Assembly: GCA_002269645.1 (NCBI GenBank)
Contig: NIVC01001470.1
Coordinates: forward strand, 1 to 64,000
Length of the DNA stretch: 64,000 nucleotides
Source: Macrostomum lignano
Taxonomy: Eukaryota
Direction: 5' to 3'
Part shown: one piece after another, positions 1 to 64,000 of the stretch
Layout: every line of letters starts with the position of its first letter
How positions within the stretch are numbered: position 1 is the first letter of the stretch
The notes under the pieces: generated by a model
What the model was told of the DNA's origin: nothing
The model's input: the letters and a program-made list of their open reading frames with translations, nothing else
Database searches by the model: none
Position numbers and translations under genes: made by a program

Positions 1-719
1 TATTTGCCTTATTTAGAGTACTTTTTCTATCTATTTTCTACTTCTATTGTTCGTATCAGTAGTAGTACTCGTAATAATACATACACGTGAAGGAAAATAA
101 ATATACCTTACTATTATGAACAGCCAATTCATGGCTCTGATTCACTGTTGCCAGGAGCAGTAATCCAGCTAATATTTGTAAAAATATTTTCCTTTTGTGC
201 GTTTTCAGTTTGTTTCGCAGGTCTGAAACTAAATAAATACACATAAAGTTTTATTATAATAATACAAGTTGTTCTTTCATTGTTATTTTTCTGAAGTCAA
301 CGAGTTACTTAACTGATTTTTGCATTCCTTTTGCCTGCATGATTTGACAAGCAACCCCGACTAGAATTTTAATACACTCAATGCAAGAAGTTTTTAAAAT
401 TTGTATCACTGATTAGCTCGTGTGTTGCTTAAATGATCACTGATCAATATCAATTTCGACCATAATACGTGTGCGTGTATTGATTTTGCATGTATACCAT
501 CTATATGTGGTTGACTCAGAGTGGATTATAGTTTCAGGACAACAACGTGAGAAAAAAACAGCATGGGATAGCTGATGCTGCACTATATTATGCATGTACA
601 TGTAGATATTTAGCAGACCATTTAAGACCTATAACTCAAGGGTGTCGCCACGTGGGGGGGATGGGGATCATGTCCCCCCCCCCCGTGAAAGTCAATATTT
701 GCTTCAGGGCGACAAATAT

Positions 720-1581
720 TGATGTGTTCCTTATTACCCGACTTTCGATAATCAAGGAACAATCACTTCTAGCTCAACAGCTAGGCAACCCAGTAAGTCA
801 AACGAAGGTATTCAATTACCTTTAATCCGGATTTGAATTTCTTGAGTAGTTCTCGCTAGAACTTGTCAGTAGATCTCGTAGATCAGGCGCCTTGATTCTT
901 CAGTTGCTCTGGTCCTGGTTCCTCTTGTACTTCCGATAAGTTCTTCCGGCCGGTATCTTCCGTCAGGACCAATCAGAGGCCTCGTAGCAACAATGGGTAC
1001 CCTGCGCCAAACTGCGGTCTAAATTAAGCCTCCTTCTTCTAGCAGTGCCTCTATGCACTCTAGGTATAGCTCCGGAAACCACTGATAGTCCTCTAAGATC
1101 TATCAGGGGCAGTCCTTCTGGAGACTGCAACCAATGGAGTCTAAACAGACTCAAGAGTCTCAACAGACTCAATTAGACTCAAGTCTCAATAGACTTGAGC
1201 GAGACGTCTCTAACACAACGGCGCAAATAAGGAAGGCTTACCGCAACAACTCGACCGAGTCTCGATTGACTTGGTAGATCAGGAAGTCCTCCTAAGGCTT
1301 CCTCTTCGGAGCGCTCCTCTTCCGTGGGGAGAATGGCTCCGGTACCGCTTCAGATCGCTTGTATTTATAGACAAGTTTTTGATCCAAAATAGTATCATGA
1401 CAATTCACGTGTTGCGCTAAAAGGGGAAAATGGCTCATGGCGTATTATTCTGGTAACATCTTTTTCTGGTAGCGTGATTCATTCAAAGCTTAGGCGCACA
1501 TGCGTGTACTTACTTACTTATAGTAGTATTATACGATTATCTTCTTTTTTCCTTTTTTAACGGGAGGTAGAACACTCTACA
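720..1581 (-). repeat. 3' LTR (862 bp)
   Basis: Matches 11529-12392 except for two single-G indels seen by eye. Minus strand starts TGTAGAGTG and ends GAACACATCA. Confidence 0.96.
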
Positions 1582-1584
1582 AAA

Positions 1585-1596
1585 TCTCCCTTTTTT
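1585..1596 (-). other. Polypurine tract (AAAAAAGGGAGA)
   Basis: Purine run 3 nt upstream of the 3' LTR on the element's sense strand. Confidence 0.8.
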
Positions 1597-1823
1597 ACGA
1601 AAAAACTCGTCCCGAGTTTTAACAATGAAATAAAAATCTTGGGTAATTGAATTATTCCATACTTTAACTTTAAATTGGTTACATAATTCTCTTTATTAAC
1701 ATATATGCACGTAATATACATTGTGTGTTAATAAAGGTTAGTGGTGTTGAGTCCACGCTCAGTTAAAGTTAATCATGTCTTCTGCCGGGGATACCTGCTG
1801 TCCTCGCGCTGCTGCCGAGGCAT

Positions 1824-2456
1824 TCAGCCGAAGCTTGTCCTGAGCAGGCTGCTCACCTGATGCGTGGTTCGCGCCACCAGGGATGCCACTGCCCAGTACA
1901 GCGACTGAAACTTAGTGAATCGCGGATCCTCGGTCCGCTCCAGCAAAAGCAGATAGGCCTCTATGGTCGTAAGCGGTTCTGCTGTACGCACCATAGTCCT
2001 GGCGATGTCTAGTAACCACCGCCAGTCGGCCTGATGCTGAAGCGGCCATGGCCACGTTCGTACGGCGACGGCCAGCTGTTCCAGGGTTAGCTCATCCGGC
2101 TCCGCCAGCGTTAGCTCCGGTACGGCGAGCATCGGTGCCAGTAGTACGGATGCTGTGTTGGACAGCGGAGCCAGGCACACGGTGCACGTCATGATGTCTC
2201 GTGCACCGTACCGCTGAAGACAGCTGAAACACACCCAATGCCGATTTGAACAGAGTCGTACATTGGGCTGGTCGCCGCAAAGGGCACATTGGACCCGCGG
2301 TCTGCGACAGACGGGGCAGGCGGTAAGGATCGTCACGTCGCCAATTTCTCGCGCCCGCTCGTCGCAGGGGAAGCACACCTGGTGCCCCCATTCACAAGTC
2401 GGGAGCATCGGCTCCCGTGCCTCGAGGCAGCAGGGGCAGGTATCCATCTCGGTCAT
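1824..2456 (-). CDS. Accessory ORF B: tandem double RING finger (C3HC4, C-x3-H spacing) protein, 210 aa
   Basis: CPCC-x10-CEWGH-x2-CFPC-x15-CPVC and CALC-x8-CSNRH-x2-CFSC-x11-CTVC. ATG at 2456 is immediately preceded by a branch point and CAG acceptor. Lies inside the LTR element. Confidence 0.85.
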   Translation of the reverse strand: MTEMDTCPCCLEAREPMLPTCEWGHQVCFPCDERAREIGDVTILTACPVCRRPRVQCALCGDQPNVRLCSNRHWVCFSCLQRYGARDIMTCTVCLAPLSNTASVLLAPMLAVPELTLAEPDELTLEQLAVAVRTWPWPLQHQADWRWLLDIARTMVRTAEPLTTIEAYLLLLERTEDPRFTKFQSLYWAVASLVARTTHQVSSLLRTSFG

Positions 2457-2526
2457 CTGTGGGCGATAGGTATAGGTATAGTTAGAACGATTGAGGATTA
2501 TTCAAGATACGTAACAAGCATATGTT

Positions 2527-3195
2527 CTATCGGTGAGACCTAAAAAGCCAAATAAAATAGCTACGTGAGAGCACTAATCGTTTAAGCGCGTGGCAGTATA
2601 CGTGTAGCGTCCAGTGAAATGATTCGTGGTCATGCAAAAACTGCCGCAACCGTCGCTCAATCTCCAAGGGTGACATATGACGCAAAAATCCTTGATTTCT
2701 ATGAGCATATAATAGTAGCTGTCGTCGCGACCGCTGAACGAAGCGAGGTACAGGCCAAAACTCCAGCCGCCGTTCGATACTCATAGCGGTTAAGGTGTGC
2801 ATAGTGTAAACGGATAAACAACGCGCTGGGTCAGGTATAATCCGACACCATTTCTTAAAAGTGTTTTCGCGGGGCATACTGTTACATAAGGGGCATCCTA
2901 TAATGCCCCTACTAGCGGTTTGCTTCAAACAGTGCATGCAAATAAAATGTTGGTGGTTACAATATTGAAACGTGCGCCAAGAATAACAATAGGCACATTG
3001 TCGCAAACTATCTCTACAGAGGGGACAACTCTGCCAGGGCTGAATATAGTGTGAATCACTTAAACATTGTCCGCAAACTTTATGTCCATTGATGCAAATA
3101 GTCGGTGGCTTGACAGCCAAGTCATCAGTTAAACATATCGGGCAGTCATATAGCTGCTGAGGCTGGGGCGCCTGTTTTGACAGTGCGTTGCCCAT
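2527..3195 (-). CDS. Accessory ORF A: N-myristoylation-signal, tandem double RING finger protein, 222 aa from ATG 3195
   Basis: The track start at 3207 is TTG; the first ATG gives MGNALSK. Fingers are CPIC-x12-CINGH-x2-CGQC-x12-CPLC and CAYC-x8-CNHQH-x2-CMHC-x11-CPLC. Confidence 0.85.
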   Translation of the reverse strand: MGNALSKQAPQPQQLYDCPICLTDDLAVKPPTICINGHKVCGQCLSDSHYIQPWQSCPLCRDSLRQCAYCYSWRTFQYCNHQHFICMHCLKQTASRGIIGCPLCNSMPRENTFKKWCRIIPDPARCLSVYTMHTLTAMSIERRLEFWPVPRFVQRSRRQLLLYAHRNQGFLRHMSPLEIERRLRQFLHDHESFHWTLHVYCHALKRLVLSRSYFIWLFRSHR

Positions 3196-3315
3196 AATTG
3201 TCGTCAATTTGTCGCTGTCTTTGTGTCGCTCGGATTAGTCGCCTTTTACGACAAGCTTGCGAAGCTGTAGTGCTATTCTTTATCCCGGTCACTACACGGG
3301 GTTGTTCTCTAAACT

Positions 3316-6300
3316 CTAGCGTGGTCGTAGGTTGTAGCCATGTGGCTGGCTCACATCTGTCGTTTGAGTCTCCTCGTGCTTCGTCGCGATGTGGCGGTTC
3401 GTTGAACGCGTGCGATCAGCGTTGTCTAATGTCGGTAGAAACGTCGCTGTGTCAGTGTTGATCTTCTTTAGTCGATGAATGTGTACGTAGAACTGGTGCT
3501 GATGTGGATCTTGTACATTAGCCAGGCGTGCCGTTGTTGGTGACGTTAGTTGGACCACTCGATAGGGTCCTTTGTACTTCTGTGCATGTTTATGCGTCTG
3601 CTGTGGCGGGTAGTGTAGGTAGACGATGTCGCCGGCCGTCAGGGTTGTCGATCTCGCGTCGTTGCCGGTGGTCAGAGCCACCTGGTTGTCAATGTTGTGC
3701 TTGGCGATCTTCCATGCGAGGTGTAGTTGCGTGACGAATTTCTGAATGGAAGTCGGTACTTCCACGTACTGCGATGGTAGCAATTGCTGTGCGAGCAGAT
3801 TCGGCGGTTGGAAGTCTCGTCCAAACATTAGGAAGAATGGCGTATTGTCCGTTGATCGATGAATAGCGCTGTTGTAGGCCATTGTTACAGATTGCAGGTA
3901 GATGATCCAGTCTTCCGGCTGTTGGTGCGCGAAATGTGTAATCATCTCGTGCAGGTTGCGGTGAAACCGTTCAACCATGTTTGCCTTCGGATTGTAGGTC
4001 GATGTGTAGATCTGCGTAATGTTGAGAATCCTTACGACTTGCTGAAACAGTTGCGATGTAAACTGCGATCCGTTGTCCGATGTGAGGTTCTTCGGCGTGC
4101 CGTACTTGCAAATGATTTCGTTGAAGAAACTCATTGCCACTGTCTGAGCTGTGATGTCCGGTATCGGTATGGCGATAGCAAACTTCGAGAAGATATCCAA
4201 GGCGGTTAGAATGTAGGTGTAGGCGATGCCCTGGAGACAGCTCGGTGGTAGCGGTCCGGTGATGTCGATGCTTAGACAGTCCATTGTAGTCGACTTCGGA
4301 ATGGACTGTAGCTGCGGTTTCTGTCGTCGTCCTGTCTTTGATGCAGCACATGAATGGCAGTTGTTGCAATACTGCTTGATGTCGCCGTACATAGTTGGCC
4401 AAAAGTAGTATTGTTCCACTCTCGCGATGGTCTTTGCTGCCGACAGGTGTCCAGCGAGTGGGTTGTCGTGTAGCTCGTTGAGAATTGCTTGCCGAAACGA
4501 ATATGGTATGTAGATCTTGGGTTTATTGTCGCTCATCCAGTAGAGCCGTGACTTATTGATTGTTAGGTGTTGTCGTTGCTTGCGTAGGAATTTTCGTTCC
4601 ATGGGACTGAGTTTGATGTTCTTGTCGTCGTCTTTAACCGCTTGGTAGAAGTTGTCGCGCTCGGTTTCATCCACCAACTCCTTGATGTTAGGGATTGGAT
4701 GAATGGCGTTGACTTCATAGGCTCTTGACAGGGCGTCCGCGGCTTTGTTGGTAATTCCTGGTTTGTAGACGAGTTTGTAGTTGTAATCCTGGATCTTGAG
4801 TGTCATTCTGATGAGTCGGTTGTTGGTCTGTCCTTTTGTAGTTACGACGTAGGTCAATGGTGCATGATCCGTGCGTACTATCGTCTGTATTGGAGAACCA
4901 TAGATGTAGTAATGAAACTGTCGCAGGGCGAACAAGACTCCTAGTAGCTCTCGTTCCGTAGCTGACCACTTTGTTTCATTTGGTTTGAGTGCTCGACTGA
5001 CGTAGGCAATAGGTCGTTCCTTCTTGTCCTCGGTTTCCTGTAGTAGGACTGCTCCGAGTCCCGTTCCTGAGGCGTCTGTCTCGATGATGAAGGGCTTGTC
5101 GAAGTCCGGATGCTGTAGCAGTGCGTCTGATGTCAGCTGTCGTTTGATTTCGTCGAAACTTTCCTGTTGTCTCTGTGTCCAGTTGTCTTGCTTCCATTTG
5201 TCGAACTTGAGCAGGTCGTACAGTGGCTTTGCTGTCTTTGCGAAGTTAGGTAAGAACTTCCTGAAGTATTGCGCAAGTCCAAGGAATGATTGGACCTTCG
5301 TTATACTGGTTGGCGTAGGAAACTTCTTCACCTTTTCCACGTTGTCTGGGTCCGGTGAGATTCCTTTGGCTGTCACCTGATGTCCCAGGTAACGCACGTT
5401 GTCTCGGAAGAATTTGCATTTAGTTGGTTGTAGCTTCAGACCTTGGCGTTGAATGAGCGCTAGGGCCTTCTCCGTAGCTTCGTAGAGTCGCTCGAAATCC
5501 TCTCCGTAGGCTAAAATGTCGTCGACATAGTGCAGCAGGTTCGTGCATCCTGCTAGCATGTATGCTGTTAGTCGACTCATCGTTGCTGGGCTGTTGCTAA
5601 GTCCCATCGGCGATCGATTGTACTCGTATACTTGTCCATTGTAGGTTTTGAAAGCCGTGTACTGTCGTGACTCTTTCTCGATTTCAATTTGCCAAAATCC
5701 ATGACGTAGGTCGAACACCGTGAACAATTTTGCCGTGTTGAGCTTTGCTAGTAGTTCGGAGATCTTCGGTAGGCTTTGCTGATCCGTCGGTATGTACTTG
5801 TTCAACAGTCTGAAGTCGCATACGAGTCGTCTTTCGTTTGTCTCCTTCTTCTGTACCAGTAGGCACGGTGAGGAGTAAGCCGAAATAGCTTTGCTGATGA
5901 TGCCGTGCTTTAGCATTTTATCGATGATTTCGTCAAAGTGTTGTTGCAGATGCTTGGCGATCGGGTACGGCTTGCACTGAATTGGTTCCGTGTGCGGCAG
6001 AAGTTTGATTTCCTGTTTGATGTCCTTGGCTCGTCCGATGTCGTAATCATGATGGCAGAAGGCTTCGTTGTACTTCCACAACAGCTGTCGAACTTTCCTC
6101 TTTTGCTGTTCCGTAATCGGGCTGTCATCCAAATTGATCTTCTTTTGAAATTCTTCCTCTGTTAGTCGTGGAGTCGCTTGTTCAATCAGCATAACCGATG
6201 CTTGGGTGTTGAGATGACCGATGCACATTCCTTGTCGTAGATGAACCGTTTCTGTGTTCGGGTTGAAGATTTGTACTGGCAGTTGCTTATCCTTTGCAAC

Positions 6301-9300
6301 CAGCACTAGTGCCGTAGGCATCATGATTTGATGTTTTGCCGTGACTCTCCTGTGTGGATCAAATATCATTGCTTCATCTGCCGCGCTGGTCGTTTTCGCT
6401 CTGACCCAGCATGCGCTTTCAGGCTGGATAATGACATCTTGCTGCAGAGTTACTTTCGGTAGTACTCGAATCTGGTTGATCAGCGGTTGCTCCACCGTGT
6501 CGATCCTAAACGTTTGCTTGTTGAAGTCGAAGGTCAATGGTAGTTGAAGCTGCTTGAACGTGTCGATTCCAACGATGACGTCTTGGTTTGGTAGTCTGTC
6601 GATGATGTACGTCGGGACCGTCAGCTGTTTATTAGCAATTTTCAAGTCGATATCTGCTTTTCCTAGGATGTTGAGTGAATGTCCTCCTGCTCCTGCAACT
6701 GCGATTGCTGCTGGTCGTACCGCGAGTCGTAGCTTGTTGCATAATTGTTGCGAGATGACTGTGATCGAGCTGCCTGAATCCAGTAGTGCTCGACATGGCA
6801 AGTTGTTGACAATGACCTGAGCCATTGCTTTGCCAATCTCGGCGTGTAGCGTACAGACGTAGTTTTCCGGCCATTTTGGCTCGTGCTGTTCTGCTTGATA
6901 GTTGGGTGGTTGTATCCTTGGTGCCGTTGGTGTTGTCGGAATCGATGGATATAGCCGCGTTGCTAGTGTCGGTTGCCCTTGAACCTCACAATGTGCAGTT
7001 TCTGTTAGTTCTAAACTGTTGTCGCTTTCCGTTGTCGTTCTTTGCATTATGGCATTCACTGTCTTCTTAGCTCTTGGACAAGTTTGACTGAAGCACCGTA
7101 CGATCGATGAAATGATGAAGATTGCCGTGACAATCCACACAATGCAAGCACCGTAGAAGATGAATCCTTGATAGAGACTGCCTCTTCCATTGAGCAGCTC
7201 CCAGAAGCTATTTGTCCAAAATGATTTGATGGCGCTGTCCATTGAAACAAGGACGGGAAATCTTCCTGTCCCGGTTCCTTTGTCCTTTCTTGTGAACAGC
7301 TGGTGAATCATCTTGCGTTGGGTGATGAACGCTTGCAAGAAGTCGTTGATCGTCCATCCTGGTGTTATCTCGTCAAGTTGGATATCGGCGAATGGCGTAT
7401 ACTTCGTTCTGTTGAATCGGATTTTCAAATCCTCCATGTCGTAGTTTTCGTCGACGATTACTTCCGGTTCTGTGACGTTTGCTGTCGTTCCAGTTGTTTT
7501 GATGACGTGTAGTGCATTGTCCAGTTGATAGTAGTTTACTGCCGTGGTGCAAGGTCTCGGTATTGCGGTGCCAACGATGATGTTGTGTACCGTGTCCAAG
7601 AATCCCTGAATTCGTTTTCCTTCGTAGAACGCTTCAATCCTTGGCTTATCGTAGCAGGTTGTTGACGTGTTTGACGGCAAGATGTTAAAGTGCTGTATCG
7701 GCGTGCACTTGTATATCAACAGATGCTCGTATATTGGAACTGCCAAAACGTTCGTCATTCCGGTGATTTTACGAAAAGTCATCGTAGGGTTGACATAGTA
7801 GTTTTGTCTGGCATAATTTAAGTTGATTGCGTGCATTTTGCAAGTTAGCTGGACCAGTGTTCGATGCAAGTGGTTTAACTGGTTGTGTAGATTGTGATCC
7901 AAAGCCGTTATCTTTGCTGACAACAGCCGGTTTGACACCAGTTTGGGACGTTCGATGTCACGTCGTCTTCTATTCTGTTTTTCTTGTTGCTGATACGTTC
8001 CATTGATGATTGCCAAGAAGGTTTGTTTGTCTTCATCCTTTACGTAGACTGGTATCTCTTGTTCCGAGATGAATAGTGTCTTGTCTGTATCCTTGCATTT
8101 CAGTTTTTGCTCGACTGGTTTCTTTTGAAACGTCAGTGCCAAGTCTCCTGACTTTGCCAAAAACGTATTTGACAGTAGTCCTCCTTCAACTGTGTGATAC
8201 TTTTGAAGCTTGCAGTCAATTTCCGGCTCAACTTCCCACGCGAAGAAGTATTGTCGTGATTTGTACGGTTCCTCATAGTGTGATTGTGCTCTGTGCTCAA
8301 TCTGCCATCGATAGTCTTGATGATATGTTGGACTCAGTGGTAGACTGTGTAGTTCTTCCTTCCGTAGAATCGGCGTTGGACACCATCCTTCACTGTATCG
8401 ACATTCGCTTAGTTGCAGCTGTAACGATTCCATTTTCTCGTACGGATTGTAGTAGAATGGAATATTTCTGATCAAGTAGCTGTTGCGTGCCATATATTCT
8501 TTCCATTTTCCGAAGAAGTGAATATATCGACCGTTGGCTGAATTCTTTGTTCTGAACAGCTGTGCGTTGCCGACCTTCTCATCTGGTTCCAGTTCACCAT
8601 CCTTTGAAAATAGTGTTTGATTCCATTGTAGGCATTCCGCGTGCGACACATGTAGCTCATGTTGTTTAAATCGGATCCGGTTCCATTGTCCGCGCCAAAC
8701 TTTTTCCACCAGGTGCTTGTCTCTGAAGCATACTATCCCGTGTTGTCGATGCTTCTTGATGTTAGCCTTGTAGAGATCGAGTGTAATCTTCTTTGGTTTT
8801 GTCTGGTTTGTCTTGAAGTAACTGCATTTGATGTCGGTTGGTATCTTGTAGATCATCGGTTGGATATGCGCATCCGTTGGACAAATCATTGGCTTTTCCG
8901 TTGCCGTTGCTTTGGCGACTACTGCTATCAGTAGTATCACGATGATCCAGAATAGCCAGTTTTTCCACTTCTTGGATTTTGCCGTTGTCCTTGCTGGCAT
9001 TGGCTGCGATCGCCATTCGTTATCTTCCATGTCCGCATCATATTCTTTCGGTTGTTCCATTGGCTGATCCAGGCGGAAGGCTTCTGATTCGCTTTGCTTT
9101 TTGGTTATTTCATTATCTTCGTCTGCGGCTTCTTCCGATGTTTCCGTTGTTTCACTCCATTGCGTTTGGTATCTTTTCTCTGTCTTGTAGTCGACCGTTT
9201 GAATATAGGCTTCACCATTTCGTTTGTATCGGATCTCGTAGCATTCGTCGCTGTCGGAACTCGGCTTTTCTTTCACCTGTTCTTTTTCCATTTCTTCATC

Positions 9301-10812
9301 TTTCCATTGTATTTCGTAGCCTTGATCGCTGTCGGAACTTAGATTCTCCGCTCTCGGTTCTTCCTGCATTCCTCTTTCGGCTTGGTAGTCGTTCGTGTCA
9401 TCACGCACCTCGCAGTCGTGGTCGTTGCCGTAACTTCTACATTCTTCTTCTTCTTTCATTTCTTTGTCTTTCATGCTCGTTTTGTCGTCATCCACTGTTG
9501 TCGATTCATAGTTGTTTTCTTCGCCGGTTTTCATCTTTTCTTCGTTGCCGATGTCGCTCTCCGCCTCCTCCCTTGTCTTGTGATTTACTTTCTTCCTGTT
9601 TTCTCTGCTGTCTCCGGTGGTCTCTTTTAATTTGATCATTTCGGTTTCATTCGTCTCTTTCGTGTTGTCAGTGTTGTCCTCGTGCGTCGTCTTCTTTTCG
9701 ATCAAGCTGATGTCAAGTTCCGGGACTGTGAAGTCCATTTCCAAGTCGTCAATTGTGAACACTTGCTGTTCTTGCTGTTCATTTTCCGGTGTGTACGTGA
9801 TGGCATTCGCGTATCGTGGCATTGCTTGCGTCGGCTGTCTTTGTGTGTATCTGACGTTGCGTGGCCTGTAGCCATTACTTCTGAAGCGGCCTTCGTTTCC
9901 GAAGCGGCCATCATTTCCGGAGCGGTCATTATTTCCGAAGCGTCTATCATTTCCGAAGCGTCTCATTCCTTGTTGTTGGCGATTTTGATAGTGCTGCCAT
10001 GGTTTCTGCGGCTTCTGATTGTTGAATATCTGTCGCGGCTTGTCGTATCTTGTTGACCAATGAGGACAATTAATCTGATAATGTCCTTCTTGTCCGCAGT
10101 AGTAACATCTGGCTGAGGCTTGTTCATTTCGTCTTTTTTGTTCGGCGATAGCAGCTGTCTGGTGCTGCATTAACTTGTTTAGTTGCTGCGTCAGTTTCTG
10201 CACTTCATTGTTGCCTGTCGTCATTAATGGGGCACTGGCTTCCCATTGCATTCCGCAACGCAAAAGGTCTTCTTCGGTTTCGATATTTTCACGCAAAAGT
10301 CTATCCCGAAGTGACGGCTGTGCGTTGTTTATTACGTGCAGGATGAGGTTTTGTTCACGATCCATCAATCGTTGTCTTTCTCTGGCGGCCAATTCTGCCG
10401 CTCCCAGTGGTGGTTGGTCCGCAGCTTGCAGCGGTGGCTGATGCAGTGCCTTAATTATCTGGCGGATATCGTCCACAAAGGCGAGGAAGGATTCTGTTGC
10501 TTGCATCCTTCTGTTATGCAACTTGTGCAGCAGCACTGATCTGTTTGTGCCGCAACGGTTGAAATGCGCGCGCAGTTGAATGATTAGTGCTGGATAATTT
10601 TGCTGTGTTGCCGCATCCAGCTTGCCGTAAATTTCTCGCGCAGTACCTTGGAGAAGAGGTGGCAGCAGCTGTGCCTTCTCTGGATTTTGTAGGTTGTATT
10701 CCCTACATACCAGGTCAAAATGGTCGACAAATGTGTTAAAATCTTTCTCCATCGAGAAAGTACCGACCGTTTCTTTGATGTCTCTGTGTACCGTTGGATT
10801 GCGCCGCGCCAT
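3316..10812 (-). CDS. gag-env-pol: Gag-Env(gB-like)-Pol polyprotein, 2498 aa, single frame
   Basis: Gag capsid-like N-terminus and zinc knuckle CYYCGQEGHYQINC (10066-10107); signal/TM WLFWIIVILLIAVVAKA (8908-8958); furin site RRRR (7960-7971); TM (7099-7167); protease LLDSGS (6772-6780); RT YVDD (5518-5529); RNase H TDASG (~5070); integrase H-H-C-C, D,D(35)E core and KGPY. Confidence 0.97.
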   Translation of the reverse strand: MARRNPTVHRDIKETVGTFSMEKDFNTFVDHFDLVCREYNLQNPEKAQLLPPLLQGTAREIYGKLDAATQQNYPALIIQLRAHFNRCGTNRSVLLHKLHNRRMQATESFLAFVDDIRQIIKALHQPPLQAADQPPLGAAELAARERQRLMDREQNLILHVINNAQPSLRDRLLRENIETEEDLLRCGMQWEASAPLMTTGNNEVQKLTQQLNKLMQHQTAAIAEQKRRNEQASARCYYCGQEGHYQINCPHWSTRYDKPRQIFNNQKPQKPWQHYQNRQQQGMRRFGNDRRFGNNDRSGNDGRFGNEGRFRSNGYRPRNVRYTQRQPTQAMPRYANAITYTPENEQQEQQVFTIDDLEMDFTVPELDISLIEKKTTHEDNTDNTKETNETEMIKLKETTGDSRENRKKVNHKTREEAESDIGNEEKMKTGEENNYESTTVDDDKTSMKDKEMKEEEECRSYGNDHDCEVRDDTNDYQAERGMQEEPRAENLSSDSDQGYEIQWKDEEMEKEQVKEKPSSDSDECYEIRYKRNGEAYIQTVDYKTEKRYQTQWSETTETSEEAADEDNEITKKQSESEAFRLDQPMEQPKEYDADMEDNEWRSQPMPARTTAKSKKWKNWLFWIIVILLIAVVAKATATEKPMICPTDAHIQPMIYKIPTDIKCSYFKTNQTKPKKITLDLYKANIKKHRQHGIVCFRDKHLVEKVWRGQWNRIRFKQHELHVSHAECLQWNQTLFSKDGELEPDEKVGNAQLFRTKNSANGRYIHFFGKWKEYMARNSYLIRNIPFYYNPYEKMESLQLQLSECRYSEGWCPTPILRKEELHSLPLSPTYHQDYRWQIEHRAQSHYEEPYKSRQYFFAWEVEPEIDCKLQKYHTVEGGLLSNTFLAKSGDLALTFQKKPVEQKLKCKDTDKTLFISEQEIPVYVKDEDKQTFLAIINGTYQQQEKQNRRRRDIERPKLVSNRLLSAKITALDHNLHNQLNHLHRTLVQLTCKMHAINLNYARQNYYVNPTMTFRKITGMTNVLAVPIYEHLLIYKCTPIQHFNILPSNTSTTCYDKPRIEAFYEGKRIQGFLDTVHNIIVGTAIPRPCTTAVNYYQLDNALHVIKTTGTTANVTEPEVIVDENYDMEDLKIRFNRTKYTPFADIQLDEITPGWTINDFLQAFITQRKMIHQLFTRKDKGTGTGRFPVLVSMDSAIKSFWTNSFWELLNGRGSLYQGFIFYGACIVWIVTAIFIISSIVRCFSQTCPRAKKTVNAIMQRTTTESDNSLELTETAHCEVQGQPTLATRLYPSIPTTPTAPRIQPPNYQAEQHEPKWPENYVCTLHAEIGKAMAQVIVNNLPCRALLDSGSSITVISQQLCNKLRLAVRPAAIAVAGAGGHSLNILGKADIDLKIANKQLTVPTYIIDRLPNQDVIVGIDTFKQLQLPLTFDFNKQTFRIDTVEQPLINQIRVLPKVTLQQDVIIQPESACWVRAKTTSAADEAMIFDPHRRVTAKHQIMMPTALVLVAKDKQLPVQIFNPNTETVHLRQGMCIGHLNTQASVMLIEQATPRLTEEEFQKKINLDDSPITEQQKRKVRQLLWKYNEAFCHHDYDIGRAKDIKQEIKLLPHTEPIQCKPYPIAKHLQQHFDEIIDKMLKHGIISKAISAYSSPCLLVQKKETNERRLVCDFRLLNKYIPTDQQSLPKISELLAKLNTAKLFTVFDLRHGFWQIEIEKESRQYTAFKTYNGQVYEYNRSPMGLSNSPATMSRLTAYMLAGCTNLLHYVDDILAYGEDFERLYEATEKALALIQRQGLKLQPTKCKFFRDNVRYLGHQVTAKGISPDPDNVEKVKKFPTPTSITKVQSFLGLAQYFRKFLPNFAKTAKPLYDLLKFDKWKQDNWTQRQQESFDEIKRQLTSDALLQHPDFDKPFIIETDASGTGLGAVLLQETEDKKERPIAYVSRALKPNETKWSATERELLGVLFALRQFHYYIYGSPIQTIVRTDHAPLTYVVTTKGQTNNRLIRMTLKIQDYNYKLVYKPGITNKAADALSRAYEVNAIHPIPNIKELVDETERDNFYQAVKDDDKNIKLSPMERKFLRKQRQHLTINKSRLYWMSDNKPKIYIPYSFRQAILNELHDNPLAGHLSAAKTIARVEQYYFWPTMYGDIKQYCNNCHSCAASKTGRRQKPQLQSIPKSTTMDCLSIDITGPLPPSCLQGIAYTYILTALDIFSKFAIAIPIPDITAQTVAMSFFNEIICKYGTPKNLTSDNGSQFTSQLFQQVVRILNITQIYTSTYNPKANMVERFHRNLHEMITHFAHQQPEDWIIYLQSVTMAYNSAIHRSTDNTPFFLMFGRDFQPPNLLAQQLLPSQYVEVPTSIQKFVTQLHLAWKIAKHNIDNQVALTTGNDARSTTLTAGDIVYLHYPPQQTHKHAQKYKGPYRVVQLTSPTTARLANVQDPHQHQFYVHIHRLKKINTDTATFLPTLDNADRTRSTNRHIATKHEETQTTDVSQPHGYNLRPR
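7099..8958 (-). other. env: Envelope glycoprotein domain, class III fusion (herpesvirus gB/chuvirus G-like), inside the polyprotein
   Basis: Cys-rich ectodomain with N-glycosylation sequons (NQT, NGT, NTS, NVT, NRT) and an RRRR site. VNPTMTFRKITGMTNVLAVPIYEHLLIYKCTPI and CYDKPRIEAFYEGKRIQGFL...PRPC parallel, from memory, the gB NP...C and CYSRP...GQL...EPC blocks. Not confirmed by HMM. Confidence 0.8.
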
Positions 10813-11508
10813 GTTGTTGATAGGGTAGAACGGTAGTTCAAGATCTGGATCGATTTGTAACGGATCGTCCAGTGTGGTGTTTGCCTCGGAATAAACCTCG
10901 ACTGTAACGAATTGCCTTGTGGTGTCGATTTGTTATTCGCTGGCCTCGGATGCGGTGTGGCTTGCTGCCACTGGTTGTCCTCAAATGAACTTGTTCTGTT
11001 CGCTTGCTGATTTCGCACTTATGCGGCGTCCCGCAAAGTGTATCTTCAAGTTGAAGTGGACTTGTCTTCTTGCTTTGCAAAGTCTTTCTTCTCTTCTTTG
11101 ACTCTCTCTCTTTTGTCAATTAACTCTGCTCTCCACGAAGTTTCAATTAATTTCGGTTTTGTTTTAGTTTTTGTGCCGGCAAAATGTTTCAGTTATTTTT
11201 TGTTTGTTTTGCGTCGACGATTCTTTTTATTTTTGGTTTGTTTTCAGTGTACCGACGAAGTTAATTTCGGTTTTGTTTTAAACTCACACTTGCTCGAGCT
11301 CGTCAAAACAAAATTTTAACACGCGTGCTCAAACTGTACTCAAATTTGACAGGTGCTCAAACCTGTACACCAAATTTTACTCGAGTTTCAAAACGTAACG
11401 GACCTAAAAAGTGTTAACTCTAACACGTGCGCGCAAAATTAATGAAGTCGCTCTGTCGTCACTTTACAATAGCTTGGCCAGGCTATTGCTCAAGGTTTGA
11501 GTAGTGCC

Positions 11509-11526
11509 GAGAGGGCGAGATCACCA
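11509..11526 (-). other. Primer binding site (TGGTGATCTCGCCCTCTC), primer tRNA not assigned
   Basis: Starts with TGG 2 nt after the 5' LTR end (CA). Confidence 0.7.
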
Positions 11527-11528
11527 AT

Positions 11529-12392
11529 TGATGTGTTCCTTATTACCCGACTTTCGATAATCAAGGAACAATCACTTCTAGCTCAACAGCTAGGCAACCC
11601 AGTAAGTCAAACGAAGGTATTCAATTACCTTTAATCCGGATTTGAATTTCTTGAGTAGTTCTCGCTAGGAACTTGTCAGTAGATCTCGTAGATCAGGCGC
11701 CTTGATTCTTCAGTTGCTCTGGTCCTGGTTCCTCTTGTACTTCCGATAAGTTCTTCCGGCCGGTATCTTCCGTCAGGACCAATCAGAGGCCTCGTAGCAA
11801 CAATGGGTACCCTGCGCCAAACTGCGGTCTAAATTAAGCCTCCTTCTTCTAGCAGTGCCTCTATGCACTCTAGGTATAGCTCCGGAAACCACTGATAGTC
11901 CTCTAAGATCTATCAGGGGCAGTCCTTCTGGAGACTGCAACCAATGGAGTCTAAACAGACTCAAGAGTCTCAACAGACTCAATTAGACTCAAGTCTCAAT
12001 AGACTTGAGCGAGACGTCTCTAACACAACGGGCGCAAATAAGGAAGGCTTACCGCAACAACTCGACCGAGTCTCGATTGACTTGGTAGATCAGGAAGTCC
12101 TCCTAAGGCTTCCTCTTCGGAGCGCTCCTCTTCCGTGGGGAGAATGGCTCCGGTACCGCTTCAGATCGCTTGTATTTATAGACAAGTTTTTGATCCAAAA
12201 TAGTATCATGACAATTCACGTGTTGCGCTAAAAGGGGAAAATGGCTCATGGCGTATTATTCTGGTAACATCTTTTTCTGGTAGCGTGATTCATTCAAAGC
12301 TTAGGCGCACATGCGTGTACTTACTTACTTATAGTAGTATTATACGATTATCTTCTTTTTTCCTTTTTTAACGGGAGGTAGAACACTCTACA
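11529..12392 (-). repeat. 5' LTR (864 bp) with TATA box (TATAAATA at 12180-12173)
   Basis: Direct repeat of 720-1581, followed by the PBS. An ATTAAA poly(A)-like hexamer lies near the LTR 3' end. Confidence 0.96.
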
Positions 12393-12980
12393 ATATATAG
12401 CGCCTGCGGCACCAAACACGAGTTCCTGCAGCGCAAAAAATGCCTGCGACGCCAAATGAGCGCTGACAACACCGATTCTAAAAATAATGTAAAATGTTAA
12501 AATGTATAATTCTTGCGGCTTAATTTGTTCCCCACCATAAAATCAATCTTGTGACGCCCCTGCCACAACAGTACATGTAACTCACAAACCTTCTGTCGTA
12601 AATGCACATGCAAGTCGTATATAGCCAGTAGAAGTGACTAAAAAGAGAATCAAAGTTGTAGATGGGGTTGGTACATGTTTGTTAGCCCGACAAACGACGA
12701 GAGTGTAGGCCTGAAGCCATAACCATGCCTAGACTCATTCGTCTTTTTCTCTTTTGATTTCCATTTACCTTAAGATATTGAGTTTAAATACTTTTAGTAT
12801 TTTTAACATTAATTTACTTGCACTTCTTATTCATACAGCGAAAATATTTTTACTTCCTTTTAAATATTAGTTGACGTATGCTCCGGTATCTGAGGCTTAC
12901 TCTATGTTTCAAGTAAATAATTGTCGTAAAACACGAAAATGTTCATGTATTACTACCACATTAAAGACAGTGTTGCCTAG

Positions 12981-12999
12981 CCAATCAACAGCCGCCATG
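12981..12999 (+). promoter_or_regulatory. ERSE-like element CCAAT-N9-CCATG upstream of calreticulin
   Basis: Exact 9-nt spacing and one mismatch to the ER stress response element CCAAT-N9-CCACG; 140 nt upstream of the ATG. Confidence 0.5.
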
Positions 13000-13138
13000 C
13001 AAAACACGCTACGAATTTCAACTTAAATGCGTCAACCGAAAGAAATCTAGATATTTCTTTACCAATTCCCCTCCTCGTATTTTGCGCTAGTGTGTTGTCC
13101 TGTTAAAACTATATTTTGATTGAAATTCTTACGTTAAT

Positions 13139-14911
13139 ATGTGGCTGTCGAGCTTTTTGGCATTTGCTCTGCTTGCTCTCGCATGCGGTGAAGTTTACTT
13201 CAAGGAGGAGTTTTTAGATGGTAAGTTAGTTCTCGCTCTGACGTTTATTTTGTTTAGATTCTCAAATTCCCTTGTGTTGCTGCAATACTAGAATAGGGCA
13301 TTGTCTTGTTGGTTTTCTTCATTTCAACCATATCAGAATATTAAAGTAACTAAAAATAGTATTGAAATCATTCCATTCTTTTTAACTTTGCACATTCAAG
13401 CAGTTAAAATAACCCCCTTGTGTTAGCTTTGCATTTTGTTCTAAAAGAATAAACTGTGGTTACTGGTTTACTTTTTTATAGTTTTTGAAAGATAATTCAT
13501 TAAAAAGGCTTCTATTATTGAGTATGAGAGAGAAAGGAAGTATAGGTTTCTAGCTAGCTACTTTAATTTAATTGTAACATATTATAAGATTGTTTTATAA
13601 CTTCACAATTTTTTTGTTTCCTTAAAGACTATTTGTATATATATATATTGCCTATCTTTACATTTTTCTATGTTTCTCCTAATGTAAAATCCTTTGATTT
13701 AAATATTTATTTTTTTCTTTTAATTTTAATTATATGCTTTGCTAATTTGTCTTCACAAAATATTTATTTCAGAGTCATGGAAGGATCGGTGGGTAGAGTC
13801 AACCTACAAGGGTAATGACCAAGGCAAATGGGAATGGACTGCTGGCAAGTTCTACAATGATGCTGAAAAGGACAAGGGAATAAAAACCTCCCAGGATGCC
13901 AAATTTTATGGCATCAGTGCCAAGTTCAACTCTCCATTCTCCAATGCTGGCAAGACTCTGGTGATCCAATTCCAGGTCAAGCATGAGCAGAACATTGACT
14001 GCGGTGGTGGCTATGTCAAAGTCCTTGGCAGCGATGTTGACCAGAAGAACTTCCACGGCGACACACCCTACAAGATCATGTTTGGTCCTGATATCTGCGG
14101 CCCTGGCACTAAGAAGGTGCACGTTATCTTCAACTACAAGGGCAAGAATTTGCTCACCAAGAAGGAGATTCGCTGCAAGGATGACGAGCTAAGCCACCTG
14201 TACACCCTGATTGTGAAGCCTGACAACACCTACGAGGTGCTGATTGACAACGAGCGAGCCGAAGGTGGAGAACTCGAGGCCGACTGGGACTTCCTGCCAC
14301 CCAAGAAGATCAAGGATCCGGCCGCCAAGAAGCCAGACGACTGGGACGAGCGCGAGAAAATTGACGACCCGAACGACAAGAAGCCGGAGGACTGGGACAA
14401 GCCCAAGACCATCCCGGATCCCAAGGCCAAGAAGCCGGACGACTGGGACGACGAGATGGACGGCGAATGGGAGCCGCCGATGATTGACAACCCGGACTAC
14501 AAGGGCGACTGGAAGCCCAAGCAGATTGACAACCCGGCCTACAAGGGCAAGTGGATCCACCCGGAGATTGACAACCCGGACTACTCGCCGGACCCCGAGC
14601 TGTACAAGTACACCGACATCGGCGCCATCGGCTTCGACCTGTGGCAGGTGAAATCTGGCTCCATCTTCGACAACGTCTTCGTTGGCGACGACCCGGCCGA
14701 GGCCAAGGCCTTCGCCGACGAGACCTTCAAGAAGACCGTCGAAGGCGAGAAGAAGATGAAGGAGAAGCAGGACGAGGAGGACAAGAAGAAGGCGGAGGAA
14801 GAGGAGAAGAAGCGCAAAGAGGAGGAGGAGAAGAAGAAGGCCGAGGAGGGCGACAAGAAGGAAGCGGACAAGAAGGAGGACGACAAGAAGGACACCAAGG
14901 ACGAGCTGTAG
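13139..14911 (+). CDS. CALR: Calreticulin, two exons (13139-13220, 13773-14911)
   Basis: Exon 1 encodes the signal peptide MWLSSFLAFALLALACG-EVYFKEEFLD, with GTAAGT donor and TTTCAG acceptor in phase 1. Contains KHEQNIDCGGGYVK, IMFGPDICG, P-domain repeats, an acidic tail and C-terminal KDEL. AATAAA at 15029. Confidence 0.98.
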
Positions 14912-16912
14912 AGAGCGGCTTCCGTTGCCTAGGGCCTCTGTATTTGCGGTTGGGCGGCTGGCACTCCAACTAGTTTATAAATAGTTCTTAAATTTCAATT
15001 TCGAGCTCACGCAACAAAATTTTGGCTGAATAAATTGACACGCAAAACGGCATTTCCAGCGGCCCCGTGCAACTGCAACTCCCTCTGTCTGCTTTCCTGT
15101 GTCGAATAGCCATCTCTCTCTCGTACCGCACAATATTTGTCCCTATCCCGGCATAGATGTGGTAGAACTAATTACACCTGGTGGATCAGCTATTATCTAT
15201 CGTTGTTATTAATAATACTCCCAATATAGTAAGTAGCTAGACTTAATTAACGTTGCTTAATGATTTTTTACTCCTTTTCTCTCCATCCAGCGGACATTTT
15301 GTCACTCTGAGCCCCGACTGCTTGTTAGTTAAAAAGGGAAAGTTTTTTATACGTTCATTATTGTTATTTATTTGTTAGAATGATTCTAATTAATACACGC
15401 TTAAGCCTAATTTTTTGCACACATTTTTTGGTTGCAATCGGAGGCACAAGTTTCCATGCTTCACAATATAAAACCATAATTGCCACACTGATCCCAGGCC
15501 CATGCGCAATAATTGTGCCAATGCTAACCAAAATAAATGCCATCCCGTTTAAAACTGGGTCTAGTAATAGCCATATTATTATATAGTAGCGCCCAGTCAA
15601 CCAGGGGCTGCAATAATTACTTTTCTTATTTGTAATATTGAAATCTATCGGAACTCACCCAGTGTCTTTGTTTGGCCACAACAAACCCCGCAATGATTTG
15701 TTTAAAACTTCCCGCTCCTTGCTCTGGTGTCATTTAAATAAACCCAACCTTCTGTCTGTTTCCTTCGATTATATATCGACTATTTATGTTGTCACGTTGA
15801 GTAAATATATAATATCTCTGTTTTTTGGAACTCATTCTGTTATGCGAAACTATGCTAAATAATAAATAAATAAATATGGAATGTTTAGAACAAATTAACT
15901 ATGTTCAAAGATCTTACATACACAATCTCAAAGGTAATATATGATATAATATATGAGTAATTATGTTATAGTCTAATTAGCGCGCAAAACAGCTATAAAG
16001 TGCTTGTAAACTACTGATCTCGAATTTGTCAGTAGTCTTGCCGCAACTTTTATTTCTACCAGATATCATCACTGGTTCTAGCTCGTAATACATGTAGCTT
16101 TACATGAAAAGACGAAGCAGAACTCTGAAAATTAGTGCTATTTTCGTGAAGTCAAAGAAAAAAGACTCGAATGAACTGCAACTATTTATTCTCTACTAAT
16201 AGTAGAGCTTATAGAACCGCGTTTAGCAAACAAAATTGTTGAAACTGTTGGAATGCAGCTCAATCTTAGTGGTCCTACGTGTGCTGTGCATGTACAGTAT
16301 GTGCTGGTCCGATCTATTTATAAAGACCAAGTTTCAAATTTGCATAAGAGAAAAAAGCACAGCAATTCTTCTTTCGGCAAAAAAGACGGCCAAGTCCGCG
16401 AAACTAAACTGTGCCAATTGCAAGTCATTCCAAGGCAAACAACATTTTATTGGCACACTTTACAGCCTAAATTTATCCATTCTGATTCTCTCGCCGTCTG
16501 TCTCCTGTCAGCTCTAATTCACAGAAGTGTAGTGTGCAGGTGCAGGTGCGTTCATAAACTCAACTCTTGACACGCCTAAAAGGGGGCGGTTGTGCGCGAG
16601 TACGTGCGTCTACGAATACGTTACAGATTCATTATATGCAGAGAAATGCTAAAAAAGCGAAACAGAAAAACACCCGAACACCGAGACAGCTATAAGCTCT
16701 ATTTGCGCTTATAAACAGCTCGTCCTGTCTGCACACCAACTATTAGCTAAAGTGTCAACTTTACTCTCCGTGGGTCTCTCAGTTAAACTGCAGAACTTTG
16801 ATATACACCTATAACAGCACTGCTTAGTTGCTCAGCGACCTCCGAGTGTGACCCGATGCTGACCGACAGATCGATGTGAGTTCGTTTATAATACACAATT
16901 TTTTATTCCCCT

Positions 16913-18545
16913 TACAGGTGTATGTTTGATTCCCATGCAGATATTTTGTTTACCCTGCAGATATCTGTTTGATTCCGCTGCAGATTAGCTGTTTGATTCC
17001 GCTGAAGATAGCTGTTTGATTCCCCTACAGATATCTGTTTGATTCCCCTTACAGATATCTGTTTGATTCCCCTTACAGATATCTGCTTGATTCCCCTACA
17101 GATATCTGCTTGATTCCGCTGCAGATATCTGCTTGATTCCCCTACAGATATCTGTTTGATTCCCCTACAGATATCTGTTTGATTCCCTACAGATATCTGT
17201 TTGATTCCCCTACAGATATCTGTTTGATTCCCTACAGATATCTGTTTGATTCCGCTGCAGATATCTGCTTGATTCCCCTACAGATATCTGTTTGATTCCC
17301 CTACAGATATCTGCTTGATTCCGCTGCAGATATCTGCTTGATTCCCCTTACAGATATCTGCTTGATTCCGCTGCAGATATCTGTTTGATTCCCCTACAGA
17401 TATCTGTTTGATTCCGCTGCAGATATCTGTTTGATTCCCCTTACAGATATCTGCTTGATTCCGCTGCAGATATCTGTTTGATTCCCCTACAGATATCTGT
17501 TTGATTCTCTACAGATATCTGTTTGATTCCCCTACAGATATCTGTTTGATTCCCTACAGATATCTGTTTGATTCCGCTGCAGATATCTGCTTGATTCCCC
17601 TACAGATATCTGTTTGATTCCCCTTACAGATATCTGCTTGATTCCGCTGCAGATATCTGCTTGATTCCCCTTACAGATATCTGCTTGATTCCGCTGCAGA
17701 TATCTGTTTGATTCCCCTACAGATATCTGTTTGATTCCGCTGCAGATATCTGTTTGATTCCCCTTACAGATATCTGCTTGATTCCGCTGCAGATATCTGT
17801 TTGATTCCCCTACAGATATCTGCTTGATTCCCCTACAGATATCTGTTTGATTCCCATACAGATATCTGTTTGATTCCCCTACAGATATCTGTTTGATTCC
17901 CCTACAGATATCTGTTTGATTCCCCTACAGATATCTATTTGATTCCCCTACAGATATCTGTTTGATTCCCCTACAGATATCTGTTTGATTCCCCTACAGA
18001 TATCTGTTTGATTCCCCTACAGATATCTGTTTGATTCCCCTACAGATATCTGTTTGATTCCCCTACAGATATCTGTTTGATTCCCCTACAGATATCTGTT
18101 TGATTCCCCTACAGATATCTGTTTGATTCCCCTACAGATATCTGTTTGATTCCCCTACAGATATCTGTTTGATTCCCCTACAGATATCTGTTTGATTCCC
18201 CTACAGATATCTGTTTGATTCCCCTACAGATATCTGTTTGATTCCCCTACAGATATCTGTTTGATTCCCCTACAGATATCTGTTTGATTCCCCTACAGAT
18301 ATCTGTTTGATTCCCCTACAGATATCTGTTTGATTCCCCTACAGATATCTGTTTGATTCCCCTACAGATATCTGTTTGATTCCCCTACAGATATCTGTTT
18401 GATTCCCCTACAGATATCTGTTTGATTCCCCTACAGATATCTGTTTGATTCCCCTACAGATATCTGTTTGATTCCCCTACAGATATCTGTTTGATTCCCC
18501 TACAGATATCTGTTTGATTCCCGTGCAGATTATCTGTTTGAATTT
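16913..18545 (+). repeat. ~23-bp minisatellite (TATCTGTTTGATTCCCCTACAGA)n, about 70 copies
   Basis: Direct reading. The first half mixes variants (CCGCTGCAG, CCCCTTACAG); the second half is homogeneous. Confidence 0.97.
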
Positions 18546-18865
18546 CCCTAACAGGTGTCTGTAACAAACTTTTTGAAATATTTTCCATAATTTGAAAATT
18601 TACAGAACGCGCGGCAGTGGCTACCACCTGACCGGCCGTTTAACTGCGGGCTACTCAACCTTGCAGCCTCCATCAGCCGCTGCAACTCAGGAGACAATTG
18701 CACAATTCCGATTGCCGAAGCTGCCAGCCGAGCCCCCGGCAACGAAGCTGACACGTCGGAAAGCAACGAAATTTGGCGCCGAGACATCCGGCGTCTACAC
18801 CAGATACGGCTTCGTTGCAGAGTAACGCAACACTTACTTACCTTTTCTTTCTTTTCCCAACAATT

Positions 18866-19295
18866 AGGCTCCCTCTTCCCCGAGAATTAGGCTCCCTCTT
18901 CCCCGAGAATTAGGCACCCTTTTACGGGAGTATTAGGCTTCCTCTTCGCCGAGAAGTAGGCTCCCTCTTCTTCCGAGAATTACATGTAGTTCCCTCTTCT
19001 CCCGAGAATTCGGCTCCCTCTTCTCCCGAGAATTAGGCTCCCTCTTCCCCGAGAATTAGGCTCCCTCTTCCCCAAGAAGTAGGCTCCCTCTTCCCCGAGA
19101 ATTAGGCTCCCTCTTCTCCCGAGGATTAGGCTCCCTCTTCCTCGAGAATTAGGCTCCCTCTTCCTCGAGAATTAGGCTCCCTCTTCCCCAAGAAGTAGGC
19201 TCCCTCTTCCCCGAGAATTAGGCTCCCTCTTCTCCCGAGGATTAGGCTCCCTCTTCCTCGAGAATTAGGCTCCCTCTTCCCCCCGAGAATTAGGA
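18866..19295 (+). repeat. 23-bp minisatellite (AATTAGGCTCCCTCTTCCCCGAG)n
   Basis: Direct reading, about 18 degenerate copies. Confidence 0.95.
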
Positions 19296-19881
19296 GCCCC
19301 TTCAGCGCAAACAGGCACATGAAAACAGAACATGAAAGATCAAAGCTCATGAAACCCTGCAAACTCGCCCATGCAGCAGTCAGGTGCAGCCGGAAAGCTC
19401 CTGGAACAAGCGGGCAGCGATCTACCCGGGCCCAACGTTCAACGAGGCCGTGGTGGCCCCTGTTTGGAGCCCGTTGATGACGCGGCTGCAGGCCGATCAA
19501 GAGGCTGACCAAACTCGGACTGGTCTGTGCGTAAATGAAAATGTCATGATGACTATACGACTGCGATTGCTACATTTTTTCGAAAAGCAAGTACTGGAAG
19601 CAAAACAAGTTGCCTGAAAAATTTATCCATTAGGTTCACTGACCGACCAGCGGTCTCGTGTGAACATCGCGCGGACACGATGACCTACTCAGCATTCGGC
19701 CGGTCCTTGTCGCGCGGCGTATCGAATGTCGGCACCGGCCGTGGAGGCTCGGCCGATGAGCAGCAGGCCAAGCGGCTGCGTATGGAGAATGAGAGAAAAG
19801 CCGGAGTGCAGTGGGTCATGAAGCCGCTCAGGCAGTTTCAGGTGGACAGGAAGGTGAGGCCGGTCTGTCTGCAATCAATTA

Positions 19882-20363
<482 letters not shown>

Positions 20364-21539
20364 TAAACTGCAACATTAGCTACCAAGGTGTATTTTTATC
20401 ATGTGCCTATCCCAAAACTCCCATCCCAATGCAGGGTCAGCAGAGAAATCAGGGCCCATTCTCGCGAGAATTCGTCGTACACGCCAGAGCGCCGCACAGC
20501 TGGATGCGTCTAAAATGGGGACCGCACTACTGACTACGCTATCTGATTAGTAGCACTGCACGCTAAGCTGCTTATTTATTATGAAATACAATGCAACTTT
20601 TGGGCTAGCACAGCACTTTATTTTATCAACAATAACAGTTAGTTGAAAATAACTAAAAAACGACAGCATTTAAACCAGTAGTGATATCAATATTGAACTA
20701 ATAGATAGATATAATAAACAGTGTTCCATTACAGACGATTGTTTGTCATGCAAAAGCGAAGTAAACTGCAGTCTCTCAAATGCTAATCTTGGATTTTTGA
20801 GATATAAAACTCAATAAGTGTAGTAGCAAGTATAGTCAGTATAGCTTATTATATAGGAATTCTTAATAAAGCATTGGCAGAACAAAACGACATGGACCTA
20901 AACCGCATTGATTTAAACAAACTGAAACACATAAGTATAGCTGGAATGCCACTTGATACATAGATTTATAGTTGGCAAAAAAAACTCACATCTAGTTAAA
21001 TTTAAACAAAAGCCAGAATAATCAGTTGTTTTTTAGCACGCCAGCGCATCAAGAAGTGCATTAGTTAGACAATTGCAACTAAACGAAAGAATTAGCGAAA
21101 ATTTCAAACGGTTGTTTTACATTTACTTAAACAATTTCTATAATTTTCTATATCGCATTCACAATGCTCCTTGGTAACCCGCGCCACAATGTACAGTGTA
21201 CTAGAAGAAGTACATCGTTCTATTTATAGCTTTTCAATGGACGTAGAAAGGGCAGGGAGTTAGGCGGGGTGGAGGGATGGGGTGGATTGATAACAGACCG
21301 AGAGTACGCGGGAAGTGGAGAGAATATTTGAATGTACATGCTACAACGAATAGAAATGTACGAAGGGAATGGGGTTCATTGTAAAGTACATATCGCGAAA
21401 ATTGTAAAGTACATATTGTAGTGTACATTGTAAAGTACATATCGTCACGAGTCGAAATTTAGCAGTTTAGATATGTTGTTTTTGCCTTTTTTCAACAAAC
21501 TGTCAGTAAAAGTAAGCCAATGAGTTGCTAATTAAACAT

Positions 21540-24500
21540 CTAATTAATGGAGAAGGGTGCAGACTTTCTCTTCCTTGCTCCAGTAGGCACAGTTGCCATC
21601 GGCGCGACCATGAACTCGTACTCAGGCCTGCTCTCCTCCACCGGTGACGATTGTCTCACCTGAAAACAATTCAAGATTATAGGAATTAATAAATGTATGC
21701 TATATGAAATTCTCAAGATTTTCACACAAAGCTTTTATCAAGCTTCACAAACTTGGCATAACCCGCCGGCCAATTTTGTGAACAAGTCGCAAATGATCAC
21801 GTGACCGCGCACGGAATCAAACCAGGGGTCGTGGCGTGAGAGTCGGATGCGCGTTCACCGCTGAGCTGCCCTGCCCCACCCCTTCCGGAACTTACTTTCG
21901 GAGGCTCGGGCGTCACAGAGTCGATCTCGTGAGCCTCCTTTAAGTGCCGATTGAGTAGTTCGAATGTCGGATAGGAGCCGCCGCACTCTGAGCACAGATA
22001 GGCCTCGGCATCGGCGAACTGATGGAGAAAAAAAAAGTTGTTGCGTCATGCTTCAAAAATGGAGCACAAGATCAACTTATTGAGTCCGCATCACCTCAAT
22101 GTCATCGACAATCTCGAAGTGCTGATGATAATCGTCTCTGTCGGACGCGTCTCCAGCATCGATGGCTGAATTATTGTCAAACCGCTGCTCCGAGCTCGAC
22201 TGAGCCGGTTGCGGCGGCGACAAGGGTGAGGACTCATCTTTTCCATTAGCAGCATCGGCCAGAACCAGACTGCCGGGAATTTCTGCAGCCTCTTCCTCCC
22301 CTGCCTCGGCTTCATCAGCGGCATGGTTCTGAATGACGACTAGATTAGAATGCACGCTAGCCAGATGGTCCCGCAGGCGGCCGGCAGTGAGAAAGGCCCG
22401 AGGACACTGCGAGCACCGATGCGGCAGGGACAGCAGCGGACCCTGATCAGCTGTTGAGGGCAGCGTAGGCGTTGAAGCAGCGCGTTAGCTGACGAAGGAG
22501 TCATGGCAGCAGTGGCAGCAGCCGCGGCAGCCGCAGCAGCAGCCGCAGCCCGCCGATGACTCGGTCCGTAGAACTGCGGATGACACTTAGACCGGTGGAC
22601 AACCAGGCCTAGCGAGGAGGAGAACTGCGACGGACAGATGTCGCAGGGAAAAGCCAGCGGCTGGTGTTGCGCCGGGTTCAGACGAGGCGCTTTTGCGGCT
22701 GGTGGAGCGTCGGCTCCGGCAAAGCTCCTGGTGCCACGACAGCTGGTTCGCAAGTGGGCCTCCAGCACATCTTTTCGGCAGTAGGTCTTGCCGCAGTTCG
22801 GGCAGGGGACTCGCTCGCGCTCCGGCTGGGTAGTTACTCGCTGCAGCGGCTGCTGGGGTCGTGAGTCAGCTGGGCCAGTCAGACCCATGAGGCTCCTGCG
22901 GGTTGCGTGCATTTTGTACATATTAGACTCGGTTTTTTGGTATAATTTCTTAGTGTCTTAGATGCTTGCCTATCTGTCTTCTTGTCAGTCTTACCTAGCA
23001 ACAGAGGGCTGCTGCTGAGGCGGCGCCGGTGGCGGCATCTGCCGCTGTCTGACCTGCTGCTGAGCAACTTTATTCAGACTGCAGACGGCGGTGTGCCGGT
23101 CGAGCGACGCCCTATCAGTGAAAGTCTCGTTGCACATCGAGCACTCGTGCTCCTCGTCTTCGCAGTCCAGCAGCAGCATCTGGCCAGAGGCGGCCTCATC
23201 CGATTCCTCCTCGTCCTGCTGTCCGAGGTCGCCGCGGCTGTTTGGAAGAGCAGAGGTGCCGTGCTGCTGGCAGAACCGACGATGGACAGTCAGATTATCA
23301 GCGTACTGGAATGTCCGATGGCACATATCGCAGCGGTGGCTGCTGCCAGTTTCTGGGATCACCTGTACAGAAGTCGACGGACACACTTCAGATTGGAGCT
23401 GCTGCTGCTGTTCCTGTTGCTTCTGAGCCTCGCAGAAGTGGCGCGCTAAATGGCAGGGCATGCGGAATTCGCGATGGCAGAGCTTGCAACTAACCGAATC
23501 GTTGGAGTGAACCACGCTGTGCTTAACGAGGTTGGCAGTGGAGCTGAAGGACCTGCCGCACTCAGTGCAGTCAAATTTGGCTGCAGACTGCTGGCCCGTC
23601 GGAGTGTTGGAAGGTCAGATTGATTGAGTCAAGGCGGGAGTTTATAGAAAACTGTTTAGTTAAGTTTAAATATTAAATAAACTGCATTTGCTCACACATC
23701 ATTACAAGATTATAAAAATGTAAGTTTACCTGTAAAACAGCGAAGATATTATTTGTTGACTTATATTTTGGCATGATCTTCTCAATAATAGTTTTAGGGT
23801 TTCTGAATTTGGAATCCTTATAACTGGATCAGATCTGACAGATTGACATCGATGAAACACTGTGGGGCAGGGGGCTTCGTTCAAACGAACGATAGACATT
23901 AGACGAGGTCCAGTTGCCATAGACTATTACTTTCGAGCTGTTCAGGGATGATGCGTTTCCAGAATTTCCTCATTCATTCGTGGGGACTGCTTAACTTGAC
24001 ATGCGGACAAAATATGCTGAGCAAAAATGGCCTAATAGCGGTTTCTGGTAATAACGCTGGTGATTATCAAGTGGTTCCTGCACAACCCCCAATGTAAACC
24101 CGTACAATCTACAAAGTAAAGGAAGAATGTGAAACAGCTAAGATTGTAGAGGAAGAGGGTAGGGCGTGGAGAAATATGAGAGCAAAGTTTATAGAATAAT
24201 TACGAGGGGCCTATAAAAGCAAGATCCCATACGTTTTCACCACGTAAAAATACTCACATGCGATGTTGATCCGTCCATGGGTACTCCAGCCATGGAGACT
24301 AGGTCTCCCATCTCCAGCTCGCCGTCGGCCAGCGCTTCGGCGAAGCAGCGTCCGAGATGATCGCACAGGAAGTACCTGTCAGCGAAGACTTTGCCACACT
24401 TCGGACAGCCGGCCCGAGACGAGGCCGCCAATGTCCAGCTGCCAGTGTCAGAGATCTGCAGACGGCCTTCCATGGACAAGTCCTCGCCTCTGTCGCCGCT

Positions 24501-26749
24501 GTCGTTGCCGTCCTGGTCTAGACAAGCAGCATTGGTCAGTCCGTTAGAAGACTTCAACACACCGGTGCCGAACTTGTGCACCCGATTGTGCTGAGCCAGG
24601 CTGCGCGCCGACGGAAAGCAGGACTGGCAGATGCTGCAGAAATGCCGGTCGGGTCGGTCTTGCGATGCCGACATCGACACCGAGGATGGAGATGATGAAG
24701 GTGAGGCTTCTGGTGACAGCTCGCCTGGTTCTCTAGCGCTGGCAGCGGCAGCAGTATCAGATTGACTGACCGCAGCCCAGTGCACTCGAATGTGGAGCAA
24801 AAGACTGCGCCGGCTGCTGTGCACTGTGTGACAGAGGTGGCACATGAAGCGGACTAAGCGGTCTGACTCGCCGTCTTCCGACTCGTCATCAGCGGGTGGC
24901 AGCGGCTCGTCGGTGGCCTGGTGTCGTTCAACTAGATGTCGCTTTAACTCATCGGCAGAGCCGAATGCGGCCTCGCAGCAGTGACAGACGAACACGATGT
25001 CTTCCTCGTCCCCTTCTTCAACGTCGTTAGCAAAGTCCTCCGTAGGTTCATCGGCTGTCTGCGGCTGGGTCCCCTGCTTGGACATCGACGGGCCGTACTT
25101 GTGAATCCGCAGGTGCTGACTGAGGCTACTGGGCTTGTCAAATACTCGGCCGCACTCGCCGCAACGACAGACCTCGTTGTTAAAGGCATTCGTCTTGATT
25201 CTCAGCGTCACCTTGCTCGAAGATGAATCCGGTGCAGCCGTTTCTGCCGCTGCACCTGTCACTCCACCAGAAATAGACGATGTCGACGCAGTCTCCATCA
25301 GCGGCACAGTGATGCTGATACCGTTCTTCTTGCGCGCCTCGCGTCGCTTTAGCGCTCGCTCCGACATCTCCTTGGGGTTACCGCAGGCGCTAATCTGGCT
25401 GGGTACAAATCGAAGAGGAACAATGCCGAATTTTCCAGCCTTCCACTCCTGGTACTGCTCATGGTGGAAGTAGATGCAGTGCTTGCCCATGCCCTTGGAG
25501 AAGATTAGCTCGCCGCAGAACGGACACGGTGTGGCCTGCTTGTCATCGTCGAAATGGGTGGGGTTAGCAGCAGCGGCGGGCGCGGTTGCGGCTGCTCCTG
25601 ACGCCTTGTTGCCGTTGCAAATGACTTCAGCAGACGCCGATTTCACGGAGGGCGGCGGTGTCGACGGCGTGGGTGTGGCCGGATCGGATTCGTCCAACTC
25701 AATTTCTTCTTTATCCATCGATCGCTGATCTGCATCCTCTTGCATCTCGTCGATGGTAATCTCATCCGACTGCTTTGTGAACTGATCGTACTCGTTGAGC
25801 GTCTGGCTGAGGATGTCCGGGTTTGGTTTCACGTAACGCAGCTGAACGGAGCCGAACTTGCCGTTCTTCCAGCTCGTGTACTCATCGAGGTGGTGATTGA
25901 CACAATGCTTGGCGAGGCCTTTGATTGTAGTTTTGTGCGTGATGCAGAACGGGCAGTTGATGTCGAGTGGATTCTCGTTGGTGTTAAACTCCAACTTGCC
26001 TTCCTTGCTCATAAAGAACGGCGCCGTGGTTGCTAGCTGAGTCTTCAGCTTTGATCGTTTCCCAGGCCGCTGCGCTAGAAGACCATTAGAGCTTGGAATT
26101 CTACGGATTGGCTCCGGTGTTGGCGCAGCCTTCGTCTGCAGTTGCTGGTCGTTGGTGGATGGGCCAGACAGGTTGGTGGAGTCATCATCGACCTCGTCAG
26201 CACCATCTAGAACCATGCCTGTGACCAACGGCTCTTCTGTGTCCTCGACAATCGGCGGGCCCGTCCTTTTCATGGCTACACCAGCAGCACTGGACACGGA
26301 AGACTCCTCGGAGGCGTGAAAACTGCGGATCATCTCCTTGGTCAGGTCCATTAGGCGGATGCTGCGGCCAAACCAGCCGGACTTCCAGGCGGCGTACACA
26401 CCATTGTGGAAGCACATGTAGTGCTTAGCAACGCCCTTCTTGCTCTTGATGGTGCCGCTGCACTCTGGGCAGACAATGACGACCTCATCTAGCGACGCTT
26501 GACTGACGGAGCCGACGTTGGTCACTGGCACTGTTAGCGTGAGGATGTCTCCCTTTGCAGCGGACACCATCCGTTGATGGTCGTCGGAGGATGCCGAATC
26601 AGCCAAGTTCACCCCGGGCTGGCCCTGCCCACCAGGCTGTGGGCGTGGTGCTTCTTGCGCAGGTGCTTGTTGAGACTCTTCTCGGACGAATAGGCCTTAG
26701 TGCACAGGCGGCAGTGGTGAAACGGACTGTCGTCCAGTTTGAGGCTCAT
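21540..26749 (-). CDS. Multi-exon C2H2 zinc-finger protein (exons ~26749-24258, 23590-22995, 22895-22095, 21659-21540) with two apparent 1-nt frameshifts
   Basis: More than 10 C-x2-C...H-x3/4-H(C) fingers. GT/AG sites are phase-compatible (0, 2, 0). Frame restoration is needed at ~26615 and ~22485 to link a leading CRLC finger and the CSQC...HLASVH finger. Confidence 0.8.
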
Positions 26750-29700
26750 GGCTTCGCTGGTCTGGGCAAAGGCAATACGAATTGGATCTGTTATCGCTCT
26801 TTGCTTAGGGCCTCTTCTCTGTCTCTCTTGCGAGGCCCTTGACTGCTCACCAGCTTAAATCTATAAATGAGACCGCCTACAGGACTAGGGGGTTCAGTTC
26901 AGAGCCATATCTTGGACGATCCAAAGTTGGCGCCCAGCACAGCGGAGGTTTTCACCCTTCTCTCTCTTTCCGCACTGATACTGATATAAACTCCTTCCTT
27001 TTATTGATTTTTATCAGGTCGGACCCACCAGGCTGTTTGATTGTGAGGGGGGTTGGGTGCGCTGGTGTCTAGCTGAGGTAAGAACAATCAACAAATTGGT
27101 CTGCTGCGCTCACCAAGCTGTGGCCTGTGGTTGTGGTTAGCAGTCGAAATTGTTAGTGGCGGCCAGACAATACAAAAACTAAGGCAGATCTCGCTGAGGG
27201 GCCCTGTTACTCAGTCAGCGATTTAACTCAGCTCAGAGCTCTCTGATGCTTTGAACCTCTTCTATTTAATAGCAACGAGGCCACGAAAAATGGTGGGCCC
27301 CCGTCCTGCTACAAGTTGCTTTTCAATTCGCTCGCCTTGTTTTCGCTCGCCAGCCTATAACAGGCCTCTCTCGGCAGCGCCTGCTTTCGCGGCCCCAAAA
27401 CCCTTCCTCCCCTCACCCGCCCCTCCCCGCTCAATCCTGCCTTCCTATCTCCACTGCTGAAGCCGCCTGGTGGTTGAATTAAAGATTTGGGCGGGGGAAT
27501 GGCGCGGAGGGTGGGGTGGCTGCCCCCAATGTACGCAACGCGCGGCGGGCCTCCCTTTGCTCAACCAGAGGTCCCCCCTCGCCAACTTGGGGGCATGTTT
27601 CGGCTTGGGCCGCTGGCACCCCTGCCGTATCAGGCCCTGATGAATTTCAGTTCTACTGGCTGCTGCAAAATAATGGCGCTTAAACTAAATGGAAGCGGAG
27701 GCAACAGTCAGGACTTGGATATGGCAATTTGCATCCGAGGTAGATTTCAATCTCAGATGCCATTTGCGTTGTTTGGCCTCCGCTTTCAGAAGGGCCATCT
27801 GTCTGTCCTGTACCTCCAGTGCACCGCAACGGGAATGAATGAAATATAATCATCATATTGCGCAAAATTTGCTTCTGCAGAACTGTCTGCACTAGCTGGC
27901 ATCTTTGAATTTCTAAACTTGTGCCCAGTCTGAACTGCATGGAACTAGCTGTCTCTCGTTGCACTTCTCTTAAAAAATCTACGCTCGTAGCATTGACTTG
28001 TTGGACAGCACTGAGGACCCTATCTCCGTTTCCTGTACTAGCTCTGGCTCCTCCTGTATGCTCAGATTGATAGGGTTTTTGCCACTGGTCCGCATCCGCT
28101 TTCTGCAGTTTCTGCAACACTCTCTACACTACAGTGGCCAGGAATTCGCTTGTATCTGCATTGCGGCTTGAGCAGTTAATCTGCCAGGTCTGTTGCACAT
28201 AGTAGAAAAACTGCCTCTTGACCCTGCTTTGCTTGTATAGTCAGTCTGACTGCGCACTCACATTTCCTGTTGCATTCGCAATGACCAATAGACAATAATG
28301 CTTCCTAGAGCTCACATTATTGGAAACCGATTTTGTGAAGTGTAAGGTTAAAAATCCGGTGAAAATTACTGAGTAGCATTACTTCTTAGCTCTTAGTTCT
28401 TCGTTGAAGAATGCCAACACCTGCAGCATTGCTCTTGTCAGCAGCTCGCTGAGCTGAGTCATGTGTGACAGGCTACGGAATACAAGAAAAGCATTGGATG
28501 AGCATAGCAAAGGTTTCATACTGCATTGATGCTGAATATAGCTTGGTGCGCGGCACAGTGTATTTTATATTATATATTATTGTACAATACTGTATTTTGT
28601 ATTGACCAGCATGATGCTAATGTATTTTGTCTCGTTTAATGATAGCAATGTTTGCAGCAACAGGCAACAGCAGATGCTGAAAGCAGGCAATTTAATAAGC
28701 CTGAGCTGCCTGGAACTGTACCAGTGAGTAGAGAAAATAGCCATGCAGTTTTCGGTTTAGACTGGAGAAAGAAAAAATGGTATCCAAGGCTCATGTCAGC
28801 AAAAGCAATGGCTCGTATACGGCTTGTACAAGCGTTAGCAGTAAAGAGTTTTCCGACTGCTAGAGGGCTCGCTGGAGCAAGGGTTCTCCAAGTTCTGTTG
28901 CTGCCAGATGAGCGCAGAGTGAGTCATAGTCTACAGCCCAACACTGGCTCGCACTGGCACGCACCATGCAGGCATCATGGAGTCCCAGTCCAGCTCCGGA
29001 GGGCAGAGTGTGGGGTGGGACACTTCTCACTCCGCCGCACGAACGAACTCAACGTGCCAGGCTCTTAGCACCGGACCGCGGACGAATTCAATGGTGCCAA
29101 ATACTGCCAGCCAAAGCAGAAATAGAGTGGGGTAGACAAGAGGACGAGAGAAAATAAGGAGAGCAAGTAAAAGAGGAGTGGGTGGGGCTGCAGCCTGCAG
29201 CCACGTCAGACCTGGTGAGAACACAAAGCTGAGCGCGGGGACCATCAACAAAGCGCTTTGAGTCGAACTGAGAATTGTTTACCCAGAGCATGTGTGGCCC
29301 CGCAAGGTCTGCACAAATGGAGCGAATCTCAATGCTCGAGACTGCAGATGGGGTGTCCAACTTCACTCCAGCCACAGTCACCAACCGCAGCAACCATGCA
29401 GATGCTTGCGTGTGAGCTGTGTGTGCTCTCTTTCTTCGTGGCAATTTTGCTCGCAGTAAACGATTCCAGCTTTTCTTGATGCTCGGGCTCTGCTGCAGCG
29501 ACTGCTCATTTACTTATTAGTCCTTTTCGATGTCAGCAAAGAAAATTCCGGACCTGGTTGAGTGAAGGGCATGATAAAAGCATCAAGCAGAGGGTGCAAC
29601 AAATTGATGCACAAGCAGGATTCAATAAAGTACAAATCAGTACTACGAATATTAATAGGATGTCAGTACTGCCAATCGAATTGCGAGCAGCTCCTACAAA

Positions 29701-31134
29701 AGTCAGGTAGGAACGCCACAAGGTGTATAGTGTTGTAACAAAGAGATGAGTTGCTAAGGTTTCCACATTTAGCTCTCGTCTCAAATCTCTAATAGTTGCA
29801 AAGGTCGCACCCATTTAGTCAGTTGCTGTTAAATGTCAGCAAAGGGAATTTGCTTAGTCAAGTCTTGCTCGCCAAATTAATGACACTTAATAATAAAAGC
29901 CCTGTCGGAAAGGAACAGGGTGTAGCAATTGCGTGCCAATCTTGCTGCCTAATTGGGCTGGATGGGAGACAGGAATTGTCGGCCTCGAGGTGGCTCCTCC
30001 CCGACTCAGAGGAGCAGGTGCCGGCCGCTCGAGTTGCGAAACCCTTTGAAAAAATCCGCGTCTCAAGGCTGCCTCCGGGCGCTCACGATGAGGATAGAGG
30101 GAAGGGAAGGAAAGTGCGTTCTTTTTGACCTCTTTCCTTTTAGCCTATCCATGAGCTATACATTCTCTGGTAGGAAGGGAGATAAAATATCCTGACAGGT
30201 GACTGAAGGCACTAACAATTCTATTGAAGCTAGTGGGGTCTTTTTCCCCTGCAGATCCCTAGATTTAGCTGTCTATGAATTTGTGTTTACAAAAAATTCA
30301 TGTAGGTAACATTGAAATGTATTTTACTGTCTTCACAGTCGACATAAAGACAAACCACCTCGCAGATTATCACGCGAGAATTCTTAAAGCCGAAGAAGTG
30401 GTTGGTTGATTGGTTGAACTGAATGATGAGGCGGTTTGATTTTCTCTGCGGCAGCTGCGAACTGATCGCATTTCCAGCAGGAAGGCGGGAAACAGAAGGG
30501 GATGGAGCTCGTCAATCGAGATCAGCATCACTTGGGAGTTTTTAGTTGTCATGAAATTCGGGAAAGCATGGGATTCGGCGGAGTCTCTGATTTCCTCATC
30601 CAAACCGTCAAGTAGAGGAAGTGAGTTGAACCCTGGGGACACAGCTCTGAGCGGTTTAGTGCCTCCGACAGCAATCTTTTGTGTCAGATTGTATGCCCCC
30701 TCATCCATCGGAAAAGCTGGTTCAAGGCATTTAATTTTTTGTCCATTCAATTAAACAAAATTTCCCTATTCAGCTTCATGCGCTGTTTACGAACAGCCTT
30801 TGCAATCAGCTTGCAGCAGCACCAGCAGTGCCACGGCTGCAGCTTGCTACGTGATCAGAACTAAGGCAATGGTGGATGAGAACAATGACGTACGAGTAGG
30901 TACCCCCCCCCGCAGAAGAGTGTCTCCCTCTCCCCTCACCATGCATCTTTTCCACGTTCCCCACTCGCCGGCTGCAGATCCAATGTGAGCGCAGCTTCTC
31001 AAAAATTGACTGCATTGCGCGCGCGGCGTCACGTCACGGCCCTTTTTTCACCCTGCATCCGCTACTGGCATGGCCCCCAGGGAGGAGCGGGGAGAGAGAG
31101 ACGAAGTGACGGGAAGTGGAGAGGCCTTCTCAGA

Positions 31135-31166
<32 letters not shown>

Positions 31167-32528
31167 CGTTTCTGCCGTTGCTGGTTTGCCGCTGCTGTCA
31201 TGTTGTCTGTTGCTAGGCTGTTACGGAGTGCAGGATAGAGATAGAAAGGACGGCCCGAGAATATGAAGACAATTTTGTTTTGCATTTCAGCTGGCTCAGC
31301 TGGTGGGTAGTGCTTAAAAATGGAATGCCACACGCTTTTAATTTCCTGGAACCATGCGGCAGTCTTAATCAAAGAGTAGTACGGTTGGTTTTTTGTATCT
31401 CTGCTCTGTATTTCTTGGAATGGAATTATTGGCCTCGTTCCTTCTCTCTCTCTCTTTCTCTCTTTCTCTTTTTTGTCTCTCGCGAGCATGTTCAGAGATT
31501 CGTTTATTCGTTTCATCTCTTTCAGTTTTTCTCGAAGCCCGGTGACGATGGAGATGAAGTCTGCAAAGTCTGCTGAGCAAGATGCAGATGTAGGCGAATG
31601 GTTGGGAGGCTGTGTAGGGAATTGAACACGAGCATCGGGGCAGAAAAGGACAGGTAGGCAGGTAGGACAGAAGCCTTGCAGTTCTTGTCCAGAAACTCGG
31701 ACTGCAGAAGAAACAGAAGAAAAAACTGCATGAAGGAGCAAGCAAAAAGAGCTCAGAAGATGGGAAATCAAAGGGAAGCGTTGGGTTGCTCAGTGAGCAG
31801 CAGCCGCTGCAACTGGCCATCTCTCATCACTCTTTGTACTCGGCGTAGGCAAGAGGCTCAGTGAAAATGGCGCCACCGTGCGACTTCGTTTCGGGCAAAT
31901 TTTTCTGGCAGAAAGAAAAATAAAATCTAAGCTAAGTAGGAGGGTTGGTTTGGATGAAGCCGAGGTTGAATAGACAGGCAGAGGCACAATGATAGAGAGA
32001 CAGGCAGAGCAGAAAGCATGAGCGGAAATGATGGCAGCAGGCCGCTCCAATCCAATTCGTGACTAGATCGCAGACGCAGAGGCAGCTCCATCAGCAGAGA
32101 TGAAACAATGGAGTTGCTTTTTTCCAATTGCTGGCTTCGACTTGCTTGGCTCAGATTCTCTATCGGAACTGTGATAGAGCTACCACAGCTGAGACAAGTT
32201 CAGAAAGCTCAGAAACCCGAGACGAAGTTTTGCCGCCAAAGTTCCATCCTTTCTGGGGCATTGACAGATCAACCTTTCGGCCCATAGCAACTGTAGTGTT
32301 CCAACTGTGCAAGCTTCAGTGCACGCTTCAAACGGTCCGCAGCGGCAGGGAATAGCTTTAGTCGCCTACCATTATCTAGTGGGACGCAGGTACGCGGGTC
32401 TCTGACTGCAGAATTGGTGGACTGCAGCTTCAGACATGTCTGGCGCTGCCTTTAACCCCGCTCCACCTCTACCTTCCTTCCTGTGGTGACATTTCCCCGC
32501 GAAAATCCCATCCCCCTTGGACGAGGAA

Positions 32529-32960
32529 CCCGAAGCTCTGCACTCGATAGACACGGATGGGGAGGAAGGCATAGCGCAAAGAATTTTCGGCTTTCGCCCA
32601 GCTTGGAAACGCAATGACTCACCGGGCATGCACTGCTGGATGGGATGGGGATTCGGACTGGTCCGTTGTTGGCTTTCACTCCTCTGCTTCTACGCACTGA
32701 ATTCACCCCGAAGGTACAAGAGCAAGCGCCACTGGATAGATGGCCCGAAGCTCTGCACTCGATAGACACGGATGGGGAGGAAGGCATAGCGCAAAGAATT
32801 TTCGGCTTTCGCCCAGCTTGGAAACGCAATGACTCACCGGGCATGCACTGCTGGATGGGATGGGATTCGGACTGGTCCGTTGTTGGCTTTCACTCCTCTG
32901 CTTCTACGCACTGAATTCACCCGAAGGTACAAGAGCAAGCGCCACTGGCCATAGATGGCC
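32529..32960 (+). repeat. ~215-bp tandem duplication
   Basis: 32529-32745 is repeated at 32744-32960 with only small indels. Confidence 0.93.
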
Positions 32961-33103
32961 AGGCTGGAAGAGGTCTCTGCCCCTTCAGGATCCAAGCTCT
33001 GCTTCAGCCGGTCCGGTGCCAAAGAAAATCACAGAGACCAGAACGGCTTTTCTGGAGCTAGACTTGGTCCTAGGACAAATACTAAAGACGAAGCTTGAAC
33101 AAA

Positions 33104-34861
33104 ATGACGCAGGATGTGGCGACTCAGCCATCGTCGGCTCAGAAGCAGCCAGCTCGGCGGCGAGCCCGTCAGATGAGGGGCTATCATGGCGCTCGTACTG
33201 ACGCTGCCATTCCGCTGACCTTCAAAGATCCCGACCCGGAGTCTCCACCGCCTCCGAATCAGTCTGCTGCTGCCGCGCAGCCGCAAGCTGCTGCAGCAGT
33301 CAGCCGACACTGTCGAAAGAGTCAACTGGAGCAGTTGCGAAGCGACCTCGAGAAGCTGGGCCAGCAGCTGGCCTCACTGCGCGGCGGTGGAGCGGGCCCA
33401 GCGCAACCAGATCCAGCGAAGCAGCCTGAGAAGTCGCCGCTGAAGCTCCAGGCACCGAAGAAACCATCGCCGCCACCGTCGCCACCGAAGCAAACATCGC
33501 CAACGCCCCCACCGCCGCAGTCATCCCCGCCTTCGTGGAGGCGAAGGATGGTGGCAGCGGCAACGACAGCAACAGCTGCAGACAAGGAGACCAAAGAAAC
33601 TTCTAAAACTGAGACAACACTCAGAATGGAAATGGCGTTGAACAACCACCAGTGGTTGAGGAGGCGACTTCGACGCGAGTGGAACGGAGGAGGCCCCGGC
33701 GTCGCCGGTCCCTAAACGAGGACGAGTCAGCACCACACGGAGCCCGCAGAGCCGGCGGAGCTCGGAGGCGAACCCGCCGTGGCGCTGGCCTCCTGTGCAA
33801 GGAGAAATCACCTTATCGAGATGACTCAGACGGCCATCTGATCTATGCGTTCGGCGACGTACTAAAAGATCGCTACCGGATCGCTCGCACACTTGGCGAG
33901 GGAACCTTTGGCAAGGTGACGGAGTGCATTGATATGCAAGACCTCTGCCAGACTCGCGTTGCGGTGAAGATTGTGAAGAATGTTACTAAGTACCGTGAAG
34001 CAGCCATGCTTGAGATCAACGTTCTCAAGAAACTTGAGGAAAACGACCCTAACGGAAGGCATCTGTGCATCCGACTACTGAGTTGGTTCGACTTCTTTGG
34101 CCACGCTTGTCTTGTGTTTGACTTGCTTGGCAAGTCAGTGTTTGATTTTTTGAAGGAGAACGACTTTGCTCCCTACCCAATTGAGCATGTGCGACACATA
34201 GCCTACCAGCTGGTGTACTCAGTGGCTTTTCTGCACGCCAATCAGCTCACCCACACCGACCTCAAGCCTGAGAACATCCTGCTGGTGAAGTCCAGCTACA
34301 CGACTTTCTACAATCCGCGCCGCAAAAGGAAGAGCGAATGCTTGACCGCACCGACATCCGACTGATTGATTTCGGTTCGGCAACCTTTGACCACGAGCAT
34401 CATTCGAGCGTGGTATCGACCCGTCACTATCGCGCACCGGAGGTCATCCTGGATCTTGGCTGGGCGCAACCGTGTGACGTCTGGTCCATCGCTGCATTCT
34501 GTTTGAGCTGTACACCGGCTTCACCCTGTTCCAGACGCACGAAGATCGCGAGCACCTGGCCATGATGGAGCGAGTGCTCGGCCATGTGCCCTACAGAATG
34601 ACTCGAGCCTCGCGAGCCGGCCTCTTCCGGCATGGCAGGCTCGATTTCGACCATCACGGAGTTGAAGGCCGATTTGTGCGCGAGAACTGCCGCCCGCTGC
34701 ATAGATACCTGCGAGACGAGACGGTCGATTCGCGCAACCTCCTGGATCTGATGCAGCGGATGCTGGAATTCGAGCCGGAGGAAAGGACGACGCTCAAAGT
34801 TGCGCTGCATCATCCGTTTTTCGCCTCGATACCGCCGGAATCAGTTCTGCACTCGGGCTAG
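33104..34861 (+). CDS. CLK: LAMMER/CLK (Doa-like) dual-specificity kinase; start uncertain; three apparent 1-nt frameshifts (~33610, ~34328, ~34492)
   Basis: [49 protein letters not shown] and [11 protein letters not shown] motifs lie across three frames with no intron in the kinase domain. Confidence 0.9.
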
Positions 34862-36320
34862 GCTGCGGCCTGGCAGCTCTCTTTTGAAAGCAAAAGCATG
34901 TACACGTGTTATAATCAAAGGATATAGTAATTTATGCTTATAGTACCGAACTGCGCAAATACTTAGACAATGCTTTTATGTACATAGCCGCATCAGCAGT
35001 AGAAAAAAGATTTCTGTAATTGTTCTTGCATGCTTCAGGGGTTTTGCTTTGCCTTGCTTTACAGTATTATTGCAGACATCAAGGGAGCGATCGTTTGTCA
35101 AGTTTTTGTGGCCCTCAGCTTCTGCAGAACTTACGTTTCTGAATAACTCTGCTATATTCTTTCACACACAGCATGGCTCGTTACCGCACCATCTACTTTA
35201 ACTGCCAAAAAGCTTTTTTAAAACACAAAAAAACTTTTGCCATGCGGTGATTTTTAAGCGCAGACACCTGACGCTTTGGACGTCACGCACCTGCCCAGAC
35301 ACAATCGGAAATAACGGCATAGATTGGAATCTTCTGATAGATCTCGTTGCAAAACTTACCTTCCTGTAGACAGCTTTAACTACCGAAAACTTTACCTCCA
35401 GTTTTTGCTATTGCCAGCAATCCGACTGCATATTTATATTGCGTCTGTTTTGCCAAAGGTACGTATCCATCAGGCATCTCTCCTGGCGTCCTCCGCATAC
35501 TTCAAAAATACCTCAAAAGTGAGCACGAATAACTTGCACAAACATTTCTTGAGCAGCTTGAAAGTCAAAGAAAAACTTTGGCTTAGAAAGAACTCAGCTA
35601 AAAATAAGCTCTGCGCGCATTAGCCTTTTCGTTGCTACCCGAAATAACTTTTGCGTATATTTTCTGAATCTGTGCATTACGCAACTACTGAATGCCATAT
35701 GCGGTCCGTACTCGTACTTGCTCAATTGTATGAGGCGGTCGTTTCTATCTGCTGTACGCTGCAAATTGGTACGAAAAGTGGAACTTTGCTAGTTCAACCC
35801 TGACAGTTTAATAATTCTTGTCTTGTCTCACCCTCTCTGCCTTGGCCTGTGCAGAGCTGCTCAGCTGAAACCAACCGTGAATATTTACTCACCGATACTA
35901 ACCTACTGTTAGTAGAGCTGCTTGTTGATTACTTAAAAAGACGATTTTACTGCTCGAAACTTGAATAACATTGAAAAATGAAACGCGTTTATTTATGAAG
36001 AGCTTTAAGTTTCTAGTTTTGCAATTTTACAGGAACAGAAAGCTTGAATAAAGTTTTTCTTGTACTAAAGCAATTAAAATAGCAAAAATGATCGAGCTTT
36101 TGTACTTTTATAGTAGCCAATTCCGTCTACAGTTGACTGCCAAGCGATCGGGTGCGCGCGGAACTCCACATGAGTTCAACAAGCATTCAACTCTATTGTT
36201 AGAGATGTCAAATCTAAAAGTAACACTCTGACAAGGTCAATCTCGTGTCCCCTCCTCACGGCACAATACATGCTCATGCTTCCCCACGGCACGGTACAAA
36301 CAATGCAGTGTTTTCCATTG

Positions 36321-36788
36321 TCACGCGTCTCCTTCCTTAGCTACGGGTTTCTCCTTCCCAGGGAACTCGAGCGTCCTCGGTTGCCAGGCCAAGCAGATGG
36401 ACAGCAACCTCTCTGGCGGCTTGCGCAACATCGGGCCCACGAGTGGCCGGAGGTTGTCCCATTTTGGCACCGACCGGTGCCCCATCCTGTCAAGCATCGC
36501 GAAGTCCTCTCTGGCCGTCACCCAGAAGCCTCTGTGCATCAGGGCGCCCTGCACGATGGCTTTGTCAGCGTTCAGACGGGCTAGGAAGCGTCTGTCCTCG
36601 CCTAAAATCCATGCGAGCAGCCAGGCGCGCCGCTCTTTCCGCAGGCTGAGCTCGAACAGCTGGGTCAGGCACCTGGCGAAGTCGCCGCGTCGAAACACGG
36701 CCAGCTGGAGGAGATAGCGATTGCTGGAGCTCATCCCGCTGCCTGACATCAGGCTGTTAGACTTGTCCGATGACACCGCCGAGCTCAC
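36321..36788 (-). CDS. Hypothetical protein, 155 aa
   Basis: ATG-started, GC-rich ORF in AT-richer flanks; no recognised motif. Confidence 0.35.
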   Translation of the reverse strand: MSSAVSSDKSNSLMSGSGMSSSNRYLLQLAVFRRGDFARCLTQLFELSLRKERRAWLLAWILGEDRRFLARLNADKAIVQGALMHRGFWVTAREDFAMLDRMGHRSVPKWDNLRPLVGPMLRKPPERLLSICLAWQPRTLEFPGKEKPVAKEGDA

Positions 36789-38175
36789 AATCTGAATTGA
36801 CGATCCAATGCAAATAGTGTGCTAGATAGCGCGATGCTATCGTGTAAATGGAGTGACGATGGAGTGAAAAGCTAAATTGACGCGTGAAAAGCTGTCACAG
36901 GGCACAGTAACTCACAGTGCATGATCTAGTATCACGAGCATGCAAAAGTGCCGTCACTTGTCGAGGCATCTTGGTCACCAACCTGGTACAAAGCTTGTAT
37001 TGTTGGTTAGGATGCCAAGATGAGAGTGACGGCACTTTTGCATGTTCGTAGTACTGTTGCTGAATAACACCGGATAAAGCTAGTTCACGCGCCTTCAAAT
37101 GAGGTAAAATTTTCTGATGCGACTCTGATATGATTTTTCGTTTCTTGGTGGCACATGAGTCGTGTGATTTGATGGCTCAATCGATCGGGGTTTTGAAAGA
37201 GCCTTTACGAGCGTAGTTTATTATTAGAGGCAGGCGGCTGTGTGCACCCTGGCGCACTTTAAGCGACATTGTCGCACAACCGGCGAGAGGCATTGCCGAC
37301 TCAGGGGAGTCGGCGGAAGGCACACAAGCGCGTGGATACGTACGCAGTCACATACACAGACACACACTCACAGGCATGTACACTTCACTGTGCCCTGGGG
37401 GTTAGCCCTCAATGGCATTAACTGCACGAGCAGACCCAAGCCGAGATTCAAATTTAGCCTCAAATTAATGTGACTGCACTTGGAATCGAGCCTGGGCCGC
37501 TGGCACATCAGCGCCGCGCTAGACCACTGGTCAACGGCCCCCCAAGAGCAGTTAGTCTGACATATTTAGTCGGTTAGTTTGTCCTCAGGGAGGGTCGATG
37601 GCACTTTTTTGACACTGTCGCCAGTCAAAGCGACTGAAGATTTTGTGATCGGTAGTGACGTTTCCTTACAAAAAAATCGAACGAAAGACTTGCCCTCAAT
37701 GAATCGAAAGCCGGCTCAAATTGTTCGGTCTCGGAGCACTTGATGAAGATTTTGCAGCGATTCTTTTCCAAGAAATCGCCTAGACGAACCGGTTCCGCTT
37801 CAGCCTCCATGGCTAGCCAGCGTGAGGGGCGTGGCACTGGGATGAGGAGGCAGTCAGCCTAGTGAATCTCACTGCTGCAACGCTACATATTGAGCTTTGC
37901 GTAGGGCCAACCTATGATTACGCAAGTCCTTTAGTCTGTGGCAAATCTAAAACAAGAAGTTGTTGTTTCCCTGACTACTTTTGAATCAGATTGCACTGCA
38001 GTTGTCACCGAGAATACGAATGGTCTCAAGCGTAGCCTTTATTGTGCTAGTGTCTGCTAAAAAACCACAGTGCACTAGATATAATGGGTGTCTCAATAAA
38101 AAAAGAACCTCTGATCGGATAAGTTTTCATTGAGCTTCGCAACTCATGAAAAATAGTCATTGTCTACCTCAAAAA

Positions 38176-38405
38176 CCATAGGCACAATCTACCATTGTCC
38201 GACTCCAAGACCATAGGCACAATCTACCATTGCCTGACTCCAAGACCATAGACAAAATCTACCATTACCTGACTCCAAGACCATAGACACAATCTACCAT
38301 TGCCTGACTGAAAAGACCATAGGCGCAATCTACCATTGTCCGACTCCAAGACCATAGACACAATCTACCATTGCCTGACTCCAGAACCATAGAAACAATC
38401 TAACA
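38176..38405 (+). repeat. 35-bp tandem repeat (CCATAGGCACAATCTACCATTGTCCGACTCCAAGA)n, about 6.5 copies
   Basis: Period 35 (38176, 38211, ...); no spacers. Confidence 0.93.
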
Positions 38406-39262
38406 TTGTTACAGCAGCCCTGAGCCGACCTTATAAAGACAGCGTTTGCAATCTTCAACGTTAGGATGTGCCATAGACAAAATCACTGCATGTTGCATAT
38501 AGTAAGCCCGACTCCTGTTTAATCAGGTATCAATTGAAGCTTAAACTTTGCAGAAAAAAACTTACAAGCGTTAACAACTGAACTGTTGACTTTGGAACTT
38601 ATCTGATGAGAGGGACTGTCACGATATACATTTATTTCGGCACCTTTTTATTTGAGAAACCCAGTGTACTATGTCTCGTTGCGTGCTTTATGATGCAGAG
38701 CAGCCTCAGCAAGTGCCTCTCTTGTTTGTATCCAGCTACTAAAAGTTGCTACTTCGATTTCCGCGGCTGATCCAAGTCAGAAAATCTGCCAGTTTCGCTA
38801 GAAGCTGAGCCCCATCAATGCGGACTTCCATTGGATGCGGTTGCCCTTTAGAAAAGCCTTTGCTAGCAAAAAATTGATTGATTGATTTCATATTTAATCT
38901 TGAGTTCGTCTCAATCGATTGGACTCTAAATAATAAAATACTATTGGCAATCTTTTCGAATCAAAATACTGCTAGAGAAGTCCCTGCCCTGCTGTGAGCA
39001 CTGCTCAATCCAGACTTGACCTAATTAATCCCATCTCTCAGGCCTGGGGATTCGGTTTGGGGCAGCGTTTTAAGAATAAATGAGAATGGGGGCTGGTCAG
39101 AAACCTTTAGCCGGAGTGAATCTGAGGTAATTTTTGGCCTAACAAGAGGCTTCTCACATCCCACGAGCATTTAGAGCATTCAAAGTTAAATTTGAGCGAA
39201 ATTGTTGAGTATGCGCTTAAAAAGCAACTTTACGTCTGATAAGATCATCCATGTACTTACCG

Positions 39263-39519
39263 CAGGGGTCGGCAAACTCCTGCCCGAGGTGCCACATGCG
39301 GCCCCGCAAAGCCATCTTTCTCCATCTTGCCCTCGGGTCCTTTGAAACTTTACAATAGAAATCCGGACCGCTCAAGGTTTGTGTCTCTTCTCATCTGCCT
39401 TCTCTCGAATCTCCTCTCCTCTCTTCTCTTTTCTCTACTCTCCTCTCTCCCCTCCTCTGGCACGCGGCTATGCTCTGGGTTCTCTATCTGGCCCTTGGAG
39501 TAAAAAAGTTTGCCGACCC
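39263..39519. mobile_element. hAT (Charlie-like) MITE, ~257 bp
   Basis: Left end CAGGGGTCGGCAAACT and right end AGTTTGCCGACCC form a 13-bp perfect inverted match, with GCGGCCC subterminal motif. Outer 3 bp of the right TIR and the TSD are not seen. Confidence 0.65.
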
Positions 39520-39617
39520 AACATGCTCTGGAAGCTCATTTTTCATTTTTCATTTTTCGCTCAAGGTGGCTCGTATAATTTTAAAAATCACTTTAAGAGT
39601 TTTGTAGCCAAATTTAT

Positions 39618-42600
39618 TCAAGCCAGCAGCGTCTGCAGCGAGTCCATGCCGATCAATATGGCCGGATTGCTGCGAAAGTAGGAGCAGAAATCTTCCCAAC
39701 TGATGACGCCGTCCCCGTCGGCGTCCAGCTGGCGGAAAACGGCCTCCGCTCGCTCCTCCACCGTCACCGAAGTCACTGGCGGACGGACTCGATGTCCGAG
39801 AAGGTCGTAAACGGAGCTCACCACTTCGAAGACCTCCCGCCTGTTGATCTCGCCGTCCTTGTTGGTGTCGTACATGTTGAAGATCCACCCGAGGCGTTCT
39901 TCCCGACTGCCTTTCAGCAGGGTGTTGAGGCATAGGGCGAACTGCTCAAAGCTAACGGAGCCCGTGCGGCCCCGATCAAAGCCGCAGAACACGAAATGGG
40001 CGAAAGTGTGCGCATTTCCCAACGGGAAGATCTGCGCCAGGATTTGTTCCAGCACCTCCTCTTGCATCAATCCTAAAGGTGGGAGCATTAGAGTGAGTCG
40101 TAATCGAGTTGAAAAAATCTACACATCTGAATGCTGAACTCAAGCCACAATATTCGTATTTTCTGCCGCAATGTAAATTCCTATCGATCTATCTCTAATT
40201 CGTTCCAGCCAACCCCTAACAACCCCAAGCCCTGTCCCTGCCTGTGCAAACCGGCCAACCTCACTCCACTCCTGCCCCTCCAGCAACCCCAGGCTCTGTC
40301 CCTGCCTGTACAAACTAGCCAACCTCATTCCACTCCTGCCCCTCCAGCAGCCCCAAGCCCTGTCCCTGCCTGTGCAAACCGGCCAACCTCACTCCACTCC
40401 TGCCCCTCCAGCAACCCAGGCTCTGTCCCTGCCTGTACAAACTAGCTAACCTCATTCCACTCCTGCCCCTCCAGCAACCCCAGGCTCTGTCCCTGCCTGT
40501 ACAAACTAGCTAACCTCATTCCACTCCTGCCCCTCCAGCAACCCCAGGCTCTGTCCCTGCCTGTACAAACTAGCTAACCTCATTCCACTCCTGCCCCTCC
40601 AGCAACCCCAAGCCCTGTCCCTGCCTGTACAAACTAGCCAACCTCACTCCACTTCTGCCCCTCCAGCAACCCCAAGCCCTGTCCCTGCCTGTACAAACTA
40701 GCCAAACTCACTCCACTTCTGCCCCTCCAGCAACCCCAAGCCCTGTCCCTGCCTGTACAAACTAGCTAACCTCATTCCACTCCTGCCCCTCCAGCAACCC
40801 CAAGCCCTGTCCCTGCCTGTACAAACTAGCCAACCTCATTCCACTCCTGCCCCTCCAGCAACCCCAGGCTCTTTCTCTGCCTGTACAAACTGGCCAACCT
40901 CACTTCACTTTGGCTAGTAAACATTTTTTTCTTTTATGCCTCATGCTTCACTCATGAGCGTATATGATTGTTTCTCCTATTTGTCTCCCTGCCACAGTAT
41001 CTATGCAGGAAAACTGAACCACTGGTATGAAGAAAAATAAAGAAGTTTCCGTATTTTTTCTTTTGCAATTTGTCTTGAAAGACACTATAGAGATACTGAG
41101 CCGGAGAAGGCAATGCTAGTCAAAGTGGCCAGATTAGAATGCCAATCGTGAGAATAAGAAAATGACTTCAAGGCACTTCAACCAGGGAGCTAAAATAGAA
41201 CCAGGACTGGGAGCTGAAAAAAACACTGGCTGAGCTTTCTCAATGCTGCAGCAGCCACTGAAAAAAAGCAAACTGACAAACTGGCAGTCCCGTCACGAAG
41301 TGCGGAGAGAGATAGGAAATTGGATCCGACACTCTCCCGCTTGGCCTTCTTTGCTACTTCTTAGGCAGCTCCCCTATTCCTTCTTTCTCAGATCCGGTCC
41401 TACCCCCCTCTAAGCTGTCTCTCTCCCAATCCCCCAGCCTATTCCCTGCGCTGCGATCCCAGCAGCACAGTTGCTACGCGACGGCAGATGCGCTCGATCG
41501 AGAAATTTGGAAGGGAATCGAAAGCTTTATAATTTAAGTACCGGATCAAGCAAATGATTTAGCTATAATTACTATTTAGCTATTATTCCCATCATTTTCC
41601 TAAAAGCTTCTATCTGTCATATTTCCAACCAACAATGTCTCTGACTAACGACTAATGATAATTAACTAACCTCATGGCTCCTGACCTCATGGCTCCTGAC
41701 CTCATGGCTCCTGACCTCATGGCTCCTGACCTCATGGCTCCTGACCTCATGGCTCCTGACCTCATGGCTCCTGACCTCATGGCTCCTGACCTCATGGCTC
41801 CTGACCTCATGGCTCCTGACCTCATGGCTCCTGACCTCATGGCTCCTGACCTCATGGCTCCTGACCTCATGGCTCCTGACCTCATGGCTCCTGACCTCAT
41901 GGCTCCTGACCTCATGGCTCCTGACCTCATGGCTCCTGACCTCATGGCTCCTGACCTCATGGCTCCTGACCTCATGGCTCCTGACCTCATGGCTCCTGAC
42001 CTCATGGCTCCTGACCTCATGGCTCCTGACCTCATGGCTCCTGACCTCATGGCTCCTGACCTCATGGCTCCTGACCTCATGGCTCCTGACCTCATGGCTC
42101 CTGACCTCATGGCTCCTGACCTCATGGCTCCTGACCTCATGGCTCCTGACCTCATGGCTCCTGACCTCATGGCTCCTGACCTCATGGCTCCTGACCTCAT
42201 GGCTCCTGACCTCATGGCTCCTGACCTCATGGCTCCTGACCTCATGGCTCCTGACCTCATGGCTCCTGACCTCATGGCTCCTGACCTCATGGCTCCTGAC
42301 CTCATGGCTCCTGACCTCATGGCTCCTGACCTCATGGCTCCTGACCTCATGGCTCCTGACCTCATGGCTCCTGACCTCATGGCTCCTGACCTCATGGCTC
42401 CTGACCTCATGGCTCCTGACCTCATGGCTCCTGACCTCATGGCTCCTGACCTCATGGCTCCTGACCTCATGGCTCCTGACCTCATGGCTCCTGACCTCAT
42501 GGCTCCTGACCTCATGGCTCCTGACCTCATGGCTCCTGACCTCATGGCTCCTGACCTCATGGCTCCTGACCTCATGGCTCCTGACCTCATGGCTCCTGAC

Positions 42601-44461
42601 CTCATGGCTCCTGACCTCATGGCTCCTGACCTCATGGCTCCTGACCTCATGGCTCCTGACCTCATGGCTCCTGACCTCATGGCTCCTGACCTCATGGCTC
42701 CTGACCTCATGGCTCCTGACCTCATGGCTCCTGACCTCATGGCTCCTGACCTCATGGCTCCTGACCTCATGGCTCCTGACCTCATGGCTCCTGACCTCAT
42801 GGCTCCTGACCTCATGGCTCCTGACCTCATGGCTCCTGACCTCATGGCTCCTGACCTCATGGCTCCTGACCTCATGGCTCCTGACCTCATGGCTCCTGAC
42901 CTCATGGCTCCTGACCTCATGGCTCCTGACCTCATGGCTCCTGACCTCATGGCTCCTGGCCTCATGGCTCCTGACCTCATGGCTCCTGACCTCATGGCTC
43001 CTGACCTCATGGCTCCTGACCTCATGGCTCCTGACCTCATGGCTCCTGACCTCATGGCTCCTGACCTCATGGCTCCTGACCTCATGGCTCCTGACCTCAT
43101 GGCTCCTGACCTCATGGCTCCTGACCTCATGGCTCCTGACCTCATGGCTCCTGACCTCATGGCTCCTGACCTCATGGCTCCTGACCTCATGGCTCCTGAC
43201 CTCATGGCTCCTGACCTCATGGCTCCTGACCTCATGGCTCCTGACCTCATGGCTCCTGACCTCATGGCTCCTGACCTCATGGCTCCTGACCTCATGGCTC
43301 CTGACCTCATGGCTCCTGACCTCATGGCTCCTGACCTCATGGCTCCTGACCTCATGGCTCCTGACCTCATGGCTCCTGACCTCATGGCTCCTGACCTCAT
43401 GGCTCCTGACCTCATGGCTCCTGACCTCATGGCTCCTGACCTCATGGCTCCTGACCTCATGGCTCCTGACCTCATGGCTCCTGACCTCATGGCTCCTGAC
43501 CTCATGGCTCCTGACCTCATGGCTCCTGACCTCATGGCTCCTGACCTCATGGCTCCTGACCTCATGGCTCCTGACCTCATGGCTCCTGACCTCATGGCTC
43601 CTGACCTCATGGCTCCTGACCTCATGGCTCCTGACCTCATGGCTCCTGACCTCATCACACAATGACCTCATTACACACTGACCTCATCACACACTGACCT
43701 CATTACACACTGACCTTATCACATAGTGACCTCATCACACAATGACCTCGTCACACAATGACCTCATCACACAATGACCTCATCACACACTGACCTCATT
43801 ACACACTGACCTCATTACACACTGACCTCATTACACACTGACCTCATCACACAGTGACCTCATCACACACTGACCTCATCACACACTGACCTCATCACAC
43901 AGTGACCTCATCACACAGTGACCTTATCACACACTGACCTCATCAAACACTGACCTCATCACACAGTGACCTTATCACACACTGACCTCATCACACAGTG
44001 ACCTCGTCACACAGTAACCTTATAAATCTGATACCTAACTTTGCACTTTTGAAGTCCCAATATCTAACCACATATGATCTAATATATCAACTCCATAATC
44101 CCTGATCATTGACCTTTATCCGATACTGAGACATTCCAACCGTACCGTACGGGCACTCAGACTTGAAGCGCCTGTAGATCGCTTTGAGCTCCTGGCTGGT
44201 GAACCGAGTCCGCTGAACCAGGCTGGCCAGGCTGACCGTCCGCGGCCTCCTGGCGAACAGCGTAAGCTCCAGCTGGCTGGCCTCGTCCGGCAGGTGGCCG
44301 CCAAGCACCGCGGCTGATTTCCGGCGCACCTGGCCGAACAGGCTGGACGGTGCCGATGTGAATCGGCGCAGAAATCGTTGGAGACGGCCGCCGGCGCCCG
44401 CGCTTTCCATTGTTGGCAGCGCGATGGCGCCGGATCGCTGCTGGCGCCGCTGGGCCAACAT
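39618..44461 (-). CDS. KCNIP: KChIP/neuronal calcium sensor family EF-hand protein (exons 44461-44146, 40072-39618)
   Basis: [22 protein letters not shown]|LMQEE...[17 protein letters not shown]-hands [10 protein letters not shown] and [14 protein letters not shown]. Phase-1 GT/AG junction gives 257 codons; the start Met is uncertain. Confidence 0.88.
40206..40905 (+). repeat. ~64-bp minisatellite in the KChIP intron, about 11 copies
   Basis: Period 64 (AGCCCT at 40611 and 40675). Confidence 0.93.
41669..43650 (+). repeat. 15-bp array (CTCATGGCTCCTGAC)n, about 132 near-perfect copies
   Basis: Direct reading; one substitution seen near 42959. Confidence 0.99.
43651..44015 (+). repeat. 16-bp array (TGACCTCATCACACAC)n, degenerate
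   Basis: Period 16; shares TGACCTCAT with the adjoining 15-mer. Confidence 0.93.
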
Positions 44462-44480
44462 GATTGGCTGCCTGCTTTGG

Positions 44481-44776
<296 letters not shown>

Positions 44777-45140
44777 GTAAACACGCGACAGTTATGGGGC
44801 CGCATCAAGTGTTAGAAAACGCACAGCCTTCTCAGCCAATGACGGGTCTCATAGCACATTGGATAAATGCTGCATGCGTGGGCCTCAGTCTTCTCGAACA
44901 TGGAAATAATCTTTTTTCCTGAGCAGCCAATCAAAGCTGTCTTTATGTGTATGTAATCCATTCAAATATTTATTTCTCAGGCCCCCAAATTTCACTGCAT
45001 TCGGAAATTTGATCCCTTTAAAAGGAATTCCAATTCGTCTGACATCCAACTGTCGTCAGATGTCTTCTCTCTGCGTTTTTTCTCCACTATCTTCCCCAGG
45101 GGAATCTCTGCGCTCGGATGTGGATGTGGATCGGCAGTCC

Positions 45141-45985
45141 ATGTCCACAATCCAATATCCAAAATCCATTATCCACAATCCAATATCCACAATCCAATGC
45201 CCACAATCCAATGTCCACAATCCAATATCCACAATCCAATATCCACAATCCAATATCCACAATTCAATGTCCACAATACAATATCCACAATCCAACATCC
45301 ACAATCCAATATCCACATACCAATATCCACAATCTAATATCCACAATCCATTATCCACAATCCAATGTCCACAATCCAATATCCACAATCCAAAATCCAC
45401 AATCCAATGTCCACAATCCAATATCCACAATCCATTATCCACAATCCAATGTCCACAATCCAATGTTCACAATCCAATGTCCACAATCCAATATCCACAA
45501 TCCAATGTCCACAATCCATTATCCAGAATCCAATATGCACAATCCAATATCCACAACCCAATATACACAATCCAAAATGCACAATCCAATGTTTACAATC
45601 CAATATGCACAATCCAATATACACAATCCAATATCCGCAATCCAATGTTCACAATCCAATATCCACAATCCAATATCCACTATCCAATATCCACAATCCA
45701 ATGTCCACAATCCAATATCCACAATCCATTATCCACAATCCAATGTCCACAATCCAATGTTCACAATCCAATGTCCACAATCCAATATCCACAATCCAAT
45801 GTCCACAATCCATTATCCAGAATCCAATATGCACAATCCAATATCCACAACCCAATATCCACAATCCAATGTCCACAATCCATTATCCACAATCCAATAT
45901 CCACAATCCAATGCCCACAATCCAATATCCACAATCCATTATCCACAAACCAATGTCCACAATACAATATCCACAAAACAATATT
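45141..45985 (+). repeat. 7/14-bp degenerate repeat (TCCACAA-TCCAATA)n
   Basis: Direct reading; higher-order block repeated near 45516 and 45811. Confidence 0.95.
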
Positions 45986-46547
45986 AAAAAAACTGCAAAT
46001 AAATGCCACCTTTGATAGTCTACTATGAGTAGCGAATACAGCAATGGAAAATTAGGAGTCTCTAAACAATTACTGCAACCAGACCTGAATAGCATTACGA
46101 GTATAAGAATATCATTTCAAGACAAAATTCCAATTAAAAATTTTCAATTGTTTTAAAGTCTACCGAATTAATAAATGCCAAATGCAAATTTATATGAGAC
46201 CAACTTGATTTGAAAAAGAAAATATTTCTGGATCGCAGTTTTTTAATCTCAAATATATATATATAAATACCTTTCAGGATTTGGAAAGTTCTGAGACTTT
46301 TAGTCCGCTAAATTCTTTGCAACTGCGCGTGTCTCAACGCTGAGTCCTCAGGCCTTTGCGATGCCCGGGCGCTGGGAAGGGAGAGAGGAATGTGAGCTCT
46401 GCAATCTGCCTACTGGATGAGGGGCGGTGGTTAGGGAAGCGAGTACGGAAGGAATCGAGCTGAGGCGTCGCCATGATGAAACGTGTTCAACCCAACTATC
46501 CAGTCTTATCCTTCCTTGTGGCAGTCTGTCTGCTCGGAGACAGAAAC

Positions 46548-47270
46548 AGAGATTAGCTAGTCATTGTGTGCTCACCTGAAAGCAGATTAGCTAGTCATTG
46601 TGTGCTCAGTTGAAAGCAGATTAGCTAGTCATTGTGTGCTCAGTTGAAAGCAGATTAGCTAGTCATTGTGTGCTCACCTGAAAGCAGATTAGCTAGTCAT
46701 TGTGTGCTCACCTGAAAGCAGATTAGCTAGTCATTGTGTGCTCACCTGAAAGCAGATTAGCTAGTCATTGTGTGCTCAGTTGAAAGCAGATTAGCTAGTC
46801 ATTGTGTGCTCACCTGAAAGCAGATTAGCTAGTCATTGTGTGCTCACCTGAAAGCAGATTAGCTAGTCATTGTGTGCTCACCTGAAAGCAGATTAGCTAG
46901 TCATTGTGTGCTCACCTGAAAGCAGATTAGCTAGTCATTGTGTGCTCACCTGAAAGCAGATTAGCTAGTCATTGTGTGCTCACCTGAAAGCAGATTAGCT
47001 AGTCATTGTGTGCTCAGCTGAAAGCACATTAGCTAGTCATTGTGTGCTCACCTGAAAGCAGATTAGCTAGTCATTGTGTGCTCACCTGAAAGCAGATTAG
47101 CTAGTCATTGTGTGCTCACCTGAAAGCAGATTAGCTAGTCATTGTGTGCTCACCTGAAAGCAGATTAGCTAGTCATTGTGTGCTCACCTGAAAGCAGATT
47201 AGCTAGTCATTGTGTGCTCAGTTGAAAGCAGATTAGCTAGTCATTGTGTGCTCACCTGAAAGCAGATTAG
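46548..47270 (-). repeat. 34-bp array, about 21 copies; minus-strand unit GTGAGCACACAATGACTAGCTAATCTGCTTTCAG
   Basis: Period 34 (TCATTG at 46561 and 46595). Confidence 0.97.
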
Positions 47271-47484
47271 CTGATTACTTGTTCGAGTAGATGGTGAACA
47301 AAGGGCGAGTTGTCACTCAGGAAAGAGGCGAGAGACGAGAATACCTGGTAGTCATTTGTATTTGTAAGTACGAGCTTACTTGCAAACGATTCACCGCTGT
47401 GACAACGCTGTGAAACTAGCGAGAGACAATTAGATAACATTTGATGTGTGTGCGGCATCATGAGTGAAATTTCAAGTTAATGAT

Positions 47485-47955
<471 letters not shown>

Positions 47956-49368
47956 TAGTGGATTTGGGGAACTGGATGGAACTCAAGCATATTCGCATTA
48001 TTCAGCTTTCCTTCCTAATCCTGATTGGCTTTCTTGCTGCTGGACTGTCAAAGTGCGTTGGCAGGGTTTGGGATCTGTAGCAGCAGAGAAGGAAGGCCAG
48101 CAGCCCTGCCCCCCTGTCCTTCGTCTCCCCCGAGCCTCGCTTGCCGCACCCGGGGGGGGAGGCAGTTGCTCTATTTTCGTCCTGTCTGCAGGGGGTCCGC
48201 GACGGCGGGCTTTGAGAGGCGGCGGGGCAGGGGATGGGGAGGGACAGGAGACGCGGGTAGCCTGGGATCTGTCCGTATAGCCAGCGATCCCTTCCCCCCA
48301 GCCCCACCCAATCCGTCCGGACCGAGTGAATGCATGCTTACCAGGCCAGCCACCCTCGCCATCCTATTTTCTGGCCCTTCATTCGCTTAAAAACTCCCCT
48401 ACCCCGCCCTCTATTCTTCCCACACTGCGCCCAGCAGCAATCAACTACATACCTACTGTAGTGTTGTAAAGTGTAAAGTCGACTTTGAAGAAGCCCGGGT
48501 CTCTCAGAGCCTCCCACCGGCGCATAACCAGAGAGGCCAATCGGACACTGCAGCAAAGCGGCAACCCCCGCCCCTGCCGCTTGCTCACCACCGTGCACTC
48601 TTCTCAACACTAGTGTGCGGAGCAGAGAGAGAGAGGGAAACTCAACTCTACCTTGTCCAGAGAAAAACCCTGTCTCAACCCCTGATTGGAGAACTCGAGC
48701 AAAAAAGCAATCGGGGCCGACAAGCACCCAACAAAAGCCAGTGATGCTTGTGCACGCGACGAAATAAGTAGCTGGAAATCGATACTCCCAGTCTCTGTTT
48801 TGTCGCTTCCCCTGCTTTTGATTCGATATCCCGCATTGCTGAGATCTGCATCGCAGTTTCTTGTCGCGCATTCGACAGCTTACCTGAGCAAGGCACAAAC
48901 CAGTTCAGATAGAGACGGAGAGGGAACCGAGCTCTCCCTCGCTCTCTCTCGGCACCTCGGTCGCAAATGCTGCAGCAGTTATTGCCGGCACCTCTTGTCG
49001 CTGGAATCGTCCACTTGGGACAGCTGAAATAAGCCAGTCTATAGCCAGCGAGTTGCCGGGGACGGAGACAGCTGAGAGACACAGAGAGCTCGAGTGTGCC
49101 AGCAAGACGCGGAGGAAAGACTAGTCCAACTAAAAAAAGATCGAAGGCAAGACAAGCAATCAGGCTCTGTCTTTTTTTCTGTTTTTATTCACTGCCGCCA
49201 GCGGTGACTGCCCTGCCGATTCGCGAAGCCCCTCCGGATCGGGACTCCCGCGGGCAGCAGCGCAGGGAAAGAACAACACTAATTCTGTTGCTACGAAAAC
49301 AAAACAAAGGCGCAGTCGTCGACGACTGCTTTTAGCGCTCTGAACCTCAGCCGGACTAAGAAAAGTGA

Positions 49369-50061
49369 ATGGACGAAGGGCCGGGTGTGGAACAGCAGCA
49401 GCAGCAGCTACAGCCGCTGGAGCCTACGCAGCAGCCGCATCCGATCCTGCGAAAGAAGCGGCTCAACCAAGACAGCAACTCGGCGTCAAATCATCACGTT
49501 CGAATAGCTCCGTCGCCGACCAGCCACGACGAGAACGAGAACGAAGATGATGGGATCGTCGAGGAGCCGTGGAAAGACAGGGAAAATCCTTTTCGACCTG
49601 GCAGCGACCTGGACCGCCAGGCGGACAGTTTGTTAAGAAATTCGCGCATATCCCGGAACTCTGTTCACCTGGCGCAGTTGGAAACCGATTCCGAGCAAAA
49701 ACCAGAGCACGAAGCTGAACAGAAAACGGAAGCAGCATCAACAGAGGCGACAGCAGATCCTACGACGGCTACATTGGAGGCGACACTCCGCGAAGACACG
49801 GTCGGACTGCTGACGCCGTCGATGGCGGTGGCTGCCATCATTGCAGACGACGCTGCTGATTCCTCTGGGCCGGACGACGAGCCAGAGGAGCTGCTGGTCG
49901 CTTCAACGTCCGCCCCAGCCGCCGCCTCGTCCGCCCCTCCGAATCGCCAACAGGAGGCTCCGAATGGGTCAGCATCGCCGAAAACAAAAGCGCCGACAAA
50001 GGAGGCAGCTGGTCCTGTCCAAGCCAAGGGAGTCGGTCGGGCCTGCTGCGACCTTATGTGA
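49369..50061 (+). CDS. Hypothetical acidic, disordered protein (230 aa) with ENPFRPGSDLDRQAD motif and C-terminal CCDLM (CaaX-like)
   Basis: ATG-started ORF with coding-like composition, ending in Cys-Cys-x-Leu-Met. Confidence 0.7.
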   Translation: MDEGPGVEQQQQQLQPLEPTQQPHPILRKKRLNQDSNSASNHHVRIAPSPTSHDENENEDDGIVEEPWKDRENPFRPGSDLDRQADSLLRNSRISRNSVHLAQLETDSEQKPEHEAEQKTEAASTEATADPTTATLEATLREDTVGLLTPSMAVAAIIADDAADSSGPDDEPEELLVASTSAPAAASSAPPNRQQEAPNGSASPKTKAPTKEAAGPVQAKGVGRACCDLM

Positions 50062-53008
50062 ACCTTCGGGGTCGGATCGCCTGGCCCCATTGTCCATCCC
50101 GACACTCGGCACTTAACGCGAAAAACTCCCGGTCGATTCTGTCCCGTTGCCGCACCATCTCAAACTGCTCCCCTTCTACACTCGTTTTTCCGTGCTTCGC
50201 GATCGCTTTAATAATATCCTTGTTGCTTACTTGGTAAGGTCGGGCTATCATTTCTTGAGTCACATCTGCGTTCCTAGTAACAAATCGACACGTGTACCGC
50301 ATTTCATTGGGCGGTACGAGGTGATGTGCAGTATGGAGCGGATTAAAGCTGTTGCAGAAAAAAACGGAAAATTAATTTAAAAAGCGAAAAGGGACTAATA
50401 TTATTAGCTTAGGCAATAAAAGTCAAGTTTATTATCATTCATTTGCTGATACTGATCAGTTAGTATTGTGACAGCTTTCATTTTTTGATTTTCGCGTTTT
50501 TTAAAGTACATAATCTAATATTTTAAATGTGCAATTTGAATAAGTTTACGTAATCTATAAATTCGGTCATTTCATCAATTGTAACCCAGTTACATTTAAT
50601 TATTGTACTTCTCAATGCCATACTGCATGTAGTGTATTGTATTCTATACATGTATATCGGTATATTCTAGATTTTTCAGTTCCAAAAAGCATTCATATGT
50701 AAGCATCGGTTATTTACAGTCATTGTTCCTTTTTATTCGAGTCTGAATTGAAAATTCAAAAACATTTTGCTTATCTGCAGCTTTTGGGCTCTTCTGTTAG
50801 AACTGCGTCGCAATACTGTTTCATCATCTGAAAATGCTGTTTAAAGGGAACTTGAATTGTTCCAGCCCACAGATTTAAACAACTGAAAATTCACTCACAG
50901 ATTCTTGCAAAGTATCATTATTAATTTTATTTTTTTCTTTGCGATTAAACCCGTAAATTTCACGATGATTATTATGCGTAAGCAAGTAAAATTGTATCCG
51001 ATCGTATAAATATACATTTTACATTCGTGCTAGAGACTCCTATATTCTTCACATGCGCATGTAAAATAGCACATGTTGCCATAAATTGGTTTTTTATTTT
51101 TATTTAAACTGCTGTGTAAGAAGTATAAAGGAAGCGATTGTAAGATTGCCGTTTTTGGCGTATGAAACATTCGAAATTTGTTATTCTGCATAGATTCTCT
51201 TCACGTGAAGAAGAATGTTAAATTTGTCCAGGACACTTCCTAATTCATACTTAATAAAATAATGCAAAAAAAGCTTAAAATAAAGCAGTTTACTGGTAGT
51301 TTGTAAGGAATAAACAAATTTAATGCTTGTTCCTACGATTCGTACGACAGAAACTAAAGTGTCTGTAGAAGTGTCTGAATAAGTGTCGGCCAATGTTTCA
51401 TACGTCGATTTTGTAGTATATCTTGTCAATTGTCAAACGCAACATTTTGTTTAAATAACAGAACGCCAACTATTACAATCACTAACTAAGTTTAACAGGT
51501 TACTTAAGTTAAGTTTCAACCGACGGTTTTTGCTTCAGTATAAGGCATTGAATAGTTTATATTTTTTAAACTTTGAATCAATCAATAATTCATGAAAAAC
51601 ATAAATTTACTTAATTGTTTCCAAGACATTCAATTAGGTGACCTGTGTGTCAGTATTGTGCCCATCACGGAAGTAACATTGTCATTGATTAAAGCGTTTG
51701 TTCCATAAAATTATACCTTGTTCGTTAGTTGCGTTAAGTGATGTCGCATTGCGCAAAGCACACTGTTCAACCGGTTAGCCGAATTAGACCAGAGAAGAGA
51801 CAAACTGCACCGCGAAAAAAACGAAGATTAGGGAGAAAGTCATTTGTAAAAGTTTGCCACAAACTGCACTCGCTTCCTACACGTTTTTTGGTGCGGACTT
51901 TGCTGCTTTTGCAGGGTTGAGGGGCGGCCGGCGGTCACACGGCTTAACCCCCGAGGCCTGCATGGGCTAGAATTCCAAAAACAGCCAAGCGAGGCGAGGG
52001 AGAGCATTAAAAGTGCACAATAATATGCGGGAAGGAGGCGACATTCCATTCCTTTGCACTCGGAATATATTCTCTTTCCCTCTCAGGCCCCAACCCCCCC
52101 GGGTTCCTAACCCCTTAAAGCCCACCGAGACTAGCGCCTCACATAATATTATTAGCAAGCAGTATACAACACCAAGTGGAGCGGAGGAGAGGTTAAGGGG
52201 AAGAGATATTGTGGCTTTTAGCATTGCAGGGCACGTGCATTGCCCGTTGCAAGCCCTGGATAAAGCACATACACACACAAATTTAATGCCCAAACTATTA
52301 TAGGAATTAGGGACTGTTATTTTCTAATACGGTGAGTACGGTCCACGACTCAACAGTCAAGTGCAGACACATAAGACTTGAATTTCTAATAGGAAAGGGA
52401 GAGAGCGAGTGCGAATGACAGTACTGGGCCGAGTTTTTTGGCCAACTGCCAGAATAAATTACTATAATAATGTCATCAGTCTTCTTTTGCCTCTATTCAT
52501 ATCAGATCTTAGACAGCTCTGATTGCACACCCTGCTGAGTCAAGCAGCGTGAGTCGCGTGGCTCATTTAGTCGCAAAGCCCCAGCAATATTTGTTCTCAA
52601 AGTCAGGCCCTGTTCTCGAGTTGAGGCCGGAAAATCAGCGCGATATGAAAACAAATGTTTGTGCAGCCACGGGCCACGTGGGAGAAGGTTCAAGATAAAT
52701 GGCTATTTATATATCTGCGAGTGTTTCTTCGGCAACTTTGCGTTATTATATATTGGCCAACCGGTTACGTAACTGGCATGCACAGTTGGGGACACTCGAG
52801 TTGATTGCATCTGATTGCTGGATTTTATTTCTAGAAATTTATGGGCCAGATAGAAACGCAAAATTGCTGCTAAAGTCAAAAATTCTTTATAGCTTTTCGA
52901 TTCTGTGCTGGATTGCTTGCTGATGAAAGCAATTGATTGAATGAGAACCGAATAGAAACGAATTGATGAAGGAAACGACAGCGGCGTTAATGAGGGAGGA
53001 GAGAGCCA

Positions 53009-53605
53009 GGTTCAATAGAAGAGTCAGGTCTAATAGGAGAGAGTCAGGTCTAATAGGAGAGAGTCAGGTCTAATAGGAGAGAGTCAGGTCTAATAGGAGA
53101 GAGTCAGGTCTAATAGGAGAGAGTCAGGTCTAATAGGAGAGAGTCAGGTCTAATAGGAGAGTCAGTTCTAAAAGGAGAGTCCAGATCTAATAGGAGAGAG
53201 TCAGGTCTAGTAAGAGAAAGTCAGGTCCAGTAAGAGAGAGTCAGGTCCAGTGGAGAGAGTCAGGTCCAGTAAGAAAAAGTCAGGTCCAGTGGAGAGAGTC
53301 AGGTCCAGTAAGAGAGAGTCAGGTCCAGTGGAGAGAGTCTGGTCCAGTGGGGAGAGTCAGGTCCAGTGGAGAGACTCAGGTCCAGTAAGAGAGAGTCAGG
53401 TCCAGTGGAGAGAGTCAGGTCCAGTGGAGAGAATCAGGTCCAGTAAGAAAGAGTCAGGTCCAGTGGAGAGAGTCAGGTCCAGTAAGAGAGAGTCAGGTCC
53501 AGTGGAGAGAATCAGGTCCAGTAAGAAAGAGTCAGGTCCAGTGGAGAGAGTCAGGTCCAGTGGAGAGAGTCAGATCTAGTAAGAGAGAGTCAGGTCCAGT
53601 GGAGA
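53009..53605 (+). repeat. 19-20-bp array (GGAGAGAGTCAGGTCTAATA / GAGAGAGTCAGGTCCAGT)n
   Basis: Direct reading; homogeneous 20-mer first, then a degenerate variant. Confidence 0.93.
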
Positions 53606-54775
53606 GTCATGTCAAAAAATCTACAAACCCCAACCCACAATCCACAATTCAAAAACTACAAACCAGAATCCAGAACTTCACCATCAAACATTGAGGCGAA
53701 TGTCTCAATCTGATATCAGATTTGGTCCCAGAAACTGCGCCATCAATGCAGACAGATGCCTCAGCTGCTGCTCAAACTGAATCGGTCAAGTTGACAATCC
53801 TCTATCGCCCTCTCCCTGGCCCAACGGCAAAATCGATCGGCGAGAAATCAATGCCCAATACTACAAACGACGCTGTTTGCCTCGAACCACCACGCAAAAT
53901 CCTGGGAAAGCAAACAGCGCTGCCAAGTCCCTGGCCTCTTCCCGCGAACCCCGCCCCCCGTTCATTTTCTCCCAAATCGAGCCTGATCCCCCATGCAATT
54001 CCCAAGCAACCTCGAGGGGATTTCTGTCTTTATATTAGCCACGCTGACTGAGTGCGAGTTGCGGGGGACCCCGAGGTGAAAAGCAATTATATTGGCTAGC
54101 TAGACTGGGCTTAGTATCGCATACAGGAAACTCAGCTGATGTACATACAGACCGCAAACCAAGGACACCCAGGGCCAGAGCCTGGAGTAGCAACTTCCCT
54201 AAACCTCATCTTTCCAGACAACTGTAGGCCGACTGCAGCTTACCTACTGCGCTCCGATGTGCCAGCGGCCCAGGCTCGATTCCAAGTGCAGTCACATAAA
54301 TTTTAGGCCGAATTCGAATCTCGACTCGGCTCTGCTCGTGCAATTAACGCTCTTGAGGGCCAATCGAAGTTTAATAAAAGATGACCCAGAGAAACTCCAC
54401 CTGGCTTTTCTAAGTAAACTGAAGCACTTCAGTCAGCCTGAAGTTGTCAGAAAATTGGGAATTTTGGGAAAGAGTTTGGATTCTGGTTCTCCTTGAAACC
54501 AGCTCATCCCCACTCTCTCTCTCTCTGCCCCTCTCGCCCAGAATCCTCCAGACTACGAGTATAAGTGTACTTTCTGTTTACGTACTCTACATCAAAATCG
54601 GCGGGCCAGCCTCCCCCGTCTGTCTGCTCTCACTCTCTCCCCCGCATTCTGCTTGATTCGCATGACAAAGTTTCCTTATGCATTGTATATAGAATATACT
54701 AATAATAATGATATAATAACATAAGGTAGCTGCAGACGTCTGGACAGAATACCGGGCTCTCATGTATTACCGGAC

Positions 54776-54837
54776 AGTGCAGACAGACAGACAGACAGAC
54801 AGACAGAAAGACAGACAGACACTAAGGCAGACAGACC

Positions 54838-54885
<48 letters not shown>

Positions 54886-54976
54886 CTAAGACAGACACTA
54901 AGACAGACAGACAGACAGACAGACACTAAGACAGACAGACAGACAGACACTAAGACAGACACTAAGACAGACACTA

Positions 54977-55009
<33 letters not shown>

Positions 55010-55105
55010 TACAGACACACAGACAGACAGACACTCTGACAGACAGACACTCTGACAGACAGACGGACAGACAGACAGACAGACACTCTGACAGACAGAC
55101 ACTCT

Positions 55106-55145
<40 letters not shown>

Positions 55146-55148
55146 GTC

Positions 55149-55189
<41 letters not shown>

Positions 55190-55190
55190 C

Positions 55191-55228
<38 letters not shown>
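54776..55228 (+). repeat. (GACA)n microsatellite with CACTAA/CACTCT interruptions
   Basis: Direct reading. Confidence 0.97.
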
Positions 55229-56589
55229 GGACTAGCGGTCGGACATAACCAAAACCTAAATTTCTCTTTCTCTCAAGAGCCCCAAGCCAGCAACCAGTTT
55301 CTGCACAAACAGCATTTTATTGTCGCCAATCAAATTATTGCTGGTGAATGTAAATATTTTTATTATTTTGCAATGCAATATTGTTATTCACTGGTGTGTA
55401 CAAGAAGTTATGAATAATAATTTTGCTTTTATAGGGCTAAGAGTTTTGCACGATTTGCTTGAAATGGCTTTTGCCACTGCTTGAGCTGTGCAGTAAAGAA
55501 TTAATATTCTGCAGGCGTGGGACTAATTACTAATGTGAATTTATGACTGGAGCGGAATTGACACTATAGGCTGCAATATGGAAGCCTGCATGCAATGCAT
55601 AAATATGGATTGTAAGCCCCTATCAAGCGAGGCTTCTGAGGAATTAGAGGTCCTCCTCTTTTTGTACTGTAATATCGCTGACGTCAAGGACCACTATTGA
55701 CTCTACTTGGACTGGAAGCGATTGGCAGAAACGCTTCAAACCAGTTCACTACGAGGCGGGGGGTGTCCGGAAAGTTCTGACACTTAATCCCGGAGCAAAA
55801 AACTGTGTTCATGTTAAAGCAACAGATTTCTTCTTTCTAATCACCTCAATATCGTATTTTTTGGTCAGGCATAAAAAATTATCGTAATGCCACTGACTGG
55901 CAACGAATGTAAAAAGGTTTGGTTTGTCCTTATACTCGTAGAAACAAATTGTTGGCTTTATTCATCATCATCGGGCTTAAAGGCAGCCTTCTCAACACTG
56001 CAGCAACACACTTCTCCTATCGCTTGAGCATCCCGTCAGTCGCATCAGAGTAGCACTGTCCTGAAAGACCATGGGATAAACCTTGCCCTCCAAATGATCC
56101 CTGCTACATGTTGGCATAAACTCGCCCCTCATACCGGTACGGTTCTTCAGCTGTGGAAAAATAAAGAAATCCGGAGCCCGTTTCGTGCTTGTAGCTTGTT
56201 TAGCTTCCAGTCCAGGGAGTCAGCAGCAGTCCCTGGCTTACATATACACCGTATTATAGAGCTATTGGATAATTTTGATTTATGGGGATCTAACAACAGA
56301 TGCTGCTTGGGGGAATGTGCACACACAACTGCGAGAGAGAGAGAGAGAGAGGACGGGTTGGGCCGGTGACCTCAAGCAGGCACAGCATGCGGCACGCAGT
56401 GGCTCAGCAGGGAACACTGCGGGATCGGGTCAGCTTGGCATTTTTGATAAAAAAGGTTTTTTGAAAATGTCAAAATATTTTGCGCGAAGGATGTGACAAG
56501 AGAATTTGTGCGGCTGGTGCCGAATCATCAAGACTATGAATTCTGTGCAGATTTTAACTGCATGTCATTGAGGTTCAAACTCTAACAAG

Positions 56590-57620
56590 GCGGATCGCAA
56601 CACTATCAAGGTTGATCGCAACACTATCAAGGTTGATTGCAACTCAATCAGAGTTTGATTGCAGTTCTATCAAGGTTGATTGCAACACTAATGAATGTTG
56701 ATTGCAATTCTATCAAGGTTGATTGCAACTCTATCAGGGTTGGTTGCAACTCCATCAAGGTTGATTGCAACTCCATCAAGGTTGATTGCAACTCTAATGA
56801 ATGTTGATTGCAATTCTATCAAGGTTGATTGCAACACTATCAAGGTTGATTGCAACTCAATCAGGGTTTGATTGCAATTCTATCAAGGTTGATTGCAACT
56901 CCATCAAGGTTGATTGCAACTCTAATGAATGTTGATTGCAATTCTATCAAGGTTGATTGCAACTCAATCAGGGTTTGATTGCAATTCTATCAAGGTTGAT
57001 TGCAACTCAATCAGGGTTTGATTGCAATTCTATCAAGGTTGATTGCAAATCTATCAAGGTTGATTGCAATTCTATCAAGGTTGATTGCAACTCTATCAAG
57101 GTTGATTGCAACACAATCAGGGTTTGATTGCAAATCTATCAAGGTTGATTGCAACTCCATCAAGGTTGATTGCAACTCAATCAGGGTTTGATTGCAATTC
57201 TATCAAGGTTGATTGCAACTCAATCAGGGTTTGATTGCAACTCTATCAAGGTTGATTGCAACTCCATCAAGGTTGATTGCAACTCTATCAAGGTTGATTG
57301 CAACTCAATCAGGGTTTGGTTGCAACTTTTTCAAGGGTTGATTGCAGTTCTATCAAGGTTGATTGCAACACAATCAGGGTTTATTGCAATTCTATCAAGG
57401 TTGATTGCAACTCAATCAGGGTTTGATTGCAACTCTATCAAGGTTGATTGCAACTCTATCAAGGTTGATTGCAACTCTAATGAATGTTGATTGCAATTCT
57501 ATCAAGGTTGATTGCAACTCAATCAGGGTTTGATTGCAACTTTATCAAGGTTGATTGCAACACAATTAGGGTTTGATTGCAATTCTATCAAGGTTGATTG
57601 CAATTCTATCAAGGTTGATT
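56590..57620 (+). repeat. ~21-bp array (AAGGTTGATTGCAACTCTATC)n with CAATCAGGGTTTG variant units
   Basis: Period 21 (57441, 57462). Confidence 0.95.
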
Positions 57621-58310
57621 GTAGCTCTAACGAGGAAGTGGACTGCAGGTTGGTAAAGCCTATATAGCCTGAAATGACTGAAAGAAAATGAACTATCGAC
57701 TCAGTCTCCCTGCAAGTGATCGCAAATTAATGCTCCTTAGAAGGGATATGAAGCTTGAAGCTCCTATTGACTCGGCCATTAATCCCGCGGGTTCCAACGC
57801 CACATCAGCAGGCAGCTGCAGCCGAAAAAGGGCGCTGACTGTGATATGGGAGAAATGCTAATGAAGTCGGGCGGCGCCGGTGCGAAATTCCTACAGAAAG
57901 CGCGGAGATCTCGAGGAACCCCCCCCCCTTCGGCCATTATGCAGCTGCGGCATGCTGGACTGGGGGGGGGGGTTGCACCGACCCATCGAGCTGAAGAAGG
58001 CGACTTCGTTAGGCCGAGTTGTGGCAGCTGAGGGAGAGAGTGAGAAATTTCGCAACCCCCCCCCATAAACAAATAGTAATGGCCCAACAGTTCACAGCGC
58101 GCGAGATTCTGCGGCCATGAATTCATTTTTTATCTTTCTTCACCCGGGCGTTGGTGAGAAAGGCTATGCGAGAATTTTTTAAGGCCTTGTAGCGGTTGCG
58201 TATCCTGAGGGCTTCTGAGACACCCCCACTCTGCAGCTATCCAGTCAAAATTTATCCTAGTGGCTGGCTGGGATCCTGGACGGCATCCCCATTCAACAGA
58301 GGCCTCAGTC

Positions 58311-59325
58311 TCGCTGTCTCCCCGTCTTCCTGTCTCCCCGTCTCCCTGTCTCCCTCTCTCCCTGTCTCCCTCTCTCCCTGTCTCCCTCTCTCCCTGTCTC
58401 CCTCTCTCCCTCTCTCCCTGTCTTCCTCTCTCCCTCTCTCCCTCCCTCCCTGTCTCCCTGTCTCCCTCTCTCCCTCTCTCCCTGTCTCCCTCTCTCCCTG
58501 TCTCCCTCTCTCCCTCTCTCCCTGTCTCCCTCTCTCCCTCTCTCCCTGTCTCCCTCTTACTGTCTCCCTCTTACTGTCTCCCTGTCTCCCTGTCTCCCTC
58601 TCTCCCTGTCTCCCTGTCTCCCTCTCTCCCTGTCTCCCTGTCTCCCTCTCTCCCTCTCTCCCTGTCTCCCTCTCTCCCTCTCTCCCTGTCTCCCTCTCTC
58701 CCTCTCTCCCTGTCTCCCTCTTACTGTCTCCCTCTTACTGTCTTCCTGTCTCCCCGTCTCCCCGTCTCCCCGTCTCCCTGTCTCCCTCTCTCCGTCTCCC
58801 TCTCTCCCTGTCTCCCTGTCTCCCTGTCTCCCTCTCTCCCTCTCTCCCTGTCTCCCTCTCTCCCTCTCTCCCTGTCTTCCTCTCTCCCTCTCTCCCTGTC
58901 TCCCTCTTACTGTCTCCCTCTTACTGTCTCCCTGTCTCCCTGTCTCCCTCTCTCCCTGTCTCCCTGTCTCCCTGTCTCCCTCTCTCCCTCTCTCCCTGTC
59001 TCCCTCTCTCCCTCTCTCCCTGTCTTCCTCTCTCCCTGTCTCCCTCTTACTGTCTCCCTGTCCCCCTCTATCCCTCTCTCCCTCTCTCCCTCCCTCCCTC
59101 TCTGACTGTCTCCCTCTCTCCCTCTCTCCCTCTCTCCTTGTCTCCCTCTCTCTTTGTCTCCGTCTCTCCCTGTCTCCCTCTCTCCCTGTCTCCCTCTTAC
59201 TGTCTCCCTGTCCCCCTCTCTCCCTCTCTCCCTCTCTCCCTCTCTCCCTCTCTCCCTCTCTGACTGTCTCCCTCTCTCCCTCTCTCCCTCTCTCCCTGTC
59301 TCCCTCTCTCCCTGTCTCCCTCTCC
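58311..59325 (+). repeat. Pyrimidine-rich 8-bp repeat (TCCCTCTC/TCCCTGTC)n
   Basis: Direct reading. Confidence 0.96.
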
Positions 59326-59784
59326 GCACCTTTTGTATTTGCTTCGCACACCAGATTTTTCTCTCAGCGTAAAAGTGGTTAGTTACTTAAAAGAAGCAAG
59401 CCAAAGATTAAGCTGATTCAAGTGCTGAAGGAAATCATCATTTCCGTTCTGTGAACTGTGCAGATTTATTTTTGCAGAGCAGGTTTTGCTTTCATTACGC
59501 TTCGTTGAAATTCAGAATTTCAGTTTTGCATGGTTTTTGCCATTCGAAGATGCAACACAGACTGGCTGGTGGGGGGACCGCAACTGCGCAGCATCGAGTA
59601 GCTGCTCCATCGAATTCCTCGGAGCAGGGGGGGGGGCACAGCGCAGTGATTTGAGGTCTGCTTCTGCTTTTCTGAATCAAAATTTTCCAACTTGAATTCG
59701 ATGGCTGTTCCTGTAGCTGAAAATCTGCGCAGCAGTTTAATTAAATCAGATAGTTTCCGGGAATTGAAAAAATCCCGCAGAGCA

Positions 59785-60550
59785 GCTGGCAAAGTAGCTG
59801 GCAAAGTAGCTGGCAAAGTAGCTGGCAAAGGAGCTGGCAAAGTAGCTGGCAAAGGAGCTGGCAAAGTAGCTGGCAAAGGAGCTGGCAAAGTAGCTGGCAA
59901 AGGAGCTGGCAAAGTAGCTGGCAAAGGAGCTGGCAAAGTAGCTGGCAAAGGAGCTGGCAAAGGAGCTGGCAAAGTAGATGGCAAAGGAGCTGGCAAAGTA
60001 GCTGGCAAAGTAGCTGGCAAAGGAGATGGCAAAGTAGCTGGCAAAGTAGCTGGCAAAGTAGCTGACAAAGTAGCTGGCAAAGTAGCTGGCAAAGGAGCTG
60101 GAAAAGTAGCTGGCAAAGGAGCTGGCAAAAGGGATGACAAAGGAGATGACAAAGGAGATGACAAAGGAGATGACAAAGGAGATGGCAAAAGTGATGGCAA
60201 AACAGCTGGAAGAGAAGCTGGCAAAGGAACTATCAGAGGAGCTGGCAAAAGAACTATCAGAGGAGCTGGCAAAGGAACTAGCGGAGGAGCTGGCAAAGGA
60301 ACTATCAGAGGAGCTGGCAAAGGAACTAGCGGAGGAGCTGGCAAAGGAACTATCAGAGGAGCTGGCAAAGGAACTATCAGAGGAGCTGGCAAAGGAACTA
60401 TCAGAGGAGCTGGCAAAGGAACTATCAGAGGAGCTGGCAAAGGAACTATCAGAGGAGCTGGCAAAAGAACTATCAGAGGAGCTGGCAAAGGAACTAGCGG
60501 AGGAGCTGGCACAGGAGCTGGCAGACGAGCTGGCAAAGTAGCTGGCAAAG
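59785..60550 (+). repeat. 12-bp (GCTGGCAAAG[T/G]A)n array grading into 24-bp (GCTGGCAAAGGAACTATCAGAGGA)n
   Basis: Direct reading. Confidence 0.95.
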
Positions 60551-61674
60551 TAACTTTCAAGGCGCCAGTCAATGCGCGTTATTTTAGGGCGCCAGCCACC
60601 ATAGCTAGGGCGATAGCTGATGCAGACGCAAGGATAGCATGACTTGCAGTCCACAAGCAATATTGAAAAATCATCATTTGTACTCATTGCATTGAATCAG
60701 TACTAATAGGAAGCACAAAAGACAACCATTATTATCATACACTTTATTAGTAATTTTAGAAGCAGAGGCAGGTGGTTGTGCCGAAAAGTCTTCTTGAAGT
60801 CAACCTTCGAGGCAGGCAAAAAGCTTGGAATGCAGGTTAACAAGAGTAGACATACACAGCGAAGCAAGTCAAGTATAGTCGCATGGCAACAAACCCGCGG
60901 ACCTCTGGAGATTCCCGGATGGCCGGGGGATGAAGTTGAACTTGCTCGGTGCAACAACTCGCGCAGGGATTCGGATTAGGTTCCGAGCCTGTGCACACGA
61001 TTCCAACCTAAATCAGCGGCGCTGATGAAATCTGGCTGGCCATGACTGCTGGTACCTCAGGCCTATCTATTTCTCTGACCCCTTCCAGCTTCAGCGAGAG
61101 GAGAAAAGACTGCTGGGACCTCGTCGACTTTCCATCAGTTTTGGCAGGCCGAATGCACAAGCATAGGTAGTTGTATACTGTGTATGGCCTCTCGAAACCA
61201 CGTGGCCAGACCCTTTAAAGCCAGCGATTCAATGAGGGGAAATTTCAAAGATAATAATTACCTAGGGAAAATTTGCGTCACATTCTACTGAGATTGGTAA
61301 GTAGTCTGCCTTGTCCAGCTCGCCCAAGGCGCGGCGCGAGACACAAAGCGTTTCGCTAATTTTCTCACCTGATATTTAATTAGCCTGCGCGCAATTAAGC
61401 GCCCACGTGGACTATAATTAAAGCCAGGCACGGCAAATGTGCGATGACTAAAAAGGAAACGATAAAGCTACCCCCGATGCATGGGGAGGCGCAGGGACAG
61501 ACAGGGCGAGCCAAGGTGCGGGACTCTGTCTGAGCTACACGCAATTTGCTGGTATCAGGTTTCAGAGTCAACATGCCCCTCGGATACAGCAAATGTCTCT
61601 ACATTATATAAATTACTCGAGATCAGGAGTGTCTGCATTGTGCCAGTTTGCATCGGAACTCGAAAAATCGCAAC

Positions 61675-62175
61675 ATGTCGTCAGCTTGCACGGGCCTCAC
61701 TCTGCTCAGCCTGGCGTGCAGCTTCAGCTCAATCGGGATGCTTCTGCTAGACTCGAGCGTCATCAACGCCGAGACGGAGCCGCTGGACGCTGCGAGCTCC
61801 CTGACTGTTGGCGCGGTCGGCCTGGCAACTCTGGCCTGGTCGATCGTCTTCGCACAGCGCAGCCGAGACTCTGCTGGCCAGCAGCTGGAGTCTGGCGGCA
61901 GCGTGAGCAAGCGCAGCTGCCAAAACGCGATGAAGCTGCTGGGCCGGCTGCTGATCGCTGCTCAGGCCGCAGCGGCCGGTCTGTTGGGTTTCGTGCTCGC
62001 GCTAAGCACCGTTCAGCTGCACCGCAGGCGAGTCACTTGCACTCCGATAGACGGCCTAGGCTTAGCCGTGAAAGCGCTAGCCGAACTGTCTCTGGTTGCT
62101 ATGGCGATTGTTACCATGGCAACCGTATGGCCAAGTTCAACGGAAGATAACAGCAAGTCAGCTGATGGGTTCTAA
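61675..62175 (+). CDS. Hypothetical small membrane protein with about 4 hydrophobic segments
   Basis: ATG 61675 in ORF 61648-62175; four Leu/Ala/Val-rich stretches; GC-rich against AT-rich flanks. Confidence 0.5.
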   Translation: MSSACTGLTLLSLACSFSSIGMLLLDSSVINAETEPLDAASSLTVGAVGLATLAWSIVFAQRSRDSAGQQLESGGSVSKRSCQNAMKLLGRLLIAAQAAAAGLLGFVLALSTVQLHRRRVTCTPIDGLGLAVKALAELSLVAMAIVTMATVWPSSTEDNSKSADGF

Positions 62176-62819
62176 ATAGACTGCATGGATAATGATAAGA
62201 TTTGGAACCGCATTTTTTTATTTTGTAAAGAATTTTAAACTACTAAACAGGAATACAAAGTTTTATTTGTGTTGTGTGATTTTTTTTCATTAAAATCATG
62301 CTAAGGAAAGTTCGATCTTTTTCTTTTTGGGGGCTGTACATGTAGCTGTCAGCGCCCCTTTCGGCGTCCTTAACCCATGCAGTCAGTGCGAAAGTACTAA
62401 GACTTCAGTGCGTCTGCACTCATTTTCAGATATGACTATGTGGCTTCTGCCTTCTGATGTCAAAATGTGACATTTATTAAGAAACATATTCCAGTGCACG
62501 CAGACTGTATAAAGCCGGTGGGTGTGGCTTCATCGGAATTTCTTTTTCTCATCGAATCTTTGATCCTCTAGGCAAAGACAGCTAGGCGCCCAGTGGACTC
62601 AAAGAAGGCCGGGTAATAAAATGCTTCCATTGCTACACGATCGCGTCTATTTAAATGAACACATCTGATTCTTGAAATCCGAAGAAATCCGATTCTTGTC
62701 TGTTTCAAACTAAACACTTGTTGAGCAATCATGGTTTTCTTTCATGGAAACGTTACAGGTATGTAAGTGTACTGGTGCATACAGTGTTGTGCACAGGTTA
62801 TGAATTGACAATCTTGAAC

Positions 62820-62970
62820 CTAGTGGGTTGCAACCTAATGGTTTTGGACTCACGACTTGAAAGTCGGGGGTTCGATTCTCGACTCACTCTGAACAATTTG
62901 GTTCCTTGAGCAATTGACACTTAATTCTGTATTGCTTCAATTCACCCAGCTGTAAAATGGGCACCAGCAT
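62820..62970 (+). mobile_element. tRNA-derived SINE with CORE-like domain (degenerate)
   Basis: B-box GGTTCGATTC (62869-62878) followed by CCTTGAGCAATTGACACTTAA...CTGTAAAATGGG (62904-62961), which resembles the CORE-SINE central domain. Confidence 0.6.
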
Positions 62971-63396
62971 TAGCTGAAGTAGTGGCGACACTCATGCAGT
63001 CCTTGGACTGAAAAGCCGTACGCAGCCTTCAGATGCCCCGCGCAATAGCTGCGGCTGAGCTGTCGGTTGCACATCTAGCCCAATTGGGACAGGTGTAATC
63101 AATTATTATTATTTATTATTGTCCGTGATCAGAAAGAGAAAGTAAGGTCTGTTGTATGAACGCATGCCTGGCGTACGCATTCGTAGGAATGTACGTACAC
63201 GAAGATCAGCTTCAATGCATCAATAGTTTAACTCTCAACTCTCATCTTTTTAATTTACACGTCGACAAACAAATAGATTAAGGTTTTAAAAAACTTCTTT
63301 TTAATTTATTTTTCAGCCATTCTACTTTATTACTACGGCACAGCGAATCGCTCGCTATTTTCGCCTGAAAATCTTACTCACATCATCACCTTTCGA

Positions 63397-64000
63397 ATGC
63401 GTTACGAAGCTGAACTGGTGCTGAGTTTCGTTATTTCCATCTTGAAAAGCATCGGCTATCCCCTGGGCCTGCTGCTACAGACCCTGGCCGTTATCTACCT
63501 GGTTCGCGGAAACCATGGCTACCCTCCATCAGCCCGCAGCTGGTTCCTCCTGGTGCTGGGAGCGGACATCGGCAGCACACTCTACCGACTGTACGACCTC
63601 ATTACGGTGGACTTTAACATTACAAACCCGTTCATTGAGAATGCGGGCGTGAAAGGCAATTTTGGCCAGCTCTTTATTGCCCTGATGTGGGGCCTGCGAC
63701 GAAGGAGCGACGCTTTAATGCAGGGAATCTTCTGCAAGGCATTCTTCATGGTCCTGTACTTCCCTATTTATCTATCACCCATCGCGCTCACGATCAACTC
63801 GCTGATTCGTTGCTACTGCGTCAAACATCCGCTAAGAGCCGCTGAATTGCCAACCGTTTGCGCAGACAGAGCTCTCAAAGCCTTTGCCGTGGTCTTGTCG
63901 TTGACTATTGCGATCACTGTGGGTATGCTGTCCGTGGATGGTTGGTTTAGCTTGCAGCCAGTCATTACCACCTTGGGAGAAACGGTTTTCTATGGCGATT
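63397..64000 (+). CDS. Divergent rhodopsin-like (class A) GPCR, truncated by the window end
   Basis: Open from ATG 63397 to the end. About 4 TM segments, IFCK at the start of TM3 and a DRY-equivalent IRCYCVKHPLRA. Absent from the ORF track because no stop falls in the window. Confidence 0.7.
   Translation, partial: MRYEAELVLSFVISILKSIGYPLGLLLQTLAVIYLVRGNHGYPPSARSWFLLVLGADIGSTLYRLYDLITVDFNITNPFIENAGVKGNFGQLFIALMWGLRRRSDALMQGIFCKAFFMVLYFPIYLSPIALTINSLIRCYCVKHPLRAAELPTVCADRALKAFAVVLSLTIAITVGMLSVDGWFSLQPVITTLGETVFYGD

Follow-up and report, generated by a model that had tools for sequence, protein, structure and literature searches.

The window, a 64,000-nt stretch of Macrostomum lignano DNA, carries a retroelement on its minus strand, together with the following features:

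716..719, no strand: target-site duplication (TSD) ATAT, left copy, read at the element end
720..12392, minus: full-length Ty3/gypsy (Metaviridae) GAG-ENV-POL element, from ORF, domain, LTR-alignment and copy-alignment evidence
720..1581, minus: 3' LTR, 862 nt as assembled
1585..1596, minus: polypurine tract (PPT)
1824..2456, minus: RING-B (last slot), 210 aa, a paralogue of RING-A (24% identity) with the same double-RING and helical architecture
2457..2485, minus: predicted branch point and splice acceptor immediately before the RING-B ATG
2527..3195, minus: RING-A (slot 1), 222 aa, with RING1 (C18-C60, linchpin R61), RING2 (C67-C104) and a helical C-terminal domain with an invariant WP
3237..3300, minus: conserved non-coding block behind the pol stop, with an acceptor-like (C/T)ACAG|CT
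3316..10812, minus: single 2,498-aa polyprotein ORF (Gag, acidic linker, internal signal, Env, TM, PR, RT, RNase H, IN), from ORF and Pfam evidence
3319..6825, minus: Pol, with protease (LLDSGS), RT (YVDD), RNase H and integrase
7111..8955, minus: predicted Env, with hydrophobic signal (aa 620-638), class III gB-like ectodomain, RRRR furin-type site (aa about 950), 6 N-glycosylation sequons and TM anchor (aa 1216-1234)
10003..10812, minus: Gag region with one CCHC zinc knuckle (aa 236-249)
11513..11526, minus: primer-binding site (PBS), 14-nt complement of the host tRNA-Val(AAC) 3' end
11529..12392, minus: 5' LTR, 864 nt, with a TATA box at about 12175-12180
12047..12055, minus: predicted major splice donor GCG|GTAAGC, placed ~128 nt after the TATA box, from the motif and a junction in gene model P0002
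12393..12396, no strand: TSD ATAT, right copy, read at the element end

When both LTRs were aligned, 0 substitutions and two single-base gaps were found, and the termini read TG...CA. The PBS is an exact complement to the 3' end of the host tRNA-Val(AAC) gene plus CCA, and 3 nt separate the end of the PPT from the 3' LTR. LTR ends, PBS, PPT and the short TSD are all as in Ty3/gypsy elements, and the pol order PR-RT-RH-IN is that of the Metaviridae. The closest RT matches showed ~35-41% identity, those with names being gypsy-type; the RT tree used below is a quick tree built without GyDB references. The element that an earlier note had described here from its TSD, PBS, PPT, stop-free ORF and near-identical LTRs was thus confirmed by LTR alignment, tRNA match and Pfam. 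Rfam gave 0 matches within 700-12500.

Three other loci aligned along the entire 11.67 kb at 99.9%; two of these occupy other sites, each flanked by a TSD of its own, and the element is also covered by four public runs. A chimeric assembly of the env and RING parts, named beforehand as a finding that would overturn the earlier reading, is excluded by these independent insertions together with the coverage in four runs. The longer form was present at both indel sites in both LTRs of three other full-length loci (one being the same insertion assembled twice) and in the contigs of all four runs, at full depth in three and at partial depth at one site in the fourth. Because other loci and run contigs carry the longer form, the two single-G indels, described earlier as the only LTR differences, stand for the sequence as assembled but are probably assembly errors and not biological. 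Genomic copies were also counted, as had been proposed: 40 env matches were scored, of which 15 were ~100% identical, and among sites with both ends read, matching 4-5-bp TSDs flanked 14 insertions with two LTRs and 3 that appear to be solo LTRs. With multiple copies, ~100% identity and LTRs free of substitutions, the description as a very recent gypsy-type element was borne out; the element is active or very recently active.

The polyprotein ORF is free of stops over its 2,498 aa and contains the Pfam domains zf-CCHC, aspartyl protease, RVT_1, RNase H, Integrase_H2C2 and rve. The predicted Env region is situated between Gag and protease, and its ectodomain appears to be of class III (gB-like). 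In the Atlas, Env scored 0.96 to rhabdo-G/Monjiviricetes/gB clusters; PF24664 was detected in five of six family Envs (best E 1.3e-8), and the three best matches in the PDB were herpesvirus gB, with E-values (0.012-0.032) that are weak and concordant with the profile evidence, while phmmer of Env against the PDB gave no match. Across the Envs of six families 12 Cys are invariant. Env lies between two hydrophobic helices in four of the six polyproteins tested, and in the two most distant ones only the anchor was found at the threshold used. The single-sequence Env structure model (pLDDT 34.5) is too low for fold reading. Profile and PDB matches hence agree with the earlier description of an enveloped gypsy-type element. 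The single Gag-Env-Pol frame implies that Pol is packaged through the Env tail.

Each of RING-A and RING-B contains two C3HC4 motifs with the zinc-ligand pattern of RING E3 ubiquitin ligases. In all 15 RING ORFs compared, which share 20-73% identity, the 16 zinc ligands, P58, R61 and the WP are invariant. An Arg directly behind the last Cys, which we take to be the linchpin position, was found in RING1 of 19/19 sequences and in RING2 of 0/19, and the CPxC loop that faces E2~Ub is present as well; in RING-B a Cys stands at the usual site of the E2-binding hydrophobic residue. The linchpin Arg position is catalytic in RING E3 ligases, according to the part of PMC12326332 covered. The structure predicted for RING-A is of high confidence (pLDDT 85.7) and shows a RING fold, and its RING1 matches RING E3 domains in fold comparison, although Foldseek gave no hit at E<=0.001, VIA Z was <=4.6 and most RING Pfam scores lie under the curated cut-offs. 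The C-terminal helical domain had no clear fold match (best Z 4.6), which is not proof of a new fold. These conserved residues suggest that the proteins are most likely RING E3 ubiquitin ligases.

A word-based homologue search with RING-A yielded none at E<=0.001 among 93 candidates, scans of viral contigs and metagenomes detected no RING homologues, and an exact look-up found 0/3 proteins in the collection searched. Among 1.84 billion representatives no named full-length relative of the tandem RING plus WP helical domain was present outside M. lignano; three full-length Logan proteins without names match this architecture. Within the species, each of four sister families carries two or three paralogous ORFs in the RING slot, in fixed order and with orthologous slot-1 genes. 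These families form one RT clade (SH-aLRT 100) inside an eight-family GAG-ENV-POL clade (99), of which the remaining four families are env-bearing and have no RINGs.

The donor motif lies 110-128 nt past the TATA box in seven of eight RING-clade LTRs (C391 is the exception) and in 0/2 non-RING LTRs; in this element its junction is also used by gene model P0002. In all seven slot-2 ORFs examined an AG is placed 0-2 nt from the ATG. The LTR donor and the acceptors ahead of the RING ORFs suggest, as sequence motifs, an expression in the style of complex retroviruses. In the contigs of the four runs, which are not on record as RNA and whose depth is unsuitable for ranking genes, none of the 4 joints listed was a canonical splice joint, and none of the 22 loose contig ends shown (of 41) fell into the RING ORFs. 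Stop-codon read-through from pol into RING-A was rejected: the frames agree, but an extra in-frame stop lies 13 codons upstream of the ATG (open frame 235 aa).

The 64-nt block behind pol occurs in each of the four RING families and persists where the cassette has been deleted; the non-RING family loci L047-L060 lack it. This distribution bears on the best surviving alternative, in which the RINGs would be Rev/CERV-like regulators that bind the block, or another part of the element RNA, and help to export or stabilise the unspliced genome RNA, which has to avoid splicing at the element's own strong donor and acceptors. Co-occurrence of the block with the RING clade fits such a role, as does its survival in cassette-deleted copies, expected of a cis element served in trans, and the Cer1 protein CERV of C. 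elegans, a spliced Cys-finger export factor (PMC10309623, in the part covered), provides a precedent. However, the invariant RING1 linchpin Arg points to E2 binding, the block folds no better than shuffles (z -0.97), its covariation is based on six related sequences, and it may simply be the slot-1 splice acceptor. We therefore regard an RNA-regulatory function as unlikely, though ahead of the other alternatives.

Arenavirus Z is a myristoylated RING matrix protein. By comparison, the RINGs could be structural or budding factors, either Z-like or as ubiquitin ligases that aid ESCRT-dependent budding of an enveloped particle. RING-A starts with MGNALS in this element and MGNAQS in the C240 subfamily, which fits the N-myristoylation consensus, and Gag is short and has no N-terminal glycine. 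The MGxxxS start is confined to this subfamily and missing from the slot-1 ORFs of three other families, and RINGs are altogether lacking in the clade's four other families with env; we consider a budding role improbable.

In comparisons of non-saturated close RING pairs, dN/dS was 0.21, 0.28 and 0.29; between this element and its sister subfamily it was 0.09 for RING-A and 0.19 for RING-B, and the integrase gave 0.03-0.05. Judged by their sequences, the RING ORFs are real selected genes and not chance frames, so that the accessory double-RING genes proposed earlier hold up (dN/dS about 0.09-0.3; 16 zinc ligands kept). The same values already largely refute the idea that the RINGs were captured from a host or a DNA virus and are now being lost as neutral cargo, which we consider about as improbable as the budding role. 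Deleted variants are commoner than complete ones among the matches listed, and 13 of 15 ORFs have a RING1 similar to the RINGs of Sina/SIAH, both in favour of this idea; against it, dN/dS lies well under 1 and synonymous sites are almost saturated between families, ligands are invariant across paralogues, the slot order is fixed with orthologous slot-1 genes, and no full-length host gene of this RING architecture was found, pol or LTR remains being present in every context examined. Least probable is selection of the RINGs for host benefit or inter-copy interference (domestication or superinfection exclusion): RING ORFs do persist in pol-less derivatives and nested-copy clusters (contigs C2121, C1130, C87), but they occur only inside LTR elements and track the RT phylogeny, and the pol-deleted non-autonomous derivative checked, which keeps both RING ORFs, has 100% identical LTRs, so that RING retention may reflect youth.

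Among the 150 RING-A matches listed, 43 were incomplete (23 reach to about residue 162 and 20 to residue 90) and 10 were full-length and stop-free at >=86% identity. Many recent copies lack most of the cassette. Since shortened forms outnumber complete ones, the cassette is dispensable in cis, and copies without it were favoured in the recent expansion. Three RING ORFs near Polinton-like genes on G000:C1063 were considered as a cassette common to retrotransposon and Polinton; they belong to a C391-type element (integrase tail, RINGs, LTR) that is interrupted by a Polinton. In sister families, unrelated ORFs occupy the same 3' slot. Because of these ORFs, the slot may, by analogy with complex retroviruses, be a swappable accessory position.

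Taken together, we slightly favour a model of a GAG-ENV-POL Ty3/gypsy errantivirus with a RING cassette, expressed by splicing, whose products would act in trans as E3 ligases against a host factor. The element would move by standard LTR retrotransposition, with the observed anatomy of tRNA-Val priming, PPT and integrase with a 4-bp TSD. Its unspliced RNA would be translated into one membrane-threaded polyprotein, in which Gag stays in the cytosol, the internal signal places the class III fusogen into the ER lumen and the second TM helix brings the chain back to the cytosol, leaving Pol attached to the Env tail; cleavage into the single proteins would fall to signal peptidase, furin and the protease of the element itself. 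One clade would then have acquired the 3' cassette of two or three paralogous double-RING genes, most likely expressed from spliced subgenomic RNAs that use the LTR donor. RING1 would bind E2~Ub, as its conserved residues suggest, and RING2 with the helical domain would recruit the substrate, probably, as a guess, a host silencing or restriction factor. The wider proposal, somewhat short of even in our estimate, is that an enveloped Ty3/gypsy clade independently evolved the complex-retrovirus layout, with a major LTR donor serving a duplicated cassette of E3 ligases, a new tandem-RING protein family; acting in trans, these would degrade silencing or restriction factors of the host, and cassette-deleted 'cheaters' would exploit them.

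To our knowledge, few self-encoded counter-defence proteins are known in animal retrotransposons. If the model is true, a selected, duplicated E3-ligase cassette would be a direct handle on the host functions that such elements must disable, and an LTR retroelement would encode its own E3 ligase, not an adaptor, in a transgenic stem-cell model animal. M. lignano offers RNAi, transgenesis and a piRNA pathway that has been described (PMC4604429, in the part covered), which makes the question of RING function testable.

The earlier designation as a new endogenous retrovirus-like system does not hold, since the GAG-ENV-POL order is already published. According to the parts of PMC13524379 covered, which also apply to the comparisons citing it below, such elements with a gB-type Env are described for nematodes, bryozoans and flatworms; they share with the present element the position of Env between gag and pol and a class III envelope on a Ty3/gypsy pol, and an HSV/gB-type ectodomain flanked by signal or TM and TM is likewise predicted here from sequence and profiles (weak but concordant E-values). 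Supplementary file 1 lists a M. lignano family with an 863/864-nt LTR and 16 copies, Platyhelminthes_Rhabditophora_Mlig_errantivirus_2 (Chary & Hayashi, eLife 2026), classed as Ty3/gypsy by GyDB HMMs. Our element matches it in host species, HSV/gB-type Env, gene order, LTR length, PBS 12-mer and multi-copy state, a match by listed features. The LTR spacing differs (9,727 nt versus 10,809 nt here), and cassette-deleted G000 copies, at 9,727-9,759 nt, fit the published spacing. The family with the same order and RING ORFs that could have pre-empted the earlier claim is thus described for the order; RING or accessory ORFs are not mentioned for it in the text searched (PMC13524379). The non-canonical nematode ERVs of Sacco et al. 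2022, as cited there, also combine GAG-ENV-POL order and a class III envelope with a Ty3/gypsy pol, and for neither group does the text covered contain a 3' accessory cassette. 'RING' had 0 matches in the main texts of PMC13524379, its preprint, PMC5408684, PMC12801592, PMC4604429 and PMC12440569 and only unrelated words in the supplement passages of PMC13524379 covered, and no RING ORF in an LTR element was described in the titles and abstract starts found. Gene order and family are therefore known, and the RING cassette is the part not found described; it is seemingly undescribed in these texts and abstracts, although the ORFs may be mentioned in Repbase, GyDB or Dfam, in Sacco 2022, in an older survey of M. 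lignano LTR elements (cited in PMC12801592), in the figures or GitHub data of the eLife paper, or in supplements on bioRxiv.

Accessory genes as such have parallels. Bdelloid rotifer LTR retrotransposons carry captured extra ORFs 3' of pol, typically from spliced messages, but these encode GDSL esterase, DEDDy exonuclease, TM or coiled-coil proteins, with 0 matches to 'RING' or 'ubiquitin' in the text covered (Rodriguez et al. 2017, PMC5408684). C. elegans Cer1, treated as without env (PMC13524379), is likewise of the gypsy type; its gag and pol share one frame, and its accessory protein, which has a Cys finger, comes from a spliced message. Unlike the proteins described here, CERV has G-like, multimerisation and helical domains and is not a RING protein (PMC10309623, in the part covered). 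Herpesvirus ICP0, NCLDV RING proteins and cellular Sina/SIAH share the C3HC4 RING with linchpin Arg, by weak structure and feature matches, but these matches span one RING only.

The window element is of a known kind, and the accessory cassette of paralogous double-RING ORFs between its integrase and 3' LTR is probably undescribed in the literature. The papers searched by full text gave no description of the RING ORFs; Repbase, GyDB, Dfam, Sacco 2022 and the figures and data repository of the eLife paper lay outside this coverage.

720-12392, minus strand: LTR retrotransposon, from LTR alignment and flanking repeats

ATAT was found at both ends, the primer binding site (PBS) matched 14 nt of host tRNA-Val(AAC), and 3 nt separated the end of the purine tract from the 3' LTR. 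The TSD, PBS and PPT of the earlier note thus stood, and its two LTR indels probably do not. Pairwise alignment of the LTRs (862 and 864 nt) gave 0 substitutions and two one-base gaps; both gaps were missing from both LTRs in three other full-length loci, and contigs from all four sequencing runs compared disagreed with them. The gaps are probably assembly errors, and the two LTRs are likely identical. Downstream on the same strand lie the ORFs RING-A (222 aa) and RING-B (210 aa), with two RINGs each. An 18-nt tandem repeat (9871-9960) was seen in the gag-env linker, whose length differs among subfamilies. Outside the element, long simple-sequence or minisatellite arrays (19500-20500, 41650-43700, 44100-48300 and 58200-60700) yield spurious long ORFs; the host exons between the arrays presumably encode C2H2 zinc-finger, CLK-like kinase and EF-hand proteins.

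13730-14911: intronless ORF with a KDEL end, which we take to be calreticulin-like, ~1.3 kb from the element's 5' LTR

Sequence comparison points to a cassette under selection. All 16 zinc ligands and the WP motif were invariant among 15 RING ORFs with 20-73% identity to RING-A. Pairwise dN/dS was 0.09-0.29 in the closest pairs, whereas values as high as 0.51 came from distant, near-saturated ones, many pairs being saturated; integrase gave 0.03-0.05 in the same comparison. CPxCR ended RING1 in 19/19 sequences and its Arg followed RING2 in none of the 19; this is the linchpin position, and PMC12326332 describes the linchpin Arg of catalytic RING E3s. The predicted RING-A structure was confident (pLDDT 85.7), and in fold searches its RING1 matched E3 RINGs weakly, while the helical domain gave no clear match.

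RING-A had 151 matches in the genome searched for further copies (G000). Two or three paralogous ORFs occupy the position between integrase and 3' LTR in four families, with pol ~71% identical to the window's. In a quick RT tree these families formed one clade (support 100), nested in an eight-family GAG-ENV-POL clade (99). The other four of the eight families had no RING, and in three of them this 3' slot held unrelated ORFs, 253-318 aa long. Such slot ORFs of distant GAG-ENV-POL families measured 253-260 aa in one family and 318 aa in another, and the three examined gave no significant Pfam match:

G000:C1189:300795-301577, 3'-slot ORF
C4628:24268-25029, 3'-slot ORF
C1674:109952-110716, 3'-slot ORF
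C759:436599-437555, 3'-slot ORF

When 1.84 billion proteins were searched with a profile, four full-length matches came up: a gene model from M. lignano and three Logan proteins without a name. Since identity to G000 did not exceed 42% and 33% for the two Logan proteins compared, the double-RING family is probably present in other organisms too. At G000:C1063:103000-114700 (loci L021 and L022), a low-GC Polinton/Maverick-like element with protein-primed DNA polymerase pieces and capsid-like ORFs of 493 and 271 aa interrupts a sister errantivirus at its 3' end.

G|GTAAGC, a candidate splice donor, lay 110-128 nt past the TATA box in 7/8 RING-clade LTRs (chance expectation ~0.01 per LTR), including two groups whose LTRs were not alignable with each other. 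An acceptor-like AG stood at most 2 nt from the ATG in 7/7 slot-2 ORFs, and a conserved block with ACAG|CT precedes slot 1. Gene model P0002, which may be ab initio, joins the LTR donor to a RING-B acceptor. As evidence against such splicing, contigs of four runs, covering all 30 bins and not on record as RNA, held deletion-type joints only and no splice joint.

Among 150 listed RING-A matches, 43 were shortened and 10 ran full length without a stop at 86% identity or more. In 22 3' regions, picked mostly because they were shortened, the RING-A frame spanned 70-144 aa in 18, was full length in one and had an unmatched start in three. The cassette is dispensable in cis, since some deleted copies keep an open polyprotein and LTRs 99.9-100% identical. 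Pol-less derivatives retained both RING ORFs; on C301 the LTRs of such a derivative are 100% identical.

G000:C301:247806-254695, also C525 and C1192: non-autonomous derivative that keeps gag, both RING ORFs and half of env but has almost no pol

Cassette loss and pol-less retention are both compatible with a trans-acting RING product. We cautiously favour RING proteins that would act in trans as E3 ligases against host defence. Rev-like export factors seem unlikely; a budding or matrix role is improbable, neutral cargo equally so, and a benefit to the host is the least probable reading.

The family expanded recently. This agrees with the very recent element of the earlier note, whose proposed copy count gave, in G000, env matches of ~100% identity in 15 of 40 scored and 92-93% in the other 25, a lower bound. 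Among sites with both ends read, matching 4-5-bp TSDs flanked 14 two-LTR insertions and 3 apparent solo LTRs. The window's site was assembled twice, the second time on C1639 (99.9% over 14.7 kb). Named protein records at 98-100% identity came from Macrostomum lignano; P0155 (ALD16272.1), a 2015-style GenBank 'retrovirus-related polyprotein' from M. lignano, belongs to this family and covers an Env-tail-Pol piece. Contigs C2121, C1130, C87, C272 and C4009 hold numerous copies, tandem or nested, together with RING fragments and are possibly piRNA-cluster-like.

Env (residues 620-1234) has a hydrophobic signal internal to the polyprotein, then an ectodomain that includes a polybasic furin-type site, and lastly a TM anchor; the polyprotein would thus place Gag in the cytosol and Env in the lumen, with Pol attached to the Env tail. 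Atlas grouped Env with class III fusogens (score 0.96), Pfam Monjiviricetes_fusion matched 5/6 family Envs, and the top three structures for a six-family Env profile were herpesvirus gB (E 0.012-0.032). In a 2,852-aa GAG-ENV-POL polyprotein at G000:C270:3204-11762 and on C247, a long insertion, Thr-rich and mucin-like, precedes the Env furin site.

The earlier note's reading as a candidate new endogenous retrovirus-like system is not supported. PMC13524379 reports errantiviruses of nematodes, bryozoans and flatworms with gB-type Env and GAG-ENV-POL order, citing Sacco et al. 2022, and tabulates Mlig_errantivirus_2 with LTRs of 863/864 nt, 16 copies and an LTR spacing of 9,727 nt. From this gene order and these LTR, PBS and copy features, the architecture is already published, and very probably the window element's own family too. 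The two elements share an identical PBS 12-mer, and the 9,727-nt spacing equals that of copies from which the RING cassette is largely missing; this may be the reason that the main text of PMC13524379 does not mention the RINGs.

Follow-up and report, generated by a model that had tools for sequence, protein, structure and literature searches.

Two paralogous tandem-RING genes behind pol in a Macrostomum lignano errantivirus-type element are candidate E3 ligases

The window analysed here, a 64,000-nucleotide stretch of Macrostomum lignano DNA, contains an intact 11.67-kb Ty3/gypsy element of the GAG-ENV-POL type, which lies on the minus strand and carries two small genes, ORF A and ORF B (Table 1). 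Its polyprotein contains a CCHC knuckle, a fusion-glycoprotein-like region, protease, RT, RNase H and integrase, and the order PR-RT-RH-IN is as in Ty3/gypsy. The env region matched PF24664 weakly (E 1.9e-5; 23.3 bits vs. a curated cut-off of 27), and a comparison with PDB sequences gave no useful match for this region. Four 18-nt repeats occupy the Gag-Env linker (9871-9960). The two LTRs differ by two 1-bp indels and no substitutions, the empty-site joint (715 -> 12395) is present in sequencing run X17, and near-identical full copies lie at two other sites, each with its own duplication. This insertion is very recent.

Table 1. Coordinates of the element, its genes and its predicted expression signals within the window.
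Feature	Position	Strand	Remarks
Target-site duplication ATAT	716..719	.	partner 12393-12396
3' LTR	720..1581	-	862 bp
Polypurine tract	1585..1596	-	
ORF B	1824..2456	-	210 aa; RING1 aa 7-50 (linchpin R51), RING2 aa 57-94, helical WP domain aa 95-210
Predicted splice acceptor CAG	2457..2459	-	abuts ORF B ATG
ORF A	2527..3195	-	222 aa; RING1 aa 18-60 (linchpin R61), RING2 aa 67-104, helical WP domain aa 105-222
H-type pseudoknot + hairpin	3238..3300	-	between pol stop and ORF A
GAG-ENV-POL single ORF	3316..10812	-	2498 aa; pol stop at 3316
Primer-binding site	11515..11526	-	12-mer identical to Mlig_errantivirus_2 listing
5' LTR	11529..12392	-	864 bp, ends TG...CA
Predicted splice donor G/GTAAG (cut at the slash)	12048..12053	-	128 nt past TATA, no ATG upstream
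TATA box in LTR	12175..12180	-	kept in 5/5 families examined

The element very probably belongs to the Mlig_errantivirus_2 family, an assignment made on features (the same species, the GAG-ENV-POL order, the primer-binding 12-mer and an LTR of ~864 bp, as given in excerpts of PMC13524379) rather than on sequence alignment. These excerpts describe the ENV of Mlig_errantivirus_2 as HSV/gB-type. Its listed copy measures 10.59 kb, compared with 11.67 kb here, and this length fits a cassette-deleted variant, which would be ~10.6 kb. In the accessible main text of PMC13524379 the terms RING, accessory, zinc, ubiquitin and splic are not mentioned, nor is RING in seven of its supplements. The tRNA type of the primer-binding site is given there as 'others'. 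The sister family C391 has a different primer-binding site.

As the initial annotation had proposed, pol and the 3' LTR flank the two ORFs, which together encode four RING fingers of the spacing C-x2-C-xn-C-x3-H-x2-C-x2-C-xn-C-x2-C, each with eight ligands (C3-H-C4). The variable spacings are x12/x12 and then x8/x11 in ORF A, and x10/x15 and then x8/x11 in ORF B, so the identical spacing noted for the second RINGs also holds. Across the window, translated in all six frames, the RING pattern has no other match. When the residues of each protein were shuffled 20,000 times, a single motif arose in 0 and 1 shuffles for the two proteins, and a pair of motifs in none. The suggested duplication is supported by BLASTP (25% identity over 195 aa, E 1e-13) and by comparison of the A and B family profiles, which align with a profile-profile probability of 99.8% over 186 columns, the C-terminal domain included. 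A C-terminal motif is indeed shared by both ORFs, with the spacing WP[VW]P-x7-R-x-LL rather than the x6 first given, and the 'PL..IE..L' portion once assigned to it is not conserved; of the residues in this domain, W-P and a single Leu close to the end are the only ones invariant throughout the family. ORF B is richer in GC, as had been noted (61.3%, GC3 0.70, vs. 45.9%, GC3 0.455, in ORF A), and the same contrast is seen in diverged orthologues. We therefore rejected recent capture as its cause, since the contrast holds across dS above 1. Finally, four of nine A-type sequences, ORF A of this lineage among them, start with Met-Gly-Asn-x-x-Ser; neither P0004, a relative found on public contigs, nor any B-type sequence does so. 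This Met-Gly start resembles an N-myristoylation signal, and in this lineage the ORF A protein may be anchored in a membrane.

AlphaFold2 models of the two proteins (pLDDT 90 and 88) each consist of two RINGs and an all-helical C-terminal part. In these models, RING1 overlays solved E3 RINGs, those of RING1B and TRAF6 among them, within ~2-2.6 Å over ~50 residues, and RING overlays of predicted models on solved structures had Z scores of 4.5-5.3. The best overlay of RING2 was with Lassa Z (Z 5.2, rmsd 2.0, 47 residues), a score tied with many E3 RINGs. The family profile matches the RINGs of RING1B, SIAH1 and TRIM proteins (E about 1e-5). Pfam RING scores lie under their curated cut-offs in both ORF B (21.6 vs. 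29.3 bits) and ORF A (22.2 vs. 27.3 bits); Sina_RING is the top Pfam match for ORF B (E 2.5e-4), and its cut-off is passed by some sister ORFs. Searches with the whole models returned RING matches and weak helical-bundle matches (best Z 5.4 and 4.5), and within them the helical C-terminal domain had no clear structural match. In the ESM Atlas, ORF A led to generic viral RING clusters only (0.91, with recognition below threshold), and the C-terminal domain of ORF B led to nothing.

Fourteen of the 16 ligands are invariant in 20 sequences, a conservation that is partly by construction because most of these ORFs were picked with a Cys/His-pattern filter. The hydrophobic residues of RING1 loop 1 (C-P-[VIC]-C-[LYF]-type) are present in 24 of 24 sequences. 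This was also true for the linchpin Arg directly past the last RING1 Cys, a position that was free in the search pattern. In RING2, the linchpin position holds Arg in none of the 24 sequences and Lys in one. The linker between the RINGs is exactly 5 residues long in all 24, and although this length was fixed in the pattern, no sequence failed it. A cationic linchpin primes E2~ubiquitin, according to the accessible part of PMC12326332. To judge from these sequence features, ORFs A and B are likely to have E3 activity. The original proposal of element-encoded E3 ligases is thus supported for RING1, which has the expected hallmarks in genes that are element-encoded, duplicated and under selection; it does not extend to RING2, which lacks the linchpin Arg in all 24 sequences, so that the four fingers probably represent two ligases rather than four active RINGs. 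RING heterodimers pair one active with one partner RING, and by analogy each of these proteins would combine an active RING and a partner RING in a single chain. RING folds also serve non-E3 roles.

Genome searches gave at least 151 matches for ORF A and at least 151 for ORF B, and 150 of 249 and 150 of 214 candidates, respectively, were scored. In 20 genomic stretches, sister families with Pol 64-96% identical have retained two or three ORFs of this kind downstream of pol, and all loci compared sit in element-derived DNA. Our alignment holds 20 intact ORFs; broken copies exist in arrays. Nei-Gojobori dN/dS could be estimated for 10 of 13 ORF A pairs, with values of 0.11-0.30, and lay at 0.13-0.37 in 9 of 15 ORF B pairs; the pairs are not independent of one another. 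Values of 0.47 and 1.28, both with wide intervals, came from two ORF B pairs that are nearly identical, and the remaining pairs were saturated. The RING half and the C-terminal half had similar dN/dS, and values for Pol were 0.01-0.05. The initial annotation had raised the possibility that sister copies are degenerate, with dN/dS near 1, or that the ORFs are recent captures of one host gene. We found neither: dN/dS values are well under 1, the match to host SIAH is confined to RING1, and the family reaches beyond this assembly.

A profile search of 1.84 billion representatives returned P0003, the full-length proteins P0004-P0006 (E 1e-33 to 1e-38) and the partial P0007 and P0019. All but P0003, a 660-aa UniRef gene model stitched from ORF B copies, come from short public contigs only. 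P0004 and P0005 are absent from the M. lignano assembly, in which their best-scoring matches are 39-42% and about 30% identical. P0004 groups with the A type, which argues that the A/B duplication is old. Word-indexed protein searches returned nothing for ORF A or for the alignment, and for ORF B they returned only P0003 among longer proteins; exact look-ups in the sequence collection had no hits. Five giant-virus loci in IMG/VR match RING1 only, matches in BFVD and IMG/VR are of RING length only, and none of 53 candidates among metagenome contigs matched. Thus, these collections yielded no viral donor.

The cassette of RING ORFs appears to have a history of its own. Between the element in the window and L061, dS was 0.05 in env, 0.34-0.51 from RT to integrase and 1.4-1.5 in the RING ORFs. 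In addition, the Pol proteins of L067 and L068 are 97-99% identical, yet their second ORFs come from different clades of the tree. We infer from the excess of cassette dS over that of Pol and env, and from this conflict, that cassettes are exchanged between families. Six contigs (G000 C2121, C1130, C87, C272, C4009 and C1405) carry packed, mostly same-strand and partly broken element 3' ends with RING ORFs; these are possibly piRNA-cluster-like arrays.

ORF A is cut near codon 162 in at least 24 matches and near codon 90 in at least 20. ORF B was deleted in all three of the cut-A matches that were checked, and in some cut-A matches the polyprotein is open (2480-2538 aa), so the cassette is dispensable in cis. 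A non-autonomous 6.9-kb derivative (L066 and L100, on G000 C301 and C1192) has identical LTRs and both RING ORFs intact, while an in-frame deletion of ~4.4 kb takes the protease, RT and most of the integrase; several similar copies exist. More distant families (integrase 35-41% identical) have 3' ORFs of 260, 253 and 362 aa (L115:5299-6078 (-), L117:1769-2527 (+) and L120:1889-2974 (+)), which are without a confident Pfam match and do not resemble the RING ORFs. These unrelated ORFs indicate that the post-pol slot holds variable cargo. The cassette-less copies, the 6.9-kb derivative and the unrelated 3' ORFs all point to genes that are accessory and probably trans-acting; if ORFs A and B act in trans, cassette-less copies can free-ride on them.

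How the two ORFs would be expressed is suggested by signals in the LTR and upstream of each gene. We consider it likely, going by predicted sites, that ORF B is translated from a subgenomic mRNA spliced from the donor in the LTR to the CAG next to the ORF B ATG. A donor lies 110-128 nt past the TATA box in the LTRs of 4 of 5 families. Of 11 B-type lineages, 8 have a YAG placed 0-2 nt upstream of the ATG, compared with a mean of 0.77 and a maximum of 5 over 20,000 shuffles; among A-types the count is 0 of 8. In the predicted gene model P0003, exactly this LTR exon is joined to a B start. No splice-type joints are listed in four sequencing runs, of which three are guessed to be RNA and none is on record as RNA, and whose contigs drop rare forms; in X2 and X7, contigs run through position 2457 without a break. 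In the three presumed RNA runs both ORFs are covered, which is no proof of transcription. Among the loci compared there was no spliced retrocopy, and the combined branch-point score for the acceptors was not significant. A joint from 1631 to 2873 was rejected as splicing, since it is without GT-AG ends and exists as genomic copies.

For ORF A, readthrough from pol was rejected, given an in-frame stop at 3235-3237 and a spacing that varies across families. The pseudoknot and hairpin upstream of ORF A lie 10-17 nt past the pol stop in 6 of 6 families aligned, with 98% of cells paired and compensatory changes in two pairs across the six sequences; this covariation was reached by 2 of 500 shuffles, and relatedness can inflate the signal. 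At gathering level the region matched nothing in Rfam, and by minimum free energy the intergenic region folds no better than its shuffles (z -0.47). The pseudoknot may take part in ORF A expression. It is retained in L103, a copy that lost the RING ORFs.

On balance, we lean towards reading ORFs A and B as paralogous accessory genes of an errantivirus-type Ty3/gypsy element that encode self-contained RING E3s aimed at host proteins. RING1 would bind and prime E2~ubiquitin, RING2, 5 residues away, would serve as a structural or interaction partner, and the helical WP domain would most likely select the substrate, with the paralogues probably differing in target or location. That the target is a host protein and not the element itself is, overall, slightly more likely than not; that it is a silencing or restriction factor, as first supposed, is less likely than not. 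A broader picture, which we hold loosely, is an independently evolved complex-retrovirus layout, in which spliced double-RING E3s with a new substrate-binding domain destroy silencing or restriction factors, are exchanged as cassettes, and act in trans as a public good supplied by few copies, non-autonomous ones included. The selected accessory gene family itself is real and apparently undescribed, in an element of a known kind.

Rather unlikely, in our view, is that these are true E3s working on the element's own cycle, with Gag or the polyprotein as the ubiquitination substrate in budding, sorting or turnover. The hallmarks of RING1 would fit that role just as well, and both the in-frame envelope-like region and the Met-Gly-Asn-x-x-Ser start of four of nine A-types speak for it. 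However, cassette-less copies are common, distant GAG-ENV-POL-type families hold unrelated 3' ORFs, and the RING ORFs evolve much faster than Pol (dN/dS 0.1-0.3 vs. 0.01-0.05) and are swapped between families. Such fast change and swapping fit variable outside targets better.

The overlay of RING2, with no linchpin, on Lassa Z and the myristoylation-like start of ORF A recall arenavirus Z, and the proteins could be non-enzymatic RING scaffolds, either membrane-bound or regulatory, that bind polymerase, translation or innate-immunity factors. We regard this as unlikely, given that RING1 has its linchpin Arg in 24 of 24 sequences, that a Met-Gly start is missing from five of nine A-types, all B-types and P0004, and that the Lassa Z score is tied with those of E3 RINGs. 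More improbable is a nucleic-acid or chromatin binder, a Rev- or Tat-like regulator of the element RNA that perhaps acts via the pseudoknot. The conserved RNA structure does adjoin the genes, and an element that seems to splice would need to export unspliced RNA; but the pseudoknot stays in ORF-less copies, deleted copies still multiply, the proteins have no obvious basic RNA-binding stretch, and their E3-type residues would be left without explanation. Passenger fragments of host genes, or a host-domesticated family lying in elements by chance, are very improbable and largely refuted by purifying selection up to dS above 1, by the location of every locus compared in element-derived DNA and by a resemblance to the host SIAH RING (38% over 45 columns) that ends at RING1, even though this resemblance and the many broken array copies would suit such an origin.

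ORFs A and B differ in several respects from known systems. Retroviral accessory proteins usually borrow host ligases. Baculovirus IE2 and PE38 are virus-encoded RING E3s. SINA/SIAH proteins share the C-x3-H RING ending in C-P-x-C-R, but SIAH combines a single RING with zinc fingers and a substrate-binding domain, whereas ORFs A and B have two RINGs and a helical domain. HSV-1 ICP0 is a virus-carried RING E3 reported to act against host defence (PMC7303953), and RAG1 and RAG1-like RINGs are carried by mobile elements (PMC1131882). The RINGs of ICP0, IE2/PE38 and RAG1-type proteins are single ones, set in different architectures, and their carriers are DNA viruses or DNA transposases.

The nearest precedents are these RAG1-type RINGs and two kinds of retroelement, each of the latter described here from excerpts. 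The giant Burro/GYPSM1 gypsy elements of planarians are flatworm Ty3/gypsy elements in which env lies between gag and pol in the same reading frame (PMC6431247). Their cargo is ubiquitin- or apoptosis-related (BIR, MATH, SUMO-like and a RING-containing 'AIR1' motif), but it sits inside a ~4,900-aa polyprotein or upstream, and these excerpts report no post-pol tandem-RING genes (PMC6431247). LTR retrotransposons of bdelloid rotifers have a variable slot between pol and the 3' LTR, ORF3, that is typically expressed from spliced messages (PMC5408684). Its cargo is a GDSL esterase, a DEDDy nuclease, an env or a TM/coiled-coil protein, and RING is not mentioned in the accessible text (PMC5408684). 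In the literature searched, to which subscription journals, repeat databases and bioRxiv supplements did not belong, tandem-RING accessory genes in an LTR element are undescribed. The accessible text of a study of M. lignano LTR elements (PMC12801592) is without the words 'RING', 'ORF' and 'envelope', and 150 matches to 'RING' in its supplement are in an expression table.

If the host-directed reading is true, an LTR element that encodes its own ligases would represent a new form of counter-defence. M. lignano is a stem-cell model tractable by transgenesis and RNAi, in which natural copies that carry the cassette occur alongside others that lack it, and the substrates would identify the host factors that hold retroelements in check in flatworm stem cells or in the germline. 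Of structural interest are the invariable tandem of a putatively active and a putatively inactive RING, and the unmatched helical domain.

The surroundings of the element and the host genome gave some further observations. A long uninterrupted exon at 13775-14914 (+), which ends in KDEL and lies 1.4 kb from the 5' LTR, reads, by eye, like host calreticulin. Farther along the window, a long 15-nt tandem array spans about 41530-43800, and short-period arrays in inverted orientation occupy 44458-47950. Elsewhere, L114 (G000 C210, with similar matches on C1491 and C2920) contains clustered host RING genes of TRIM-like appearance, with a RING, a B-box-like stretch and a coiled coil, that are unrelated to the element ORFs.

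Follow-up and report, generated by a model that had tools for sequence, protein, structure and literature searches.

A 64,000-nucleotide stretch of the genome of the flatworm Macrostomum lignano (contig NIVC01001470.1, positions 1 to 64,000; hereafter the window) carries near one end a retrotransposon in which the coding sequence for a viral-type envelope glycoprotein lies between those for Gag and the protease. The locus raises the question of what this glycoprotein is, how one continuous translation product could place Gag, Env and Pol where each would act, and how far such an arrangement has already been described. A sequence-only reading of the DNA had proposed that a gB-like class III fusion glycoprotein is inserted in frame between Gag and protease, and that the polyprotein crosses the membrane in the manner of flavivirus and alphavirus polyproteins.

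Structure and Classification of the Element

The element is an intact LTR retrotransposon that spans 11,673 nt on the minus strand of the window, the strand on which all of its features are given below. Its 5' LTR (11529..12392, 864 nt, with TATAAA at LTR position 213) and 3' LTR (720..1581, 862 nt) have TG...CA ends; they are separated by two 1-nt indels, which fall in runs of C, and by no substitutions, and insertion was therefore very recent. The LTRs are bordered by an ATAT target-site duplication (upstream copy 12393..12396, downstream copy 716..719), the primer-binding site (PBS; 11515..11526, reverse complement GCGAGATCACCA) lies 2 nt past the 5' LTR, and a polypurine tract is found at 1585..1596. 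No canonical triple heat-shock element was detected in the LTR, and no tRNA gene fitting the PBS occurs within the 64-kb window.

Two TG...CA LTRs, a target-site duplication, a PBS and a polypurine tract are marks of Ty3/gypsy LTR retrotransposons, and the Pol domains follow the order protease, reverse transcriptase, RNase H and integrase (PR-RT-RH-IN), with a gypsy-type RNase H and integrase zinc domain (PF17919, PF17917, PF17921, PF00665). This order rules out Ty1/copia and is shared by BEL/Pao. The element is an intact, recently inserted, env-carrying Ty3/gypsy retrotransposon of the GAG-ENV-POL HSV/gB type.

A Single Gag-Env-Pro-Pol Reading Frame

One ORF of 2498 aa (3316..10812), with no internal stops, encodes in succession Gag, an acidic spacer, a first transmembrane segment (TM1), a 577-aa ectodomain with a furin-type site, a second transmembrane segment (TM2), a tail and PR-RT-RH-IN. 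The region that had been singled out as the in-frame glycoprotein (8958-7099) corresponds to polyprotein residues 619-1238. A run of 627 stop-free codons would be expected by chance with a probability of 2e-16 at the local base composition; stops number 95 and 85 in the other two frames. The region lacks any in-frame -1 slippery heptamer, and a -1 frameshift model gained no support. The claim that Env is inserted in frame holds, with many copies in agreement.

The Gag capsid region (aa 1-230, boundary approximate; 10123..10812) is assigned by position, with a weak Pfam match (DUF1759, E 0.0014), and is 73.5% identical to that of a divergent subfamily. It is followed by a nucleocapsid CCHC zinc knuckle (aa 236-249, 10066..10107; PF00098, E 0.003), from which approximately 370 aa, 23% of them D or E, extend to TM1. 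Most of this interval is occupied by an acidic, fast-evolving spacer (aa about 341-605, 8998..9792), where identity to the divergent subfamily is 22.6%, as against 63-68% in the ectodomain.

Within the lineage the length of the spacer is constant and its sequence is not; in distant relatives it measures 75-350 aa and is mostly less acidic.

Beyond TM2, a tail or linker of ~90 aa (aa 1239-1325, 6838..7098), with a candidate protease site at residue 1252, leads to the aspartic protease recognized by Pfam (aa 1330-1426, DSG at 1345; 6535..6825). The reverse transcriptase core (5374..5853, YVDD at 1762; PF00078, E 6e-28), RNase H (4783..5181; PF17919, PF17917) and the integrase zinc-binding and core domains (3988..4509; PF17921, PF00665) follow, with Pfam spans of 1654-1813, 1878-2010 and 2102-2275, respectively; for the zinc knuckle the Pfam span is 236-251.

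The linker between protease and reverse transcriptase can be dUTPase-like. This identity is not claimed here, as the linker has no PDB match and no relevant Pfam match.

The Env Ectodomain

The ectodomain (aa 639-1215, 7168..8898) had been described as a Cys-rich, glycosylated domain of ~600 aa. Six N-glycosylation sequons are present and its length is 577 aa, but the term Cys-rich was an overstatement, since the 12 Cys amount to 2.1% of residues as against 1.6% in Pol. A furin-type site, RRRR, was found as proposed (aa 948-951, 7960..7971); in an AlphaFold model it lies in a low-confidence loop ahead of a long central helix of 47 residues. Two putative fusion loops are suggested by the same model, the first (WRGQW, aa 706-710, 8683..8697) at the tip of a long beta hairpin and the second, which is aromatic (aa 763-770, 8503..8526), at a hairpin end.

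Searched alone against Pfam, the insert matches Monjiviricetes_fusion with an E-value of 1e-5 and 24.2 bits, below the cut-off of 27. A search of 1.84 billion representatives yielded 71 relatives, 45 shorter ones of which were aligned with the window copy; Monjiviricetes_fusion is matched by 22 of the 46 members of this alignment and herpesvirus gB by two. When the ectodomain profile was compared with the PDB, all 44 matches (E up to 10) were to herpesvirus gB, the best with an E-value of 9e-16. Structure prediction from the alignment gave a pLDDT of 77 and a pTM of 0.55, and all 32 Foldseek rows against the PDB were gB (best E 4.7e-21), at whole-chain TM-scores of only 0.40-0.46. The top Foldseek matches in a viral structure library were rhabdo-like, nyami-, orino- and chuvirus glycoproteins, herpesvirus gB and entomopoxvirus proteins. 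In a wide structural search the top five matches were gB chains (Z 9.4-11.3; the best with Z 11.3, rmsd 8.0 and 410 aligned residues), followed further down by thogotovirus and vesiculovirus glycoproteins at Z about 6 and by PH domains at Z 5-7. A PH-like domain, a long central helix and extended fusion hairpins, all marks of class III proteins, are visible in the model.

Profile comparison, AlphaFold with Foldseek and the wide structural search thus concur in supporting a predicted gB-type class III fold, in keeping with the identity first proposed. The fold, the domain order and the furin loop before the central helix would be common to the window Env, herpesvirus gB and the Monjiviricetes, chuvirus and nyamivirus glycoproteins, at 10-14% identity. 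Unlike the window Env, these glycoproteins are encoded by stand-alone genes and carry an N-terminal signal peptide.

Gene Order in Relatives and in Published Systems

Elements of the same order had been suggested as a check on the arrangement, and they exist both in divergent M. lignano families and more widely: of the 71 relatives, 22 have a protease after env, 14 combine zinc knuckle, env and protease in one record, six contain all domains through integrase, and none has reverse transcriptase or integrase ahead of env. One record (P0065) has env near its end and nothing recognized upstream. Some of the 71 records come from automatic gene modelling, and splicing may have been predicted into them.

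The novelty implied by the sequence-only reading did not survive comparison with the literature. According to the available parts of a recent survey, elements of Nematoda, Bryozoa and Platyhelminthes have exclusively gB-type ENV, arranged GAG-ENV-POL, the gB-type ectodomains can be flanked by two transmembrane segments, and the elements are classed as Ty3/gypsy by HMM (Chary and Hayashi, eLife 2026, PMC13524379). The same parts credit Sacco et al. 2022 (PMID 35550022) for the nematode case, in which ENV and POL are flipped; these non-canonical endogenous retroviruses have nematode hosts, unlike the flatworm element of the window. Among our relatives, a protein of the nematode Globodera rostochiensis (P0052) contains zinc knuckle, env, PR, RT, RH and IN in 2517 aa. 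The non-canonical nematode elements are reported to encode gag, env, pro and pol in one uninterrupted ORF, with a glycoprotein like those of RNA viruses, and their accessory ORFs are said to encode a helicase or a small hypothetical protein, not a RING protein. Like the window element, the Anakin elements of mosquitoes are LTR elements that encode a gB-fold glycoprotein, theirs being chuvirus-like and in some cases forming a fusion with proteins of the element, but they belong to the BEL/Pao superfamily, unlike the Ty3/gypsy window element (PMC7642597, available parts).

The survey also lists, in its available parts, an M. lignano element, Platyhelminthes_Rhabditophora_Mlig_errantivirus_2 (ENV_HSV), with 16 copies, a span of 10,591 nt, an LTR at 0-863 and a PBS at 865-877 with the reverse complement GCGAGATCACCA (PMC13524379). 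On these published values, it shares with the window element the host, a gB-type Env, the gene order, a 864-nt LTR and a multicopy state, and the PBS is identical at 12 of 12 positions with the same 2-nt offset from the LTR. The published span is shorter than the 11,673 nt of the window copy, but a short 3' variant of the window element, described below, would span 10,614-10,623 nt, within 23-32 nt of it. We therefore consider it very probable that the window element belongs to the Mlig_errantivirus_2 family, a judgment based on host, LTR, PBS and length, not on published sequence. Three motifs of the window Env occur in none of the seven supplements of the survey as available, and the flatworm Env rows shown there are from Schmidtea only (PMC13524379). 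The available main text makes no mention of a polyprotein, a single ORF, or in-frame or fused genes.

The gB-type GAG-ENV-POL arrangement has thus already been published and the window family is probably catalogued, so that its finding adds little in itself. M. lignano supports transgenesis (PMC12801592, available parts), and together with the many young copies this makes topology, processing and RNA forms accessible to study in the natural host.

Copies, Families, and Selection

A UniRef protein annotated as M. lignano is 98% identical over the part of Env that it covers. In the animal's own genome at least 74 Env matches were found (70 scored of 262 candidates). Near-full matches number 38, of which 12 lie in open frames of at least 2350 aa and 26 in shorter frames; two of the 12 have 61-62% identity. 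The subfamily with 62% Env identity has one ORF of 2480 aa with the same order of domains, and a third family (P0006, annotated M. lignano), at 28% Env identity, has four copies with frames of 2859-2866 aa.

Twelve copies on separate contigs have an env that is 100% identical at the DNA level. Of the 30 loci compared, these 12 are identical and the other 18 are diverged, with an ectodomain dN/dS of 0.04-0.11 in every one; against the 62% subfamily, ectodomain dN is 0.26 and dS is saturated. Env is under purifying selection.

Copies of the element (L013-L030) are mosaic. One, L029, is 99.8% identical in gag and spacer and 90.8% in env, and three others (L017-L019) are 93% identical in env but reach 99.9% over the protease part. 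Such mosaics suggest that subfamilies have recombined. The P0006 protein carries a long Thr/Ser/Pro-rich, mucin-like insertion at residues about 990-1190, directly before its furin site. Long frames of 2396-2818 aa on six contigs (G000:C759, C3266, C362, C1512, C1695 and C3805) are related to P0006, and some of the P0006-related matches on long-frame contigs cover the env region; additional gag-env-pol families probably exist in the genome. The contigs G000:C2121, C1130, C87, C669 and C2447 each bear several copies or fragments near one another, which suggests tandem arrays or insertion clusters.

Proposed Membrane Topology and Processing of the Polyprotein

The internal signal and second membrane segment that had been proposed correspond to hydropathy peaks at residues 620-638 and from 1216. 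TM1 (aa 620-638, 8899..8955; Kyte-Doolittle 2.41) is a predicted internal signal/anchor with a putative signal-peptidase site near its end, and TM2 (aa 1216-1238, 7099..7167; Kyte-Doolittle 2.43) is the predicted C-terminal anchor of Env. They are the sole hydropathy peaks of at least 1.25 between zinc knuckle and protease. Flank charges are +5 before TM1, on the Gag side, and -1 after it, and 0 before and +3 after TM2. The basic flank of TM1 lies on the Gag side, so that an internal signal would be expected, with Gag remaining cytosolic.

Similar features recur among 15 polyproteins, all of which have a hydrophobic peak on either side of the ectodomain; a furin-type site lies 257-332 aa past TM1 in 12. 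TM1 was found in 12 distinct rows, and in 11 of these the flank before it is positive, a count that omits two rows with TM1 missed and two duplicates. By hydropathy, which is a crude method, exactly two peaks at the threshold of 1.25 occur in six of the 15 only. In three (P0027, P0051 and P0052), TM2 is not the only strongly hydrophobic segment downstream of the ectodomain; the additional one, if it crosses the membrane, would render Pol lumenal.

A topology in which Gag is cytosolic, Env lumenal and Pol cytosolic is plausible for the window polyprotein. The flavivirus- and alphavirus-like topology of the sequence-only reading fits hydropathy and flank charge and is otherwise something that we, too, infer. 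Flavivirus and alphavirus polyproteins combine a cytosolic capsid, an internal signal, a lumenal glycoprotein, a stop-transfer anchor and cytosolic enzymes. The flavivirus C-prM-E-NS and alphavirus structural polyproteins are likened to the window polyprotein in their workings only, with no homology claimed, and, unlike the window element, these are RNA viruses with class II fusogens.

Under the proposed mechanism, Gag would be translated in the cytosol, TM1 would insert with its basic side cytosolic, and the ectodomain would pass into the ER, where signal peptidase may release the N-terminus of Env; the small residues at the end of TM1 would suit such cleavage. TM2 would then halt transfer and return the tail, protease, reverse transcriptase and integrase to the cytosol, where the last two must act, while Env would be glycosylated, trimerize and be cut by furin. 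Gag would stay tethered through TM1 and Pol through the Env tail, both membrane-bound, so that assembly at the membrane would unite all three and would call for neither a Gag-Pol frameshift nor an mRNA specific to env. The element protease would subsequently liberate capsid and enzymes, and the enveloped particle would fuse with an adjacent cell, probably of the germline or a stem cell.

Candidate sites for the liberating step are suggested by a tetrapeptide like that at the RNase H/integrase border, which recurs at residues 335 (after the nucleocapsid), 1252 (in the tail past TM2) and 1445 (after the protease). Its placement suggests that the element protease may cut between Gag and the spacer and between the Env tail and Pol. 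The pattern, which was picked after inspection of the sequence, occurs four times as against 1.15 +/- 1.08 in shuffles; in the divergent subfamily it fits strictly at one position only and is otherwise loosely kept. Overall, cleavage is predicted near residues 636-638 by signal peptidase, at 951 by furin and at about 335, 1252 and 1319 by the element protease.

As a joint explanation, an intact gB-type GAG-ENV-POL element expressed through a tethered polyprotein of this kind is the reading we favour, with a probability of about 0.72. An equimolar ratio of Gag, Env and Pol follows only if all three are translated from the genomic RNA and no spliced mRNA is made. No treatment of the processing of a fused Gag-Env-Pol was found in the literature searched.

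The strongest competitor, which we nevertheless judge improbable, accepts the same element and fold and holds that Gag, Env or Pol is made separately, through splicing or from an internal start, in a ratio other than 1:1:1. Particles normally require far more Gag than Pol, and copia achieves its own balance with a spliced gag RNA; both precedents speak for separate products, the long, fast-evolving spacer could conceal splice signals, and one gene model (P0003) omits parts of the ORF, though it is a chimeric automatic prediction. Against this, the frame is open through spacer and tail at both 62% and 28% Env identity, which would need selection for read-through, and there is no slippery heptamer.

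A second alternative concerns the purpose of Env, which might have been retained not for infectious particles but as an assembly scaffold, for cell-cell fusion or to block a receptor against related elements. Tethering by itself would account for the two transmembrane segments, herpesvirus gB requires partner glycoproteins, and the mechanism by which gB-type elements enter cells is stated in the literature to be unknown. Rhabdovirus-type class III proteins, however, act without partners, and the conservation of ectodomain, furin site and aromatic loop tips, with dN/dS near 0.1, is something that a scaffold would not need; we consider this alternative distinctly unlikely. A third suspicion, that gag, env and pol were joined only by faulty assembly or in a single nested insertion, gains some colour from errors in assembly or copies (26 of the 38 copies have broken frames) but is rejected, given 12 copies on separate contigs with identical env DNA and an order common to divergent families and other phyla and independently published (PMC13524379, available parts).

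Tandem-RING Accessory ORFs

Two further ORFs occupy the interval from pol to the 3' LTR. The first (2527..3195, 222 aa) encodes two tandem C3HC4 RING-like modules and a helical C-terminal part; the second (1824..2456, 210 aa), a paralog with 26% identity, likewise combines two tandem C3HC4 modules with a helical tail. Both ORFs recur in the same position in the 62% subfamily (L051, 8600-9923), and all 16 Cys/His ligands, in two C3HC4 modules each, are invariant in the four proteins, at 21-39% identity. One of the four passes a Pfam cut-off (PF13920, 30.1 versus 27 bits), and the two from the window fall below.

The 3' region occurs in two variants. In the long variant the distance from the pol stop to the LTR is about 1733 nt; in the short one it is 674-683 nt in all six short loci examined, where only the start of ORF 1 is kept, with both of its modules intact in five. 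Young copies identical to one another exist for the short variant too, and ORF 2 is therefore dispensable for copying within the genome. A relative of ORF 2 lies 4.5-5.4 kb downstream in 14 of the 38 env matches, as judged from 27 of 151 ORF 2 matches. These 151 matches in the animal's own genome include many clustered at about 30-40% identity, and among those listed no RING match falls on the contigs of the four full P0006 copies.

Searches for relatives outside, which covered lengths 110-389, returned none at E 0.001, either with a single sequence (93 candidates) or with the four-sequence alignment (753 candidates). The ESM Atlas offered weak leads, viral C3HC4 clusters at 0.91 with recognition below threshold. 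Neither RING proteins nor accessory ORFs are mentioned in the available main text of the survey (PMC13524379), none came to light in our literature search, and the available account of rotifer accessory ORFs contains no mention of RING (PMC5408684). The tandem-RING ORFs thus seem to be undescribed and, if expressed as ligases, would constitute a new kind of accessory gene. Their putative role is conjectural and might lie in countering host defence or in removing surplus Pol.

The most inclusive reading would join these ORFs to the topology discussed above, as a lineage in which a twice-membrane-spanning polyprotein supports tethered assembly without frameshift or splicing and two captured tandem-RING E3 ligases act against host defence or surplus Pol. 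We regard it as doubtful in this full form. If true, it would add an undescribed class of accessory gene to LTR elements, together with an assembly route, both accessible in a transgenic model animal.

Flanking Host DNA

About 1.3 kb from the 5' LTR, a host calreticulin coding stretch ending in KDEL runs on the plus strand (13730-14911). Host C2H2 zinc-finger ORFs (22340-26696, minus strand), a protein kinase exon (33613-34365, plus strand) and an EF-hand exon (39618-40118, minus strand) lie further along. Many minisatellite and microsatellite arrays, 25 rows of them at a score of at least 300, are spread over 16901-60550, for example a 15-mer array at 41669-43655, and most of the long ORFs in that interval are explained by these arrays.
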